From the NCBI GenBank assembly GCA_963717505.1, contig OY970342.1, forward strand, positions 192,001 to 256,000: a stretch of 64,000 nt of DNA. Direction: 5' to 3'. The translations under genes were made by a program, and so were the position numbers. This DNA comes from Candidatus Eiseniibacteriota bacterium. GTDB taxonomy: Bacteria > Eisenbacteria > RBG-16-71-46. This document shows, piece after piece, positions 1 through 64,000 of the stretch. Position 1 is the first letter of the stretch, and the number at the start of each line of letters is the position of its first letter. The notes under the pieces were generated by a model, which had not been told where the DNA came from, did not search any database, and worked only from the letters and a program-made list of their open reading frames with translations.

Positions 1-726
1 GCGGCCTATCCTTCGAAGCTCCTGGACGTCGACGGCCGCAAAGTCGAGTGCGTGCTGGTGCAGGCGCTGCGCGACACCGGGCGCGGTCCCGGCATCCTCA
101 TGATCCACGGTCATGGGACGCACGCGCGGCACAGCATCCGGAGCGCGCGGCTGTTCGCGATTCGCGGCTACTCGGTGATGCTGGTGAGCATGCCGGGATA
201 CGGCCAGTCGACCGGCCCCGCCGACTTCATGGGCCCGGCCACAGTGGCCGCAGCGGAGGCCGCGCTCGTTGAGTTCCGAAACTCGAGCAGCGTCGATCCC
301 AAGCGCATCGTGGTCTGGGGGATCTCGCGGGGCGCCACCGTCGCCGCCGAGATGGCCGAGCGGGGCGGTGGCTTGCGCGGAGCAATCCTCCAATCCGGGA
401 TCTACGACCTGTGGGCGACCTATCGCGCAACCAAGCTCCCGGGATTCCGCGAGGCGATCGTGGCCGAGGCCGGCGCCGACAGCGCCGCGTGGCGCGCTCG
501 CTCACCCTTGCTACGGGCCAATCAGTTGAAGATGCCCATGCTGGTCCTCCACGGCGAGCGCGACGAAAACGTCCCGATTGCCCAGGCCCGCGCCATGGCC
601 AGCGCCGTGCGCGCGGCCGGCGCCCCGGTCGATACCGTGTTCGCGCCCAAGTCCGCCCACGCCCTGGCCATCAACGACGTGAACCGGGCTGCGTTCGACT
701 TCTTCGGTCGCGCTCTGGCGCCCTAG
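1..726 (+). CDS. Alpha/beta hydrolase (S9 prolyl-oligopeptidase-like), 5' partial
   Basis: Frame is open from base 1. Motifs: IHGHG, nucleophile elbow WGISRG, LHGERDENVP (Asp) and a C-terminal His (SAHAL). Confidence 0.8.
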   Translation, partial: AAYPSKLLDVDGRKVECVLVQALRDTGRGPGILMIHGHGTHARHSIRSARLFAIRGYSVMLVSMPGYGQSTGPADFMGPATVAAAEAALVEFRNSSSVDPKRIVVWGISRGATVAAEMAERGGGLRGAILQSGIYDLWATYRATKLPGFREAIVAEAGADSAAWRARSPLLRANQLKMPMLVLHGERDENVPIAQARAMASAVRAAGAPVDTVFAPKSAHALAINDVNRAAFDFFGRALAP

Positions 727-905
727 GGGAACCCGTGCAGAATGCCGCGACCGTCGCTGGGTCGCGGGGCGCCAGACCTCGACCACAGGCATCCTGGCCT
801 GTCCGGGGTCGGCCTACGTGATAGACTTTCCCGGCGATGCACCCCCAGATTTCGCACCTCAGCCGATCGCGCCCCCTCCCTTCAGGCACCCGATCCCGGA
901 ACCGC

Positions 906-3431
906 ATGCGCCTCAACTGGCTGGCGCGGGCCGCGACATTCGCCTGTGCGGTGTCGGCGCTCACCCTTTCCGCGGGATTGCTCGGGGTTGCTTGGGCTCA
1001 ACCCCCCGCGCTGGTCGAAGTCGACCTCGCGACCGACCACACGCTGCGAGACCTGTTGCGCGCCGGGCTCGATGTCATCGACCTTCACGATGGCACCGCG
1101 CGCATCCTGGCTCGTCCGCACGATCAAGAGCGGTTGGCGAGCATGGGGCTGACCCCTCGCGTCCTCGATCACGAGCCAGGTCGCACGCTCGCAGCTCGCA
1201 CGCGCGCCGAGCTGGCGGCGCGACCGGCGGCGAAGCCGGCACCTGTACGCGCTGCGGTCGAGCCCGACGGCAAGTTCCGAACGCACCTGCTGCCGCCCTT
1301 CGGCTCCGGTTCCATGGGCGGGTACTGGACCACGGCCGAGATCAAGATGAAGCTCGATTCGCTGGTCTCGACCGATACGCAAGACCTGGTCGCGGGCAAA
1401 GTCGACACCCTCGGCTATTCGCGGCAGAACCGTCCGGTCTGGGGGCTCAAGATCGCCAAGGCGGTCGGCGGCACCGACACGCGCCCGGTCGTGTTCCTGA
1501 ACGCACTGACCCACGCGCGCGAGCCCGAGAGCATGCAGGCGATCTTCTATTTCATCGACCACCTGATCTCGAACTATGGCGCCGATCCGTTCGCCACCCA
1601 CCTGCTAAACAACCGCGTGCTCTACATCGTGCCGCTGGTCAACCCCGACGGTTACGCGGTCAACGAGACCACCTACACGCACAGCGGCGGCACGGCGTTC
1701 GGCTTCTGGCGCAAGAACGTGCGCGACAACAACGGTGGCGGCTGGGACGAGCTGAACGACGGTGTCGATATCAACCGCAACTTCGGCTACAACTGGGGCT
1801 TCGACGACGAGGGTTCGAGTTCGGAGCGCATCTCCGACGCCTATCGCGGCCCCTCGGCGTTCTCCGAGCCCGAGACGCGAGTTCAGCGCGACATCGTGGT
1901 GGCGCTCGACCCGGTTACCAGTTTCTCCGTGCACACGTTCATGGATCTCTTCCTCCATTCCTGGGAGTACGACGACGTCCCCGCTCCCGACGCGGCGGCG
2001 CTCGCGGAGTGGACGGACGAGATGACACGCAAGAACGCGTATCTGGGCGGGCGCGCCGAACGCATCCTCTATCCGGTCAACGGTGGCTTCAACGACTGGG
2101 CCTATGGCGACGTGGCGCTCAAGCCGCGCTGCTTCTCGTTCACCCCCGAGATCGGAAGCGCCAACGACGGCTTCTGGCCGCCACCGTCACGCATCGTGCC
2201 CCTGGCCGAGGAGATGCTCGAACCGTTCTACTACATCACCGCCATCGCCGGCCCCCACATGCAGACCGACGGCATCGAGCTGGTCGAGGGCGCGATGAAC
2301 GCCGGACGGCTCACGAATCTCAGAGTTCGCGGCCGCAACGTGGCCGCCCAGGGCACCCCCGGCCCGGTCGTGTATGGCGCGCTGATTGCGCTCGATGCCG
2401 GCGCCAACGTACTGAACGGCAACGTCAACTATCCGCCGTTGGCGCCGCGCACCAGCGCTCATTCGTTCTCACCGTTCCAGGTCGCTCTCGACGACACCGT
2501 GACCCCGGGACGGCTCATGCGCTTCGCGATTCACTTCACCGCCGAGAACATGGTCAGTCGCGACACGATCGTGGTGCCGGCGGGCACGCCCACGATCCTC
2601 TACGCCGACGGGGCTTCGACCGGGCTCGGCAACTGGACCGTCGTCCCCACGGGCACCTGGGGCATCGTTGCCAACGACCCGGCGCATCCCAGTGCCTACT
2701 TCGAGGAGAGCCCGGCCGGCGAATACACACCGAGCGCCAACAGCCGCCTGACGCTGACCCCGGCCCTGAACCTGGGCGTCGTGGTGCACGCCTACGCGTT
2801 CTACGACGCGGTCTGGGAGTTCGAGGAGAACCAGGACTTCGGCGTGATCGAGGCCAGCACCGACGGCCTCACGTTCAACGCGGTTCCGGCCACGGGGACG
2901 ACGCCCGGCAGCGGCCTTGGTTTCCAGACGCTGGGCTTACCGGTTTACGCGGGTTCGCGCCGCACCTGGCAGCCCGAGATCGCGGACCTCTCGGCGTACA
3001 CGGGCGCTGGCAAGACCGCAGTCCGCCTGCGCTACCGAGTGCGCAGCAACACCGATACGAATTTCGACGGTCTGGCGTTCGACTCGCTGCGCATCGCGAT
3101 TTACGACCCGGCGAGCCAGCCGGGCCCGACGGCGGTCGGCGATGGCCCGATACCGGCGGCGCTCGAGCTGTCGGCGGCACGGCCCAATCCGGCGCACGGG
3201 CTGACCACCTTCGAGTTGGCGTTGCCGCAGGCGGCGTCGGTGCGGCTCGAGATCCTCGACCTGCAGGGCCGCCGCGTGCGCACGCTGGTGAACGATCGGC
3301 TGTCGGCTGGCCGCTTCGTCAAGGGCTGGGACCTGACGCGCGACGATGGACAGGTCGTGGCGCCAGGTGTGTACCTCGCGCGGCTCTACGGGCCCGCGGG
3401 CGCGGTCACGCGCCGCGTCGTTGTGTTCTAG
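906..3431 (+). CDS. Secreted M14 zinc carboxypeptidase (carboxypeptidase T-like) with a beta-sandwich domain and a C-terminal FlgD-Ig/T9SS-like domain
   Basis: Signal peptide from ATG 906 (..LLGVAWA). M14 motifs THAREP, NPDG, DINRNF, SVHTF, TPEIG. C-terminus RPNP..GRRVRTL..WD..PGVY. Confidence 0.9.
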   Translation: MRLNWLARAATFACAVSALTLSAGLLGVAWAQPPALVEVDLATDHTLRDLLRAGLDVIDLHDGTARILARPHDQERLASMGLTPRVLDHEPGRTLAARTRAELAARPAAKPAPVRAAVEPDGKFRTHLLPPFGSGSMGGYWTTAEIKMKLDSLVSTDTQDLVAGKVDTLGYSRQNRPVWGLKIAKAVGGTDTRPVVFLNALTHAREPESMQAIFYFIDHLISNYGADPFATHLLNNRVLYIVPLVNPDGYAVNETTYTHSGGTAFGFWRKNVRDNNGGGWDELNDGVDINRNFGYNWGFDDEGSSSERISDAYRGPSAFSEPETRVQRDIVVALDPVTSFSVHTFMDLFLHSWEYDDVPAPDAAALAEWTDEMTRKNAYLGGRAERILYPVNGGFNDWAYGDVALKPRCFSFTPEIGSANDGFWPPPSRIVPLAEEMLEPFYYITAIAGPHMQTDGIELVEGAMNAGRLTNLRVRGRNVAAQGTPGPVVYGALIALDAGANVLNGNVNYPPLAPRTSAHSFSPFQVALDDTVTPGRLMRFAIHFTAENMVSRDTIVVPAGTPTILYADGASTGLGNWTVVPTGTWGIVANDPAHPSAYFEESPAGEYTPSANSRLTLTPALNLGVVVHAYAFYDAVWEFEENQDFGVIEASTDGLTFNAVPATGTTPGSGLGFQTLGLPVYAGSRRTWQPEIADLSAYTGAGKTAVRLRYRVRSNTDTNFDGLAFDSLRIAIYDPASQPGPTAVGDGPIPAALELSAARPNPAHGLTTFELALPQAASVRLEILDLQGRRVRTLVNDRLSAGRFVKGWDLTRDDGQVVAPGVYLARLYGPAGAVTRRVVVF

Positions 3432-3440
3432 ACCTTCGGC

Positions 3441-5726
3441 CTAGTTCCCGCGCACACGCGCGGACACCGGAGCGGCCGCCGGCGACTCCGGCGTCATCCC
3501 CCAAAGCTGCTGGAGCACGAAGTCGACCACCGGGCGCATCTGTGAGTACCGGATGTCCCAGAGTCCGAACCCTGAGAACGTCACCGGTCCGCTCTCCGAA
3601 CCGTGGTAGTGGGTCATCACGATATAGTTCGGCGGCAGCGGATCGGGATCCAGCAACGTGGGGGAACCCGTTGCGCGGTAGAGCGTGTCGAGCACCGACG
3701 TCGATTTGCCACCGATGTCTTCAAGTATTTGGTTGTCCGCGCGCAAGTACTCGATGCTGGCGACCGCGGAGTACGGACGTGGGGGCGGCCACGGGTCGGT
3801 GGCAACCGTACGCAGTTGCAGAAGCGACGGTAGGACTGCGTACCGTGGATCGGCTTCGTTCCGTCCAAGAGACCGGGGGAACGTCACAAGAGGCTTGGCG
3901 ATCGTGAACTCGGACCGCCAGTGCGCGAACTCCCACATGAAGCGCCCCGGAACCAACTCGTTCCGGCCCGAAATGCTGGAGTAGGTCTTTGTGGGGAAGT
4001 CGTTGTTCCGGTCGTTGTAGGGATCGGTCGACGCGTAGCCAGCGCCGCCGCCCGCGATCCACACCGAGCCACCCTGCTCGATGAAGGCCGCGAGAGAATT
4101 GTATCGCCCCTGTCCGCTGACCAGACGTAAGAGAGTAGTCGGGTCCACGGGATCCGTCGGGGGTTTCGGGTTCCCCGCGCCTGCCAGATCGATCAGCCAG
4201 ATCACCCTGCGATACTGGGAGAGCACCGAGTACGGGATGCCACGCGCATCCAGGCCGCGCGTCCCCAGCGTGTCGAATCGATACCCGGCAAACAGTCCCG
4301 GCGGGCTGAGCGTGCCCGCGGGCTTGCATCTCCAGGGAACGCCGCCTCGAGCGTACAAGGCGGTATCCAGTTCGGAAGCCATGGGCCACGGCCCTGACGG
4401 CAGCAGCGGGCAGGATTGTCCCGCGGCAAACGCGTCACCGCGGAACCGAGTGTCGTCCACGATCAACAGCTCACGACGGTCCGGCAGAGGTACTGCCGGG
4501 ACGACGACGATTTCGACCTGCGCCAGAGAGATGTTCCCGAGGTTGTCCCCGGCCTCGATGTAGAAGTTGTGCCTTCCCCGCTTGAGCGACCCGGTGACGA
4601 ACGGGCCCACCGTCGCCGAGGTGACCCCGAGATTCCACTCACTCCAATGCTGGAAATCGTCCGGCCCCGAGCGGGGTGTCTCGTCGAAGATGTCCTCGAT
4701 GTCCAGAGCCCACCGGTATCCCGTGACGTTCGTGCCCAACGACGGAATCGCATACCAGTTGAACGTGACCGGCGTCTCGGCGGGTGTCTCCAGCGGGATC
4801 GCGTAGCCCAGTTCAACACCGGGGAGCACGTACTCGTAGTTGAAGGACTCGTTGAACACGCCCATTCGCGGCCCGACTTGCACCTCGCCAAACCCAACGC
4901 GGATGCGAGTCATGTTCGTGGTGAAACTGAAGACGGGACTGTAGTCGCCGGCTTCGTCGAACGCGATGACGCAGAACACATAGAAGTCACCAGGGATCAA
5001 GTTCGTGAAGCGGGTGGTGTCCGCGGCGGTGGAGTCCCAGCCCGCCCACGGACCCAGCGGGTGGTTCGCGTAGTAAGTACGCAGTGAGTCGGGGTTGCTG
5101 ACGGCAAGCCAATGTGGGAACTCGCTGGATGAACTCAGCAATATGTACTTGTACTCAACGGGCTCCTGTGTGTAGACGCCGTCCGGGTCGGAACCATCCC
5201 ATCGGAACGTCACTGTCGATGAAACCAGGAACGGGAACGAACTCGGTGGTGGACTGGTCAGCATGATTTCGGGCGGAATGTTGTCGCCGTAGAAACCCGA
5301 CGCGCCGTATCGGCGACCTGGCGCCCAGGTCGTCCACCGAGCGTACGGACAGGAACCGCAGCGTTCGCGTCCCGGTGGCATCCGGCGGTAGGGATCTCAA
5401 ATCGATCGTCCGTTCGCGCTCGTTCGTCTCGCGTCCAAGACTTCCCTGCCTAGCGCGGCCTCCGACTCCAGCGACCACTCGAAGTGGGTGACCTTGCCGT
5501 CGGCATCCTCGCCACGCCACGCGACTCGCAGGAGGCGCGCGCCCTTGCTTCCGCTCGCGCGTAGCGGCTCCAGTTCCAGCGTCGGCTCCTGATTCGCTCG
5601 CAAGAGGGTCGCCGGCGAACGATCGCAACCGGTGAGCCCGACCAGCAGGGCGCCGACCATCGTCCCGGCGGCAGTCAGCAGGTGAAGCCTCAACCCGGTC
5701 CGAATCCTACTTGTGCGCTCAGTCAT
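3441..5726 (-). CDS. Large lipoprotein with repeated FN3/Ig-like 'W.G.D.DG' modules; split by two frameshifts (~5440, ~5295)
   Basis: Lipobox LTGC in ORF 5397-5726. Reading continues via ..VRSVDDLGARSP.. (ORF 5155-5628 frame) into GDNIPPEI..FRWDGSDPDG of ORF 3441-5381. Start overlaps the upstream stop (ATGACTGA). Confidence 0.7.
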
Positions 5727-6441
5727 GGTAGCGACTCCTCAGCTGACCCCAGCTGGCGCGTGCGATCGGCACCACGCCACAGCCGGTGGTCCCGACGTAC
5801 ATCGACGGACGCCCCGGGAACAGCAGCTCGCACAGGTCGTCCTCGTGCTCCGGATAGTGGTTGTACGCCGCGCACGGCTCGCAGTCGCCCGAGGTCACGA
5901 GCCGCGGGCGCTGCGCCACGCCCGCGCACTCGGCGGGCAACTCATGGAACTCGACCCGCAGAAACGCCTCGCCAACGAACGCGCACTCCGGAAGGGGTGC
6001 ACGAAACTCGATCCCTCCCGTGCGCGAACCGGAGAGATCGGCTTCTACGGGTTCGCACAGCACGTTCGCGGGATCCGGGACCCGACAGCCCTCGCCCATG
6101 GCCGCGACGATCGAGACGGTCACGCTGGGCGTGCACGGGGTTTGAAACTCCAGCACGATCGCGGCGTCGACGACGTTGGCCGGTGCCCCCGGACCGCAGA
6201 CCTCACAATCCTCGGAGCGCAGCAGCGTGTAGTAGACGTCGCCGGGCGGTTCGAGGTAGTTGACGGTCCACATCCGCTCCGATTCCCCCAGCCCGCAATC
6301 GTTCTCTGCGAGCCCGAGGGTCGGAACTTCGTGGGCGGCGGTGGAAGGCAGTGGCTGCGGTTCGGGGGGTGGTTTCTTCGCAGTACCGGTGGCCGGGGAG
6401 GCCACGAACAGCATGAAGCACAACAAAAAGTGGGTTCGCAT
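5719..6441 (-). CDS. Secreted Cys-rich hypothetical protein with C-terminal SWGQLRSRY tail
   Basis: SD AAGGAG, signal peptide, many Cys, ends VPIARASWGQLRSRYHD. Confidence 0.8.
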   Translation of the reverse strand: MRTHFLLCFMLFVASPATGTAKKPPPEPQPLPSTAAHEVPTLGLAENDCGLGESERMWTVNYLEPPGDVYYTLLRSEDCEVCGPGAPANVVDAAIVLEFQTPCTPSVTVSIVAAMGEGCRVPDPANVLCEPVEADLSGSRTGGIEFRAPLPECAFVGEAFLRVEFHELPAECAGVAQRPRLVTSGDCEPCAAYNHYPEHEDDLCELLFPGRPSMYVGTTGCGVVPIARASWGQLRSRYHD

Positions 6442-6539
6442 TTGCGGTCTCCTTACGAACCCGGTCCAACCGAACTATGCACAGGCGGCGGAGTGATCGC
6501 AACAGGAATATACTTGCCTGCGGTCCGCCTGGGAGAACC

Positions 6540-8087
6540 ATGACCAACACAGTGGCCTGCAGGATATTCACCGCGATCGCTGCATTGGCGATCGCCCTGG
6601 CCCTGGTGGCACCGGCCTCGGCCCAGCCGAGCGAGCGACGGTCCGCTTCGGAGCCCGACCCGCTCATCCCGATGATCCGCCGCACCGACCGTTACCTCCA
6701 GCGCCACGAGGTCGACGGCGTCGTCATGGACTGGCGCGTCGTGATCAACGCCTCCGAAGCCGCTCGGCTCTCAGTCGTTCCCCAACTCCTGGCCTATACC
6801 GAGCTCTACCGCGTCCGACCCTCGCGCCGGATCCGGCGCGACATCCGCGATCGTGCCGACTACCTGCTCGCGAACTACGATCTGCTCTATTCCGCGAGCG
6901 TGTTCAACGGCATGCTCGGCTATGCGTTCTTCGAGGCCTACGAGGCGACCGGCGACGAACGTTATTTGACGCAGGCGCTCGCGGTCATTGCCCAGCTCGA
7001 GGCGATCCCGCGCTCCCAGTACGTCCTGAATGGCGGGCTGATGGCGGCGATGGCGTTCGCCAAGCACCACGCGCTGACCGGCGACCCGGAGTCCCTGGAC
7101 CTGGCCGGCGTCGTACTGGCCTCGCTGCCGCCCTATCAACACGCGGACGGTTGCTTTCCGCACTGGTGCTTCGGCTCGAAGGACGTCCACTACACCGACT
7201 GGATGTCGACCGAGCTGATCTTGATCGACCGCTTGATCGATCACCCGCTGATCGACCCGATGCTCGATCAGATCGTGGGCTTCATGGAGCAGCGCGTCGG
7301 CACCGACGGGAACACCAGCTACGAAGCGCCGTGCGACGACTACGAGGGCTGCGTCCAGTACTACTACAGCATCGCCACTGGCTGTGACATCGACGTCGAT
7401 TCGCGGGCGTTCACCAACGAGCTGGGCTACAGCGCGCTGCTGTTCGACCGCGCGGGCTCGGAGCGCTTCCTGCCGGTCATGCGCTTCCTGGCCGCGCACG
7501 AGCGAGGCGGCACTTGGCGCGACAAGTGGGACCTGTGGCCGCCACCCGAGGACCCCTACTACGTCTGGACCGCGGCCGAGACCTCGGTGGTGAACACCAG
7601 CCTTATCTTCTGGTCGCTGGCCAGCACGCTGAGCGGTCGGCGCGACGACCCTTCCGCGATTGCCGATTGGGATCCCGACGATCCCGGCTTCGGGGCTGAC
7701 GACCCGGACTCGATCGTCATCGCACTCCGCCCGGGGGGTTCGGCGCCGTACGAGCCGTCTGCTCCCACTCCGCGTCCCTCGGCGGGCACCCCCACGGGAA
7801 CCGATGCCCAGGGACTGCGCATCGAGTCGGTGGCGCCGAACCCGGTGCGAACCGTATGCACGATCCGACTCAGCCTTCCGGCCGCGAGTGCGACCTCAGT
7901 GGTGCTCTACGACGCCGGCGGACGGCAGATTCGGCGAGTCCGCGACGGCATTCTGCCGCCGGGAATTCATCTCATCTCCTGGGACGGGCGCGACGACGAA
8001 GGCCGCCTATGCGACAGCGGCGTCTATTTCGTGCGCGTCACCGCCGGCGACAACTCCGACGCCGAGCGTTTCCTGGTCGTGCGTTGA
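6540..8087 (+). CDS. Secreted protein, probable alpha/alpha-barrel domain plus C-terminal FlgD-Ig domain
   Basis: GGGAG before ATG 6540, signal peptide ..APASA, helical AYEATGDERYL motif, Pro-rich linker, APNP..WDGRDDEGR..SGVYF. Confidence 0.75.
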   Translation: MTNTVACRIFTAIAALAIALALVAPASAQPSERRSASEPDPLIPMIRRTDRYLQRHEVDGVVMDWRVVINASEAARLSVVPQLLAYTELYRVRPSRRIRRDIRDRADYLLANYDLLYSASVFNGMLGYAFFEAYEATGDERYLTQALAVIAQLEAIPRSQYVLNGGLMAAMAFAKHHALTGDPESLDLAGVVLASLPPYQHADGCFPHWCFGSKDVHYTDWMSTELILIDRLIDHPLIDPMLDQIVGFMEQRVGTDGNTSYEAPCDDYEGCVQYYYSIATGCDIDVDSRAFTNELGYSALLFDRAGSERFLPVMRFLAAHERGGTWRDKWDLWPPPEDPYYVWTAAETSVVNTSLIFWSLASTLSGRRDDPSAIADWDPDDPGFGADDPDSIVIALRPGGSAPYEPSAPTPRPSAGTPTGTDAQGLRIESVAPNPVRTVCTIRLSLPAASATSVVLYDAGGRQIRRVRDGILPPGIHLISWDGRDDEGRLCDSGVYFVRVTAGDNSDAERFLVVR

Positions 8088-8118
8088 GCGGACGCCGGCC
8101 CCGGTCCGCTCTCCACGC

Positions 8119-9531
8119 CTAGTCCCCGGCCGTCGCAGCCACGCTCGTCCCGACAGTCCCAGGCCCTCCGGCCACCGGCTGGAACTTCTGGTTCGGCTTC
8201 CCTTCCTCCCACGGACGGTACTCGAGCGCGTAGCGAACCCGCTCGATGAGCGGCGGGTGCGAGTAGCGGAACCACTTGATGACGAGCGGCGGTTCGGGAT
8301 TGGACTTGTTCTGCAGGCCGAGTTTCATGAACGCCCGAGCGCCGGCGTCGTTCATGTGGGTGACTTCGAGGGCGAAGGTGTCGGACTCGTGCTCGATGAA
8401 CCGCGAATAACTGCTGCTCAGCGGCTGGGCCAGCAGCCCGACCAGGCTCAGGGCGATCCCGAACAGGGGGATCGACGCCAGGTCGTGGAGTTCCGTGAAT
8501 CCCCAGCTCCCGCCGAATCGGCGAACGGCCCAGGTCATGAACACACCCGCGCCGAAGAACAACCCGAACGCCAGAATCGAGAAGAAGCCGATCCCCTTCC
8601 AGATGTGCCCGAGCCGGTAGTGGCCCATTTCGTGGCCCATGACGAACAGGATCTCGTCGGGCTCCATGCCCTCGAGGATCGTGTCCCACAGGACGATCCG
8701 CTGCGAGGCCCCCCAGCCGCTGACGTAGGCGTTGTACTTCTTGGTCTGCTTGCTCTTGTCGACTTCGTAGACGTTGCGTCCGGGGATGCCGGCCCGCCCG
8801 GCAAGGTCGAGGATCTGCTGCTTCAGCTCCTGGTTCTTGAGGGGCACGAACTTGTTGAACATCGGGTCGATGACCAGGGGCGTGAGCAGCGAGAAGATGA
8901 TGACGACCGGCACCGAGCCGATCGCCAGGTGGATCCACCACCGACGCGGGGACTTGCGGATCGCAAAGTAGGCGAGAGCCACGAGCCCGGTGCCGCCGAA
9001 CACGGCGATCCCGATGGCCAGGCCCTTGAGCTCGTCGCCAATCCAGGCTCCGAAGGACTGGTTCGAGAGGGCGTACTGGTGCTCGACCGCGAATCCCGAG
9101 TACCACGACAGAGGGAACGAAAGAACGAACGCGATCAGGCTGTAGAGGGTGAGGTAGATCAGGCCCCGCCCGTACAGGTTGGGCGCATGGCGGTGCGCGA
9201 AGTCCCGGATCCGGGCCGAGAGCCGGGTGAACAGGAACAAGAGGCCGACCAGGATCCCGTAGAGAGTCCCGCCTACGTCGAGGACGACCTGGGTGGTCCA
9301 GTAGTTACGGGCCTCCGGGGTGTAGTTGGCCCGAACTTCGGTCAGGTAGTCGCGCGTCGAGGATTCGGACGGCGCCGCCGCGGCCGAATCGGCCATCGTG
9401 GTCGAGACCTGGGCCGGGTCCCCCCCTCCCGAAGCGGGGTTCTGCGCGATCGCGAAAGATGCCGAACTGATCAGTGCAAGCGCTGCGACGATCACGAGTC
9501 TGATCGCACGAGTTGCGGGCTCACGTCTCAT
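8119..9531 (-). CDS. M48 family (Ste24/HtpX-like) membrane zinc protease
   Basis: Multiple TM segments, NAYVSG, HEMGH, EHESD, SHPP. Confidence 0.92.
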   Translation of the reverse strand: MRREPATRAIRLVIVAALALISSASFAIAQNPASGGGDPAQVSTTMADSAAAAPSESSTRDYLTEVRANYTPEARNYWTTQVVLDVGGTLYGILVGLLFLFTRLSARIRDFAHRHAPNLYGRGLIYLTLYSLIAFVLSFPLSWYSGFAVEHQYALSNQSFGAWIGDELKGLAIGIAVFGGTGLVALAYFAIRKSPRRWWIHLAIGSVPVVIIFSLLTPLVIDPMFNKFVPLKNQELKQQILDLAGRAGIPGRNVYEVDKSKQTKKYNAYVSGWGASQRIVLWDTILEGMEPDEILFVMGHEMGHYRLGHIWKGIGFFSILAFGLFFGAGVFMTWAVRRFGGSWGFTELHDLASIPLFGIALSLVGLLAQPLSSSYSRFIEHESDTFALEVTHMNDAGARAFMKLGLQNKSNPEPPLVIKWFRYSHPPLIERVRYALEYRPWEEGKPNQKFQPVAGGPGTVGTSVAATAGD

Positions 9532-9919
9532 CGTGGGGGTCTCCGAGATCCGTGTTCGGTTGGCCGAAAGATCGGATTCCTATTTCGAACCACACTCGAA
9601 AGAAATTTTCGAACTACCGGACCCGGAGACCGTAGTCGGAGGAAGCCGGGTGCACAAGGGTCCTCCGCGGACGAAGGAAAAGAAACGTCGCAAGCAAAAA
9701 AGCTGCACGGCGAAGCAAGACCTTGGGGTAAAGTCGTTGCGGCGCGAACGTCACGGACGGGAAACCCGGGACGGGAATGCCAATCAACGGCCCACGCCGT
9801 TACAGCGATCGGATCCGTCGTATTGAGGCCCGGCCAGCCTGTGCCGCAATCGGGCCTGCCGGCGTCCGATCCCCCGACGAGGCTATGCTTGGCAGGGCGT
9901 AGTGGTCGGGTTCGAAAGT

Positions 9920-9951
9920 GAAAAGACGCGGTCCCGAGACCGCGTCTTTTC
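9920..9951. terminator. Intrinsic terminator, potentially bidirectional, downstream of the 9991-10710 gene
   Basis: GAAAA-GACGCGGTC-ccga-GACCGCGTC-TTTTC: perfect stem with T-tracts on both strands. Confidence 0.8.
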
Positions 9952-9990
9952 CTTTTCCCCGGAACCCCACCGCAGTCGAGGCTGCGCGAA

Positions 9991-10710
9991 CTACTCGGCG
10001 GCGACGATGCGCCGCGTATGAATGGTGGGCCCGATTCGCGCCCGCAACAGGTAGACGCCGCGTTCGAGGCGACGTCCCACGTCGTCGCGGAAGTTCCAGA
10101 TGTAGTTCTGGACTCCGCCGGCGATCTGGCCGTCCTCGAGAATTCGAACGCGTCGGCCGGTCACATCGAAGATCTCGATCTGGACGTCGTCCTCGTAGGC
10201 CATCTTGAGCGTGAACTGGGTCGAGCCGCGCGCGGGATTGGGCCACACCTGCGACAACTCGACCGGAGGCCCGAGCGACTGGACCGAGGTCGTGCCGCCA
10301 TCCCAATAGGCGATGTTGGAGATCGCAGACCAGTTCGGTCTCTCATCGCTGGTCTTGACCGCGAAATAGTAGCCCACCCCCGATTCCAGGCCGTTCACCA
10401 ACACCTGCATCATCGAACCAGGCAGGCCGGGGCTGAGAAGGAAGTTCACCTTTGTGGCGTTGATGAAATTGGACTGCGTGATCGGGTTGCGGGAGTAGCG
10501 GAGGTCGAATTTCGATGCGGTGCCGACGTGACCGTCGTCGCCCGGAGTGGTCCACATCACGAGGACGCCGGCGGCATTCGGTTCGTTGGTGTTGCTCGAG
10601 GGTTGGGTGGGGTTACTCGAGAGGTTCGTGACGTTGTTCGAAGGATCGCTGGCCCAGGCCACCGCCGGGACTGCGAGTCCCAGCAGCAGGATGAATTGGC
10701 AAGAACGCAT
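9991..10710 (-). CDS. Secreted FN3-domain protein with C-terminal FlgD-Ig domain
   Basis: SD GGGAGG, signal peptide ..PAVAWA, FN3-like WTTPGDDG..YYFAVKT..WSAISN, WPNP..GRRVRIL..GVY. Confidence 0.8.
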   Translation of the reverse strand: MRSCQFILLLGLAVPAVAWASDPSNNVTNLSSNPTQPSSNTNEPNAAGVLVMWTTPGDDGHVGTASKFDLRYSRNPITQSNFINATKVNFLLSPGLPGSMMQVLVNGLESGVGYYFAVKTSDERPNWSAISNIAYWDGGTTSVQSLGPPVELSQVWPNPARGSTQFTLKMAYEDDVQIEIFDVTGRRVRILEDGQIAGGVQNYIWNFRDDVGRRLERGVYLLRARIGPTIHTRRIVAAE

Positions 10711-11051
10711 GACGCCTCCCATTGCCTTGGGGCAATCGGCCGGGTTCCCCGGAAGTATTCGGATTTGAGGCGTCGGAGCGGCAAACGCATCCTGCGTAAT
10801 ATCGCCTCGACGCAACTGCACGCTCGGGCGTGCAGCAACGCGGGCCGTTGCCGCGAATGGAAAGCGGGGGACAGGATCCTTCCTTGCGCGGGCGGGTCCG
10901 CGGTGCCATCGGTTCTTCGAAGGCAACGCAGGTATACACAACGGGCCCGCACCTGTCGAAGATTTTTTCAGTGTTTCTGTTCCGTGCCTGTGAAGTGTTT
11001 AGAAACATTCGACCTGGATGGCCATTGTTTAGCCTTCGGGTTACATCGTGC

Positions 11052-12458
11052 TCAGCGAGCGACCACGATTCGACGGCTCACGGACTCCTCGTTCACCGCG
11101 GCACGAGCCAGGTAGACCCCGGGGGCCACGCGACGTCCGTCGCGGTCTTCGAGATTCCAAAGGAGCCTGGTGCGTCCGGCAGAAAACCGGCCATGCGCCA
11201 GCATCGCGATTCGCCGGCCCGAAAGGTCGAAGACCTCGACGCGGCCCTCGGCAGCACTCGCCAGCGTGAGATCGAATCGCACCGACGTGCGTGCCGGGCT
11301 CGGCATCGGGGCACCGAGTTCCAAAGCGGCCGAAGTCGGTGCGCCGGAAACTCCGGTCACATCGTCGTCGAGACCGTCGAACACCACCACGGCCGGAGGC
11401 AGGCCGACGGCGAGTGGGCCCGCGATCGGGGCGTCGTTGGCCGCCGAATACACGTAGACCCCGGGGGCAGTGAATCCGTTGTTGCACACGTAGAGCTCGC
11501 CGCGGTCATTGAGCGCGCAGTCGGGCAGACTGAAGCCACCCGGATTCGACAGGGTTCCGGTCCTGAGGCCGTTGGCCGGGTTCCACGAGATGAGCAGCGT
11601 GTTGAACGACGCGTCGCTCACGATCGCGTAGGCGTGGGTCGAGGTGTGCCACTCGAGGTCGCCCAAGTCCCCTCCCAGCGCGGCCTCGGTCGCGCTGACC
11701 CCCACTGACGTGAGCTGATTCGGATCGATGACCGCGACGCCACCGTCGAGCGCTCCAAACCTGCCGACGCAGCCCAGGTGAAAACGCCTCGCGACCGGAT
11801 CCCACGCGAACTGGGTCACCGGATTCGTCAGCGGCAGCACGATCGCCTGGACACCCGGCAGCGTCGGATTCGCGTCCACCACCTGGTCGGTCTCCGTGTC
11901 GATGACCGCGACCAGGCTGGTGTCGGTTGGCTGGAATCCGCCGTTGCGGTCGAGGCGCTGGAGCGCCACGAACAACCAGCGTCCGAAGCGGCCCATACGA
12001 TCCGCCTCAGGGATACCGTCGGCATCGGCGAAGGCCGAGAGGTCGATGGTCGGTCCCAGGGTGCCGGCGTCGGGATTCACGATGCGCAGGAACGAAGTGC
12101 CGTAGAGCGACACGTAGGCCTTGTCGGGTGCAACCAACACGATGTCGGACGGATTGGCGCCGTTCCCGAGCGAGAACTGGCGCAGCGTGCCGTAGCCGGC
12201 CGCCGCGTCGATGACCTGGACATTGTCGGCGCCGAAGCGATTGAGAACGTAGAGCTTGCCGAACGCCCATCGGGCGCGGGCGTCCGAGTGAACGGTGGCG
12301 ACGTCCGCCGACACCGCCCGGCTCGTCAGATTCACGGCGCTGAGCCCGCCGGTGACGAAGTCGGAGGTCAGCACCAGCGCACGACTCTGGGCGGCCTGGG
12401 CCGGCGGTACGCCGGCGGCGAACACAATGGCGGCGAGAAGCATGAGTTTCCGGTACAT
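11052..12458 (-). CDS. Secreted beta-propeller (YncE/BtuG-like) with C-terminal FlgD-Ig domain
   Basis: SD AAGGGAG, signal peptide ..PAQA, propeller repeats (NPSDIVLV..KAYVS, VAVIDT), FlgD-type C-terminus. Lies directly downstream of the TonB receptor. Confidence 0.75.
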   Translation of the reverse strand: MYRKLMLLAAIVFAAGVPPAQAAQSRALVLTSDFVTGGLSAVNLTSRAVSADVATVHSDARARWAFGKLYVLNRFGADNVQVIDAAAGYGTLRQFSLGNGANPSDIVLVAPDKAYVSLYGTSFLRIVNPDAGTLGPTIDLSAFADADGIPEADRMGRFGRWLFVALQRLDRNGGFQPTDTSLVAVIDTETDQVVDANPTLPGVQAIVLPLTNPVTQFAWDPVARRFHLGCVGRFGALDGGVAVIDPNQLTSVGVSATEAALGGDLGDLEWHTSTHAYAIVSDASFNTLLISWNPANGLRTGTLSNPGGFSLPDCALNDRGELYVCNNGFTAPGVYVYSAANDAPIAGPLAVGLPPAVVVFDGLDDDVTGVSGAPTSAALELGAPMPSPARTSVRFDLTLASAAEGRVEVFDLSGRRIAMLAHGRFSAGRTRLLWNLEDRDGRRVAPGVYLARAAVNEESVSRRIVVAR

Positions 12459-12531
12459 GGCGCAGGTTTCTCCCTTGAGTGTTCGAAGATGGAGGGAATG
12501 GGTCACTGAGGCCGCGGATCGGAACTCGTTC

Positions 12532-14531
12532 TCATGGCGCAGGCCCGACACGGGCCTCGCATGCGGCGTAGATCGAGCGACCGGGCAACGGATAGCCGAG
12601 CACGTCATAGGAATGGACGTCGCCGAGATTCCGGCCTTCGAGCACGAACTCGAGCCCCGGAGTCAGGCGCCAGGATCCGCCGGCCCCGATCAATGCGCGG
12701 GCCGGGACCGACGTGCGGTTCGAGGGATCGAGATAGGTGAGGCTCGTGAAATCGACGTCGGTGAACAGGCCGAGGCGAGCCCAGCTGCCATCGAGCCGCC
12801 CGTAGATCCGGCTCCCGGGACGGCCGGGGAGCTGCTTTCCGATCCACGGCGCCCAGGTGCCGGCGTCGACCGCGCGCTGGCCGGTCCAGGCAAAGGTGGC
12901 GCTCAACCCGGCCCACGCCGAGGCGCGTGCCGAGACTTCGTCGCCTTCGATGCGCACGCTCGCCACGTTGGTCGGCCGAACGCTGGCCTGGGTCGGTCGG
13001 TAGAGAATCATGTCCTCGCCCCGGCTCTCGAAGTGGGCGTACTCGACCTCGGCCCAGGGACTGCCCGAACCGCCCACCCGGAGCACGACCGCCCGCGTCC
13101 CAGGTGCGCACGTGCTCGGGCTCGAGCGCGAGATTGCCGAGCACGCTCCCCTGGTTGCCGAACAGCTCGCCGAACTCGGGCGCACGCCAGGCGTCGGTCC
13201 AGTTGCCGCGCAGCTCGAGACCACGGGCGAGACGGATTCGCGCCCCGAGCTGAGGTGTGTCGATCTCGCGCGTAACGTCGGACTGGAAGGGAATCCCGGC
13301 GGTGCCGAGGCCGCGAATCTCGTCGGCAATGCGGTCCCAGCGCCGGGCGGCGTGCAGGAGGATCCGATCGACCGGGCTCGCTTCGACGATCACGGCCGCG
13401 CCCCAGCCCTCGCGAACGCTCTCCGGCGGATCGGCGTAGGAGTCGGCCTCGTTCGTGACCTGGGCGCGCTCGGCGCGATAGGACCCCGACGCTCTTACCG
13501 AGAGTCCGGCCGGCAGTCGATCCCAGCCGACCTCGGCGCCGACCTGCTCGCCCGAGAATCGGTCGTCGGAGTCGATCCGCCCCCAGCCCAGCTCGCCCAG
13601 CGGGTCTTCGAACTGCGAGCGCTCGCGACGCAGTCCGGCCTGGACATGAACGCCGGGCTCGAGCCCCTCGCCGCGGCGATCCAGCGTGAGTCGGGTCATC
13701 CAGCGCTCGAGGAACTCCTCGGCCTCGTGCGTCGTGATCGCTCCTCGACCCGGGAAGCCTTGCTCGCGGCGAAACCAGTCCTGGCGAAGTCCAACCTCGA
13801 ACCGGCGCGGTCCCCCCCACGCGAGGGCCGCGATCCCGTGGCTCGCCGAGAACTGATTGTTGGCGCGCGCGAAGGTGCTGTCGTCGGCCGGATTGAACGG
13901 CGTGCCGTTGTCGTCGAGGTAGTCGAAGTCGCCGCGTGATTCCTGATGGCCGGCGTTGACGTCGAACGTCAGGCGTCCGCGCCGGGCGCCGGCCAGACCG
14001 CGCGCTTCCCAGGTGCCGAACGAGCCGCCGGCCGCACGTACGTCGAGTCCGCGCGCGTGCGGAAGCGTCACCAGATTGATCGCCCCGGCCGGCGCCGGCA
14101 GGCCGAAGCCGAGCGGCACCGGTCCGCGATAGACCTCGATGCCCTCGAGTGCCGCGGCCGGAACGTCGCCCAGGCTCACCACCGAACCGGCGGCCGACTG
14201 GAGCGGCTCGCCGTCGATCAGCACGCCGACCTGGCTCGCCGGCGCGCCGCGCAAGGTCACGGTACTGAAGGCGCCGAGTCCTCCGTTCTGGACCACGCGC
14301 AAACCGGCGGCGCGCGCGAGTGCCAGACGGCAGCGACGAAACCGCGGTGCCCGGCGAGCGAACGTCGAGGTCCGAGACGAATCCGGTGGGTTGGCGAAGC
14401 TCGGCGGCAGAGCGCGGGCGGTCGCGCTCGACTCGAACCTCGGGGAGCAGGAGCACCGTGTCGCCGGGTGCGGTGGCCGGGGAGTCGGCGACGGCTGCGG
14501 TGAAGATCAGCAGCAGCCCGGAAACGATCAT
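12532..14531 (-). CDS. btuB: TonB-dependent cobalamin receptor; split by two frameshifts (~14310, ~13090)
   Basis: Signal peptide and EVRVE TonB-box-like segment, plug motifs VTLRG..VLIDG..IEVYRG..GAINLVT, barrel end NL.D..GYPLPGRS. B12 riboswitch upstream. Confidence 0.8.
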
Positions 14532-14644
14532 GGCGTCGCGCGCGCCTCAATCGAAACGGCCCCTCGTTGATTCGAAGAGGAGCCGGAAGGGAGCGCGGAC
14601 GCTCCGCCGCCGGCACCTTCTCGCGAAGCGCCGTGGTCGTGTTG

Positions 14645-14758
14645 CTTCCGGGCAGGTTTCCTGGCTCAGGGCCGTTGAGGACCCATTCACAGTGGCGGGA
14701 CCGCGGGGGTTTCGCACCCCTCTTCCCTATTACCCCACTCGATGCGGGCACCCGGAAG
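14645..14758 (-). promoter_or_regulatory. Cobalamin riboswitch (compact form)
   Basis: Minus strand reads GGTGC..AATAGGGAAG..GGTGCGAAACCC..GCCACTGTGA..GAGCCAGGAAACCTGCC (B12 box), closed by CTTCCGGG/CCCGGAAG (14751-58 pairs with 14645-52). Confidence 0.92.
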
Positions 14759-14904
14759 ATTTCGTCGACAAGGTGCGCTTCGCGCGTCGCGGCAGGTCAA
14801 GTGGATTCGCGCGCGCGTCGGGAGCGCATCGGTCGCAAGAGAATCGCGTTCGAGCACCCGTGGGCAATTGGACAGCGCCATGGCGAGGCGCGAAACTGCG
14901 GAAC

Positions 14905-15402
14905 ATGACGAACCGAGAACCCATCGACCCCGGCGTCACGATCGGTCACGTCCATCTGAAGGTGGCCGATCTCGATCGCGCGCTGGCGTTCTACAACGGC
15001 GTCCTCGGTTTCGAGGTCACGGCGCGGTTGCCGGCCGCGGCGTTCCTGTCCGCGGGCGGCTATCACCATCACATCGGGCTCAACACCTGGGAGAGCCGAG
15101 GCGGCTCGCCGCCGCCGCGCGGCACCACCGGTCTCTATCACGTCGCGATTCTCTATCCGAGTCGCAAGGCTTTGGCGGTTGCCCTGCGGCGACTCGATGC
15201 TGCCGGCATTTCACTCGACGGAGCGTCGGATCACGGCGTCAGCGAGGCGCTCTACCTCCACGATCCCGACGGCAACGGGCTCGAGTTGTATCGCGATCGA
15301 CCACGCGCCGAATGGCCGCGTGACGAGGGCGGCGGCTTTCGAATGATTTCAGAGCCGCTCGACGTCGAAGCCTTGCTGCGCGAAGCCCCCGCGACCGGCT
15401 GA
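14905..15402 (+). CDS. VOC/glyoxalase family protein (CatE-like single domain)
   Basis: IGHVHLKVADL, GGYHHHIGLNTW, GLYHVAILYP, DHGVSEALYLHDPDGNGLELY. Confidence 0.9.
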   Translation: MTNREPIDPGVTIGHVHLKVADLDRALAFYNGVLGFEVTARLPAAAFLSAGGYHHHIGLNTWESRGGSPPPRGTTGLYHVAILYPSRKALAVALRRLDAAGISLDGASDHGVSEALYLHDPDGNGLELYRDRPRAEWPRDEGGGFRMISEPLDVEALLREAPATG

Positions 15403-15528
15403 GCATTCCCCCTCGGGCTGACCGCGGCCTTCGAGGACCCAGGGTTCAGACCGCCGGCTGGAGCAGCCCCAGAGAAACGCCGACAACAGGGGGCATGCCT
15501 TCCACGACCCTCCCCGCCCCCGAGACCC

Positions 15529-17384
15529 ATGTCCGGTCGCTCGTGGCTTCGGCATTTCGGCCTGCTCGGCGTGCTCGCGGTCGGCATCGGTGTCGTGCGG
15601 GCCGCTCAGCTCGCCTGGATCAGCGACGACGCCTATATCTCGTTTCGCTACGCACGCAACCTCGTCGACGGGCTCGGGCTGGTCTACAACGCCGGGGAGC
15701 GGGTCGAGGGCTACACGAACTTCCTGTGGACGGTCTGGTGCGCGCTCGGGCTGCGACTCGGTGTCTCGGCCGAAGCCTGGGCGAACGCGACCAGCATCGC
15801 GTGCTTCGCGGCGACCATCGCGCTACTGGCTCGGCTTTCGGCGCGTCGGACGGCCGACCTCGGCTTCGCCGCACCGTTTCCGCTCGCGGCGCTATGGGTC
15901 GCCCTGCAGCCCGATGCCGGCGTGTTCGCGACCAGCGGACTCGAAACCTCGCTCTTCACGTTGCTCGTGGTCGCGGGCTACACCGCGCTGGTCGGACTCG
16001 GCGGCTCCACGGATGTGAGGCGATCGGCTGCCGCCGCGGCCTTCATGGGGCTGGCATGCCTCACCCGTCCGGACGGAGTCGTCTTCGCATGCTCGGGGGC
16101 GGCTACGTGCTGCTCGTGGCGCGGCCGCGGGCCCGCGCGGCGCTGGTCTACGGCGCGGTGCTGGCCGCGATCGGAGCGCCGTTCGCATGGTGGAAGCTCG
16201 CTTACTACGGCGATCTCCTGCCCAACACCTTCTACGCCAAGTCGGCCATGATTCCCTGGTGGGATCAAGGCTGGGCCTACGCGTGGCTCTACTTCAGCAA
16301 GTACCCGCCCATGATCGTGGGGCCGGTGCTGGTGTTGCTGCTCGCGGTCCTCGGGCGCAGCCGGCGCCCGGCATCGGAGCCGGGATCCTCATCCCCGATG
16401 TCGGCCCCTGGCTCCGGGGTCTTCGGTCCCGCGCTGTTGGCCACGGCGTTCGCGCTGGCCTACACGCTCTACGTGATTCGGGTCGGCGGCGATTTCATGT
16501 TCGCGCGCCTGCTGATCCCGGCCACGCCGTTCTACGCGCTCGCGGCCGAACTTGGACTCGCGGCGTTTGCCTGGCGCGCCGTCCCCCGACGCGCCGCAGT
16601 CGCCTTCGCGATTCCGGGAGTCCTGGCGCTGGCTGCGATTGGGCTGGCGCGCGATCCGTTCGACGACGTCGGCTGGGTGCGCGGCATCGTGAACGAGCGC
16701 GCCTACTACAAGGCTCGGGATCGCGAACGGATGGCCCAGGAGGGCAAGGATCTGCGTGAGCTGACGCGCGGACTGCCGGTGCGCGCCGCGATCGTGTGCG
16801 AGCAGGCGATCTCGGCCTACTACTCGGAGATTCCGGTGGTGTTCGAGGCGTGCGCCGGTCTGACCGACTCGGCGATCGCCCACCAGAGGATCGAGAAGCG
16901 CGGCCGGGTCGGACACGAGAAGAAGCCGAGCCTCGATTACCTCATCGAGTACCGGCGCGCCCACTTCAACATCGGCGCTCATCCCGGACTCGACCAGTTG
17001 CTGGGCCCGCACATCCCGGTGATCCGGCTCCGCTATCGGACCGCCTTGGCCACGCTGCTGACCTGGGATCCCGAGCTGATGGAGGAGTTCCGGCGACGGG
17101 GTGCCGAGTTCGAGGACTTCTCGGCCTCGCTCGATGACTTCATCGCCGACATGCCGAGGTACTCGGATTCGACGGTGGCGGGGATCTACGCCCGGGCGAA
17201 ACGCTTCTACTTCTCGGGCGTGGAAGACCCGCGGCGCGAAGCGCCCTTCCTGCAGCGACTGGCTCGCGACGGGCGACTTGCCGAAGTGGGCGGCTCCGCA
17301 TCGACCGTGGCGTCGGCCGAGTCGATACCGGATTGCCCTTGCGACGGTTTCGCTGGAGCGTCGACGCGCCCTAGCGATAGGTGA
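15529..17384 (+). CDS. GT-C fold membrane glycosyltransferase (AftB-like); frameshift ~16089
   Basis: DDAYISFRYARNL..GERVEGYTNFLW, SGLET, LTRPDG, then YYGDLLPNTFYAK, GGDFM, GLTD..IA, GHEK in the second frame. Confidence 0.75.
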
Positions 17385-18288
17385 GCTTGATCTGCCCCCA
17401 CGTCGTTCGACGAACCGGCGTCGGCGTCGTGTCCATCTGCAGGGATACGCGGGATACAGGGGCGCCGACAGACGGGCCCCCACAGCTCCCGATCCTCTCG
17501 GCGATCGGGATGAACTCCTCGAAGCTCTCGCACCGGGCCGACGCCGGGCGCGTAGTGGACGTAGCCTCGAGTCTCCGACCGTAACGTCCCGACCGAGGTT
17601 GCCGCTGTTGTCCGTAGCATGTGCTGAAGCCATAGTCGACCAGGTAGTCGACACGAACGCAATTCTTGAAGGTCCCAGCGGGAACGGTCACCGGCTCCAC
17701 CGCGACGATCTCGCCGTGTAGGAACACGTCGTCCGCGAGATCGGGAACCAATTGGAGGGTGAACGTGTTCCCTACCGAGACATCCGAGACCAACCACAGC
17801 CAGGCCTGCGTATCACTCTTGTTGCAGCGCCACGCGCCGATGTCGCCGGACGTCTTGAGATAGGCGAGTTCGCCATTGAGAAAGTAACCGTACGAGCCCG
17901 GAGCCCTGGTCTCCGGGCAATCGGCGTCGGACTCAACTTGCAGGATCTTGGTTCTCAGATCGGGGCGGGCGATCCACAGTTGGCGCAGGAACGGATCGGT
18001 CAGGGCCGGCTCACTCGACTCGACGAACGCCGGCCCGCTGATCAGCTCTTGACGCAGGTACTGCGCCTGGATCGCGGTGGGCGCGATCACGGTGCCATCC
18101 AGAAAAATGCGGGTCCGGTTCTCGACCACACTCGGCGTCAAGTCGAAGTCTTCGTACCGCTGAGCGTACGTCCAGCTTAGGCCGTCCTGGTTGGGCCACA
18201 ACTCGTCCATGGTCGGCTGCGCCATCGCGGGAACCGCGATCCATGCAGTGGCGGCGAGTGCGACCCAAACACCAATCCGCTTCGACAT
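17371..18288 (-). CDS. Secreted hypothetical protein, tandem paralog B, with C-terminal TWGQIKLTYR tail
   Basis: Signal peptide ..VPAMA, VTVPAGTF motif, closely similar to 18300-19211. Locally out of frame ~17535-17615 (compensating indels). Confidence 0.8.
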   Translation of the reverse strand: MSKRIGVWVALAATAWIAVPAMAQPTMDELWPNQDGLSWTYAQRYEDFDLTPSVVENRTRIFLDGTVIAPTAIQAQYLRQELISGPAFVESSEPALTDPFLRQLWIARPDLRTKILQVESDADCPETRAPGSYGYFLNGELAYLKTSGDIGAWRCNKSDTQAWLWLVSDVSVGNTFTLQLVPDLADDVFLHGEIVAVEPVTVPAGTFKNCVRVDYLVDYGFSTCYGQQRQPRSGRYGRRLEATSTTRPASARCESFEEFIPIAERIGSCGGPSVGAPVSRVSLQMDTTPTPVRRTTWGQIKLTYR

Positions 18289-18299
18289 TTCGGACGCCC

Positions 18300-19211
18300 C
18301 TAGCGATAGGTGAGCTTGAGCTGACCCCAAGACGCCCGGCGGACCGGCGTCGGCGTGGTATCCATATCCATCGAAACGCGGGTGGAGGGCTCCCCGAGGG
18401 GCGGCCCTCCGCAGTCCCCGATCAGTTCGACGTGCACAATGAACTCCTCGAAGCTCAGTACCGGTCCCACGCCGGGTGCGTAGTGGACATAGCCTCGCGT
18501 CTCGGCACGGAACGTGCCGGTGACATTGCCGCCAATGTCCACGCAGTCGCTGAAGCCATAGTCGACCACGTAGTCGACGCGGACGCAGTCCTTGAAGGTC
18601 CCGGCGGGGACCGTGACCGGCTCCACCGCGGCGATCTCACCGTGCAGGAACACGTTGTCCGTGAGATCAGGAATCAACTGGAGCGTGAACGTATTCCCGA
18701 GTGTGAGGTCCGAGACCAACCACATCCAGGCCTGCGTATCGTTCGCGTTGCAGCGCCACGCGCCAATGTCGTCGGGCGTCTTGAGATACGCCGACTCGCC
18801 TCTGAGGAGGATGCCGTATGCACCCGTCGCACCCCCCTTCGGGCACTCGGCGTCGGCTACCACCTTCATGATCTTGGTGCGCAGATCGGGGCGCGCGACC
18901 CACAGTTGGCGCAGGAACGGATCGCTCAGCGCGGGCTCGGACGTCGTCGCGAAAGCAGCCCCGCCGATCATCTCCTGCCGCAGGTACTGCGCTTGGATCG
19001 CGGTGGGCGCGATCACGGTGCCATCGAGAATGATCCGAACCCGGTTCTCGAGGACCCCGGGCTGCTCGAGGTCTTGCCAACGCTGCGCGTAGGTCCAGCA
19101 CAGGCCGTCCTGGTTGGGCCACAACTCGTCCATGGTCGGCTGCGCCATCGCGGGCGCGGCGACCCAGGCACTGGCGGCGAGTGCCACCCAAGGACCGACG
19201 CGGAACGACAT
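18300..19211 (-). CDS. Secreted hypothetical protein, tandem paralog A, with C-terminal SWGQLKLTYR tail
   Basis: Signal peptide ..APAMA, EPVTVPAGTFKDCVRV..HYAPGVGPV (DUF3108/TapB-like motif). Confidence 0.8.
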   Translation of the reverse strand: MSFRVGPWVALAASAWVAAPAMAQPTMDELWPNQDGLCWTYAQRWQDLEQPGVLENRVRIILDGTVIAPTAIQAQYLRQEMIGGAAFATTSEPALSDPFLRQLWVARPDLRTKIMKVVADAECPKGGATGAYGILLRGESAYLKTPDDIGAWRCNANDTQAWMWLVSDLTLGNTFTLQLIPDLTDNVFLHGEIAAVEPVTVPAGTFKDCVRVDYVVDYGFSDCVDIGGNVTGTFRAETRGYVHYAPGVGPVLSFEEFIVHVELIGDCGGPPLGEPSTRVSMDMDTTPTPVRRASWGQLKLTYR

Positions 19212-19305
19212 CACCAGTTCTCGTGGCTGAGGGAAGCTGCCTTGGAACCTCAATGAGGCTAGTCCCTGTTGGCACCTGCGTCCAGCCCCAAATGCGGCTC
19301 GAAGG

Positions 19306-20001
19306 TCATGCCTGCCGGTCCACCGCCGCGCGCGCGCGCCGGAACACCGCATGCCACATCGGGCGGGTCAGCCGGCCGGTGTTCGTGTTCTGCCGACTCG
19401 GATGATACGAGCTGAGCAGCGTCGTCCTATCGGGCAACTCCGTCTCCGCGCCGTGGCCGAATTTGGGGCGCTCGCGCGCGGTCAGCCGCTGCTTCCAGCC
19501 CGACGCCGCGAGCCATGCATCGTGGGCGATGGCCCCGAGGGTGACCACGACACGGACGCGGTCGAGTGCCGCGATCTCGCGCTCGAGGTACTCGCGGCAA
19601 CGACCCAGCTCGACCGGCGTCGGCTTGTTGTCGGGCGGCGCGCAGCGCGCCGCTGCCGAGATCCAGCACCCAAGAAGTTTCAGACCATCGTCTCGCGAGG
19701 TCGACTCGGGCTGGCTCGCGAAGCCGAAACGGTGGAGCGCTTCGTAGAGCCAGTCGCCACTCGAGTCCCCGGTGAACATGCGGCCGGTGCGGTTGGCTCC
19801 GTGCGCGGCGGGCGCGAGCCCGACCATCAGCAGGCGGGCGCGCGGGTCGCCGAAACCCGGCACCGGACGGCCCCAGTACGTCCAGTCCCGATAGGCCGGC
19901 CGCCCCGCGGCCGCGACGCGCTCGCAGTGCGCCCGCAGGCGCGGGCAGCGCTCGCAGGCCACGATTTCGCGGGCAATGCGGTCGAGGGACGTGCGAGTCA
20001 C
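19306..20001 (-). CDS. udgB: Uracil-DNA glycosylase family 5 (4Fe-4S)
   Basis: CERC, GLAPAAHGANRTGRMFTGD, RCAPPDNKP, YHPS. Confidence 0.92.
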   Translation of the reverse strand: MTRTSLDRIAREIVACERCPRLRAHCERVAAAGRPAYRDWTYWGRPVPGFGDPRARLLMVGLAPAAHGANRTGRMFTGDSSGDWLYEALHRFGFASQPESTSRDDGLKLLGCWISAAARCAPPDNKPTPVELGRCREYLEREIAALDRVRVVVTLGAIAHDAWLAASGWKQRLTARERPKFGHGAETELPDRTTLLSSYHPSRQNTNTGRLTRPMWHAVFRRARAAVDRQA

Positions 20002-20070
20002 GTCGCCCAGACTAGCGTTCCCGCCATCACCCTTGCCACGCCCTCCCGCACTTCCCTACAGTCCCCCGCC

Positions 20071-22050
20071 GTGCTCGAACGATTGCGGGCGGTCCTGATC
20101 GGCGGTCCGAAGAACTTCCTCGACCCCCGCATCCATCACGCGCTGGCCCTGGTCGCCTTCTTCGCCTGGGTCGGTCTCGGCTCCGACGGACTCTCGTCGT
20201 CGTGCTATGGACCCGAGGAGGCGTTTCGCGAGCTGGGTCGCCATCGCCACCTCGCGCTCTACCTGGTCGTTGCGATTGTCGGGACCGTCTTCCTCATTTC
20301 GGCCTCGTACAGCTACATCATCGAGTTGTTCCCGACCGGCGGCGGCGGCTACCTGGTGGCGACCAAGCTGCTGGGACCGACGCCGGGCGTGGTCTCGGGT
20401 GGTGCGCTGGTCGTGGACTACATCCTCACGATCGCGATCTCGGTTGCCTCGGGGTGCGACGCCATCTTCTCTTTCCTGCCGGAGGTCTGGCACGTTTTCA
20501 AGCTCCCGGTCGAGCTGGTGGTCGTCGCCACCCTGAGCAACATGAACGTGCGCGGGGTCAAGGAATCCATCTTCGTCCTGACCCCGATCTTCCTCGGCTT
20601 CATCCTCAGCCACATCGCGCTGATCCTGGTGGGCACCTTCGGGCACGCGACCGCGTTCCCGACGCTGATCCAGGACACCATGATCGACACCCGCGGCGCC
20701 ATCGACGAGATGGGCATGATCGGCGTCGCGCTGGTCTTCCTGCGCGCGTTCTCGCTGGGCGGCGGCACGTTCACGGGCATCGAGGCGGTCAGCAACAGCA
20801 CCGAGATCCTGCGCGAGCCGCGCGCGGTCACCGGGCGACGGACCATGCTCTACATGGCGATCTCGCTGGCGTTCACCGCCGGCGGCATTCTGCTCAGCTA
20901 CCTGATCAACGACGTTCACCACGAGACCGGCAAGACGCTGAACGCCTCGCTGTGGTCGACGTTGACTTCGGGCTGGCAGATCGGCGGCTGGAACATCGGG
21001 CCGGGGGTGGTGGTGTTCACCCTCCTCTCGGAGGGGGCGCTGCTGTTCGTCGCCGCGCAGACCGGGTTCATCGCGGGTCCGCGCACGCTGGCGGCGATGG
21101 CGGTCGACAACTGGGTGCCCAAGCGTTTCAGCCATCTCTCCGAGCGACTGGTCACCCAGAACGGGGTGCTCACCATGGGACTGGCCGCTGCGCTCACTCT
21201 GCTCTATACCGGCGGCTCGGTGCGACTGCTGGTGGTCATGTACTCGATCAACGTGTTCCTGACCTTCACGCTGACCCAGCTCGGCATGGTGCGGCACTGG
21301 ATCAACGTGCGCAGCGAGGTCGTACACTGGCGGCGCCGCCTTACCGTGGCGTTGCTCGGCACCGGCGTGACCGGTGGCATTCTGGTGGTGACCACGGTGG
21401 TCAAGTTCCAGGAAGGCGGCTGGGTGACGTTGCTGGCGACCGGAGGCTTCGTCGGCTTCTGTTTCATCGTTCGCACGCACTATCGGCGCGTGCAGAAGCT
21501 ACTGTCGTCGCTCGACGAGGTGCTGACCAACATCCCGATGCAGGACCCCAAGGAGCAGCCCGAGCTTGACCCCGAAGGCGCGACCGCGATCGTGCTGGTC
21601 GAATCGTATCGTGGGCTCGGGATTCACACGCTGCTCTCGATCCATCGCATGCTGCCGCGGCACTTCAAGAACTTCGTGTTCTGCTCGGTCGGCCTGGTCG
21701 ACTCCGGTCAGTTCAAAGGGGTTCGCGAGCTGGAAGCACTCGAGCAGAAAGTGCGGAAGGATCTCGAGAAATACGTCGCGCTCGCGAATCGAATGGGGTT
21801 CTACGCCGAGTATCGCTTTACCATGGGCACCGACCTGATCCAGGAACTCGAGGGTCTCTGCCTCGATCTGGTCAAGGAATTCCGGAAGCCCGTGGTGTTC
21901 GCCGGCCAGCTCGTGTTCCAGCGTGAGAACCTATTCACGCGTACGCTGCACCACGAGACTGCGTTCTCGATCCAACGCCGGCTGCAGTTCGCCGGCATTC
22001 AGGTCATCATCCTGCCGATCCGCGTCTGGGAAAAGAAGCGGTCGGCGTAA
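20071..22050 (+). CDS. APC-superfamily permease, KimA-like potassium/amino-acid transporter
   Basis: GSDGLSSSCYGPEE, GGGGYLVA, VDYILT, TGIEAVSN, about 12 TMs plus a cytoplasmic C-terminal domain. GTG start inferred. Confidence 0.85.
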   Translation: MLERLRAVLIGGPKNFLDPRIHHALALVAFFAWVGLGSDGLSSSCYGPEEAFRELGRHRHLALYLVVAIVGTVFLISASYSYIIELFPTGGGGYLVATKLLGPTPGVVSGGALVVDYILTIAISVASGCDAIFSFLPEVWHVFKLPVELVVVATLSNMNVRGVKESIFVLTPIFLGFILSHIALILVGTFGHATAFPTLIQDTMIDTRGAIDEMGMIGVALVFLRAFSLGGGTFTGIEAVSNSTEILREPRAVTGRRTMLYMAISLAFTAGGILLSYLINDVHHETGKTLNASLWSTLTSGWQIGGWNIGPGVVVFTLLSEGALLFVAAQTGFIAGPRTLAAMAVDNWVPKRFSHLSERLVTQNGVLTMGLAAALTLLYTGGSVRLLVVMYSINVFLTFTLTQLGMVRHWINVRSEVVHWRRRLTVALLGTGVTGGILVVTTVVKFQEGGWVTLLATGGFVGFCFIVRTHYRRVQKLLSSLDEVLTNIPMQDPKEQPELDPEGATAIVLVESYRGLGIHTLLSIHRMLPRHFKNFVFCSVGLVDSGQFKGVRELEALEQKVRKDLEKYVALANRMGFYAEYRFTMGTDLIQELEGLCLDLVKEFRKPVVFAGQLVFQRENLFTRTLHHETAFSIQRRLQFAGIQVIILPIRVWEKKRSA

Positions 22051-22061
22051 CGGAGACACTC

Positions 22062-22840
22062 ATGTACACGATCGATCTCTCCGGCCAACACGCGTTGATC
22101 ATGGGCGTGGCCAACCACCGCAGCCTGTCGTGGGCGATCGCCCAGTATCTGCACCAGGCTGGCGCCAAACTCGCGCTGACCTATCAGGGCGACCGGCTCA
22201 AGTCCATGGTCGAGGAGCTGGCCAAGCCGCTGGTCGACGTCCAGCTCATCGAATGCGACGTCACGCGCGACGACCAGATCGACGCGGTCGCCAAGCGCCT
22301 GGGCGAGACCTGGGGCTCGATCGAAATGCTGGTCCACGGCATCGCGTTCGCGCGCAAGGAGGATCTCGAAGGCGACTTTGCCGCGACGTCGCGCGAGGGC
22401 TTTCAGTTGGCACTCGAGATCAGCGCGTATCTCTCTGTCTGAACGTCACGAACCGATTGCTGCCGTTGCTCGAGAAGAACGGCGCGAGCATCGCGACCCT
22501 GTCCTACCTGGCCGCCGAGCGCGCGGTGCCGAGCTACAACGTGATGGGCAGCGCCAAGGCGGTGCTCGAGCAGATCGTGCGCCAGCTCGCGTTCGAATTC
22601 GGTCCCAAGAACATCCGGGTCAACGCGCTGTCGGCCGGGCCGGTGAGCACGCTGGCCTCGCGCGGCATCCAGGGTTTCGTCGGCATGCTCAAAGGCCACG
22701 CAGAGAAGGCGCCGCTCAAGCGCAACATCACCAAGGAAGAGGTCGGCAAGGCCGGACTGTTCCTGCTCACGGACTTGTCGAGCGGCATCACCGGCGAGAC
22801 GCTGTACGTCGACGCCGGGTATCACATCATGGGCTGGTAG
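22062..22840 (+). CDS. fabI: Enoyl-ACP reductase; frameshift ~22432
   Basis: GVANHRSLSWAIA, CDV, HGIAFA, EISAY, then YNVMGSAK, RVNALSAGP, GITGE..YVDAG in the other frame. Confidence 0.9.
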
Positions 22841-22954
22841 CCGCCCCAAAGCTCCGTTTTCCGCGCGGCCGCGCCCCCGGTGGGTCGCTCCAGCATCTGG
22901 CCATCTCCTGGCCACCGACGCCCCGCGAATCGAGTCCTCCCTCCACGAAAGCCC

Positions 22955-22984
22955 GTTCGCCCTCCACCCCCCGAACGTAGGAAG
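22955..22984 (+). promoter_or_regulatory. Putative ECF promoter GTTCG-N16-CGTAGG(AAG), copy 1
   Basis: The same bipartite motif and spacing occur at 31567-31596 (-) and 33042-33068 (+). Confidence 0.65.
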
Positions 22985-23056
22985 GGTCAGGCACCGTGGG
23001 TGCGGCTTCGGCCGAAGCCGGCCGCCGGTGTTTGGACCGAAAAGGAGGAGAAGGTC

Positions 23057-23260
23057 ATGAGGAAGCTCGTCGTCAAAGCCGTCGCCATCGCTCTGGCCCT
23101 GGCAGCGATTCTGCCGGGGATCAGCGCGGCCAAACTGGCGTCGAATCACAACCGCACCCTGCTCAGGGTGGTCGCCATCGCTCTGGCGCTGGCAGCCATT
23201 CTGCCGGGGATCAGTGCGGCCAAACTGGCGTCGAATCACAACCGGACGCTGCTCGGCTAG
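23057..23260 (+). CDS. 67-aa secreted peptide precursor with two identical units VAIALALAAILPGISAA-KLASNHNRTLL
   Basis: Strong SD AGGAGG, ATG 23057, basic N-terminus plus hydrophobic core. The repeat copies differ only at synonymous sites. Confidence 0.85.
   Translation: MRKLVVKAVAIALALAAILPGISAAKLASNHNRTLLRVVAIALALAAILPGISAAKLASNHNRTLLG
23081..23254 (+). repeat. Tandem 84-nt repeat with 90-nt period (23081-23164, 23171-23254)
   Basis: 79 of 84 nt identical; all 5 mismatches are third-codon synonymous. Confidence 0.95.
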
Positions 23261-23402
23261 TCGCGGGCAGGCCGGCCCGGCGCGGAGTCTTCTGCTCCGC
23301 GCTCGGGCCAGCGATTCCGTCGCGAGAGGCGCATCCGTGCGACGCCCGCTGCTCGACCTTCGCGCCCGATGGCTCGGCGCTACAGGGCCCGACCGCGCGC
23401 GG

Positions 23403-25649
23403 ATGGTGTCCCTACCCGCAGCCCTGAACGTAATCATTTGCCTCGTGTCGGCGGCGGTCGCCAGCGCCGACGACCCGGTCTCGCTCCCCCCACTGACCAT
23501 CGCTCGCGCCTCGGGGCCGATCGCCCTGGACGGAGCCCTCGACGATGCCGGCTGGCAGGGCGCAACCCCCATCACCACTTGGTTCGAGACCAACGTCGGC
23601 GACAATGTCGAGCCCCAGGTGCGCAACGTCGCGTTCTTGGCGTACGACTCCCGTTACCTCTATGCGGCGTTCCGGTTCGAGGACCCACGACCCGACGCGA
23701 TTCGCGCACCACTCGGCGATCACGACGCCATGCCGCCCTCGACCGACTACGCCGGCGTGATCGTCAACAGCCTGAACGACGGCAAGACCGCGCAGATGTT
23801 CATGGCCAATCCGCGCGGCGCCCAATACGACGCGCTGAACAGCGATGCCTCGGGCGAGGACAGCGCTCCCGACTTTCTGTGGGACGCGGCGGGCCGCATC
23901 ACCTCGACCGGCTGGTCGTTGGAGATGAGGATCCCGTACGCGTCGTTGCGCTACGCGAACCAGGCGGAACCGACGTGGCAGATCATGCTCCACCGCAACT
24001 ATCCGCGGGATCGGCGCTATCAGTTCTTCACCGCGCGAATCCCACGCGACGCCAACTGCTTCGTGTGCAGCTCGACCCCGTTGGTCGGCCTCGCCGACTT
24101 GCCTCGCGGATCGCACCTGGTGGTGGCACCGTACGTGACCGCGCAAGGAGCCCAAGTTCCCCAGGGCGACCCAGGCAGTCCACTCGAGACCCGGGCCACC
24201 GAGACCGACGGTGGTCTGGACCTCAAGTGGAGCCCGTCGACCAGCGGTGCCATTGATCTCACGATCAACCCCGACTTCTCCCAGGTCGAGTCCGATGCCG
24301 CACAGATCACGGCCAACGAGCGCTCGGCGCTGTTCTTCCCCGAGAAGCGTCCGTTCTTCCTCGAAGGCGTCGACCTGCTGTCCACGCCACTGCCGGTGGT
24401 CTACACGCGCTCGATCACGTCACCGCGCGCCGGCCTTCGCGCCACCGGGAAACGCGGCGGCACGGCGTTCACCGCGCTGGTCACCCACGATCGCGGCGGT
24501 GGGCTCGTGATCCTGCCCGGGCCGCAGGGCTCGGGGTTCGCACTTCAAGACTTCCCCTCCGACGTCGGCATCCTGCGGGTTCGTCACGACCTCGGGAGCT
24601 CGTTCGTGAGCCTGCTCGCCACCGGGCGCATGCTCGACCAGGGCGGCAGTAATCTGGTGGTCGGCCCGGACGCCCAGTGGCGACCGAGTGATTCCGACGC
24701 GCTCACAGCCCAGGCGTTGTGGAGCCAGAGCCAGACGCCGAACCTGCCCGAGCTGGCCGCCGAATGGGACGGCCGCGTCTTGAACGACCATGCGCTCTTT
24801 CTCGATTGGTCGCATACCACCGAACGGGTCGACTGGGTACTCGAGACCCTCGACATTGGCTCCGATTTTCGCGCCGACAACGGCTTCATGCCGCAGGTCG
24901 GATATCGCGAGGCGTATCTCGACGCCGGCTACACGCTGCGCCCCGATCAGGCGTTCGCCTCGCGGATTCGCTTCTTCACCGAGGACTACTACGACGTCGA
25001 GCCCGACGGGCGCCCGCTCAACCAGCATCTGTCTCTGGGGTCCGAGATGGACGGTCTGTGGAACAGCCTCACGCGCTTCGAGGTCAATCTCGAGAACGTC
25101 CGCGTCGGCGAGGCCTGGCTCCAGCGCTTCCGCCCGCGCGTGTTATTCCAGGCCAGCCCGGGTCGGATCCTGAACCAGTTCACGCTCGATACACGCTTCG
25201 GCCAGGAGATCGACTTCGACAACGCACGCGAAGGCGACGGAATCAACGTCGTGGCCAGCGTAACCGTGCGTCCGAACGCGCACCTCGAGGTCCAGGGCAA
25301 CAGCGATCTCAGGACCTTGAACGCCGCGTTGCCGGGCGGCCCCCGCATGCGGGTGTTCACGGCGGGGGTCGGACGCGTTCGTGCAACCTGGTCGTTCACC
25401 GCGCGTGCGTTCGTGCGAGTGGTCGGCCAGTACGTCGAGACCCGCCGCGACCCGACGATGTACACCTTCGAGGTCCCGTCTCGCGAGGCGGAACTCACCG
25501 GCTCGGCACTCGCCGCCTACAAGGTCAACTGGCAGACTGTGTTCTACCTCGGCTACGGGGACGCGACGACCTGGGCCGTGTCGCGGGCCGATTGGGCGCC
25601 CGGAGCCCGGGAAGTGTTCGCCAAGGTGTCGTACGCGTGGCAGGAGTAG
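23403..25649 (+). CDS. CBM9-like/DUF5916 outer-membrane protein
   Basis: IALDGALDDAGW, AYD..YLY, EMRIP, TINPDFSQVESD, FFPEKRPFFLEG, C-terminal FAKVSYAW beta-strand. Confidence 0.85.
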   Translation: MVSLPAALNVIICLVSAAVASADDPVSLPPLTIARASGPIALDGALDDAGWQGATPITTWFETNVGDNVEPQVRNVAFLAYDSRYLYAAFRFEDPRPDAIRAPLGDHDAMPPSTDYAGVIVNSLNDGKTAQMFMANPRGAQYDALNSDASGEDSAPDFLWDAAGRITSTGWSLEMRIPYASLRYANQAEPTWQIMLHRNYPRDRRYQFFTARIPRDANCFVCSSTPLVGLADLPRGSHLVVAPYVTAQGAQVPQGDPGSPLETRATETDGGLDLKWSPSTSGAIDLTINPDFSQVESDAAQITANERSALFFPEKRPFFLEGVDLLSTPLPVVYTRSITSPRAGLRATGKRGGTAFTALVTHDRGGGLVILPGPQGSGFALQDFPSDVGILRVRHDLGSSFVSLLATGRMLDQGGSNLVVGPDAQWRPSDSDALTAQALWSQSQTPNLPELAAEWDGRVLNDHALFLDWSHTTERVDWVLETLDIGSDFRADNGFMPQVGYREAYLDAGYTLRPDQAFASRIRFFTEDYYDVEPDGRPLNQHLSLGSEMDGLWNSLTRFEVNLENVRVGEAWLQRFRPRVLFQASPGRILNQFTLDTRFGQEIDFDNAREGDGINVVASVTVRPNAHLEVQGNSDLRTLNAALPGGPRMRVFTAGVGRVRATWSFTARAFVRVVGQYVETRRDPTMYTFEVPSREAELTGSALAAYKVNWQTVFYLGYGDATTWAVSRADWAPGAREVFAKVSYAWQE

Positions 25650-25744
25650 TATTGATCCCGAAGCGCTGATAGACCAAGGCGTTGGGGGTGAAGTCTCGTG
25701 TTCGCCGCGTCACGTGCCCGACCCGCCCGCCGCCGAGGCTCCCC

Positions 25745-28700
25745 ATGAGCCTCGGCGCTCGTGCTTGCCTGATTGGGCTGATCGTTCAGGCATTCGCCAT
25801 CTCGTCCACTCCCCGGGCGCAGACTCCGCCACCGGTCACCCCGCGATTCTCCCCGGTTCTTCTGGTGCCTCGGCCGGCGCGCAGCACCGGAGCGGAATGG
25901 GATTCGCTCGAGCGCTTCGAGCGCACCGGACGTTGGGCCGCCTCGGAGAGTTTGGCCACCACATTGATCCACGCGTCGGAGGCTGCCGGAGCACGAAAGG
26001 ATTCCCTCGACTACTCGCGCGCGCTCTTCTACTTCGGCAACTCAAGGCTCATGCGCCGGCTTTACGCCGACGGCCGCGGATTCGAGTCCCTCGAGCGGGG
26101 CATCGGCATTCGCGAGCGCCGGGCCGGAGCCAACGACACGCTGTGCACCTGGGCTCACGTGAAGGCGGCGACGCTCTATCCGGAGGCAGGAGACCCTGAT
26201 CTCGGTCTCGCGCACGGAGAAGTCGGCTTGCGAAGGCTGCTGGCTCGAACCCCAACCGACACCTCCATGCTGGCGCAGGCGCACCTCGCGGTGGCGGCTG
26301 CCCTGATCGCACTCGGTCGCGACGCCGAAGCCGGCCCGCATTTCGAAGATGCCCTCCACTTTCGCGAGCGTGCCGATGCGGGCGAGGGGCGGCTCATGGT
26401 GCCGATGCTCGCCGAGTACGGAGGCTACTTGTCGCGAGCCGGAGAGCTCGATCGTGCGCGAGCCATGCTGCAGCGCGCCGTGCGCATCGCCGAGCACGAT
26501 CCCAACCCCGGATCCGATTTCTACGCCCAGTCCTTGGGCCGGCTGTCCTCGTTCGAAAATCGGGTCGGCAACGTCGCCGAGTCGATCGAGCTCGCGTGGC
26601 GTGCCTACGACGCCTCGCGTCGCCTGGGGGAAATCACGGTGCCCGCGCTGCGGGCGCGCACGGTGCTCGCCTATCGATTGCAGGATTTCGGCGACCCGCA
26701 AGGCTCGGTTGCACTGCTGCGCGAGATTATTCCGGGCCTCGAGACTACGGTCGGGGCGAACAACGCCCAGACGCTCAATGCCCGACTTGCGCTGGTCTGG
26801 GCCCTCATCGAGATCGGCGACACGGCGACGGCCGAGCGTGAGCTCGCGGCGGCGCGGCCGGCGTTGGCCACTCAGAATCCCAGGACCAGCAACAATCCGG
26901 TGTATGCGATGCAGCTCTCGGGCGACCTCGCGGGCCTGCGCGGCTTCCACATTGCCGCCCGCGAGACGCTGGCAGGCGCGGTGGCTCTCGAGCGAGTCCG
27001 GCACGACCCCTTCGGAGCCCGCGAGGCCGTCCTGCTGGCCCACCTGATGGACAACCTGCTCGAGCCCGCGGATCGCGACCGCGTCCTCGAGGTCGGGCGG
27101 CAGATCGACCGCCTACGCGACAGCACGCACGTTCGCGCCACCCCCGAGTGGCACACGCTACTCCTGGCTCGCGGGTCGGCGGAAGGGCGAGTGGGCCTGC
27201 AAACGGCGGCATGGGAACACGCGCTCGAGGCGGAGCGACTGTCCCGGGAACTCCTCACCTATCAGTTGGAGGCGTTGCCGGACGTGCGCGGGCTCCAGCT
27301 GGCGCGCGCGCTCGGCGGGCCGTGCGAGCTGCTGGCCGCGCTCGTCAATCCTGACTCGGCGGGCCGCGTGGCGACCGCCTGGGACCGCATCGTGCGCTGG
27401 CGCGGCGTCGTCGGCCACGAGATCGCCCGTCGCCGGGCTCCGGTCGCCGCCGCGAGCGACAGTGCCCTGGCTGCCGCCCATGCGCGATGGGTGTCCGCGC
27501 AGCGCCAGCTCGCCCAGCTCGTGGTCAGCGGGGCCGCGCACCCGGACGACCCGGAGAGCGCCGAACGCTTCTCTGCGGCGTTCCAGCGCGCCGAAGATGC
27601 CGAGCGTGCGTTCCTTCGCTCGGCGCGTGGCTCGGTCCCGGCGGATTCGGTGGCGGGGCTCGATCTTGTCCTCGACCAGCTCGATCCGCACCAGGCTCTG
27701 ATCGCGTTCACGGTGGCCGACCGCGGGGCGGGTCCCCCCAACCTCGGGGCGTTCATCGCCGACGGTGGCGAGCGACAGCCGCGCTGGATCACGCTCGGTC
27801 CGCTCCCGGAGATCGAGCACGACATTCGATCGTGGGTTCGGCTGCTGGCAGCGCCCCCCACGGCCGACCGCGATGGCGAACGCGCGTGTCGAGAGCTGGG
27901 ACAGAAGGTGCGCTCGCGGGTGTGGGATCCCGTCCGGCGCGCGGCGGGGAACGCCCGCGAGCTGATCCTGGTGGCGGAAGGCGTGGTGACCGAGCTTCCG
28001 TGGCTCGCACTCCCTGAGCCCCATGGGAAGTACCTTGCCGACACACCGCTGATCGTGCGTCTCGTGGATGCAGAACGCGACCTGCTGCCGGATCGATCGT
28101 CGACCGCCGAGGGTCGTGGTCTGCTCGCGGTCGGTGGCCCGAATTTCGGAACGCCGGAAGCCGCGGGCTCGGTGGCGCTGGCATCCGCAGGATCTGAACA
28201 CCGGATTCCGCCACGTTCACCGTGCGTGCCCCGGGCCTTGTCCCTGTCCGAGCTGCCGTCGGCACGGCGCGAGGCTGAGGGCATCGCTCGCTCGTGGCCG
28301 ACTCCCGATGGACCGTCGGATCTGCTGGTGGGCGCCGAGGCCAGCGAGTTCGCACTCAAGACCCACTCTCCGGGCAAGGCCGTGATCCACGTGGCGACGC
28401 ACGGCGTCATGCTCGACGATACCTGCCGCGCCGCCGGGCTTCCGGGCACGCGGGGACTGGGTGGCGTCGAGCCGCTCGACTCTCCCACCGCGAAGCCCGC
28501 ATCCCCCAAGCTCAAGAACGTGGCGCCGCCGACACGACCCGCGCTCCCCGACCCTTGGCTGGCCCGACGCGTCTGGCTCGCGCTCGCCGGCGCCAATCGC
28601 CCCGTACCCGACAGAGCCGACGAGAACGAGGGCCTGTTGACCGCCGAAGAAGTGGTCACGCTCGATCTGCGGGGCACGCAATGGGTCGTGCTCTCCGCCT

Positions 28701-28981
28701 GCTACTCGGGCGCCGCGCAGAGCTGGGCGCGCGAAGGGGTCCTGGGCATGAACCGGGCGTTTCATCTCGCAGGCGCCCGCGCGGTCATCGCCAGCCGATG
28801 GGCGGTCGGCGACGAGTCGGCAACCGAGTGGATGACCGCGCTCTATGAATCCCGCGCGCGGCACACGAGCGCCGGTGCGGCAGTGGGCGAAGCCTGCCGC
28901 ACTGTGCTCGCCAGGCGCCGCGCGCAGGGCCGCACCACGCATCCCTTCTATTGGGCGGCGTTCAGCGCCACCGGCGACTAG
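25745..28981 (+). CDS. Exported TPR-CHAT (caspase/separase-like) protease
   Basis: Signal-like N-terminus, TPR-like repeats, LPWLAL, catalytic HVATHG and VVLSAC, ASRWAVGD, HPFYWAAF. Confidence 0.9.
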   Translation: MSLGARACLIGLIVQAFAISSTPRAQTPPPVTPRFSPVLLVPRPARSTGAEWDSLERFERTGRWAASESLATTLIHASEAAGARKDSLDYSRALFYFGNSRLMRRLYADGRGFESLERGIGIRERRAGANDTLCTWAHVKAATLYPEAGDPDLGLAHGEVGLRRLLARTPTDTSMLAQAHLAVAAALIALGRDAEAGPHFEDALHFRERADAGEGRLMVPMLAEYGGYLSRAGELDRARAMLQRAVRIAEHDPNPGSDFYAQSLGRLSSFENRVGNVAESIELAWRAYDASRRLGEITVPALRARTVLAYRLQDFGDPQGSVALLREIIPGLETTVGANNAQTLNARLALVWALIEIGDTATAERELAAARPALATQNPRTSNNPVYAMQLSGDLAGLRGFHIAARETLAGAVALERVRHDPFGAREAVLLAHLMDNLLEPADRDRVLEVGRQIDRLRDSTHVRATPEWHTLLLARGSAEGRVGLQTAAWEHALEAERLSRELLTYQLEALPDVRGLQLARALGGPCELLAALVNPDSAGRVATAWDRIVRWRGVVGHEIARRRAPVAAASDSALAAAHARWVSAQRQLAQLVVSGAAHPDDPESAERFSAAFQRAEDAERAFLRSARGSVPADSVAGLDLVLDQLDPHQALIAFTVADRGAGPPNLGAFIADGGERQPRWITLGPLPEIEHDIRSWVRLLAAPPTADRDGERACRELGQKVRSRVWDPVRRAAGNARELILVAEGVVTELPWLALPEPHGKYLADTPLIVRLVDAERDLLPDRSSTAEGRGLLAVGGPNFGTPEAAGSVALASAGSEHRIPPRSPCVPRALSLSELPSARREAEGIARSWPTPDGPSDLLVGAEASEFALKTHSPGKAVIHVATHGVMLDDTCRAAGLPGTRGLGGVEPLDSPTAKPASPKLKNVAPPTRPALPDPWLARRVWLALAGANRPVPDRADENEGLLTAEEVVTLDLRGTQWVVLSACYSGAAQSWAREGVLGMNRAFHLAGARAVIASRWAVGDESATEWMTALYESRARHTSAGAAVGEACRTVLARRRAQGRTTHPFYWAAFSATGD

Positions 28982-28982
28982 G

Positions 28983-31499
28983 TCATCGCACCTTCACGAT
29001 TCGCGCGCTGGCGTCCGAGTTCGCAGTGCGGACCCGCGCAAAGTACACGCCTGGGGACGCCTCCCGACCGTTCTCCTCACGGCCGTTCCACGACAGAACG
29101 TGTTCCCCCGCGGTAAGACCTCGGCGGCAAAGGACCCGAACCCGCCGACCCGACAGGTCGCACAGTTCCACGGTCGCCTCATCCGCGACCGGCATGGAGA
29201 TCACGAGCTGGGTGGCGTCGTGCATCGGATTCGGGCGCGCGGAGAGTTGGATCATCGACGACGACAGCCCCGGTGATTCGTCGACACCGACCAGGGGCGC
29301 CTCGAAGCCGGCGATTCTGCCCTGGCGACGTTGCGACATGAAGTCGAACTCACCGCCAACATAGATGGCGCTGCCGACCCGCGCGATGACCCACACCGCG
29401 TCACTGGCGTCGGGATTCCAGTCCTCGAGAGTGCCGTCGGCCGCCTGAATGGTCGCCATCCGATGGCGCGTCTGACTCGCGATCGTTGAGAAGCCGCCAC
29501 CCACGAGAACGCTACCCCCGTCGACCTCCAGCGCCTGGATCCAGCCGTCCACCTCCCCGGCATTCCAGGCAGGTTTCGCCAGTCCGTTCGCGACTTCGAG
29601 GGCAGCGACCCGGTCGCGATTGAGCCCGCCGATGTTCGAGAAGTAGCCACCGACATACATCGTCCCACCATCGATCTCGAGGGCGCGCACAAAGTTGTTG
29701 GCGTTCGGGCTCCATCCGGTGAGGGCGTCGCCGGCGGAGGCGTCGAGCGCCGCAATGTAGTTGCGATTGCGGCTGCCGATGTTGGTGAAGTCGCCACCGG
29801 CGTAGACGATGCCGCCGCTGGCCGCCAGTGCATGAATCGGTGCATTGGCACTGGGATCCCAGGGCCTGACGTCGCCGGTCGTGGCGTCGATCGCCGCCGC
29901 ATTGGAGCGCGGGAAACCGTTGACCTGGGTGAACTGTCCGCCCGCGTAGACGGTGCCGCCGCTGATCGCGAGTGCGTAGGCTGGGCCATCGGCCATCGGG
30001 GCCCAGTCCGTGGGCACTCCCGTGTTCGCATCGATGGCGGCCAGGTATCCACGAGGCTGACCGCCGACGGACGCGAACCATCCGCCCGCGTACACGGTGG
30101 AGCCTTCGAGGGCGAGCGACGTCACCCAGCCCCCAAAGATTCCGATCCCGCGCACGTCCGGGTTCCAGGGTTTGGGCGCACGGGTGGCGAGGTCGATGGC
30201 CAGCAGCGCGTTCCGTTTCAGACCGCCAACATGCATGAAGATCCCGCCCGCGAAGACCGTGGATCCGCTCAAAGCGCACGCGTGCACGGTTTCGAACGGC
30301 GCCGGATCCCAGGCTCGGGGCGCTCCGGTCGCCAGGTCGACAGCTCCGAGATGGCGTCGCACTTCCCCACCGATCGAGGTGAAGTATCCACCGAGATAGA
30401 GCGTGCTTCCATCTCGGGTCATGGCGTTGACCCGTGCGGCCGCGCTCAGATCAGGGTTCCAAGCCAGGAGGCCCCCCGAGCCATTGATCGCCGCAAGCCC
30501 GTTGCGCTGGATTGAGTTGAGGAACGAAAACGCCCCGCCGGCAATGAGCGTCGGTCCGTTGACGATCAACGAATACACCGGGCCGTCGGCGACCGGCCAC
30601 CACGTCGTGGGTGTGTTGGTGGCGCCGCTCGTCAAGTTGAACGAGGCAAGATGCCCCCGAGGCTGTCCGCCGATGTTGTCAAAACTACCGCCCACGTAGA
30701 GCGTGGTGGAGGCCGAGGGAAACACCACGACTCTCACGGCCAGGGAGCTCACGTACTGATCCGGGTTCGGCTGCCATCCGGTCGGATCACCGGTGGCGGT
30801 GTCGATGGATCCAAGGTGAAGGCGGCTCTGGCCGCGAAGGGTCGTGAAATATCCGCCGACGTAGATCGTGCTGCCCAGCGGCAGAATGGCACGCACCGTC
30901 TGGTCGGCATTGGGATCCCATCCGGTCGCGAGCCCCAGCGTGGTGTCGAGCGCCGCGATTCGGTTTCGGTCCTCACCGCCGACGTGGGTGAATTCCCCAC
31001 CGACGTAGAGAACGCCCCCGCTCAAGGCCAGCGCGTGGACGGGCGCATTCGCGGCCGGATTCCAGGACGTGAGATTGCCGAGGGCATCGATGCGCGCCAG
31101 CCCATTGCGCACCTGGCCCGCCACCGAAGTGAAAGAACCCCCGACGTACCAACCGCCAGCGCCGTCCGCGGTGACGGCGCTCACGATGCCACCGAAGTAC
31201 TCACCGCTCGGCATGGCGCCTTCGATCATCGGATAGGGCATCAGCGGCTGCCCAGTGGTGACATCGATGCCACACCCGGCTCCCGTGTTCGGTGCGATGT
31301 GCGAGAACACGCCGCCGACGTAGAGCGTGCCCCCGGTCTCGACCATAGCCCTCACGGTCCCGTCCACGGACCACAGGTCGGTGATCGGGGTCTGCGAGGC
31401 AGCCACGGATGGAATACAGAGAAACATGAACAACGAGAGTGCGGTCCGAATTCCTCGATCCCGCGCGTCCGGAAGCCCGGCAAGCCGACAAGAGCGCAT
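28983..31499 (-). CDS. Secreted multi-repeat beta-propeller protein with C-terminal FlgD-Ig domain
   Basis: About 14 repeats of W.P...V.AL......YVGG.F..IGG..R..LAA.D, and RPNP..GRRVRVL..WNG..PGVYF. Confidence 0.85.
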   Translation of the reverse strand: MRSCRLAGLPDARDRGIRTALSLFMFLCIPSVAASQTPITDLWSVDGTVRAMVETGGTLYVGGVFSHIAPNTGAGCGIDVTTGQPLMPYPMIEGAMPSGEYFGGIVSAVTADGAGGWYVGGSFTSVAGQVRNGLARIDALGNLTSWNPAANAPVHALALSGGVLYVGGEFTHVGGEDRNRIAALDTTLGLATGWDPNADQTVRAILPLGSTIYVGGYFTTLRGQSRLHLGSIDTATGDPTGWQPNPDQYVSSLAVRVVVFPSASTTLYVGGSFDNIGGQPRGHLASFNLTSGATNTPTTWWPVADGPVYSLIVNGPTLIAGGAFSFLNSIQRNGLAAINGSGGLLAWNPDLSAAARVNAMTRDGSTLYLGGYFTSIGGEVRRHLGAVDLATGAPRAWDPAPFETVHACALSGSTVFAGGIFMHVGGLKRNALLAIDLATRAPKPWNPDVRGIGIFGGWVTSLALEGSTVYAGGWFASVGGQPRGYLAAIDANTGVPTDWAPMADGPAYALAISGGTVYAGGQFTQVNGFPRSNAAAIDATTGDVRPWDPSANAPIHALAASGGIVYAGGDFTNIGSRNRNYIAALDASAGDALTGWSPNANNFVRALEIDGGTMYVGGYFSNIGGLNRDRVAALEVANGLAKPAWNAGEVDGWIQALEVDGGSVLVGGGFSTIASQTRHRMATIQAADGTLEDWNPDASDAVWVIARVGSAIYVGGEFDFMSQRRQGRIAGFEAPLVGVDESPGLSSSMIQLSARPNPMHDATQLVISMPVADEATVELCDLSGRRVRVLCRRGLTAGEHVLSWNGREENGREASPGVYFARVRTANSDASARIVKVR

Positions 31500-31566
31500 G
31501 AGGTTCCCCCTCTGGGAAAACGCCCACCCGGATGGCGGGGCAGTTCTCCGCGCATCGGGCTCAATG

Positions 31567-31596
31567 CTTCCTACGTTTCGGGGGACCCGTCCGAAC
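31567..31596 (-). promoter_or_regulatory. Putative ECF promoter GTTCG-N16-CGTAGG(AAG), copy 2
   Basis: Minus strand GTTCG-gacgggtcccccgaaa-CGTAGGAAG in the gap upstream of ATG 31499. Confidence 0.65.
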
Positions 31597-31601
31597 ACAC
31601 T

Positions 31602-32997
31602 TCACTGGCCTGCCGCGGTCTCGACCTCGAGTGCGTGCTCGTCATCGACCCGCACGCGCTCGAGCGGGCCGATCAGCCGCGCCCGCACGCGCCACAACAG
31701 GAACGCGGCGACACCCGCCAGACCGGCGACGAAGCCCCACCACAGGCCGACCACGCCACCGCCCTCTCGAAAACCGAGCCACAGGCTGACCGGCATGCCC
31801 ATCAGCCAGAAGCCGAGGATGTTGACCACCATCGGAGCCCGCGTGTCGCCGATGCCGCGCAGGATCCCGGTCGCCACCACCTGCAGGCCGTCGAACACCT
31901 GGAACACGCCGGCGATCGGGATCAACGCCGCGGCCACCGCCACCACCCCCGGCACCGAGGTGTAGAGCCGCGCGAGCAGCTCGGGGATTGCCAGCATCAT
32001 CCCGGCGCAGGCGCCCATGAACACGGCGCCCACGATCAGCGCCGCGGTCGCAACCCGTCGCGCCTGGAGCGCGTCGCCCTCGCCCACCGCGTGCCCGACC
32101 ATGACTGATGCCGCGCTCGAGACGCCGAGCGGCACCATGAAGGTCAGCGACGCCAGGTTGATCGCGACCTGGTGGCCGGCCACCGACTCGGTGCCGAACC
32201 AGCCGGCGAGCAGGGCGATCACGGCGAAGGCGCCGAATTCGAGCGTGAACTGGATGCCGATCGGCGCCCCAATTCGCAGCGTGCGCCACATCGGGCCGGC
32301 GCGCAGCGTGTCGCGATCGACCGGCAGCAGAATTTCCCTCAACCGCCGCCAGGTCAACGACACCAGCAGAACCAGCATGAACCAGCGGCCGATCACGGTC
32401 GCCAGCGCCGAGCCGGCCGAGCCCATCGCCGGCGAACCCAGGTGCCCGAACACGAAAGTCCAATTCAGTCCCAGGTTCAACAGGTTGGCGGCGACGATGG
32501 TGATCACGATCGCCCCGACCTGGCGCATCGCCTGCAGGCTCTGGCGCAGTACGACCACCACGAAGAACGGCAGCATGCCCGGAATCGAGATCCAGACGAA
32601 CCTCGCGGCCAGCGGTACCACGTCGGCCGGCTGCCGCAACGCACCGAGGATCACATCGGCCGGCAGGCACAGCAGGGCCGCAGGCAGACTGAGAAGCACG
32701 CCCGAGCGCGACCCCGCGTTGTACGCCGCGCGCGACCGCGCGCGTGTCGCGGGCGCCGACCGCCTGCGACACGATCGGGTCCACGGACATCAAGCAGCCC
32801 ATGCCGAACGCTGCCAGCCCGAAGAAGTAGAGATTTCCGAGCGCGACAGCGGCCAGGTCGCGGGCCGAGACCCGCCCGACCACGATGGTGTCGACCACGC
32901 CCATGAGCATGAGCCCGACCTGGACGGCGACGATCGGCACCGCGAGCCGGAAGAGCGCGCGGGTGTCGGCGGCGGTGGGCAGGAACGTGCGGAGCAT
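31602..32997 (-). CDS. MATE family efflux transporter (NorM-like); frameshift ~32700
   Basis: LAVPI..MGVVDTIVVGR..LAAVALG, QAVGA, AGHQVAIN..FMVPLG, FQVFDGLQ..GILRG.GDT. Confidence 0.88.
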
Positions 32998-33041
32998 GGG
33001 CCGGGAGTGGTCTCAGAACCGGCCCGGCCGGCGCAACTCCT

Positions 33042-33068
33042 GTTCGTCCGCCGCCCCTCGGCCGTAGG
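33042..33068 (+). promoter_or_regulatory. Putative ECF promoter GTTCG-N16-CGTAGG, copy 3
   Basis: GTTCG-tccgccgcccctcggc-CGTAGG, ending 7 nt before ATG 33076. Confidence 0.65.
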
Positions 33069-33075
33069 TGCTTTC

Positions 33076-33849
33076 ATGGGACGTATCCTCCTCGAGCTTC
33101 GTGCCCGCTGGTCGGCCCACTTCGCAGACTGGGAGTGTTCAGGCGGCCATTACGATCGGGCCGAGCGCATGCTACGGGCCGCTCTGGCGCTGGCCGAGCG
33201 CGCGGGGTCGGATCCTTCGCTGCGCCTGGCGCTGTTCAACAGCCTCGGAGTCGTCCACAAGTACCAGGCACGTTACGCAGACAGTCGACGAGCCTACCGC
33301 GAGGCACTCATGATCGTGCGCGCCCAAATCGGACGCGAGCACCCTCTGCCCCCGGCGCTCTACCACAACCTGGGCGGGCTCGAGCACGCACGCGGGAGAT
33401 TCGCGCGTGGCGAAGTGCTGGCGCGCCGCGGACTCGCCCTGCGCGAGCGCGCGCTGGGTCGCGAGCACCTCGACGTGGCCCGCGATCTGGAGGCGTTGGC
33501 CGCCATCGTGGATGGGCGCAAGCGGCATCGTGAGGCCGAGGCGCTCCACCGGCGAGCGCTCGCCATTTTCCAGCACCGACTTCGGGCCGAGCATCCGGAT
33601 ACGGCCGCCGCACTCGCCAATCTGGCGGCGTGCCTTCACTTCCAGGGGCGCTCGACCGAGGCCGAGTGTGTAGGCCTGCAGGCCGTGGCCATGAGCCGCA
33701 GAATCCTGGGCGCGACCCATCCCGAAACCCAGGCGGCCGAGGCGAATCTTGCCGTCATCCAGAGCACGCGCGTCCCCGGCCGCGGCTCCGAGGAAGTGGG
33801 GCCGACCCTCGGGGCGCCGCTCGGTTCGCCCGCGCCGACTCGGCTGTAA
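33076..33849 (+). CDS. Tetratricopeptide repeat protein (TPR_12 / kinesin-light-chain type)
   Basis: Repeats of the form NSLG..A..I....G.EHP..A..NL. Confidence 0.85.
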   Translation: MGRILLELRARWSAHFADWECSGGHYDRAERMLRAALALAERAGSDPSLRLALFNSLGVVHKYQARYADSRRAYREALMIVRAQIGREHPLPPALYHNLGGLEHARGRFARGEVLARRGLALRERALGREHLDVARDLEALAAIVDGRKRHREAEALHRRALAIFQHRLRAEHPDTAAALANLAACLHFQGRSTEAECVGLQAVAMSRRILGATHPETQAAEANLAVIQSTRVPGRGSEEVGPTLGAPLGSPAPTRL

Positions 33850-33936
33850 GGCTGCCGGCGCGCAGCCTCGTACTCCTGCGCTGATCGGCAAACACAGCGG
33901 ATTCCCAGAGCCGCAGCCGGGGGCTAGAATCGGCGT

Positions 33937-34545
33937 GTGCCGCCCCCTCCCGAAAGGGCTGATCCTTCGACGACCAGCCCGGTGCTCTCGACCCGGGAAC
34001 TCCTGCGACTCGCCAAGGACGGCGACTCGCTCGCGCAGGAGCGTCTCTTCGCCCGCTACCTGCCCCGTCTGGCCCGCTGGGCGAGCGGCCGCCTGCCGAT
34101 GTACGCCCGCTCGATGCTCGACACCTCGGATCTGGTCCAGGAGACCCTGATGCGGGTGTTCACCGGGCTCGATCGAATCGAGGTCCGCGGGCCTGGTGGT
34201 TTCCAGGCCTATGTTCGCCAGGCGGTGCTCAACCGTATCAGGGATGAAGTGCGGAAGGCCGCCCTGCGGCCCGGCCCGGACGGAGTGCCCGAGTCGCTGC
34301 CGGATCCGGCGGCTTCGCCGCTCGAGAATGCGATCGGCGCCGACGTGCTCGAGCGATTCGAGCGGGCGCTAGCCACGCTGGATGAAGACGATCAAGAGGT
34401 GCTGCATCTGCGCATCGAGCTCGGCTTCGAATACCAGGAGATCGCCGAGATGACCGGACGACCGAGTCGCGACGCGGCGCGCATGGCGGTGCAGAGAGCC
34501 CTGGCGCGACTGGCGGAGGGAATGGCGGTGACTCATGAGCGCTGA
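33937..34545 (+). CDS. ECF sigma factor, kinase-associated type
   Basis: Sigma2 LFARY..DTSDLVQE..NRIRD, sigma4 YQEIAE..AVQRALARL. Overlaps the kinase start; no anti-sigma gene nearby. Confidence 0.92.
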   Translation: MPPPPERADPSTTSPVLSTRELLRLAKDGDSLAQERLFARYLPRLARWASGRLPMYARSMLDTSDLVQETLMRVFTGLDRIEVRGPGGFQAYVRQAVLNRIRDEVRKAALRPGPDGVPESLPDPAASPLENAIGADVLERFERALATLDEDDQEVLHLRIELGFEYQEIAEMTGRPSRDAARMAVQRALARLAEGMAVTHER

Positions 34546-36238
34546 CCAGGACCTGTTCCAGCATCTGCTCGACTCGGTTTCGGACGGCAAGCCGGTCCAC
34601 GACGACGCGGGGCGGAACGCCAGCGAGCCCATGCGCGCGCGGATCGCGGCGGTCCATCAGCTGGCAAGAATCTCCGAGTTCAACCGCCGGCTCCAGCAAG
34701 TACCCGCAACACCCTCCCCCGAGCGATGGGGCGGGCTCGTGGTCCTCGAGCCGATCGGCGTCGGGTCCCGCGGCCACGTGTTCCGGGCCTGGGATCCGAC
34801 CCTCCAGCGCGAGGTCGCGCTCAAGCTGCTCCGCCCCGGATCCGACGAAGGCACGCTCATGGACGAAGGTCGCGCCGCAGCGCGCATCCGCCATCCGAAC
34901 GTCGTCACCGTGCTCGGCATCGACCGCCACGACGGACAGATCGGGATGTGGATGGAGCTGGTGCGCGGCACGAGCCTCGAGCAAGAGGTTCGCGACCGCG
35001 GCGCGCTCGCGGCTCGAGACGCGATCCAGACTCGGACTTCAGATCGCCTCGGCCCTGGCCGCGGTCCACGCCCAGGGGATCCTCCATCGCGACATCAAGC
35101 CGGCCAACGTGATCCGCGACTCCGAGAGTCGGTTCGTGCTCGCCGACTTCGGGCTCGGCCGGCGTTGGAACCTGGAAGCGCTCGAGTCCGCGGCACCCTC
35201 GGGCACACCGATGTACATGGCCCCGGAGCTGCTCGCCGGAGGCCCGGCGACCGAGCGCACCGACGTCTACGCGCTGGGCATGCTGCTTTGGTTCGCGCTC
35301 GCGGGCCGACATCCCTTCGAAGTTGGCTCGCTGGACGAGCTGTCGAGGCTGGCCCGGCTCGGCCCAAGACCCCGGCTCCGCGAGATACGCCCCGATCTCC
35401 CAGAGGCGCTGGTGGCGGTGGTCGAGCGCGCGATCGCTCCCGAGCCCCAGGCCCGCTTGGCGCGGGCTCGCGATTTGGAAGAGGCGCTGAAGTCGGTCTC
35501 GATTCCGGTCGCATCGACGACGCGGTGGCGGGCGCCGATCTTCGCCGCCGCGGCCATCCTCATACTCGTGGTCGCGGCGGCGTGGTTTGCGCTGCGGCCG
35601 TCTGCGCGCAGCACCCCCGACGTGGCGTCGCCGCCTGCCGGAACATTGATTCAGCCCGCGATCTTCGACATCGAAGCCTCGTTCCTGCGGCGCGACTCGC
35701 GAGGCTCGACCCGGCTACTGACCGGGGATCGGGTGCGGCCCGGGGATCGACTGTCGCTCGAGGTCCACGCGACGCAACCGATCTGGGTGTACGTGCTCAA
35801 CGAAGACGAACGCGGCGAGCACTTTCTGTTGTTCCCTCAGCCGATCTTCGACGTCAGGAACCCGCTCACCGCGAATTCCGACATCGTCCTGCCGGGACCG
35901 ATCGCCGGTCGAGAGAACGCGTGGACGGTGACCAGTGCCGGCGGTCGTGAGCACTTCCTGGTGGTCGCCGCGCTCGAGCCAGTGGCCGAGCTCGAGTCCG
36001 AGCTCGCGCATCTCCCGGCCGCCGAGCCCGGTCGGCCGGTTCGCTACGCCGAGCGTGTCGCCGCCCACGATTCAGGTGTTGCGCGGGGTCGGCGGCGTCG
36101 AGGAAGCGCCGGCGGAGCCGACCTCCCCAGCCGGAAGCCGCACGGGCGTTCGATCGCTTCCGATCGCTGGCCGGCCGCGAATCCGAGGTGCGCGGGGTCT
36201 GGGTGCGCCAGGTGGTGCTCGAGAATCCCGCCCCCTGA
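34535..36238 (+). CDS. Membrane Ser/Thr protein kinase with extracytoplasmic DUF4384-like domain; frameshifts ~35030, ~36050, ~36145
   Basis: IGVGSRG, VALKLL, HRDIKPANV, ADFGL, GTPMYMAPE, DVYALG, one TM, GDRL..VYVLNED..LLFP. Reconstructed end ..LRGVGGVE..GVWVRQVVLENPAP*. Confidence 0.85.
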
Positions 36239-36442
36239 ACCGCGGCGTCGTGCGCAACGTTCCAACAATTTGCGTTCCCTCCCCCGGGGCGGTCCACCCA
36301 CCCCTTCCACTGGGCGGCCTTCGTCGCCAGCGGCGAATAGGCGCCCGGACGCCGCCGGCCCCCGGGAATAGCGGGGCGGGGCCGGCGTACAGGACTCCGA
36401 ACGGCGCGGTTCCTTGCCCGCCGCGCCGACACGGAGGAAGCC

Positions 36443-37345
36443 ATGAACCGCACCCCCAGCAACCGCACCACGGCCTCGATCCTCGCGGTCGCGGCCCTCG
36501 TCGTGGGCGTGCAGACTGCCTGCGCCTACGAACGCATCGCCCGCACTTCGACCCCGCACTACGAGGTCGACGGCAACCTGGTCGACGTCCAGATCCAGGT
36601 CGACGGGGCGAGCGCCCCCTTCTACTTCAAGCCCGGAACCTGGAATCGTCACTACTTCCAGGCCTTCAAGGGACGCAATTACTCGGTCGTCGTGCGCAAC
36701 AACAGCGCCCGCCGCGTCGGTGTCTTGATCGCGGTCGACGGACTGAACGTGGTCAACGGCGAGATCACCCGTCGCGCCCACGATGAGCCGATGTACGTGC
36801 TCGGGCCCTACGAGCGCGCTGTGATCCGTGGCTGGCGCACATCGCTCGACGACATTCGCCGTTTCGTGTTCGTCGACGAGCATCGCTCGTATGCCGAACG
36901 CTCGGGGAAAGCGACCGGCGACCTGGGCTGGATCCGGGTGCTGGCGTTCCGCGAGAGCGAGCCTTGGCCGCGGCTCAAGCTCTTCAACGATCGGCCCCGG
37001 CCCACGGAAGACGAGCTGGGCGCCAATGAAGGCCGGGACGACTCGAACGCCCCGACCCCGCCGCCGACGGCCGGACGCGAAGAGCCCCGCGCTCAGGCTC
37101 AGAAGGAGTCCCAGGGCGACACGCGCGGGCCCGCGGCGGCGAATCCGGGGACCGGCTGGGGCGAGCATCGCAACGATCCGGTGCGCGAGGTCGACTTCCA
37201 GCCGGTGAACCGGCCGACCGACCACCTGGTCATGCGCTACGAGTACGCGTCCGGACTCCAGGCGCTCGGGATCTACCCGCGCGGCGACCGGACGTGGGAA
37301 CGCGAACGGGGCGAACTGGGATTCGCGCAGCCTCCGCGCCGATAG
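36443..37345 (+). CDS. Conserved exported hypothetical protein
   Basis: SD GGAGG, signal peptide, Y...VRN..VDGLNV..GWR..F.F, low-complexity linker, GTGWGE. Confidence 0.8.
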   Translation: MNRTPSNRTTASILAVAALVVGVQTACAYERIARTSTPHYEVDGNLVDVQIQVDGASAPFYFKPGTWNRHYFQAFKGRNYSVVVRNNSARRVGVLIAVDGLNVVNGEITRRAHDEPMYVLGPYERAVIRGWRTSLDDIRRFVFVDEHRSYAERSGKATGDLGWIRVLAFRESEPWPRLKLFNDRPRPTEDELGANEGRDDSNAPTPPPTAGREEPRAQAQKESQGDTRGPAAANPGTGWGEHRNDPVREVDFQPVNRPTDHLVMRYEYASGLQALGIYPRGDRTWERERGELGFAQPPRR

Positions 37346-37370
37346 TCCCAGGGACAGGCGTCCCGCATCG

Positions 37371-37405
37371 AGCGCCGGGTCTGGACGACCCGGCGCTTCG
37401 CGTTT
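37371..37405 (+). terminator. Probable intrinsic terminator
   Basis: 10-bp stem AGCGCCGGGT / ACCCGGCGCT followed by a weak T-tract. Confidence 0.5.
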
Positions 37406-37465
37406 GCGGACGAAGCGCGATTCCTGAGACAGTTACGGACCTCGGCGGCCGCGTACGGGTAATAC

Positions 37466-38476
37466 ATGTTCCATCGCGCCGCCAGAAGGCTTCTCATGAC
37501 TCGATCCTGCCGCTCGTTGTTCTGGGCGGCCTCCATGTTGCTCGCAACGCCATGCCTGAGCCCGCAGGTGGCGCATGCGACCAACCCGCCCGTCTTCCTG
37601 CTCGAGTGGGGCACTCCGGGCACCCTTCCCGGACAGTTCGATCGTGTCGCCGGCATCGCCGTCGATCCCACGGGCAACGTCTACGTCGCGGACTCCGACC
37701 TCGGCCTGGTTAGCAAGTTCACCCCTGAAGGCGAGTACCTGCTCTACCTCGGGTGCTGTTACGGCGAGCTGCAACGACCGATCGGCGTCGCCGCCAACCA
37801 GAATGGCTCGATCTACGTGCTCGACTACGGCGCGCACCGTGTGCTGCGCTACAGCACAGAGGGACTGTTCCAGCTCTACTGGGGGGATCACGGCCTGGAC
37901 CCCGGAGAATTCCACTATCCAACCGACGTCGAGGTCGACCCTGAAGGCAACGTCTGGATCGTGGACCAGCAGAATCATCGGATCCAGAAATTCACCGCAG
38001 ACGGTCAGTTCCTGTTCCTGATCGGCGGCCCCAATTCGGGCATCGGGCCGGGTGAGTTCGGAGCGCCGTTCGGCATCGCGTTCGACGACCACGGCACCGC
38101 GTACGTCTCGGATCAGAACAACTCGCGTATTCAGAAGTTCAACTTGGCCGGCGAGTTTCAGGGTGAGTGGTCGACGCTCGGCTCGGACCTTCTAGGACCG
38201 ACCGGCATCGCCGTGGGCCCGGACGGCAACGTCTACGTCACCGATACCCACAACGAGCGCGTGATGGTGTTCACCGGATCGGGATCTCTGGTCACCGAGT
38301 GGGGCGGCAAAGGGTCGGATCCGGGCCAGTTCGAGTTCCCGGTCAATCTGGCGGTCGACCACCACGGGAACATCTACGTCGGCGACGTCGCGAACTACCG
38401 GATCCAGAAGTTCGGGCAGAAGACGACTTCGGCGAAGCGTGCCTCGTGGGGAGAGGTCCGGCGGCGCTATCGGTGA
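37466..38476 (+). CDS. Secreted NHL-repeat six-bladed beta-propeller with C-terminal SWGEVRRRYR tail
   Basis: Six GQF..P.GIAVD..GNVYV.D..N.RIQKF repeats and a signal peptide; the start may be ATG 37496. Confidence 0.88.
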   Translation: MFHRAARRLLMTRSCRSLFWAASMLLATPCLSPQVAHATNPPVFLLEWGTPGTLPGQFDRVAGIAVDPTGNVYVADSDLGLVSKFTPEGEYLLYLGCCYGELQRPIGVAANQNGSIYVLDYGAHRVLRYSTEGLFQLYWGDHGLDPGEFHYPTDVEVDPEGNVWIVDQQNHRIQKFTADGQFLFLIGGPNSGIGPGEFGAPFGIAFDDHGTAYVSDQNNSRIQKFNLAGEFQGEWSTLGSDLLGPTGIAVGPDGNVYVTDTHNERVMVFTGSGSLVTEWGGKGSDPGQFEFPVNLAVDHHGNIYVGDVANYRIQKFGQKTTSAKRASWGEVRRRYR

Positions 38477-38592
38477 CGCCGCTCCACTGGGACTCAGCCC
38501 TCGCTGGTCTTCGGCCGATACCGATGCCGTCACCCGGTCGCTTGTCGATCCTGCATCCACCCACTAGGCTCTCGCGTCCCGTGATACGTCCG

Positions 38593-38928
38593 ATGATCCG
38601 TCGCATGCTGGTGCTCGCGTTCCTCGCCTGGAACGTCCTCGCGCTGCCTTCGCTGTGCAGCTCGGGTGCCCTCGAGCACGCTTGCGCGTGTGGCGTGTCG
38701 GACAGCTGCGGTCACGAAACGCGCTGCGCCGGCGATCCCTGCTCGTTCGCAAGGCCTGCGAACGACGGCAAGGCGACACTGACGCTCCACCATGCGCACT
38801 CGGCGCTCGTGGTTCTGCCCCTCGGTGGGCCCGCGACGACGGCCCTTCGGCTCGCGTCCCGACCTCAGACGCGTCCCCTTCCGCCACCCTCCGCACTCGA
38901 ACCAGGAGCGCGTCCGCTCCTCGCCTGA
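38593..38928 (+). CDS. Small exported Cys/His-rich protein (CzcI/DUF2946-like)
   Basis: Signal-like N-terminus, HACAC..CGHE..C..DPC, HHAH, Pro-rich end. First gene before czcC. Confidence 0.6.
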   Translation: MIRRMLVLAFLAWNVLALPSLCSSGALEHACACGVSDSCGHETRCAGDPCSFARPANDGKATLTLHHAHSALVVLPLGGPATTALRLASRPQTRPLPPPSALEPGARPLLA

Positions 38929-39032
38929 TTCCCGGCGCCGTCCCCGCCCTTCGCGGCGCGGGACGTGAGTCCTGCTCGCGCGCGGCAGCACGGTCGTTCT
39001 GCCGCGCACCACCGCACACCGGGAATCCCCTC

Positions 39033-40328
39033 ATGAGTCATTCTGTCCTTGTCTTTGTCTTGGTCTTGGGCATGTCGTTGTTCGCGCAGACTGCGTCGGG
39101 CCAAGCGCCCGCCCCCAGCCCACCACCGCCGGAGATGCCCCGCGACCTCACGCTTGCCGGCGCGGTCCGGCTGGCGCTCGAGGCCAACCCCGGCCTGCGC
39201 TCGCTCGGCCTCGAAGTCCGCAGGGCCGAGGGGCGAACGCGTCAGGCCGGCGCGTGGCCCAATCCCGCGCTGGCCTTCGATCTCGAGAACGCCGGCGGCA
39301 CCTTGCCCGGCCTGTCCGAGTCCGAAGCGACTTTGTCGGTCGGACAGCTCCTGGAGCTGGGTGGCAAGCGTGGCGCCCGGGTCGATGCCGCCCGCGCGGA
39401 CGAACGGGTCGCGAGCATCGAGGTCGACGCCGGCCGGCAGGCGCTGATCGCCGAGGTCGCCACCCGCTACCTCGAGGCCCTGTCCGCCGATCGAGCCCTG
39501 GCTCTGTCCGACGAGGTCGTTCGCGCCGCGGAAGAGGCGTCCCGGACGTTCTCGCAGCGAGTCGCCGCGGGCGGATCCCACCCGGTCGAGAAGCGTCGAG
39601 CCGACGTCGAACTGGCCAGCGCCAAACTGGATCGCATCGAGCTCGAGGTCGAAACGCACCTGGCCCGCACCCGGCTTTCGTTGCTCTGGGGTGAAGGCGA
39701 ACCGCGCTTCGAGAATCTGCTCGGCGCGCTCGACAGCCTGCCCAATGCGCCGGACGCCGACTCGCTGGCGCACCGCGCCGAGACCTCGCCGGCGCTCGCC
39801 CGCTGGGCCGCCCTACGCGAAGCGCGACGCATGCGCCTCGACCTCGAGCGCGCCCGCGGGACGCCTGACCTGACCGCCGAGGCCGGATTGCGATCACTCG
39901 AAGGCAGCGACGATCGGACTTTTGTCGGCAGCCTGTCGATGCCACTTCCGATCTTCGACCGCAATCGCGGCAGCATCGATGAGGCCACCGCGGCGCTCGA
40001 GCAAACGTCGAGCCACGAGGCGATCGCGCGGCTCGAGATCCGCCGAGCAGTCGGCGAAGCCTTGGCGACCCTGCGGCGCGAGCATCTGCGGCTCGAGTCG
40101 CTGCGCCGCGACGTGCTGCCGGAGGCCGCCCACGCCTTCGAAGAGATGCGTCTGGGCTTCGAACGCGGCCGTTTCACATACCTGGATCTGCTCGAAGCAC
40201 GACGAACCTGGATCCGCGCCCGGCGCCAGGAACTGGCCACGCTGCTGGCCGGGCACCTGGCGGTCGCAGAGATCGAGCGACTGATCGGCGGTCCACTCAC
40301 CGCGTCGCATGGAGGGTCCCAGGAATGA
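39033..40328 (+). CDS. czcC: Heavy-metal efflux outer-membrane factor (TolC family)
   Basis: ALEANP, PNP, LELGGKR, PLPIFDRNRG, G..YLDLLEA. Confidence 0.88.
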   Translation: MSHSVLVFVLVLGMSLFAQTASGQAPAPSPPPPEMPRDLTLAGAVRLALEANPGLRSLGLEVRRAEGRTRQAGAWPNPALAFDLENAGGTLPGLSESEATLSVGQLLELGGKRGARVDAARADERVASIEVDAGRQALIAEVATRYLEALSADRALALSDEVVRAAEEASRTFSQRVAAGGSHPVEKRRADVELASAKLDRIELEVETHLARTRLSLLWGEGEPRFENLLGALDSLPNAPDADSLAHRAETSPALARWAALREARRMRLDLERARGTPDLTAEAGLRSLEGSDDRTFVGSLSMPLPIFDRNRGSIDEATAALEQTSSHEAIARLEIRRAVGEALATLRREHLRLESLRRDVLPEAAHAFEEMRLGFERGRFTYLDLLEARRTWIRARRQELATLLAGHLAVAEIERLIGGPLTASHGGSQE

Positions 40329-41297
40329 ACCGGTTGCGATGGCTCTCAACGCTCGGGTGCGCGCTCGCGATCCTATCGGCCGGCTGCGCCGGGCGAAGCG
40401 CCGAATCAAAGCACGAAAACGACGACGCTAGAGAAGCGGCCGCACATTCTGAAAGTCATGAGGCGCATGAGGAAGAAAGTTCTCATGTCGAGCTTTCCGC
40501 CGAGGCGCGTGTGGCGTCGGGCATCGAGGTCGAATCCGCCGCGGCACGAACGATTCGCGTGACACTCGATCTCCCCGGAGAAGTCGTTCCCAACGCCGAT
40601 CGGCTCGCGCACATCGTGCCCCGCTTCCCCGGGATCGCCCGCGAGGTCCGCAAGGGGCTCGGGGACCCGGTCCAGGAGGGAGAGACCCTGGCGATCATCG
40701 AAGGCAATCAGAGCATGGCCACCTACGAGGTGCGTTCGCTGATCTCGGGCACGGTGATCGAGAAGCACGTAACGCTCGGCGAGTTCGTCCGCGACGACCA
40801 GGATATCTACGTGGTCGCAGATCTCTCGACGGTCTGGGTCAACATCGCGATATACGCACGCGACGTTCACCGCACCCGGCGCGGGCAGCGGGTCACGGTC
40901 GCGGCGGTCGGCGAAGGTCCCACCGCCGATGGCAGGATCGACTACATCGGATCGGTGGTCGGCGAGTCGACACGGGCCGCCACGGCTCGCGTCGTGCTCG
41001 ACAACGCCGAACAACGATGGCGGCCGGGCACGTTCGTCACTGCGCGCATCGCGATCGCCGAGCAGCCGGCGCGCGGTCGCCGTTCCCGATCGTGCGATCC
41101 AACGACTCGAGGGCCGCGACTGCTTGTTCGTCGAGGAAGGGGACGGTTTCCTCGCGAAACCGGTGAGCTTGGGCGCCACCGACGGCGAATGGATCGAAGT
41201 CCTCTCGGGAATCGAGCCTGGAGAGCGGGTCGTGGTGCGCGGCGGCTTCATCCTCAAATCCGAGCTGCAGAAGTCCGAAGCCGGGCACGAGCACTGA
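40325..41297 (+). CDS. czcB: RND periplasmic adaptor, His-rich lipoprotein; frameshift ~41072
   Basis: Lipobox LSAGC, ADLSTVWV, WRPGTFV, second frame AVPDRAIQ..GERVVVRGGF.LKSE..GHEH. Confidence 0.85.
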
Positions 41298-41304
41298 GGC
41301 GCGC

Positions 41305-45443
<4,139 letters not shown>

Positions 45444-45584
45444 CGATTCCTCCAGGCCTGAGTTCAAGACTTCGCCCGCGGGCCGCTCGGGCGGCGCGCG
45501 GGGCGGGCTGCGCAATCTAGCCTGCCGCCCCCTCGCGCGCCACGGTGGTGCGGGGCCGGACCGCTTCTGCCGATCACTTGGGAC

Positions 45585-48035
45585 GTGCGCCATGTCTCGA
45601 TCGGACGCCTGCCCCTATTGACCCGACCGGTCCTGGTTGCCGGGGTGCTGGGCCTCGCCTTGTTCCTCCGCGCCTGGCGAATCCGGCACGGCCTGCCCGA
45701 CTTCCTGGAAGAGGCGATGCCGTTCCGCCTGGCACTCGCCATGCGCGACGGCGCGACCGGGAACATCGACTGGAATCCTCATGGCTTCCAGCTCCCGTCG
45801 CTGACGATCTACCTCCACTTCCTGGTGCAACAACTGACGTTTCTAGTCGGATCGTGGCTCGGGCACTACCGTTCGTGGGCCGACTACCTGGTCGCCTACC
45901 ACGTCGACCCGACGCCGATGGTGCTGGCGGCGCGCAGCCTGGGGATCGTGTTCGACATGCTGGGGGTCGCGGCGGTGATGCGCATCGGCCGCCGTCTGTG
46001 GCCGGGCGCCGGCCTGGTCGCGGGACTGATCGTTGCCTGCTCGCCGGCCATGATCGTGACCGCGCGCTCGATCAATCCGGAAACCCTGATGACCGCGCTC
46101 GGTTTGTGGGCGATCGAGCGCATGCTGACCTGGCATGCGCACGGGTCGAGGTCCAGCTTGCGCTGGTCGGTCGCGCTGATCGGCCTGGCGGCGGGCGCCC
46201 ACTACCCGGCCCTGGCCCTGTTGCTCCCGCTCGGCGGCCTCATGTGGGATCGAGAGCGCGGCCTCGGCATCAAGATCGTGCTGCGCCGCTGGGGCGTCGC
46301 GTGCGCGGGAGTCGCCGCGGTGTTCGCAATCACCTCGCCGTTCGCGCTCATCGACTTCCCGACCTTGTGGCGAGACCTGACCGCCGATCGCGGCGCTGGC
46401 AGCCACCTGTGGATGGTGGCGCAGCGCAGTTTCGGATTCCACGCGTCGCATCTCGCGCGCAACCTGGGTGCCATGGGGACCATCCTGTGGATCGCCTCAC
46501 CGGTGGTGACCGCGTTCGAGCCCCGTGCGCGGCGCGTGCCGATTGCCACCCTGTGGATGGCATTGCTGTGCTTCGGGGTGCCGGTCGCGATCGCGCGCAT
46601 CGACGCGGAGCGCTTCATCCTGCCGGTGGTGGCGACCGCGGCGCTGCTCACTGCCGCAACGCTCTTCGCCTGTCTGCGCCCCTTCCATCGCGGGGCGCGC
46701 GCCGGATTCGTCGGGATCCTCGCGGTCCTGACCTGCGCCCCGCTGATGGTCGATGGGCTGCGCGCCGGGGCTCGCGGCTCGGACACCACGCAGATCCAGG
46801 CTCGGCGATGGTGCGAGCGGTTCCTCAAGCCGAGCGATCTGATGGTCCAGGAGGGCTACAGCGCGCGCCTGCCGACCGCCCATCAAATGGCCAATGCGCG
46901 CGCGTCGGATTGGTTTCGGAAAGCTTCGCCCGAGTGGCGGGAGCGCATGGAGCGGGTCCGCACCTATCGGGTCGTGGCGCTGCCGTTCGCGGTCTCGGGA
47001 TCGATCACCGAGGTGATCCGGCTCCCGAACGGCGGCGCGCGCGAGCTCGACGTGCTTCCCCACGCGGAGCAGCTCAATCAGGTGTTCTACGACCCGCGCC
47101 TGTTCGATGGCGTCGAGTACTTCATGACCAGCAGCTCGATTCGCGATCGCTACCTGGCCGACACCAAGCGTTTTCCGGTTCAGGCCGCGTTCTACCGGTT
47201 GCTCGACACGGCCGGCGAGGAAGTCGTGCGCTTCACGCCGCACGGGGTGGTCGAGGGCCCGGAGATCGTGGTACGCAAACTGGGTTCGCGCTACCGCGCG
47301 GCGATCATTGCACGCGGCGGCGTCGACTCTCTGTGGTGGACCCGTTGCGTCCCGCGTGAGTATCGATCGCAGGTCACGGCCATGCTCGGTCCGCATCCGG
47401 CGCCCGAGAAGGCGACCCGTCTTCCGGAGCCGGTGGCCGGTTCCGCATCCGACTCGATCGCTCGGTCGGACATGGACAGTCTGGTCGCGGACGACATGCC
47501 TCCACCCGCGATCGGCTTCGACGAGCCGCCGGCGGTGCCGGTGGCCAGCGAGCTGGTCGGGTCGGAGCCCGTTCGGCGGCCGCTCGAGTCCGATGCCGCA
47601 TCGACTCCACCAGGAACCGAGGGCGAAGTGCCCATTTGGGTGAGAACCCTCACCACCTTCTATTACACCCGCATCCGATCGTTCTCGGATCTCATGGCCA
47701 TCCATCTCGCGGGCACCGAACAATGGGAGGCCGCGCGTCGCTTCGCCCTGGCGACCTACATCATGCACCCCAACGACGAGGCCGCAGCCATTCTCCTGAG
47801 CGTGACCTCGCGGCGCTCGGGCCGGCCGGAAGAGGCGCGCAAGACCATCGAACGCACCCTGGACGCGCGGCCGCCCGAGGCCCGCGGACGGGCACTGCTC
47901 CTCGAGTATGCGCACGCCCTGCGCGAGTCCGGCGACCTCGCCGACTCGCGCCTGGTGCTGACCACGCTGGCCGAGGCGCCCTTGGGGAATCTGGTCGGCG
48001 ACGAAGCCCGGCGGCTCCTCGCCACACAACCCTGA
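45585..48035 (+). CDS. GT-C (ArnT/PMT family 39-like) membrane glycosyltransferase with periplasmic and TPR-like C-terminal region
   Basis: LRAW..GLP..EE loop after TM1, many TMs, RFILP, helical repeat C-terminus. Confidence 0.7.
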   Translation: MRHVSIGRLPLLTRPVLVAGVLGLALFLRAWRIRHGLPDFLEEAMPFRLALAMRDGATGNIDWNPHGFQLPSLTIYLHFLVQQLTFLVGSWLGHYRSWADYLVAYHVDPTPMVLAARSLGIVFDMLGVAAVMRIGRRLWPGAGLVAGLIVACSPAMIVTARSINPETLMTALGLWAIERMLTWHAHGSRSSLRWSVALIGLAAGAHYPALALLLPLGGLMWDRERGLGIKIVLRRWGVACAGVAAVFAITSPFALIDFPTLWRDLTADRGAGSHLWMVAQRSFGFHASHLARNLGAMGTILWIASPVVTAFEPRARRVPIATLWMALLCFGVPVAIARIDAERFILPVVATAALLTAATLFACLRPFHRGARAGFVGILAVLTCAPLMVDGLRAGARGSDTTQIQARRWCERFLKPSDLMVQEGYSARLPTAHQMANARASDWFRKASPEWRERMERVRTYRVVALPFAVSGSITEVIRLPNGGARELDVLPHAEQLNQVFYDPRLFDGVEYFMTSSSIRDRYLADTKRFPVQAAFYRLLDTAGEEVVRFTPHGVVEGPEIVVRKLGSRYRAAIIARGGVDSLWWTRCVPREYRSQVTAMLGPHPAPEKATRLPEPVAGSASDSIARSDMDSLVADDMPPPAIGFDEPPAVPVASELVGSEPVRRPLESDAASTPPGTEGEVPIWVRTLTTFYYTRIRSFSDLMAIHLAGTEQWEAARRFALATYIMHPNDEAAAILLSVTSRRSGRPEEARKTIERTLDARPPEARGRALLLEYAHALRESGDLADSRLVLTTLAEAPLGNLVGDEARRLLATQP

Positions 48036-48129
48036 CGAATTCCGGACCCGGCGATTTCACGCGCCACCCGCCCTGACGTTACTCTTCTTACTTCATGCCC
48101 ACCCCACTCACCTGCTCCCGCTCAACACC

Positions 48130-49064
48130 ATGGGCGGCCGCGTGAGCGCGACCTGGTTACCGGTGCTGGCCGCAGCCGCGCTCGCGACCACTCCCGGGGA
48201 CACGGCTCGGCCGGCTCCGGCTCCCGATTCCGCGGTGGTGTCGACGCAGCCAAACCCCTTCGCGCGCTACCAGGCGTTGCTCGCCGACTACCTGGTGGTG
48301 ACGTCGTCGCCGGGCCAGCCGCTCGAAACGCGATTCGACTACGTCCGCCTGCACGACAATCCCGGGCGCTTCGAGCGTATGCAGCGCATCCGCGGCGAGC
48401 TGCTGGACGAATCGCCGGCGAGAATGAGCCGCTCCGAGCGCCTGGCCTGGGCGATCAACACCTACAACTTCCTGGTGATCGAGCTTGCGACCGAGAACCT
48501 CATCGACCCGAACATCAGCGCCTACCTGCGCGTTCAGGGATACAGCGGCGTGGCGCGGAGCAGCGTCCAGCAGATCCAGGTCGAAGGCGTTCCGTTCTTC
48601 GAAACGCCGGTGGTCGAGATCGACCATCAGAGCTACTCGTTGAACACGTTCGAGCGCCGGTTCGTGTTCGAGGGATTCGACCCCAAGAACGGCGGAAAGT
48701 TGCCGCGCACCCTCGATCCACGGGCGCACTTCGCTCTGGTGTGCGCGGCCAAGGGTTGCCCGCCGCTCCGACCGGCGGCCTATCGCGCCGAGTCCCTCGA
48801 GGTCCAGCTCGACCGCGCGACGCGTGAAGCATTGGCGAGCCCGGCGCACCTGCGCTGGACTCCGGATGCCGGCGTCCTGTACGCCAGCTCGCTGTTCAAT
48901 TGGTACGTCGCCGACTTTGGCGGAGTCGACGGGGCCTACGCGTTCGTGGTCGCCCACGCGCCCGCGCCGGTGAGCGAGTCGCTCCGGGCACGCACCGGCG
49001 GTCGGATCGACCAGTTCATCACGTGGGATTGGAAGCTCAACATCGTTCCGCGACCCGACAAGAA

Positions 49065-49068
<4 letters not shown>
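48130..49068 (+). CDS. DUF547 domain exported protein
   Basis: AWAINTYN, SLNTFE, DPRAHFALVCAAKGCPPL, S.LFNWY..DF, WDWKLN. Confidence 0.88.
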
Positions 49069-50524
<1,456 letters not shown>

Positions 50525-50528
<4 letters not shown>

Positions 50529-52030
50529 ATCGCGGCAGGAAGAACGACTTCGTGCTGGCCCTCGACCAGGGCACCACCGGCTCGACCGCGCTGCTGATCG
50601 ACGCCCGAGGCGAGGTGCGCGGCCGAGGCTACGCCGAGTTGACCCAGCATTTTCCGCGACCCGGCTGGGTCGAGCACGACCCCGAGGAGATCTGGACCAG
50701 CGTGCTCGCGGCGGCGCGGGCGGCGCTCCGCGCCGGCCGGGCGTCCAGGGCACGGGTCGCTGCGATCGGCATCACCAATCAGCGCGAGACCACCGTGGTA
50801 TGGAACCGGCGCACCGGGCGTCCAATCGCGCGCGCCATCGTCTGGCAGGACCGGCGCACCACAGAGCGCTGTGCTGCGCTCAGGCGCGCGGGCCTCGAGC
50901 GCGAGATCCGGCGGAAGACCGGCTTGGTTCCCGACCCCTATTTTTCAGCGACCAAGCTGGAATGGCTGCTGGCGCACGTCCGAGGTGCGCGCGCGGCGGC
51001 TCGGCGTGGGCTGCTCGCCTTTGGCACGGTCGATAGCTGGCTCTTGTGGAAGCTGACCGGCGGTGCCCTCCACGCGACCGACCCGACCAACGCTTCGCGC
51101 ACCATGCTCTACGACATCCGCCGTCAGGACTGGGATGCCGGGCTCCTGCGCCGGTTCGGCGTGCCGCGCTCGATGCTGCCTGCGATCCTGCCCTCGAGCG
51201 GAACGTTTGGCGTCACGCACCGGGTTCCCGGCCTGGCCGACGGCACGCTGATCGCCGGTGTCGCCGGCGACCAGCAAGCCGCACTCTACGGCCAGGGTTG
51301 CGTCGCTTCGGGTCAATCCAAGAACACCTATGGTACCGGAGCGTTCTTGCTGCTCCACACCGGATCGCGCCCGGTCGCCTCGCGTGCCGGGCTCCTGACC
51401 ACGATGGCGTGCGGCCCGCGCGGCGAGCCGGCTTATGCTCTCGAGGGCAGCGTGTTCATCGCCGGGGCCGCGATCCAGTGGCTGCGAGACGGACTCGGGC
51501 TGTTCGCGCGAGCTTCCGAATCAGAGGCGCTGGCGGGCTCCGTGCCCGATACGGGTGGCGTGGTGCTGGTGCCGGCCTTCGTCGGACTCGGAGCGCCCCA
51601 CTGGCGGCCCGAAGTGCGCGGCGCCGTGTTCGGGCTGACGCGCGGCACGACGCGCGCGCACCTGGCGCGCGCGGCTCTCGAATCCCTGGCGTTCCAGAGT
51701 CGCGACCTGGCCGAGGCGATGGCCCGCGACGCCGGCCGGCGGATTCGCCGACTGCGTGTCGACGGTGGGGCGTCGGCCAACGACCTGCTCATGCAGTACC
51801 AGGCGGACCTGCTTGGAATTCCGGTCGAACGCCCGCGGGTGATCGAGACCACGGCACTCGGCGCCGGGCTCCTGGCCGGACTCGCGGCGGGCGTGTGGAG
51901 TTCGCCGCGCGAGCTGGACCGGGCACGGCGGATCGACCGCGTGTTCCGACCGACGAAGTCCGCGGCGTGGCGCGCGCGAGAACAGTCGCGGTGGCACGAG
52001 GCGGTCGAGCGACTGCTCGTCGAGGTCTAG
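50525..52030 (+). CDS. glpK: Glycerol kinase
   Basis: ALDQGTTGS, GITNQRET, IVWQDRRT, TDPTNASRT, GDQQAAL, KNTYGTG, DGGASAN. Confidence 0.95.
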
Positions 52031-52070
52031 GGTGCGAAGGGTCAGCGTCGAAGGGTGAGCGGTCGGGGGC

Positions 52071-52119
52071 GAGTCTGAGTCGCGCGGAGCCAGGGACGGC
52101 GGGAGCGCGACTCAGTCTC
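52071..52119. repeat. Inverted repeat between convergent genes (terminator or REP-like)
   Basis: GAGTCTGAGTCGCGC (52071-85) pairs with GCGCGACTCAGTCTC (52105-19), one mismatch. Confidence 0.6.
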
Positions 52120-52176
52120 AGCGAGTGAGGCAGGATGCTGAGCGAAACGGCCGTGGACCGCTGACTCTTTCGTCGC

Positions 52177-53034
52177 TCACCCACTACCCCGGGCGAGCCA
52201 GGCCACCACGTCGCGGATCACCTGCTCGCGGCCACGGTCGTTGAACATCTCGTGCCAGCCGTCGGGATAGGTGATCAACCGTGCCAGCGGGGCGGGTGCT
52301 GCGGCCGCGAATTCCCGCGACCCCACGACGTCGACCAGGCGATCGGCCTCGCCATGGAGCAGGAGCGCCGGCACGTGGAGCCGCCGCGCCTCGCGCAAGA
52401 CGCGTTGGCGCGCCTCGGCCAGTCCGAAGTACAGGCGCGGGCTGATCAGGTCGTGCTTCAAGGGGTCGGCCTCGCGCAGCCGGCAGACCTCGGGATCGTG
52501 CGAAATGCCGGTGGTGTCGAGCCCGGTCGGGAATCCTGTGGCGGGAGCAGTCACGCGGGCGACGTTGGCGAGCGCGAGCTTCCACCAGGGCGGAATTGCG
52601 CTCCGCAATCCGGGCGACGACGCCACTACCCGCTCGAGATCGCGCGAATGGGCGAGCGCGTAGTCGAGTGCGATCAGCCCCCCCATGCTATGGCCGAGCA
52701 GCACGCGCGGCAGCCGATCGGGCTGGCCCGGGAGTCCGAGGTTGGCGGTGAACATCGCGGGCACGATCTGGTCGCGCACCGGCAGCCAGCGAAAGTCACC
52801 CCGCGGGCCGGGCGCCTCGCCGTGCCCCGGAAGGTCGAGACATACGACCGAGTAGCCGGCGACGACCAGATCGGAGGCGAGTGCCGCGTAACGCCCGGAG
52901 TGCTCGCCGATCCCGTGGACGATCGCGATCAGGGCGTGTGGCGATTCGCGGCACCAGGCGCGACCCGGGAGCCTCATGCCCTCGACCCGCGCTTCGATCG
53001 CCCGCGACGGAACCGATCCTTCGGATGGATTCAA
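52177..53034 (-). CDS. Monoacylglycerol lipase / lysophospholipase (Hydrolase_4)
   Basis: SD GGGAGG plus TTG, VHGIGEHSGRY, DLPGHG, GHSMGG, HGEADRLV, WHE. Confidence 0.9.
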   Translation of the reverse strand: MNPSEGSVPSRAIEARVEGMRLPGRAWCRESPHALIAIVHGIGEHSGRYAALASDLVVAGYSVVCLDLPGHGEAPGPRGDFRWLPVRDQIVPAMFTANLGLPGQPDRLPRVLLGHSMGGLIALDYALAHSRDLERVVASSPGLRSAIPPWWKLALANVARVTAPATGFPTGLDTTGISHDPEVCRLREADPLKHDLISPRLYFGLAEARQRVLREARRLHVPALLLHGEADRLVDVVGSREFAAAAPAPLARLITYPDGWHEMFNDRGREQVIRDVVAWLARGSG

Positions 53035-53273
53035 CCGTTCCCTCCCTGGACCTGCTCGTTTGCTCGAAACGCGCCGCCGCTGACGAGTCCGAGCGCTCGC
53101 AACCTAGCGGAAGGCACTCGATCATCGCCAATCGTCATGTTGCACGTCCATGTTGCAGGACGCCAACAAGATGCAGTCCGCACGGAATCCGCACCGCGCT
53201 CAGTCGCCGCGATCGAGCCCTGTGCGGGTCCAATCGCATGCGGCGCAACCAAGTAACCTAACTCGCCCCCCCG

Positions 53274-53289
53274 TGGCATCGCGGTTGCA
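53274..53289 (+). promoter_or_regulatory. Sigma54 -24/-12 promoter of pilin 1
   Basis: TGGCATCGCGGTTGCA (GG-N10-GC). Confidence 0.8.
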
Positions 53290-53362
53290 CAGGACGCGCA
53301 TTGTTAGCCGGGGCCGGAGACACGACCGGGAGTATTTCGACCGTTCATCCCTCGAGGTTGCC

Positions 53363-53791
53363 ATGGTTCGTCGCGAGCGGGGCTTCACTCTGATCGAGCT
53401 GATGATCGTGGTCGTGATCATCGGCATCCTCGCCGCCATCGCGATCCCGAATTTCATCGCGATGCAGAACCGAGCGAAGGAAGGCAGCACCAAGTCCAAC
53501 ATGCACACCTTCCAGGTGACCGCCGAGGACTACTCGGTCCTGAACGACGGCCGCTATGCCGATCTCGCAGCCACGGTCGCGGGGCTGATGCCCGCCGGGC
53601 TTCGGTTCATGAACCCGTTCGACAAGTCGCTCGGTTCCGGGAACGCCTGGGAAGACCGTGCCGGCTTCTCGGCCGTACCCACGAAGTCCGGAATCGTCAG
53701 CTACGCGGATTCCGCCTCGGGCTATACCTACAACATCAAGGGCCATGGGCTGAACACTCCGTTCCCCATCGTCCTGACTGCCGGGCAGTAG
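53363..53791 (+). CDS. Type IVa pilin 1
   Basis: RERG|FTLIELMIVVVIIGILAAIAIPNF prepilin motif, SD GAGG. Confidence 0.92.
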   Translation: MVRRERGFTLIELMIVVVIIGILAAIAIPNFIAMQNRAKEGSTKSNMHTFQVTAEDYSVLNDGRYADLAATVAGLMPAGLRFMNPFDKSLGSGNAWEDRAGFSAVPTKSGIVSYADSASGYTYNIKGHGLNTPFPIVLTAGQ

Positions 53792-54219
53792 CACCTTCCC
53801 CCCACCGACCCGCGCACGCGCCAGGCGCCTTTCGGGGTACTCCGAAGTCGCGAGCGTCAGTGGAGCCCCGGCGGTCCCGAGCTCGAACCTGCGCCCACGT
53901 TGCATTCTGCACGGAATGCCGTGGGCGCTCGCGCTTCGTCTCCGATCCCCGTCGCGGATCGCGCCCGCCGTTCCCTTCCTCGCCCAGTGCGCCGCGCCCC
54001 GCTCCTGCTCTGCTCGGCAACCTCTCCTTGGGGAACTCGCGCCGCATGCGGAACTCGCTGAGGCCAGGGAGCCTTTCGCGTTTGCCATGCAATCCCCCCG
54101 AAAGCGTGCGGATTGCATTTCGCCATTGAGGTGTTTGGTTCGGGTGGCAAGGCCCGGTCGAAACCGTCACGCGTTGCCGCACAGTCACTTGCGCTGCTGG
54201 TCCAGGCTTCGTCGCGCCC

Positions 54220-54235
54220 TGGCATCTGGCTTGCC
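54220..54235 (+). promoter_or_regulatory. Sigma54 -24/-12 promoter of pilin 2
   Basis: TGGCATCTGGCTTGCC (GG-N10-GC). Confidence 0.8.
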
Positions 54236-54302
54236 TGATTCACTTCTGTAACGACGCCTGTCGGCGATCGGTTCAAGAACCCCCAGCGGAGGAGTTGCAA
54301 CG

Positions 54303-54734
54303 ATGCTCAAGTCCCAGAAGGGCTTCACCCTGATCGAGCTGATGATCGTCGTCGTCATCATCGGCATTCTCGCTGCGATCGCGATCCCGAACTTCATCGC
54401 GATGCAGAACCGCGCCAAGGAAGGCAGCACCAAGTCGAACATGCACACCTTCCAGCTGTCGGCCGAAGACTACGGCGTTCAGTGGGACGGCGTGTACGCA
54501 GTCGATGCGGACGTGGTCGCGACCTTGCTGCCTTCGGCTGGCGCGAACTTCAAGAACCCGTTCGATCAGTCTGCCGGTTCGGGTAACTCGTGGGCCGACC
54601 GTGCCAGCATCCTCACGCCGGCGACGGGCCCGTCGGGCATGACCAGCTACGCTGACAGCTCGCAGAACACGTACAACATCATGGGCTACGGCAAGACGGC
54701 TCCTTTGTCGCTCGTCCTGACGGCTGGCCAGTAA
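54303..54734 (+). CDS. pilA: Type IVa pilin 2 (probable major pilin)
   Basis: QKG|FTLIELMIVV, SD GGAGGAG, own terminator. Confidence 0.88.
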   Translation: MLKSQKGFTLIELMIVVVIIGILAAIAIPNFIAMQNRAKEGSTKSNMHTFQLSAEDYGVQWDGVYAVDADVVATLLPSAGANFKNPFDQSAGSGNSWADRASILTPATGPSGMTSYADSSQNTYNIMGYGKTAPLSLVLTAGQ

Positions 54735-54801
54735 TTCGACTGCAAGGGGGGCCGTACCAACGGCTCACCTGCAAACGGGGAACTCCAGGCCCCCGTTGAC
54801 G

Positions 54802-54840
54802 AGAGGCGGCGGATCACTCCGCCGCCTCTTCGTTTGTTTT
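54802..54840 (+). terminator. Intrinsic terminator after pilin 2
   Basis: AGAGGCGGCGGA-tcac-TCCGCCGCCTCT followed by TCGTTTGTTTT. Confidence 0.85.
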
Positions 54841-54875
54841 GCGGGCTGGGCGTCCGCGGCTAGACTCGCGGCCCA

Positions 54876-56231
54876 ATGTCCGCGCCCCCTGAAGAGTCCC
54901 CGCCGCGCCGCCTGATCGTGCCGGGCGCCGAGCCCGAAGCCACGGAAAAGCCGCGCCTGATCGTGCCGCCCGGCGCCACGGTCGCCGACGAGGAGCTGCC
55001 CGAGTTCCCGAAGCTCCGGCCTCTGATCTTGATTCCGGTCTCCGACGGGCAGCGGGAGGTCGTGCTGGTCCAGGATCCGCTCGGGGTGGTGCAGGGTCAG
55101 CCCGTGCTGGGCATCGAAGCCCTGGGGCTCCTCCAGCTATTCGACGGCGCGACCGCGCTCAACGACATCACGGCGGCCGTCATGCGCGAGAGCAAGGACC
55201 TGCGCGTCGCGAACATGATTCGCGACTTCGTCTCCAAGGTCGACCGGCTGCTGATGCTCGACTCGCCGCGCTTCCACCGCGCGTGGCAGGAGATCCGCGA
55301 CGCCTACCACCCGCTCGAGATCCGCCAGGCGGTGTTCGAGGGGCGCTCGTACCCGGCCGAACCCGAGGTGCTCGAACGGTTCCTCGACGAGCACTACACG
55401 GCCGCGAGCGAGTCTTCGCCGCCGGGCTCGACCGCGCCACGGAAGGGTCCACCGCGCGCGCTGCTCGCGCCGCATCTCGATCCGCGCCGGGCCGGCAAGG
55501 CAATGGCCCTGGCCTACCGCGAGCTCGATCCGGCCGACGCCGAGCGCGAGCCGCTGCGCATTGTCGTGTTCGGCACCGGCCACACGATGTTCGCCGACCT
55601 GTTCGCGCTGACGCGCAAGCACTTCGAGACCCCGCTCGGCCGGCTCGAGTGCGACACGGCGTTCGTCGACGCGGTGGCCGGGCGTCTGGGCGAGGCCGCC
55701 TACCAATCCGAAATCGTCCATCGTGAGGAACACTCGATCGAATTCCAGGCGGTCTACCTCAAGCACCGCTTCCGCGATCGAAAGGTGACGTTAGTCCCGA
55801 TCCTGTGTGGCGGCTTCCACTCGCTGCTCGACGCCGGCCAGACGCCGCGCGACTCGCCTGAGTTCGAGGCGCTGATCGCGGCGGTCCGCGACACCGAGCG
55901 TGAGTGCTCTGGCCGAACGATCTACGTCGCCGGCATCGACCTGTCGCACCTCGGCCCGCGCTTCGGCGACCCGACGGCCGACGACCGCGTGCGCGGCGAG
56001 GCCGAAGGGGTCGACCGCGCCGCCCTCGAGGCCGCGCGTCGGGGGGATGCCGACGGCTGGTTCCAGGCGATCGCCGCGCAGGACGATGCCACGCGCATCT
56101 GCGGCCTGGCCCCGACCTACGCGATGCTCCGTTGCGCGAGTCCGGGCGAGGGCCGGCTGATTCACTACGAGCGATCCGACGAGCCTGACAGCTCGTTCGT
56201 CAGCATCGCCGCCGCGGTCTGGGATTCCTGA
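54876..56231 (+). CDS. amrB: AmmeMemoRadiSam system protein B (MEMO1 family) with N-terminal extension
   Basis: G.SYP, APHLD, GTGH, FETPLG, HREEHSIEFQ, DLSHLG.RFGD, ICG..P. Confidence 0.88.
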   Translation: MSAPPEESPPRRLIVPGAEPEATEKPRLIVPPGATVADEELPEFPKLRPLILIPVSDGQREVVLVQDPLGVVQGQPVLGIEALGLLQLFDGATALNDITAAVMRESKDLRVANMIRDFVSKVDRLLMLDSPRFHRAWQEIRDAYHPLEIRQAVFEGRSYPAEPEVLERFLDEHYTAASESSPPGSTAPRKGPPRALLAPHLDPRRAGKAMALAYRELDPADAEREPLRIVVFGTGHTMFADLFALTRKHFETPLGRLECDTAFVDAVAGRLGEAAYQSEIVHREEHSIEFQAVYLKHRFRDRKVTLVPILCGGFHSLLDAGQTPRDSPEFEALIAAVRDTERECSGRTIYVAGIDLSHLGPRFGDPTADDRVRGEAEGVDRAALEAARRGDADGWFQAIAAQDDATRICGLAPTYAMLRCASPGEGRLIHYERSDEPDSSFVSIAAAVWDS

Positions 56232-56293
56232 CGGCCCTACGCCGAGGGGCTGAATAGGGCAAGGAAGGCGGCGCGCGGGCCGATAGAGGCCCC

Positions 56294-58204
56294 ATGCCCC
56301 CAGACGCCGATCGACCGATGGCGGGGACCCCGCGGGCCGGCCGCCGGGTGCCGTTTGGCCTCGCCCTCGGCGCCATTGTCGCGCTCGCCCTGGCGCTGCG
56401 CGCCGGCTACCTGATCCAGGTCGTCTCGCTCCCGTTCTTCGACCATCCGGTGGGTGACAGTGCGGCCTACCTAGCTCGCGCCGCCGAGATCGGCGACGGG
56501 CGCTGGCTGCCGGAACGCCCCTTCTTCTACGGCAGCATCTACTACCCCTACTTGATCGCGCTGATCGACTCGGTGACACGACACGCGGTCCTCGTGGTTT
56601 GCGTCCTTCAGATCCTCGCGGGTGCGACGCTGGTCGGGCTGGTCGGACTGCTGGCGCGCCGGTGGTTCGGCGACGCCGTGGCGCTCGCGACCGCAGCACT
56701 CGCCGCCTTGTACGGGCCGTTCGCCTTCCTCGAGGCCGACTTGATCGGCGTCGTCTGGGGTTTGCTGGGCGTCGTGCTCGCCCTGTTGGGGTGCGAGCGC
56801 TGGGAGCGTCTCTCCTCGGAGGGAACCGTCCGCGCGCGCATGCTCCTCGCGGGGATCGGATTCGCGCTCGGGCTCGTGGCGCTCGAACGCCCGAATCTGC
56901 TGGTGCTGGTTCCGGTCGTCGCGGGATGGTGTTTCTGGGTGGCGCGCGCGCGGCCGCGAACCGTGTGGACGGCGGCGGTGCCGATCTTCATGGTTCTCGT
57001 GGGCGCCGCGCTTCCGGTTCTTGCCGTCGGAGCCCTGAACCTGGCGGGGACCGGGCGCTGGATTCCGATGACGACCTCGACCGGGATCAATCTCGCAGTC
57101 GGATACCACGCACGCGCCACGGGCACCTTCGAAGAGCCGTGGACCACCAGTCAGCTCACCTCCAGAAACACCGACATCGAGCAGGCCAGCGTTCTGGTGG
57201 CGTCACGCGAGTCCGGCCGTGCGCTGACGCCGGAGGAAGCGTCGACCTACTGGGCACACCGGGCGATCGAATTCGTGCGGGCGGAGCCCGGGGCGGCCGC
57301 GGCGGTCACCGCCCGAAGAGCGCTGTTGCTCCTGAACGGTGTCGAGATTCCGAATCACCTGAACTTCGCGTTCATGCAACAGAAGGCCGGGGCGCTTCGG
57401 CTCATGCCCGTCGGCTTCTCCGTGCTGCTGGCACTCGCCGCCGCCGGGTCTGTTGCCGCCTGGCCCGACGGCCGCTCATGGCGTGGAGCCGCGCTCTTCG
57501 TGTGGGTGGCGGTGGCCGCCGGCGCGAGCCTGCTGCCGTTCTTCGTCGCGGATCGCTATCGGGCTCCGATCGTGCCGTCACTGCTGCCCCTGGCGGGCCT
57601 CGGGGCGATTGCCTTAGGCCAGCTCCTGACCCGGAGCGACCGGCGGCGTGAACCGCGTGTCGCCTTCGTTGTCGCGGCGGCGCTCGCGGGTCTGGTCGTC
57701 GCCGGCCTGCCGCTCTCGCGCCCGCAACCGGCACGCGACCACTGGCTGTTCGCCCAGGCGTACGAAGCGCGTGGCGACCACCGCCAGGCCGCCCGCGCCT
57801 ACGAAGCGGCGTTGAGTTCCGAGGGGGATCAGGCCGAGATCCTCAACAATCTCGGCGTCACCTACCGCAAGCTGGGCGCCGTGGCGCCCGCCGAGTCCGC
57901 GTTCCGGCGCGCGATCGCCGCGAGTCCGACCCTCGCCTATCCGCGCAAGAACTTGGGGCTACTGATGGTCTCGACGCATCGGTGGCAGGAGGCGTTGCCG
58001 CAGTTCGAGGCCGCTGCGGAGCGGGATCCGGGCGACTCGGAAACCTGGGCCATGATCGCGGGCCTGCTCGCCGAGCGGGGCGAGCATGTTCGAGCCGCGG
58101 CTGCGTTCCGGCAAGCGTGGCGTCTCGCGCCGGGGGATCGCAGGCTGGAGCGTCTCGCGAAGGACTATCCGTCGCTCACCGGGACGGCGCCCACTTCGCC
58201 GTAG
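56294..58204 (+). CDS. GT-C family 39-like glycosyltransferase with C-terminal TPRs
   Basis: LR..Y..GDSAAY, YPY, RPN, GINL..G, RYRAP, TPRs (NNLG..Y, KNLG). Confidence 0.8.
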   Translation: MPPDADRPMAGTPRAGRRVPFGLALGAIVALALALRAGYLIQVVSLPFFDHPVGDSAAYLARAAEIGDGRWLPERPFFYGSIYYPYLIALIDSVTRHAVLVVCVLQILAGATLVGLVGLLARRWFGDAVALATAALAALYGPFAFLEADLIGVVWGLLGVVLALLGCERWERLSSEGTVRARMLLAGIGFALGLVALERPNLLVLVPVVAGWCFWVARARPRTVWTAAVPIFMVLVGAALPVLAVGALNLAGTGRWIPMTTSTGINLAVGYHARATGTFEEPWTTSQLTSRNTDIEQASVLVASRESGRALTPEEASTYWAHRAIEFVRAEPGAAAAVTARRALLLLNGVEIPNHLNFAFMQQKAGALRLMPVGFSVLLALAAAGSVAAWPDGRSWRGAALFVWVAVAAGASLLPFFVADRYRAPIVPSLLPLAGLGAIALGQLLTRSDRRREPRVAFVVAAALAGLVVAGLPLSRPQPARDHWLFAQAYEARGDHRQAARAYEAALSSEGDQAEILNNLGVTYRKLGAVAPAESAFRRAIAASPTLAYPRKNLGLLMVSTHRWQEALPQFEAAAERDPGDSETWAMIAGLLAERGEHVRAAAAFRQAWRLAPGDRRLERLAKDYPSLTGTAPTSP

Positions 58205-59519
58205 CCGCGCGGATCCGGGCCGGATCGCCGGCTTCGGTCCACGCGAAGATCACGCGATCGCCGCTGCGTACCATGCGCGGAAATCCGCTCGCGCGCTTGG
58301 CCGAGGTGAAAGCGACCGTTACCGGGTCGCCCATCGTGCCGTCGGCGCCGATCTCGCGGACCAGAATGCGGGCGCCTCCCGACTCGGCCTGAATCCACGA
58401 GACCAATGCAGCGCCGTCGGGACGGATCACCGCGTCCACGCGGCCCAGCGTCCCCTTGCCCCCCGGCGTGTCGATCCGAACCGGCGGATCGAATCGGACG
58501 CCGCCGTCGCTCGATCGCGCCACGTACACGGCGGGATCGTCGTTGGCGCCGGTGTACCATGCCGCCACGACGCGCTCGCCGGCTGCATCCATCGCAGGGC
58601 CGTTCACCGGACAAGCCGCCATCTTCCAGCGCTCGTTGCCGATCGGCGAAGCCTCGCTCCATTTCAAGAAGGAGCGGGTCTCGCCCTCGGCATTGTTGCT
58701 CCCGAGTCTGCCCCTCATCAGCGACACGTCCCGGATCTCGTCGGCCTCGCGATCCCGGTAGGCGACGATCACGTCCACAGACGAGGTCGCGACCATGGCG
58801 GTCGGGCAGCAGTCGCACACCCGGCCGTCCAGTTCGGCCTCATTCCCCAACGCTCCGTCTCGATCGATCGTCGCGGTGCGCAGCGTCATCTCGGCGCCGT
58901 GGCCGTGGTCCGATTCGTGGCCGGCCTCCGCGATGGCGGACTTCCTGCCGTCGAGCCACACGGCGCGCACGTGGTCGCCCTCGGGCACGAGCGACACGAA
59001 GCCGTGCTCGGTCGCCGTCCGGTCGCGGTGCGGCGTGACGGGTGCGCTCCACGTCCGGCCGCCATTGAAGGACTGGGCGATGCGCACGTCGTAGCTGTAC
59101 GGACCGGCGCCGCTCTTCCACGGCCACGACAGCGCCAGGCGGCCATCGCCCATCGCGAGCAGGATCGGCGTGTCGGCCCAGTTCACGAAGAACGAGTCGC
59201 CGGCGGCTGCCGCGTTCGGCGTGCTCCAGCGCGATCCGTCGAGCTTCGAGACCTTGAGCACGTGCCCGCCCTCATGGCGCCGCTCGAACCAGCTCGCATA
59301 CACTGCGCCCGCGGAGTCGGCGGTGAGACAGGGTTCGCCGGCGTTCAACCAGGCAGGGAACGTCAGCGAACGAATTGGGCCGAGCGTTCCGGCGGCGGGT
59401 TTGGCCGCGAACGAAGGAGCCGCGAGGGCCGAGCCGACCGTAAGCACTGCAGCGGTGCACCACGCACGCACCAGGGCGGCAAGGGCCGCGCTCGCGTTGA
59501 CCCGGAAGCGCATACTCAA
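58176..59519 (-). CDS. Exported BNR/Asp-box (sialidase-like fold) protein
   Basis: FFVNWADTP, S.NGG.TWS, EHGFVS, WLDGR, VCDCC.T, W...ACPVNGP, SSDGG..F. TTGA overlap with the upstream gene; ATG 59513 is an alternative start. Confidence 0.8.
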   Translation of the reverse strand: MSMRFRVNASAALAALVRAWCTAAVLTVGSALAAPSFAAKPAAGTLGPIRSLTFPAWLNAGEPCLTADSAGAVYASWFERRHEGGHVLKVSKLDGSRWSTPNAAAAGDSFFVNWADTPILLAMGDGRLALSWPWKSGAGPYSYDVRIAQSFNGGRTWSAPVTPHRDRTATEHGFVSLVPEGDHVRAVWLDGRKSAIAEAGHESDHGHGAEMTLRTATIDRDGALGNEAELDGRVCDCCPTAMVATSSVDVIVAYRDREADEIRDVSLMRGRLGSNNAEGETRSFLKWSEASPIGNERWKMAACPVNGPAMDAAGERVVAAWYTGANDDPAVYVARSSDGGVRFDPPVRIDTPGGKGTLGRVDAVIRPDGAALVSWIQAESGGARILVREIGADGTMGDPVTVAFTSAKRASGFPRMVRSGDRVIFAWTEAGDPARIRAATAKWAPSR

Positions 59520-60181
59520 GGCAGGGAACCGATCAGCGCCTTGGCCTCGGTCGGCAGATTGGGCGCCTGATGATCGAATAGCAGTTGCCTGGGCGTCACC
59601 TTGGCGCCATAGAATTCATGATTGGATCGCTCGTCGGGCCCGATCCGGGCGCCCTCGAGCGAGACGCCGGCAAAGAGTCCCTTCGAGCTGGCGTACGAGT
59701 AGATCTCGGCATCGAGGTTGAGGTCGGTCGAGGCCTCCGCGCTGCGGCCCATCGGGCCGGCGGCCACGCTGGCGTTGCCGCCGAGCGTGAACTTGCTCTG
59801 GAGCAACGAACGCGCGCTGCGTTCAGTCATGAAGAACAGCACCAGGTCGCTCGACTCGCCTCCGATCTGGAAGCCGAAGCTGCCGCCCCCCATGGTGAAG
59901 AACGCGGGCGGGCTCCAACCGGTCGAATCGCGGCAGGTGACGATGCCGCGGCCAAAGCGTGCGCCTATGCCCATCGCGCCTTTGATCACGTCCGGGAAGA
60001 TTCCGATGCAGTCGCACTTCTCGAGCAGGGCCTGGGGCACTCCCTGATCGGGCGCCTCGATCAACTCGGTCAATACCTCGCGGCAGAGACCGACGCGATC
60101 TCCCTGGGCTTCGCCCGTCGCCGCGGCGATCTCGGCCGAACCCAGCAAGCTCAGAACGACGATCACGAAACGCATGCGCAT
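59516..60181 (-). CDS. Lipid-binding SYLF/Ysc84 domain protein
   Basis: WSPPAF..GGSFGFQIG, TLGGNASVAAGP.GR, SKGLFAGVSLEG, SD GGAGG. Confidence 0.92.
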   Translation of the reverse strand: MRMRFVIVVLSLLGSAEIAAATGEAQGDRVGLCREVLTELIEAPDQGVPQALLEKCDCIGIFPDVIKGAMGIGARFGRGIVTCRDSTGWSPPAFFTMGGGSFGFQIGGESSDLVLFFMTERSARSLLQSKFTLGGNASVAAGPMGRSAEASTDLNLDAEIYSYASSKGLFAGVSLEGARIGPDERSNHEFYGAKVTPRQLLFDHQAPNLPTEAKALIGSLP

Positions 60182-60195
60182 GGGTTCCTCCCTGA

Positions 60196-62370
<2,175 letters not shown>

Positions 62371-62397
62371 TGGGTTCGAAGCATTCACGGAGGTCTC

Positions 62398-64000
62398 GTG
62401 GCGCGCACCAATCCTGAGATCGCGCAGGTCTTCGCGCGGATCGCCACCGCCCTCGAGCTGGACGGCGCGAATCCGTTCCGCATTCGCGCGTATCAGGAGG
62501 CAGCCCGCCTGATCGAGAGCAATCCCGAGCCTATGGCGGCACTCGCCGGCGAAGAAGGTCGGCTGGAAGCGATCCGAGGCATCGGCAAGGACCTGGCGGG
62601 CAAGATCCGCGACGTGGTCACCACCGGCACCACGCCGTTGTTCGAGGAACTCAAGGACAAGTACCCCGAGGAGGTCCTGGACCTGACGCGTATCCAGGGC
62701 CTGGGGCCCAAGCGCGTGAAGCTGTTGTTCGACACGCTCGGCGTGCGCAGCCGCGCCGACCTCGAGGCCGCGGCCCGGGCCGGCAAGGTGCGCGAGCTGC
62801 CGCGCTTCGGCGAGACCGTCGAGCAGAACATCCTGAAAGCACTGGCGGCCGCCGCCGCACTCCCCGACGTCGGGCGCGTGCTGCTCGCCGGCGCGTGGGC
62901 GGCGGCACACGACCTGGCGGAACAGCTGCGCAAGGTGCGCGGCGTCGAGCAGGTCGAGATCGCCGGGTCGTTCCGGCGGCGGCGCGAAACCGTCGGTGAC
63001 CTCGACCTGCTGGTGAGCGGCGGCGACGTCGGCGCCGTGATGGAGGCGTTCACCGCGCACACCAGCGTCGCCTCGGTGCTCGGCCGCGGCGAAACCCGCT
63101 CGTCGGTGCGGCTCGCGAACGGCCTCCAGGTCGACGTCCGCGTCGTGCCGCCGGCCGCGTTCGGCGCGGCCCTCCTCTACTTCACCGGCAGCAAGGCGCA
63201 CAACATCGAGCTGCGCAAGCTGGCGATCGAGAACGGCTGGTCGCTCAGCGAGTACGGGCTGACCAAGGGCGACAAGGTGCTGGCCGCGCGCACCGAGGAA
63301 GAGGTTTACGCCAAGCTCGGCCTGGCGTGGATTCCGCCCGAGATGCGCGAGGCGATCGGCGAGATCGAGCTGGCGCGCGCCGGCAAGCTGCCGCGCCTGA
63401 TCGAGCAGGACGATCTGGTGGCCGACCTGCACATGCACACCGATCGCACCGACGGCCGGGAACCGCTCGAGGTCATGGTGCGCGCTGCGCGCGACCGCGG
63501 CTACGAGTACGTGGCGATCACAGAGCACTCGAAGTCGCTGGCGATGACCTTCGGCTTCGACGGCGCGCGCGTCCGCAAGTCGATCGACGAGATCGCCAAA
63601 GTGCGCAAGCAGGTGCCGGGGATCCACGTCCTGCACGGACTCGAGGTCGACATCCTGGCCGACGGCGAGCTGGACCTGGACGACGAATCGCTGGCGCTGC
63701 TCGATTGGGTGCTGGTCGCCATCCACGGCCACACGCAACAGAGCCCGGCCCAGGCCACCGAGCGCGTGCTGCGCGCGATCTCGAACCCGTACGTGCACGC
63801 CATGGCGCACCCGACCGCGCGCAAGATCGGCCAGCGTGAACCGGTGCCGTTCGACCAGGAACGTGTGTTCGATCGCGCCGCCGAGCTGGGCGTGGCGATG
63901 GAGATCAACGGCCAGCCCGACCGCACCGACCTCTCGGACGTCCATGCGCGCCGTGCGCGCGAGAAAGGTGTGCGCTTCGTGATCGATACCGACGCGCACA
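62398..64000 (+). CDS. polX: DNA polymerase X / PHP 3'-5' exonuclease, 3' partial (absent from the ORF track)
   Basis: SD GGAGG plus GTG 62398, translated by eye: NPFRIRAY, GIGK, GLGPK, AGSFRRRRETVGDLD, YFTGSK.HN, DLHMHT, AHPTAR, EING, DTDAH. Confidence 0.93.
   Translation, partial: MARTNPEIAQVFARIATALELDGANPFRIRAYQEAARLIESNPEPMAALAGEEGRLEAIRGIGKDLAGKIRDVVTTGTTPLFEELKDKYPEEVLDLTRIQGLGPKRVKLLFDTLGVRSRADLEAAARAGKVRELPRFGETVEQNILKALAAAAALPDVGRVLLAGAWAAAHDLAEQLRKVRGVEQVEIAGSFRRRRETVGDLDLLVSGGDVGAVMEAFTAHTSVASVLGRGETRSSVRLANGLQVDVRVVPPAAFGAALLYFTGSKAHNIELRKLAIENGWSLSEYGLTKGDKVLAARTEEEVYAKLGLAWIPPEMREAIGEIELARAGKLPRLIEQDDLVADLHMHTDRTDGREPLEVMVRAARDRGYEYVAITEHSKSLAMTFGFDGARVRKSIDEIAKVRKQVPGIHVLHGLEVDILADGELDLDDESLALLDWVLVAIHGHTQQSPAQATERVLRAISNPYVHAMAHPTARKIGQREPVPFDQERVFDRAAELGVAMEINGQPDRTDLSDVHARRAREKGVRFVIDTDAH

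Follow-up and report, generated by a model that had tools for sequence, protein, structure and literature searches.

A putative ECF-type promoter, GTTCG-N16-CGTA, ahead of three transcription units near an ECF sigma factor-kinase gene pair of Candidatus Eisenbacteria

Described ECF sigma factors and their promoters

To our knowledge, kinase-linked ECF sigma factors are understood for ECF43 only, and we know of no cultured model for the phylum Candidatus Eisenbacteria. In the ECF43 pairs, EcfP-PknT of Vibrio parahaemolyticus and EcfK-PknS of Xanthomonas citri, a transmembrane Ser/Thr kinase is encoded at position +1, as is also the case in the window (the whole stretch of 64,000 nt that was analysed). 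The ECF sigma factor of the window further resembles ECF43 in having no anti-sigma partner, in matching Sigma70_ECF and in a conserved threonine inside the DxxD position of sigma 2.2. According to the part of PMC13147305 at hand, however, the acidic DxxD of sigma 2.2 is replaced in ECF43 by uncharged residues with the consensus QTTA. In the window ECF this region reads DTSDLVQE, and D-T-x-D is kept in 112 of the best 120 of 2074 homologous proteins found at E<=1e-3, these 120 being 69-99% identical. We compared the window with four loci from other genomes containing an ECF-kinase pair (L001-L004), and the corresponding residues are DTSD in the window, DTGD in L001 and DTDD in L002-L004. The ECF43 kinase spans the membrane with one helix and bears TPR repeats on the extracytoplasmic side, whereas the kinase of the window carries a DUF4384 sensor. 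The predicted ECF43 motif is GTC / CAG in the available part of the PMC7826278 supplement, as opposed to GTTCG / CGTA here, and ECF43 stems from Proteobacteria, whereas the homologue records here are labelled Candidatus Eisenbacteria. Because the acidic DxxD is retained as DTxD, an ECF43-type identity was rejected, and the kinase sensor, DUF4384 in place of TPR, differs too; the idea of an ECF43-style phospho-switch is accordingly not backed.

Further groups in which a protein kinase neighbour is conserved and an anti-sigma factor mostly absent are ECF59, 61, 62, 217 (Planctomycete), ECF267 and ECF283, as far as the available part of PMC7826278 describes them. In the same part these groups, which we compared by description, are confined to Planctomycetes or Proteobacteria, and the predicted promoter motif is given as "TC in -35" for ECF59 and as not conserved for ECF61 and ECF267. 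ECF54 of Actinobacteria resembles the window in having a TPR-CHAT protein nearby and no anti-sigma factor, but according to the accessible portion of the PMC7826278 supplement its motif is GTATCAG / CTCC and its neighbours are a subtilase and a carboxypeptidase-regulatory protein with no kinase, in another phylum. No subtilase was present among the ORFs scanned (18300-48032), and with the differing motif and the Eisenbacteria label of the records an ECF54 identity was rejected as well. CRISPR-associated TPR-CHAT or SAVED-CHAT proteases are said to act on sigma/anti-sigma partners. They share with the window the linkage of a TPR-CHAT protease gene to an ECF sigma factor; here, however, the putative ECF promoter would drive the CHAT gene, an action of the protease on the sigma pathway is hypothetical, and CRISPR-Cas genes were not seen in the window.

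The sigma-W promoter of Bacillus subtilis is TGAAAC-N16-CGTA. Classical CGTA-type ECF promoters, like the sites described below, consist of two blocks with a spacer of about 16 nt and a CGT(A) -10 element and often precede the operon of their own sigma factor. In the available part of the PMC7826278 supplement, CGTA-type -10 elements are listed for ECF11 (GTGATC...CGTA) and for ECF16 SigF (GTAACC-CGTA), and "GTTC" appears there as the -10 element of ECF36 only. The -35 block of the window differs from the classical promoters, as it reads GTTCG and lacks AAC.

Three intergenic sites and the genes they face

A preliminary description of this DNA had listed three exact matches of GTTCG-N16-CGTAGG as intergenic and correctly oriented. 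All three were found again, and their positions and orientations are directly observed; the list was nevertheless incomplete, since a fourth exact match at 61046-61072 (-) had been overlooked. This match lies antisense within ligA (NAD-dependent DNA ligase) and looks like chance, as does a match to the relaxed consensus given below at 60296-60320, ahead of ligA; the pattern is thus not fully specific.

On a gene map based on GC3 frame analysis and Pfam, site 1 (22955..22981, +) is situated 76 nt 5' of the ATG (23057) of a mini-peptide gene and is the putative ECF promoter of a peptide/DUF5916/TPR-CHAT operon. Site 2 (31570..31596, -), the putative ECF promoter of a beta-propeller gene, begins 6 nt past the stop of a MATE gene (start 32997, stop 31602, minus strand) located between sites 2 and 3, and lies about 70 nt 5' of the propeller ATG (31499). 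Site 3 (33042..33068, +) lies within the 78 nt that separate the divergent MATE start from the ATG (33076) of a TPR protein; it is the putative promoter through which the TPR/ECF/kinase operon would regulate itself. The distance to this ATG is 7 nt from the end of CGTAGG and 13 nt from the C of CGTA, suggesting that a TPR transcript from site 3 would have a very short leader or none. Each of the three sites is intergenic and heads a transcription unit, at most 11 kb from the ECF gene.

Sites 1 and 2 extend the dyad to CGTAGG(AAG) and both run on as CGTAGGAAG, as had been claimed for two of the matches. They also have CCCCCGAA directly ahead of the -10 block in common, so that the longer shared stretch is CCCCCGAA(A)CGTAGGAAG. 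Such a stretch would be expected if the sites, instead of being promoters, had arisen by copying of a short repeat or mobile element of the REP or MITE kind. We consider this origin very improbable: the spacers diverge beyond the C-rich run, the flanks cannot be aligned, no repeat family was seen and Rfam returned nothing at the sites. In an alignment of six sites, which includes related loci, only GT.CG, CGT and three scattered columns are conserved, and conservation of the two blocks alone is the signature of a promoter rather than of a repeat.

The predicted 5' leader of the mini-peptide gene contains a stable hairpin (22985..23038, +). The fold of 22985-23056 reaches -35.2 kcal/mol (z -3.2; none of 200 shuffles was equally stable) and leaves the strong Shine-Dalgarno sequence of the gene unpaired. 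The encoded 67-aa mini-protein (23057..23260, +) consists of two units, each a signal-peptide-like stretch followed by KLASNHNRTLL, in keeping with a 90-nt unit repeated 1.9 times in the gene with 94% identity between the copies. It matched no family in Pfam or NCBIfam; its relatives form a family (NHNxT) with single-unit and tandem forms. The second gene of the operon codes for a secreted DUF5916 protein (23337..25649, +; PF19313, E 7.3e-11), whose start codon and signal peptide were read from the sequence, and the third for a protein with TPR repeats and a caspase-like CHAT protease domain (25682..28981, +; PF12770, E 2.2e-47). The gene facing site 2 encodes a secreted DUF5122 beta-propeller (28983..31499, -; PF17164, E 1.3e-23; PF13860) with a C-terminal FlgD_ig / T9SS type A sorting domain (TIGR04183, 28.4 bits vs a cutoff of 23).

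The first gene past site 3 is that of the TPR protein (33076..33849, +; TPR_12, E 1.6e-33). It is followed by the gene of the 187-aa ECF sigma factor (33982..34545, +; Sigma70_r2, Sigma70_r4_2, Sigma70_ECF), which has an alternative GTG start at 33937 and is the one sigma factor gene among the window ORFs scanned. Among the NCBIfam models the superfamily TIGR02937 alone passes its cutoff (79.2 bits vs 42.9), and no named ECF subfamily does, the best being TIGR02984 (73.1 vs 183.75). The start of the Hanks-type Ser/Thr kinase gene (34535..36371, +; Pkinase and DUF4384) overlaps the ECF stop. In this assembly the kinase frame is broken into three segments, with shifts near 35024 and between 36033 and 36137. 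The kinases of the window, L002 and L004 have one hydrophobic helix followed by DUF4384, predicted to lie outside, and no TPR. Directly observed is also the synteny of the pair: a Pkinase gene directly follows the ECF gene at all five loci, and no anti-sigma Pfam domain was found in the ORFs neighbouring the pair.

Chance expectation and recurrence at related loci

We considered whether a dyad chosen after inspection could turn up at three places of GC-rich intergenic DNA by chance and selective reading. Taken as a fixed pattern, GTTCG-N16-CGTAGG is expected 0.03 times per window, and four matches were reached in none of 100 shuffles; GTTCG stands at -21 for 4 of the 30 CGTAGG hexamers of the window. 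The earlier estimate of well under one chance match per window was too generous, because the motif had been picked after looking, and for this post hoc choice look-elsewhere controls were run. Window-wide the dyad does not stand out, as equally extreme 5+6 dyads exist at each spacer of 14-19. In the intergenic DNA (30 regions, 5,475 nt) it ranks first, with a nominal p of 2.3e-7 against 5.4e-6 for the runner-up, but 28 of 300 shuffles (9%) reach the same nominal p when all dyads are admitted. If the control is restricted to dyads that are ECF-like a priori (-10 hexamer beginning with CGT, spacer of 16 or 17), only 3 of 2000 shuffles equal the motif. Hence the motif exceeds chance, though less overwhelmingly than first estimated. 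Chance would account for the fourth match in ligA, which has no plausible function. As an explanation of the three gene-facing sites close to the ECF gene it appears quite unlikely, also in view of the independent recurrence described in the following.

GT(T/C)CG-N16-CGTT is found beside the ECF-kinase pair at three of the four related loci, once in L002, twice in L003 and once in L004. The longer form GTYCG-N16-CGTTTC has three occurrences in the window and L001-L004 together, all intergenic: at 9817-9843 of L002 and 2398-2424 of L003, each about 100 nt 5' of the ECF start, and at 2949-2975 of L004, just past the kinase stop and 94 nt 5' of a secreted-protein gene. CGTTTC hexamers with this -35 block number 1 of 6 in L002, 1 of 3 in L003 and 1 of 10 in L004. 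The second L003 site (661-685) precedes another secreted-protein gene by 95 nt. A relaxed consensus GTYCG-N16-CGTW, fitted after the related loci had been viewed, matches 16 times in 111,044 nt, and the intergenic DNA, which makes up 8.6% of this length, holds eight of the matches.

The spacer is N16 at the three window sites and at the four sites of L002-L004; the -10 element is CGTA at all three of the former and CGTT at all four of the latter. In the window and the related sites the -35 block reads GTTCG or GTCCG, without a consistent AAC upstream, which bears out the claimed departure from the common AAC type. The exact CGTA form is absent from the intergenic DNA of L001-L004. No N16 site stands ahead of the ECF gene of L001, which at 71% identity is the closest relative; in this locus GTTCG-N15-CGTC occurs about 430 nt upstream of the ECF gene and GTTCG-N16-CGGA ahead of a duplicated FG-GAP gene. 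Upstream of the L004 ECF gene a candidate with two mismatches could be read from the sequence. A putative site thus precedes the own ECF operon at three of the five loci (window, L002 and L003).

That the closest ECF relative has no clean site would fit a different reader, i.e. the sites could be real regulatory elements recognized by a paralogous ECF sigma factor encoded elsewhere in the genome or by a two-block DNA-binding regulator. The ECF family is very large and its members are similar, and therefore paralogues with similar specificity are plausible. Site 1 contains an inverted repeat made up of GTTCG and CGAAC, but it is perfect in this site only, and the two blocks show neither palindromic symmetry nor direct repetition. 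A fixed 16-nt spacer with a CGT -10 element fits recognition by a sigma factor, in three further genomes the motif accompanies the ECF-kinase pair, in two of them directly 5' of the ECF gene, and the scanned window ORFs contain no second sigma factor gene. Taken together, a different reader seems rather unlikely.

A proposed kinase-linked autoregulatory circuit

The shared ECF-type promoter and local regulon of the preliminary description are supported by the anatomy of the sites, their proximity to the sigma factor gene and the recurrence at three of four related loci. We favour, with a probability of roughly 70%, an autoregulated ECF promoter with a small local regulon, the sigma factor being under a transmembrane DUF4384 kinase. 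RNA polymerase with the local ECF sigma factor would read the three intergenic sites, with GTTCG as -35 and CGTA as -10 element. From site 3 this would give positive feedback on the TPR/ECF/kinase operon, whereas sites 1 and 2 would place two units of envelope or secreted proteins under the same control, the one coding for the NHNxT mini-peptide, DUF5916 and TPR-CHAT proteins and the other for the T9SS-type beta-propeller. The activity of the sigma factor would most likely be set by the co-transcribed Ser/Thr kinase with its DUF4384 domain facing outward. We infer from sequence the reading of the sites by this sigma factor, the positions of the transcription starts and the activation of the sigma factor by the kinase. 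A circuit of this kind is ordinary; its recognition sequence is unusual.

If confirmed, the circuit would supply a very abundant but unclassified family of ECF-kinase pairs in Candidatus Eisenbacteria with its first local regulon and with a defined promoter, GTTCG-N16-CGTA/T. Since DxxD is kept with a conserved threonine inside, the family would be a test case for kinase control by another route. The -35 block looks orthogonal and may be of use in synthetic circuits.

A wider reading, which we regard as unlikely, takes the locus as a self-amplifying peptide-signalling or cell-fate module under the kinase-controlled ECF sigma factor. The latter would drive the secreted NHNxT mini-peptide, the DUF5916 protein of the outer envelope and the caspase-like TPR-CHAT protease, and the DUF4384 sensor kinase would receive feedback from the mini-peptide or from a product of CHAT cleavage. 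As the acidic RNA polymerase-binding patch is kept, the ECF sigma factor of such a module would have to be switched differently from ECF43. If true, an uncultured phylum would possess a loop that resembles quorum sensing or is gated by a protease.

A confirmed regulon would also point to the NHNxT mini-proteins, an undescribed family in which the units occur singly or in tandem, and would show a TPR-CHAT protease linked with an ECF sigma factor outside CRISPR systems. CHAT was found at two of the five loci, and the TPR-CHAT homologue near the ECF-kinase pair of L004 is 30% identical to that of the window.

Motif sites and the genes they face

A pattern search of the window bore out the three exact GTTCG-N16-CGTAGG sites named in the preliminary description, which are situated in intergenic DNA at 22955-22981(+), 31570-31596(-), and 33042-33068(+) and are called sites 1, 2, and 3 here. 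The reported extension of two of them was recovered as well: sites 1 and 2 both run on as CGTAGGAAG, and CCCCCGAA ahead of the -10 block is common to these two sites. Since the window has a G+C content of 68%, its genes were called from third-position G+C and then assigned with Pfam; the window proteins derive from a 4.16-Mb contig.

Site 1 lies 76 nt upstream of the gene for a 67-aa peptide (23057-23260, +), which has a strong Shine–Dalgarno sequence. A gene for a DUF5916 protein (23337-25649, +) comes next, and then one for a TPR-CHAT protein (25682-28981, +). Site 2 begins 6 nt past the stop codon of a MATE gene and lies about 70 nt ahead of the start codon (ATG, 31499) of a gene for a DUF5122 beta-propeller (28983-31499, -), a protein that also has a FlgD_ig / T9SS type A sorting domain. 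Site 3 falls within the 78 nt that separate the MATE gene from a divergently transcribed TPR gene (33076-33849, +). Downstream of the TPR gene come the ECF sigma factor gene (33982-34545, +) and, overlapping it, a Ser/Thr kinase gene (34535-36371, +) whose product has a single hydrophobic helix and a DUF4384 domain.

The local regulon proposed in the preliminary description is best read as follows: site 3 would be the autoregulated promoter of the ECF operon, and sites 1 and 2 would be two local target promoters of the same sigma factor, with GTTCG as putative -35 block and CGTA as putative -10 block. We rejected two other explanations. The sites could be targets of a palindromic transcription factor, and site 1 does contain a perfect inverted repeat, but it is the only one of the three that does. 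They could also be copies of a repeat element, but their flanks do not align. No RNA family was found at the three sites with Rfam, and a scan of 22000-38600 for sigma-70 promoters and terminators yielded nothing at them. The same scan region contains a weak sigma-70-like match, TTCCCA-17-TAGAAT at 33902-33930(+), directly ahead of the ECF reading frame and inside the putative operon. It could serve as a basal promoter for the ECF gene; it counts for little because chance alone would yield 1.0 match of this kind.

Runs of six and five C residues occur in the spacers of site 1 and site 2, respectively (within 22960-22975 and 31576-31591). These runs are too short for a claim of phase variation; an indel error or slippage there would alter the spacer length. 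The reading frame is broken in the kinase gene at 34535-36371(+), which is read in three segments, and in the MATE gene (31602-32997, -), which is read in two. Either assembly indels or true pseudogenes would account for these breaks. If assembly indel errors are common the spacer lengths could be affected, though all three sites read 16. Pfam coverage is partial in an AcrB-type gene (41167-43980) and a short-chain dehydrogenase gene (21923-22840), which hints at further frame breaks.

Chance expectation of the motif

A fourth exact match, overlooked in the preliminary description, was found by the pattern search at 61046-61072(-). It lies antisense within the gene for the NAD-dependent DNA ligase with no nearby gene to drive and was judged to be a chance match. 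Allowing one mismatch added three more matches in the window, each within a reading frame supported by its G+C content.

The motif had been called rare, with well under one chance match per window. For a fixed pattern this estimate stands: 0.03 matches are expected, and four were reached in none of 100 shuffles. Because the motif was picked after looking, three look-elsewhere controls were run. When every 5-mer/6-mer dyad was counted across the window, equally extreme ones occurred for every spacer length of 14 to 19, and GTTCG/CGTAGG ranked third among those with spacer 16; the enrichment over the whole window is thus not exceptional and was discarded as support. In a control set of 30 curated intergenic regions (5,475 nt) GTTCG/CGTAGG was the top dyad, with a nominal p of 2.3e-7 and the runner-up at 5.4e-6. 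Its score was equalled in 28 of 300 Markov shuffles of the intergenic set, so that the motif is less strikingly rare than that estimate implies once its post-hoc choice is allowed for. With the search restricted to ECF-like dyads set beforehand (a -10 hexamer starting with CGT, spacer 16 or 17), only 3 of 2000 shuffles equalled it. The counts by themselves are suggestive; they are strong only given the ECF prior.

The motif beside related ECF–kinase pairs

The ECF protein has 2074 relatives at E<=1e-3, the best 120 of which are 69-99% identical to it; the few relatives that are named carry the label Candidatus Eisenbacteria. A genome scan with the ECF protein gave ten loci (L001-L010), including four true relatives, with an ECF identity to the window protein of 71% in L001 and 48-52% in L002-L004. 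The remaining six, L005-L010, were left out of all motif comparisons (ECFs 25-32% identical, no kinase homologue by tblastn). A Pkinase gene directly follows the ECF gene in all four relatives, with DUF4384 in L002 and L004, and L004 additionally encodes a TPR-CHAT homologue and FlgD_ig proteins. The L001 kinase gene (L001 8264-9652) contains an in-frame stop. Since the pairing of ECF and kinase is seen in five of five loci and Pfam detected no anti-sigma domain in the genes neighbouring the ECF gene, control of the sigma factor probably rests with the receptor kinase with which it would be cotranscribed.

The exact window motif is absent from the intergenic DNA of L001-L004. In the ten loci GTTCG-N16-CGTA matches nothing outside coding sequences, among them the ECF gene, where the match falls in a conserved stretch; thus the CGTA form is not conserved, only GTYCG-N16-CGT is. 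One exact match each to GT(T/C)CG-N16-CGTTTC was found in L002 (9817-9843), L003 (2398-2424), and L004 (2949-2975), and no other in the window or L001-L004. The first two lie about 100 nt upstream of the ECF start; the third is situated immediately past the kinase stop codon, 94 nt upstream of a secreted-protein gene. A further site in L003, GTCCG-N16-CGTT at 661-685(+), lies 95 nt upstream of another secreted-protein gene, which is the gene directly upstream of the ECF gene; both L003 sites share one -35 variant. In an alignment of six sites the conserved columns are GT.CG, CGT, and three scattered positions. The -10 block lies 76-108 nt from the start codon at six sites; at site 3 the distance is 13 nt, which suggests that the leader at site 3 is very short or absent.

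With the relaxed consensus GTYCG-N16-CGTW, which was fitted post hoc with the loci already seen, 8 of 16 matches in the window and L001-L004 are intergenic, although intergenic DNA makes up 8.6% of this sequence. Seven of these eight lie beside ECF–kinase pairs. The other one, GTCCG-N16-CGTT at 60296-60320(+), lies 36 nt upstream of the ligA start codon and is probably a chance match.

In L001, the closest relative, no N16 site was found upstream of the ECF gene. The only near-matches there are an N15 form, 430 nt ahead of the ECF gene, and GTTCG-N16-CGGA in front of two duplicated FG-GAP genes; the latter were not taken as independent support because the upstream regions of the two genes are themselves duplicated (83% identical over 98 nt). 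Upstream of the L004 ECF gene, reading of the sequence gave only a candidate with two mismatches.

Known ECF groups and the NHNxT peptide

In the kinase-activated group ECF43 uncharged residues (QTTA) are described as replacing the acidic DxxD of sigma 2.2, and a phospho-Thr restores the missing charge (PMC13147305, PMC7826278 supplement). Of 120 homologues, 112 keep DxxD as D-T-x-D with an invariant Thr. As DxxD is retained, membership in ECF43 was ruled out, and the ECF protein, judged by its sequence, is not an ECF43-type switch. Group ECF54 is likewise linked to CHAT proteins, but the supplement gives its motif as GTATCAG / CTCC (PMC7826278 supplement), and this difference ruled out membership. 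In its passages on the kinase-linked groups ECF43, 59-62, 217, 267, and 283, the same source names Proteobacteria or Planctomycetes only, and the promoters predicted for the groups compared here, such as ECF59, ECF61, and ECF267, are weak or lacking (PMC7826278 supplement). CGTA -10 blocks are on record for ECF11 and ECF16 SigF, and in the supplement text searched 'GTTC' occurs only within the -10 of ECF36 (PMC7826278 supplement). NCBIfam places the protein in the ECF superfamily only. Full-text literature searches returned nothing relevant on sigma factors in Eisenbacteria and no paper joining DUF4384, kinase, and sigma. We file the locus as a putative ECF promoter and regulon of known type. 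Its -35 block is unusual, and the kinase-linked ECF family is an unclassified one.

The 67-aa product of the gene behind site 1 consists of two units, each a signal-peptide-like stretch followed by KLASNHNRTLL. At the DNA level these 90-nt units share 94% identity, and their aligned residues are identical. A search of 1.84 billion representatives returned 18 other related proteins at E<=1e-3, among them 38-aa single-unit forms and tandem forms of 64-75 aa; the tail N-H-N-x-T...L-R is conserved in all of them. Neither Pfam nor NCBIfam has a family for them, ESM Atlas gave no usable match for the peptide, and a six-frame pattern search of the window and L001-L010 found no more NHNxT peptide genes. 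The peptide is a member of an undescribed family of mini-proteins composed of a signal-peptide-like stretch and the NHNxT..LR tail. Its gene has a stable hairpin in the leader (22985-23038, +; z -3.2) and a second one just past the stop codon (23263-23320, +; -45 kcal/mol, z -2.4), and the two may govern the balance between peptide mRNA and the downstream genes.

Elsewhere in the window Rfam identifies a cobalamin riboswitch (RF00174, 73.7 bits) at 14634-14770(-), upstream of a TonB-dependent receptor gene. A perfect palindromic hairpin at 9921-9950 lies between runs of A and T and resembles a bidirectional intrinsic terminator. Five proteins (825-3431, 6417-8087, 9991-10998, 11052-12662, and 28983-31499), an M14 carboxypeptidase among them, have a FlgD_ig / T9SS-type sorting domain at the C-terminus, which suggests heavy reliance on a T9SS-like export route.

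Follow-up and report, generated by a model that had tools for sequence, protein, structure and literature searches.

A loop shared by a TPR-CHAT protease and the kinase of an ECF sigma factor in Candidatus Eisenbacteria probably marks a site of protease-kinase recognition

Closest described systems and the Eisenbacterial locus

Craspase-Csx30-RpoE and DdvA-DdvS are the known systems closest to the locus analyzed here. [quoted passage not shown] The ECF43 sigma factors (EcfP-PknT, EcfK-PknS) are activated via kinase phosphorylation of a Thr in region 2.2, as described in the accessible part of PMC8999054.

The locus lies in a stretch of 64,000 nt (hereafter the window) from Candidatus Eiseniibacteriota bacterium (GTDB lineage Bacteria; Eisenbacteria; RBG-16-71-46), assembly GCA_963717505.1, contig OY970342.1, positions 192,001-256,000 of the forward strand, in a genome of 4.16 Mb with 68% G+C. 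It contains genes for a TPR-CHAT protease, an ECF sigma factor and a Ser/Thr kinase with a DUF4384 ectodomain, and the protease and the kinase carry the related peptides RGLGGVE and RGVGGVE. With about even confidence, which covers this claim jointly with the whole explanation that we prefer below, we suggest that the window contains one copy of an envelope-signalling module with three components (ECF sigma factor, kinase and CHAT protease) conserved in Candidatus Eisenbacteria. The shared loop probably marks where the protease recognizes, and perhaps cuts, the sigma-activating kinase.

The module resembles Craspase in that (i) the TPR-CHAT architecture is the same, the Csx29 chain 8eey_B matching in Foldseek at E 6.6e-12, (ii) both proteases show genetic coupling to an ECF sigma factor, and (iii) some Csx30 C-terminal domains belong, according to the available part of bioRxiv 10.1101/2022.08.17.504292, to DUF4384, the family of the kinase ectodomain. 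Csx30 is cut in a flexible linker, and the motif loops of the module are predicted to be flexible. However, Craspase is cytoplasmic, bound to Cas7-11 and activated by target RNA, whereas the module protease has a predicted signal peptide and sigma factor and kinase neighbours. In addition, the Craspase partner is anti-sigma-like, whereas in the module a kinase is the candidate partner and would act on the sigma factor by activating phosphorylation, and the available descriptions of Csx29 mention no matching motif inside it.

As for DdvA, two of its structures, 8rw5 and 8rot, belong to the best fold matches of our CHAT model, and it is tied to an ECF sigma factor pathway from the periplasm, as the module protease would be. 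In DdvA, a zinc anti-sigma domain and a membrane helix are fused to TPR-CHAT, whereas the CHAT protein of the module is separate and predicted to be exported: Pfam found no DdvA-like N-terminal zinc anti-sigma domain in its ORF, and its N-terminus is signal-peptide-like. The sigma factor of the DdvA system is paired with an anti-sigma factor and that of the module with a kinase, and the accessible text on DdvA, whose cleavage has not been observed, reports no shared motif. The sigma-kinase part of the module may be ECF43-like: in 52 of 62 loci the gene for the membrane Ser/Thr kinase directly follows that of the sigma factor, and a region 2.2 Thr, invariant in 52/52 kinase-adjacent sigma factors, replaces the alanine of the canonical DAED; unlike the ECF43 type, the module sigma factors keep the acidic residues (D-T-x-D), and the available part of PMC8999054 describes neither a protease partner nor a DUF4384 ectodomain.

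By fold, the CHAT model is best matched by separase (9hn0_B, E 1.1e-12), but the sequence identity to it is only 9-12%. Separase cuts itself, and securin holds separase as a pseudosubstrate. According to the available text of PMC11506125, it cuts after Arg, like the P1 residue proposed for the module; in its site, (S/D/E)xExxR, the recognized residues precede the cut, whereas the conserved part of the module motif follows R, and the listed CHAT and kinase sequences contain no conserved acidic residue three places before R. An earlier note on this DNA had taken cleavage after Arg to be established for relatives in this protease clan. This holds for separase and orthocaspases, but not for caspases, which cut after Asp, or for the craspases, the TPR-CHAT enzymes of bacteria whose sites have been mapped; these sites follow Met or Leu and not Arg, a further difference from the module (available parts of PMC11506125 and PMC6426788).

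Genes of the module and the motif they share

The protease gene has the following features.

25745..28981, + strand: TPR-CHAT protease gene (ORF; the called product has 1078 aa, P0011)
28400..28402, + strand: codon of the catalytic His (H886, in HVATHG), an invariant column in 115 sequences
28427..28558, + strand: insert between His and Cys (residues 895-938), predicted by AF2 to be disordered, with the motif at its start
28451..28471, + strand: protease motif RGLGGVE (R903-E909), in frame and conserved
28700..28702, + strand: codon of the catalytic Cys (C986, in LSACYS), an invariant column in 115 sequences

The predicted layout is a signal-peptide-like N-terminus, as in 84/107 CHAT proteins, followed by a TPR superhelix and a C-terminal CHAT domain with a caspase fold. 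In the 1099-aa ORF, Pfam detected TPR families and CHAT and nothing else, with CHAT (PF12770) matching over profile positions 2-289 of 289 (E 2.1e-47; 162.4 bits vs a cut-off of 24). By sequence, phmmer returned no solved relative; the AF2 model (pLDDT 88.6, pTM 0.88) had separase, DdvA and Csx29 as its best Foldseek matches, each at probability 1.00. On these grounds, we consider the protein a putative exported cysteine protease of the clan CD caspase fold, its activity being a prediction. The His/Cys dyad is intact in all 57 CHATs of the fetched loci, suggesting that the system relies on proteolysis at some point.

Both peptides lie at the positions given in the earlier note: positions 28421-28501 translate, in the frame of the CHAT ORF, to ..LPGTRGLGGVEPLDS.. 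with R at 28451, and positions 36052-36132 to ..TIQVLRGVGGVEEAPAEP.. with R at 36082. The protease copy starts 17 residues past the catalytic His. It had been described as part of a low-complexity insertion; instead, it is a conserved element that opens a variable linker, R903 and G906 being invariant and G904 at least 90% conserved in an alignment of 115 CHAT proteins, while the linker that follows varies in length and sequence among 120 relatives. In these 120 relatives, the His pattern missed 10; among the 110 scored, 91 have [RK]GxGG about 20 residues after His, and most of the other 19 have RG[VI]G[A/E/V].

The sigma factor and kinase genes, and a relic that follows them, are arranged as follows.

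33937..34545, + strand: ECF sigma factor gene (Pfam Sigma70_r2, r4_2 and Sigma70_ECF), overlapping the start of the kinase
34120-34131, + strand: region 2.2 D-T-S-D of the sigma factor
34535..35027, + strand: kinase segment 1 (N-terminal region and kinase N-lobe), in the frame of 34535, Pkinase profile positions 3-100
35028..36047, + strand: kinase segment 2, one frame on, Pkinase profile positions 133-253 and DUF4384
35085-35108, + strand: kinase HRD (HRDIKPAN)
35142-35153, + strand: kinase DFG (ADFG)
35538-35594, + strand: kinase membrane helix
about 35733-35978, + strand: kinase DUF4384 (Pfam)
36048..36130, + strand: kinase segment 3 (tail loop, with RGVGGVE at 36082-36102), a further frame on, the tail being shared with the paralogue and orthologues
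36131..36238, + strand: kinase segment 4 (helix and C-terminal strand ..RGVWVRQVVLENPAP), back in the frame of segment 1, stop at 36236-36238
36287..36340, + strand: CHAT 3'-end relic (last 17 codons, GRSTHPFHWAAFVASGE, plus stop), at the position of the downstream CHAT gene in most loci

The two-piece profile match together with HRD and DFG assigns the kinase to the Hanks-type Ser/Thr family (PF00069). An uninterrupted kinase frame is absent in the assembly. The single frameshift near 36050 that had been assumed is found near 36047, but three frame changes are needed, the others lying near 35027 and 36125-36131, and each resembles the insertion of a single base when relatives are compared. 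Contigs of relatives are one base shorter at 36047 and 36130; each is a single low-depth contig, so that the support for extra bases is weak. With its three breaks, the assembled copy in the window may be non-functional. Tblastn with orthologues covers 34508-35011 and, from segment 2 onward, 35025-36128, and 36149-36226 is 69% identical to an orthologue C-terminus. The assignment of the tail to the kinase proved sound: the frame-1 reading is genuine, and the tail pattern (..LRG[IV]GG.., a linker, ..VW.R..L.NP) recurs in an intact paralogue in the same genome and in the orthologues L068, L083, L086, L087 and L091. The FabI gene and the MATE gene in the window are also split.

The kinase is probably a single-pass membrane protein; a membrane helix precedes the ectodomain in 86/88 kinases. 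DUF4384 (PF14326) matches at E 1.8e-11 (44.4 bits vs a cut-off of 27), and in its model successive beta-strands span residues 31-131, consistent with a beta-sandwich, a fold class read from the strand pattern; a search of solved structures with the ectodomain gave no match at E <=0.001. The strand equivalent to the C-terminal strand has a pLDDT of 95 in the model of the L068 kinase, and the tail loop, with a pLDDT of 36, stays clear of DUF4384. Although the two AF2 models are confident elsewhere, in each of them the motif opens a stretch with pLDDT <50 (in CHAT, residues 895-919, 922-926 and 935-938). As both loops are extracytoplasmic by prediction and predicted to be disordered, the protease could reach them.

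On the kinase side, RGIGG[ML] is present in 8/8 of the first homologues, and the motif Arg (R168) is invariant in 58/58 ectodomains. The ectodomain profile retrieved 810 clusters (50% identity) at E <=1e-30; in 147 further cluster representatives, the motif is strict (RG[IVLM]GG) in 104, loose in 39 and neither in 4, three of which have RGIEGV, RGTGGI and RGVGEL. The residue before the invariant R varies: CHATs have T, L, S or A there, and most kinases have L. The element can be summarized as R-G-[VIL]-G-G-hydrophobic in the protease and as L-R-G-[IV]-G-G-hydrophobic in the kinase. The pattern RG[LVIM]GG[LVIM][ED] occurs 6 times in six frames of the whole genome, two of these occurrences being the ones discussed here, 7.6 kb apart. 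Throughout the phylum, both families retain the motif.

Among 62 kinase loci, the ECF sigma factor gene is directly upstream of the kinase in 52, and a CHAT gene lies within 1.5 kb in 31; in the 53 loci with room enough to show one, CHAT is directly downstream of the kinase in 24. CHAT is present in 82/86 genomes with the kinase vs 55/120 without it. The motif is lost or degraded in 7 CHATs from 6 kinase-negative genomes and missing from 2 of the 31 adjacent CHATs (L034 and L067); the CHATs of genomes G148 and G024 retain it while the kinase query has no match there, G148 being about 84% complete. The conserved neighbours found in module loci are the sigma factor and the kinase: across 82 sources (80 fetched loci, L001 and the window) there was no third motif-bearing family and no other conserved neighbour, and the 12 other matches to RG[IVL]GG[VLMI] all lie in Arg-rich, non-coding-looking frames, one of them being the frame-1 tail of the window kinase. 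The relic after the kinase includes 40 nt with 83% identity to the 3' end of the window CHAT gene and agrees with the CHAT family consensus GRSTHPFYWAAF.A.GE; the pattern HP[FYW][YFHW]WA[AGPS]F occurs 3 times in the genome, in the relic and in two true CHAT ends. Its position just after the kinase suggests that CHAT DNA has been rearranged next to kinase tails.

Co-variation of the protease and kinase loops

Conservation and co-variation of the motif in orthologous CHAT/kinase pairs, the check that the earlier note had proposed, gave a positive result. For 27 adjacent pairs, cognate loops share 151 identities vs a shuffle mean of 110.6, a value reached in 0/10,000 shuffles, and after removal of similar pairs the remaining 18 share 96 vs 72.1 (1/10,000 shuffles), a significance that is overstated because shuffles ignore relatedness. 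The likeness between partners reaches positions +6 to +11 (44 identities vs 23.0 expected). For 13 kinases, the cognate CHAT is among the three best-ranked of 29; counterexamples are L039 and L040, with the cognate 25th and 29th of 29, and some CHATs that have RA.GA while the kinase retains RGVGG. Departures from the consensus are matched between partners at L070 (RSIGGL/RSIGGL), L088 (RGIGLL/RAIGLL) and L061 (RGVTRI/RGVSAI), and partners on different contigs match as well, with RGIGLLV in both proteins of genome G027 and RGVGGMAPA in both of G076.

At positions with the same amino acid, codons are identical in 85/186 cases in cognate pairs (0.457) vs 1874/4041 in non-cognate pairs (0.464), and the 42-nt motif segments share 14-30 of 42 nucleotides. 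This lack of excess codon identity points to selection on the protein and not to gene conversion. Together, the sequence comparisons support the idea that the two copies of the motif are functionally linked and that their likeness is no coincidence.

Candidate roles of the shared loop

We judge it about evenly balanced whether the motif is a short linear recognition element that is tuned pair by pair and read, as we infer, by the active site of CHAT. In this scheme, (i) the copy in the protease's own insert would serve in self-processing or as a pseudosubstrate gate, (ii) the protease would act in trans on the copy in the kinase tail, (iii) cleavage at this copy would release the C-terminal helix and strand, which follow the DUF4384 strands in the model, (iv) the release would shift the ectodomain to another state and thereby alter the kinase output, and (v) the kinase would phosphorylate the region 2.2 Thr of the sigma factor, as described for ECF43-type sigma factors. 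The invariant Arg fits the P1 residue of a clan CD protease, and a cut after Arg, with self-processing and with the kinase as substrate, as the earlier note had proposed, is plausible from sequence. If R is P1, the conserved block G-[IV]-G-G-hydrophobic would lie on the prime side, which is atypical for clan CD, and the likeness at +6 to +11 exceeds the usual reach of a protease site and would be better accommodated by an extended docking strand. Neither AF2 monomer places its loop in the active site, both loops being merely disordered.

More tentatively, and with less confidence than in the recognition element itself, we consider it possible that the loops form a pair-specific address code. 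A protease shut by its pseudosubstrate would be freed via an envelope signal sensed by the TPR domain and would cut only the loop of its own kinase; release of the ectodomain's C-terminal strand would then lead to phosphorylation of the region 2.2 Thr, and loop differences would insulate paralogous modules from each other. If this were true, sequence would suffice to identify the enzyme, its substrate and its specificity in hundreds of uncultured bacteria. To our knowledge, natural substrates have been identified for very few bacterial CHAT proteases, and few input signals have been described for kinase-activated ECF sigma factors. The module provides a candidate pair of enzyme and target along with a candidate site about six residues long, and the matched loops in paralogous modules and many genomes are natural specificity variants, which brings the idea within reach of assays on a pair of purified ectodomains and a small set of point mutants. 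The finding joins three themes, the control of ECF sigma factors by TPR-CHAT proteins, the phosphorylation of ECF sigma factors and DUF4384 as a protease partner.

Alternatively, the motif may act in docking or mimicry without cleavage, a reading that we hold to be unlikely but to merit serious weight: a non-catalytic surface, either the TPR groove of the protease or the DUF4384 sandwich of the kinase, would read the motif, and the protease loop and the kinase tail would compete for it, giving a partner switch that couples the states of the two proteins. TPR domains commonly bind extended peptides, and co-variation out to +6 to +11 suits such a peptide in a groove. The conserved block on the would-be prime side, the loss of the motif in CHATs of kinase-less genomes, expected if contact with the kinase is its sole role, and the frequent fusion of DUF4384 to protease domains (Kato et al., available part of bioRxiv 10.1101/2022.08.17.504292) also favor docking. 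It is harder to reconcile with the retention of the dyad in every CHAT of the fetched loci, with a kinase loop that stays undocked on DUF4384 in the model and with the position of the invariant Arg, which lies in a disordered loop next to the active site of a clan CD protease and so has the classic appearance of P1. Reading of the motif by the CHAT active site, in turn, has no physical tie of motif to active site to point to, which would leave room for a third factor (a periplasmic protease, a sorting or a modifying enzyme) that reads or cuts both loops as those of co-regulated targets; exported proteins with a common loop could well share a processing enzyme. Pair-specific co-variation in genomes with several modules (L068 vs L078 in G090; the window vs L001) would require one such factor per module, and the 82 sources contain neither a third motif family nor another conserved neighbour, making a third factor highly improbable.

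An equally small likelihood attaches to a structural or historical likeness without a shared reader, in which each loop meets a folding or export need of its own or the kinase tail stems from a CHAT fragment, its likeness to CHAT being inherited or maintained through recombination. The CHAT relic just after the window kinase fits such a history, as do the hydrophobic, Trp-bearing strands that follow the loop in both proteins (VWLAL in CHAT, VWVRQV in the kinase). However, disorder is predicted for both loops, cognates do not exceed non-cognates in synonymous codon identity, nucleotide identity of the motif segments is low, and the matched lineage-specific changes, which include unlinked genes, need selection on both proteins. 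Chance likeness of Gly/Arg/Val-rich peptides, one of them in the wrong frame, might be suspected from the high G+C content, from the 51 looser RGxGG-like strings in six frames and from the frame corrections that the second copy needs. We regard its probability as negligible: the motif co-varies between partners, and chance was refuted by the intact paralogue and the orthologue tails, which confirm the frame-1 reading, and by the invariance of Arg in 115/115 CHATs and in all 58 kinase ectodomains.

Reading frame of the window kinase and its intact relatives

The window corresponds to G000:C1:192001-256000 in a genome assembled as a single contig of 4.16 Mb with 67.7% G+C. Its CHAT open reading frame, publicly called as a protein of 1078 aa with start at 25745 (P0011) and ending at 28981, encodes a complete CHAT domain (PF12770, E 2.1e-47) as well as TPR repeats, and translation of 28421-28501 (..LPGTRGLGGVEPLDS..) confirms the earlier note in placing RGLGGVE, at 28451-28471, in the CHAT frame. 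The ECF sigma gene from 33937 runs into the start of the Ser/Thr kinase gene at 34535, and the kinase is read in the following segments.

Segments of the window kinase
From 34535, frame of 34535: kinase N-lobe
From about 35028, one frame on: HRD and DFG motifs, membrane helix and DUF4384
From about 36048, one more frame on: tail ..SVSPPTIQVLRGVGGVEEAPAEPTSP..
From about 36131, first frame again, stop codon at 36236-36238: end ..AFDRFRSLAGRESEVRGVWVRQVVLENPAP

An identical frame pattern was obtained by tblastn with three orthologous kinases. The frameshift that had been proposed near 36050 is thus confirmed, as the second of three rather than a single one. That the frame-1 peptide is the kinase tail, also proposed from the sequence, is borne out by an intact kinase in the same genome and by five orthologues with the same tail. 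The former is part of another module, intact and located at 2.62-2.64 Mb (L001, G000:C1:2620001-2640000, minus strand 8049-17322), which comprises CHAT genes of 1177 and 1041 aa in tandem, a sigma gene and a 606-aa kinase with the tail ..SVSPEAMASLRGIGGMMEALS.., a linker and then ..DVWVWQMVLLNREN; RGIGG[ML] is found in the loops of both CHATs and of the kinase. The window kinase's five orthologues from other genomes (L068, L083, L086, L087 and L091) end in ..LRG[VI]GG[VL].., a linker and then ..AFDRF.ALAGRE..V.GVWVR..L.NP. L087, the sole locus from the unpublished genome G073, is counted among these five, among the 62 kinase loci and among the 52 sigmas described below, and lies outside alignment A2 and the models; the conclusions are unchanged without it.

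Assembly indels are a serious possibility as the origin of the three shifts, since two other genes in the window are also split and the genome has a completeness score of 86.7% despite its single contig. A FabI-like enoyl-ACP reductase gene (about 21990-22840, plus strand), usually essential, is split over two frames with a shift near 22420, the first part ending ..LALEISAYLSV and the remainder lying in another frame, which suggests assembly indel errors; a MATE-type efflux gene (31602-32997, minus strand) is split by a shift near 32700, with its first ~100 residues in one frame and the other 365 in another. Relatives' contigs from public runs have one base fewer at 36047 and at 36130 (each one contig, depth <5), a faint hint that the window may carry extra bases there. 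None of the public sequencing runs searched for the window stretch contains it, the best share of words being 0.12. Three indels within one 1.7-kb gene are still many. In addition, 36287-36340 (plus strand), 48 nt after the kinase stop, reads as the final 17 codons of a CHAT gene with their stop (GRSTHPFHWAAFVASGE*), at the site of the downstream CHAT gene in most loci; this relic looks like the scar of a ~3 kb deletion and, together with the three kinase shifts, suggests that the window copy of the module may be decaying. A direct DNA repeat joining the two motif regions was rejected, as the blastn matches were confined to one of 15 nt and to the 40-nt CHAT 3'-end relic. Further upstream, a signal-peptide-like segment of ~30 residues (..VAIALALAAILPGISAAKLASNHNRTLL..) occurs twice in tandem in one frame at about 23060-23260 (plus strand), just upstream of a large ORF starting at 23214, and may be an artefact of assembly or a genuine tandem duplication.

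A matching loop in protease and kinase

Among the best 120 relatives of the CHAT protein, many of them named Candidatus Eisenbacteria or Eiseniibacteriota, the catalytic His motif was matched by pattern in 110, and 91 of these carry [RK]GxGG ~20 residues past it; the other 19 mostly read RG[VI]GA, RGVGE or similar. In an alignment of 115 of the 120 (five truncated proteins of 632-895 aa were dropped), the invariant residues include H886, C986, R903 and G906, with G904 at least 90% conserved; the motif is followed by a Pro/Ala/Ser-rich linker of variable length and then by the conserved SPWLGRRVWLALAGAN. Two non-catalytic cysteines, C827 and C894 (codons 28223-28225 and 28424-28426), are likewise invariant in these 115 exported CHATs; C894 lies eight residues past the catalytic His and just ahead of the motif, and the two may form a periplasmic disulfide anchoring the start of the loop. 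Two acidic residues of the protein, E969 and D1023, are invariant as well and are candidates for a place in the S1 pocket.

On the kinase side, RGIGG[ML] was present in 8/8 of the first homologues, and across 58 ectodomains of the phylum the motif Arg is invariant, with conservation of at least 90% for the two Gly that flank it. A search of 1.84 billion representatives with the ectodomain profile returned 3975 proteins at E<=0.001, 1440 at <=1e-10 and 810 at <=1e-30. Strict RG[IVLM]GG was found in 104 of 147 newly listed representatives and a loose form in 39, leaving four with neither pattern, three of which read RGIEGV, RGTGGI and RGVGEL. A locus search with 10 ectodomain sequences gave 17 loci, 12 titled Candidatus Eisenbacteria and five simply 'bacterium' or 'uncultured bacterium'; the fetched set already contained at least 11 of the 17, and no new lineage was gained.

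Co-variation was assessed over 14 residues (R-2 to R+11, counted from the motif Arg) in 27 kinase-CHAT pairs within 1.5 kb of each other, with 10,000 shuffles for each comparison.

Identities between the loops of cognate partners
All positions except R: 151 observed, shuffle mean 110.6, 0 shuffles reaching the observed value
Core, +1 to +5: 97 observed, shuffle mean 79.9, 0 shuffles
+6 to +11: 44 observed, shuffle mean 23.0, 0 shuffles
All positions except R, 18 dissimilar pairs: 96 observed, shuffle mean 72.1, 1 shuffle

Partner loops are more alike than non-partner loops, although the shuffles ignore relatedness and the significance is overstated. The conservation and co-variation in CHAT/kinase pairs that the earlier note had put forward as a check thus gave a positive result (0/10,000 shuffles; 27 pairs). 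Four of the 31 adjacent pairs fell outside the shuffle test, two with HxxTHA, which the pattern missed (L052 and L077), and two in which the CHAT is without the motif (L034 and L067). Once L052 and L077 are included, 6/29 kinases have their cognate CHAT at rank one and 13/29 have it among the top three; the median rank is 5.

The partners share departures from the consensus: both read RSIGGL in L070, RGIGGMAE in L062 and RGIGGMAPA in L073, and the loops read RGIGLL and RAIGLL in L088 and RGVTRI and RGVSAI in L061. Partners on different contigs match too (RGIGLLV in both in G027, RGVGGMAPA in both in G076), and within the window genome ..GGVE is common to the window pair and RGIGGM to the L001 pair; the pair-specific matching in the window genome and in G090 comes from reading individual loops. 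There are counterexamples: in L039 and L040 the cognate ranks 25th and 29th because RGVGG is retained in the kinases but the CHATs have RA.GA. Gene conversion as the source of the matching is ruled out, since positions with the same amino acid use an identical codon as often in cognate pairs (85/186, 0.457) as in non-cognate pairs (1874/4041, 0.464) and the 42-nt segments of partners have only 14-30 bases in common.

A further 20 CHAT loci were chosen away from any adjacent kinase. In seven CHATs from six genomes without a kinase match to the query (G130, G041, G092, G106, G068 with two CHATs, and G119) the motif is lost or degraded while His and Cys are kept; it is kept in three CHATs of G148 and G024. 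In this small, non-independent sample, presence of the kinase and retention of the motif in the protease itself seem to go together. The catalytic dyad is kept in 57/57 aligned CHATs.

Topology and possible readers of the motif

By crude hydropathy counts, 84/107 CHATs have a signal-peptide-like N-terminus and 86/88 kinases a membrane helix between kinase domain and ectodomain, and both copies of the motif therefore lie outside the cytoplasm. The AF2 model of the window CHAT (pLDDT 88.6, pTM 0.88) has a TPR superhelix at 50-627 and the CHAT domain at 640-1078, with a segment at 895-938 that opens with the motif and has pLDDT <50. The closest solved folds to this model are separase, DdvA and Csx29; no solved structure matched the CHAT domain by sequence. 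In the model of the L068 kinase ectodomain (pLDDT 81.4), residues 31-131 form a run of beta-strands, taken here to be the DUF4384 sandwich, a short helix stops just before the motif Arg, and a loop at 169-183 with pLDDT <50 is followed by a helix at 185-197 and a last strand at 206-214 with pLDDT 95. A fold search with the DUF4384 ectodomain gave no solved structure at E<=0.001. Such invariant residues within loops of predicted disorder are typical of a short linear motif that some other component recognises.

We suggest that the motif very probably marks a real functional link between CHAT and kinase; taken together, the data point to a common reader that recognises both loops and varies from pair to pair. 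The CHAT active site is the simplest such reader because the dyad is always kept, because the Arg is invariant, as expected of a P1 residue, and because cutting after basic residues is known for several members of the clan: separase is reported to cut after R in (S/D/E)xExxR (PMC11506125) and orthocaspases after positively charged residues (PMC6426788). In this model, which follows the idea in the earlier note that CHAT cuts after the motif Arg in itself and in the kinase, the protease's own loop would serve as a self-processing site or a pseudosubstrate gate, the kinase tail would be a substrate of CHAT, and cutting it would release the ectodomain's helix and final strand.

Certainty on this point is argued against by the conserved block that would fall after the cut and by the matching that extends to +11, and the mapped bacterial TPR-CHAT sites reported in PMC11506125 follow Met or Leu; we regard the cleavage model as about as likely as not. 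Given these three observations, the sequence data are accounted for about equally well by docking or mimicry, in which the loop is recognised by the TPR groove or by DUF4384 and its two copies are competitors; we consider this mechanism possible but less likely than cleavage. A complex prediction for L068 CHAT 300-1059 with its cognate ectodomain 28-215 scored 0.00, which is no verdict and counts neither way between cleavage by CHAT and docking.

The sigma-kinase-CHAT module and its neighbourhood

In region 2.2 of the sigmas adjacent to kinases, alignment gives D/E/A-T-x-D with the Thr invariant in 52/52, the canonical ECF sequence being DAED.

Region 2.2 of the window sigma
34120-34131, plus strand: DTSD

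Judged from the alignment, the invariant Thr is likely a phosphorylation site. ECF43 sigmas are described as requiring phosphorylation of a Thr at this position of region 2.2, by a neighbouring kinase, to become active, and the same source lists CHAT proteins in the neighbourhood of group ECF54 (PMC8999054). These ECF43 kinase-sigma pairs are one of three close systems. Another is Craspase, in which Csx29 is reported to cut Csx30, which binds RpoE, and in which some Csx30 C-terminal domains are DUF4384, as is the kinase ectodomain here (bioRxiv 10.1101/2022.08.17.504292). In DdvA-DdvS, a periplasmic TPR-CHAT is fused to an anti-sigma factor and self-cleavage has been proposed (PMC11506125). 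The module described here joins elements of all three. No description of a sigma-kinase-CHAT module or of the shared motif was found in the literature searched, in which few subscription journals were covered; the new feature is the matching, co-varying loop.

With the ectodomain as query, the kinase is present in 86/206 genomes of the phylum. The 60 top-ranked of 134 listed kinase places were fetched, ten being skipped as truncated or on very short contigs, and with L001 and the window they make 62 loci.

Gene arrangement around the kinase
Sigma directly upstream of kinase: 52/62 loci
CHAT somewhere in the fetched stretch: 35/62 loci
CHAT within 1.5 kb of kinase: 31/62 loci
CHAT directly downstream, same strand: 24/53 loci having 3.5 kb or more of room
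CHAT present: 26/34 loci having 5 kb or more on both sides

At the genome level, a CHAT (E<=1e-10) is found in 82/86 kinase-bearing genomes vs 55/120 without the kinase, counts that include non-independent relatives and are descriptions rather than tests; the kinase-bearing genomes without a CHAT are G045, G181, G190 and G198 (60-91% complete). The window CHAT lies 5.5 kb upstream of its kinase, and the sigma-kinase pairs of orthologous loci L068 and L091 are each adjoined by a CHAT of the window type. No third motif-bearing or conserved neighbour family was found in the 80 fetched loci, L001 and the window.

A secreted beta-propeller protein with DUF5122 repeats and a C-terminal FlgD-Ig-like domain (28983-31598, minus strand) abuts the window CHAT gene; its widespread matches are mostly to the C-terminal domain. 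A relative (L068:15465-18404, plus strand) comes after the orthologous CHAT, and in L039, L040, L042 and L045 the CHAT is followed by small ORFs of ~200 aa that carry this C-terminal domain. These proteins may be members of the regulon or further partners.
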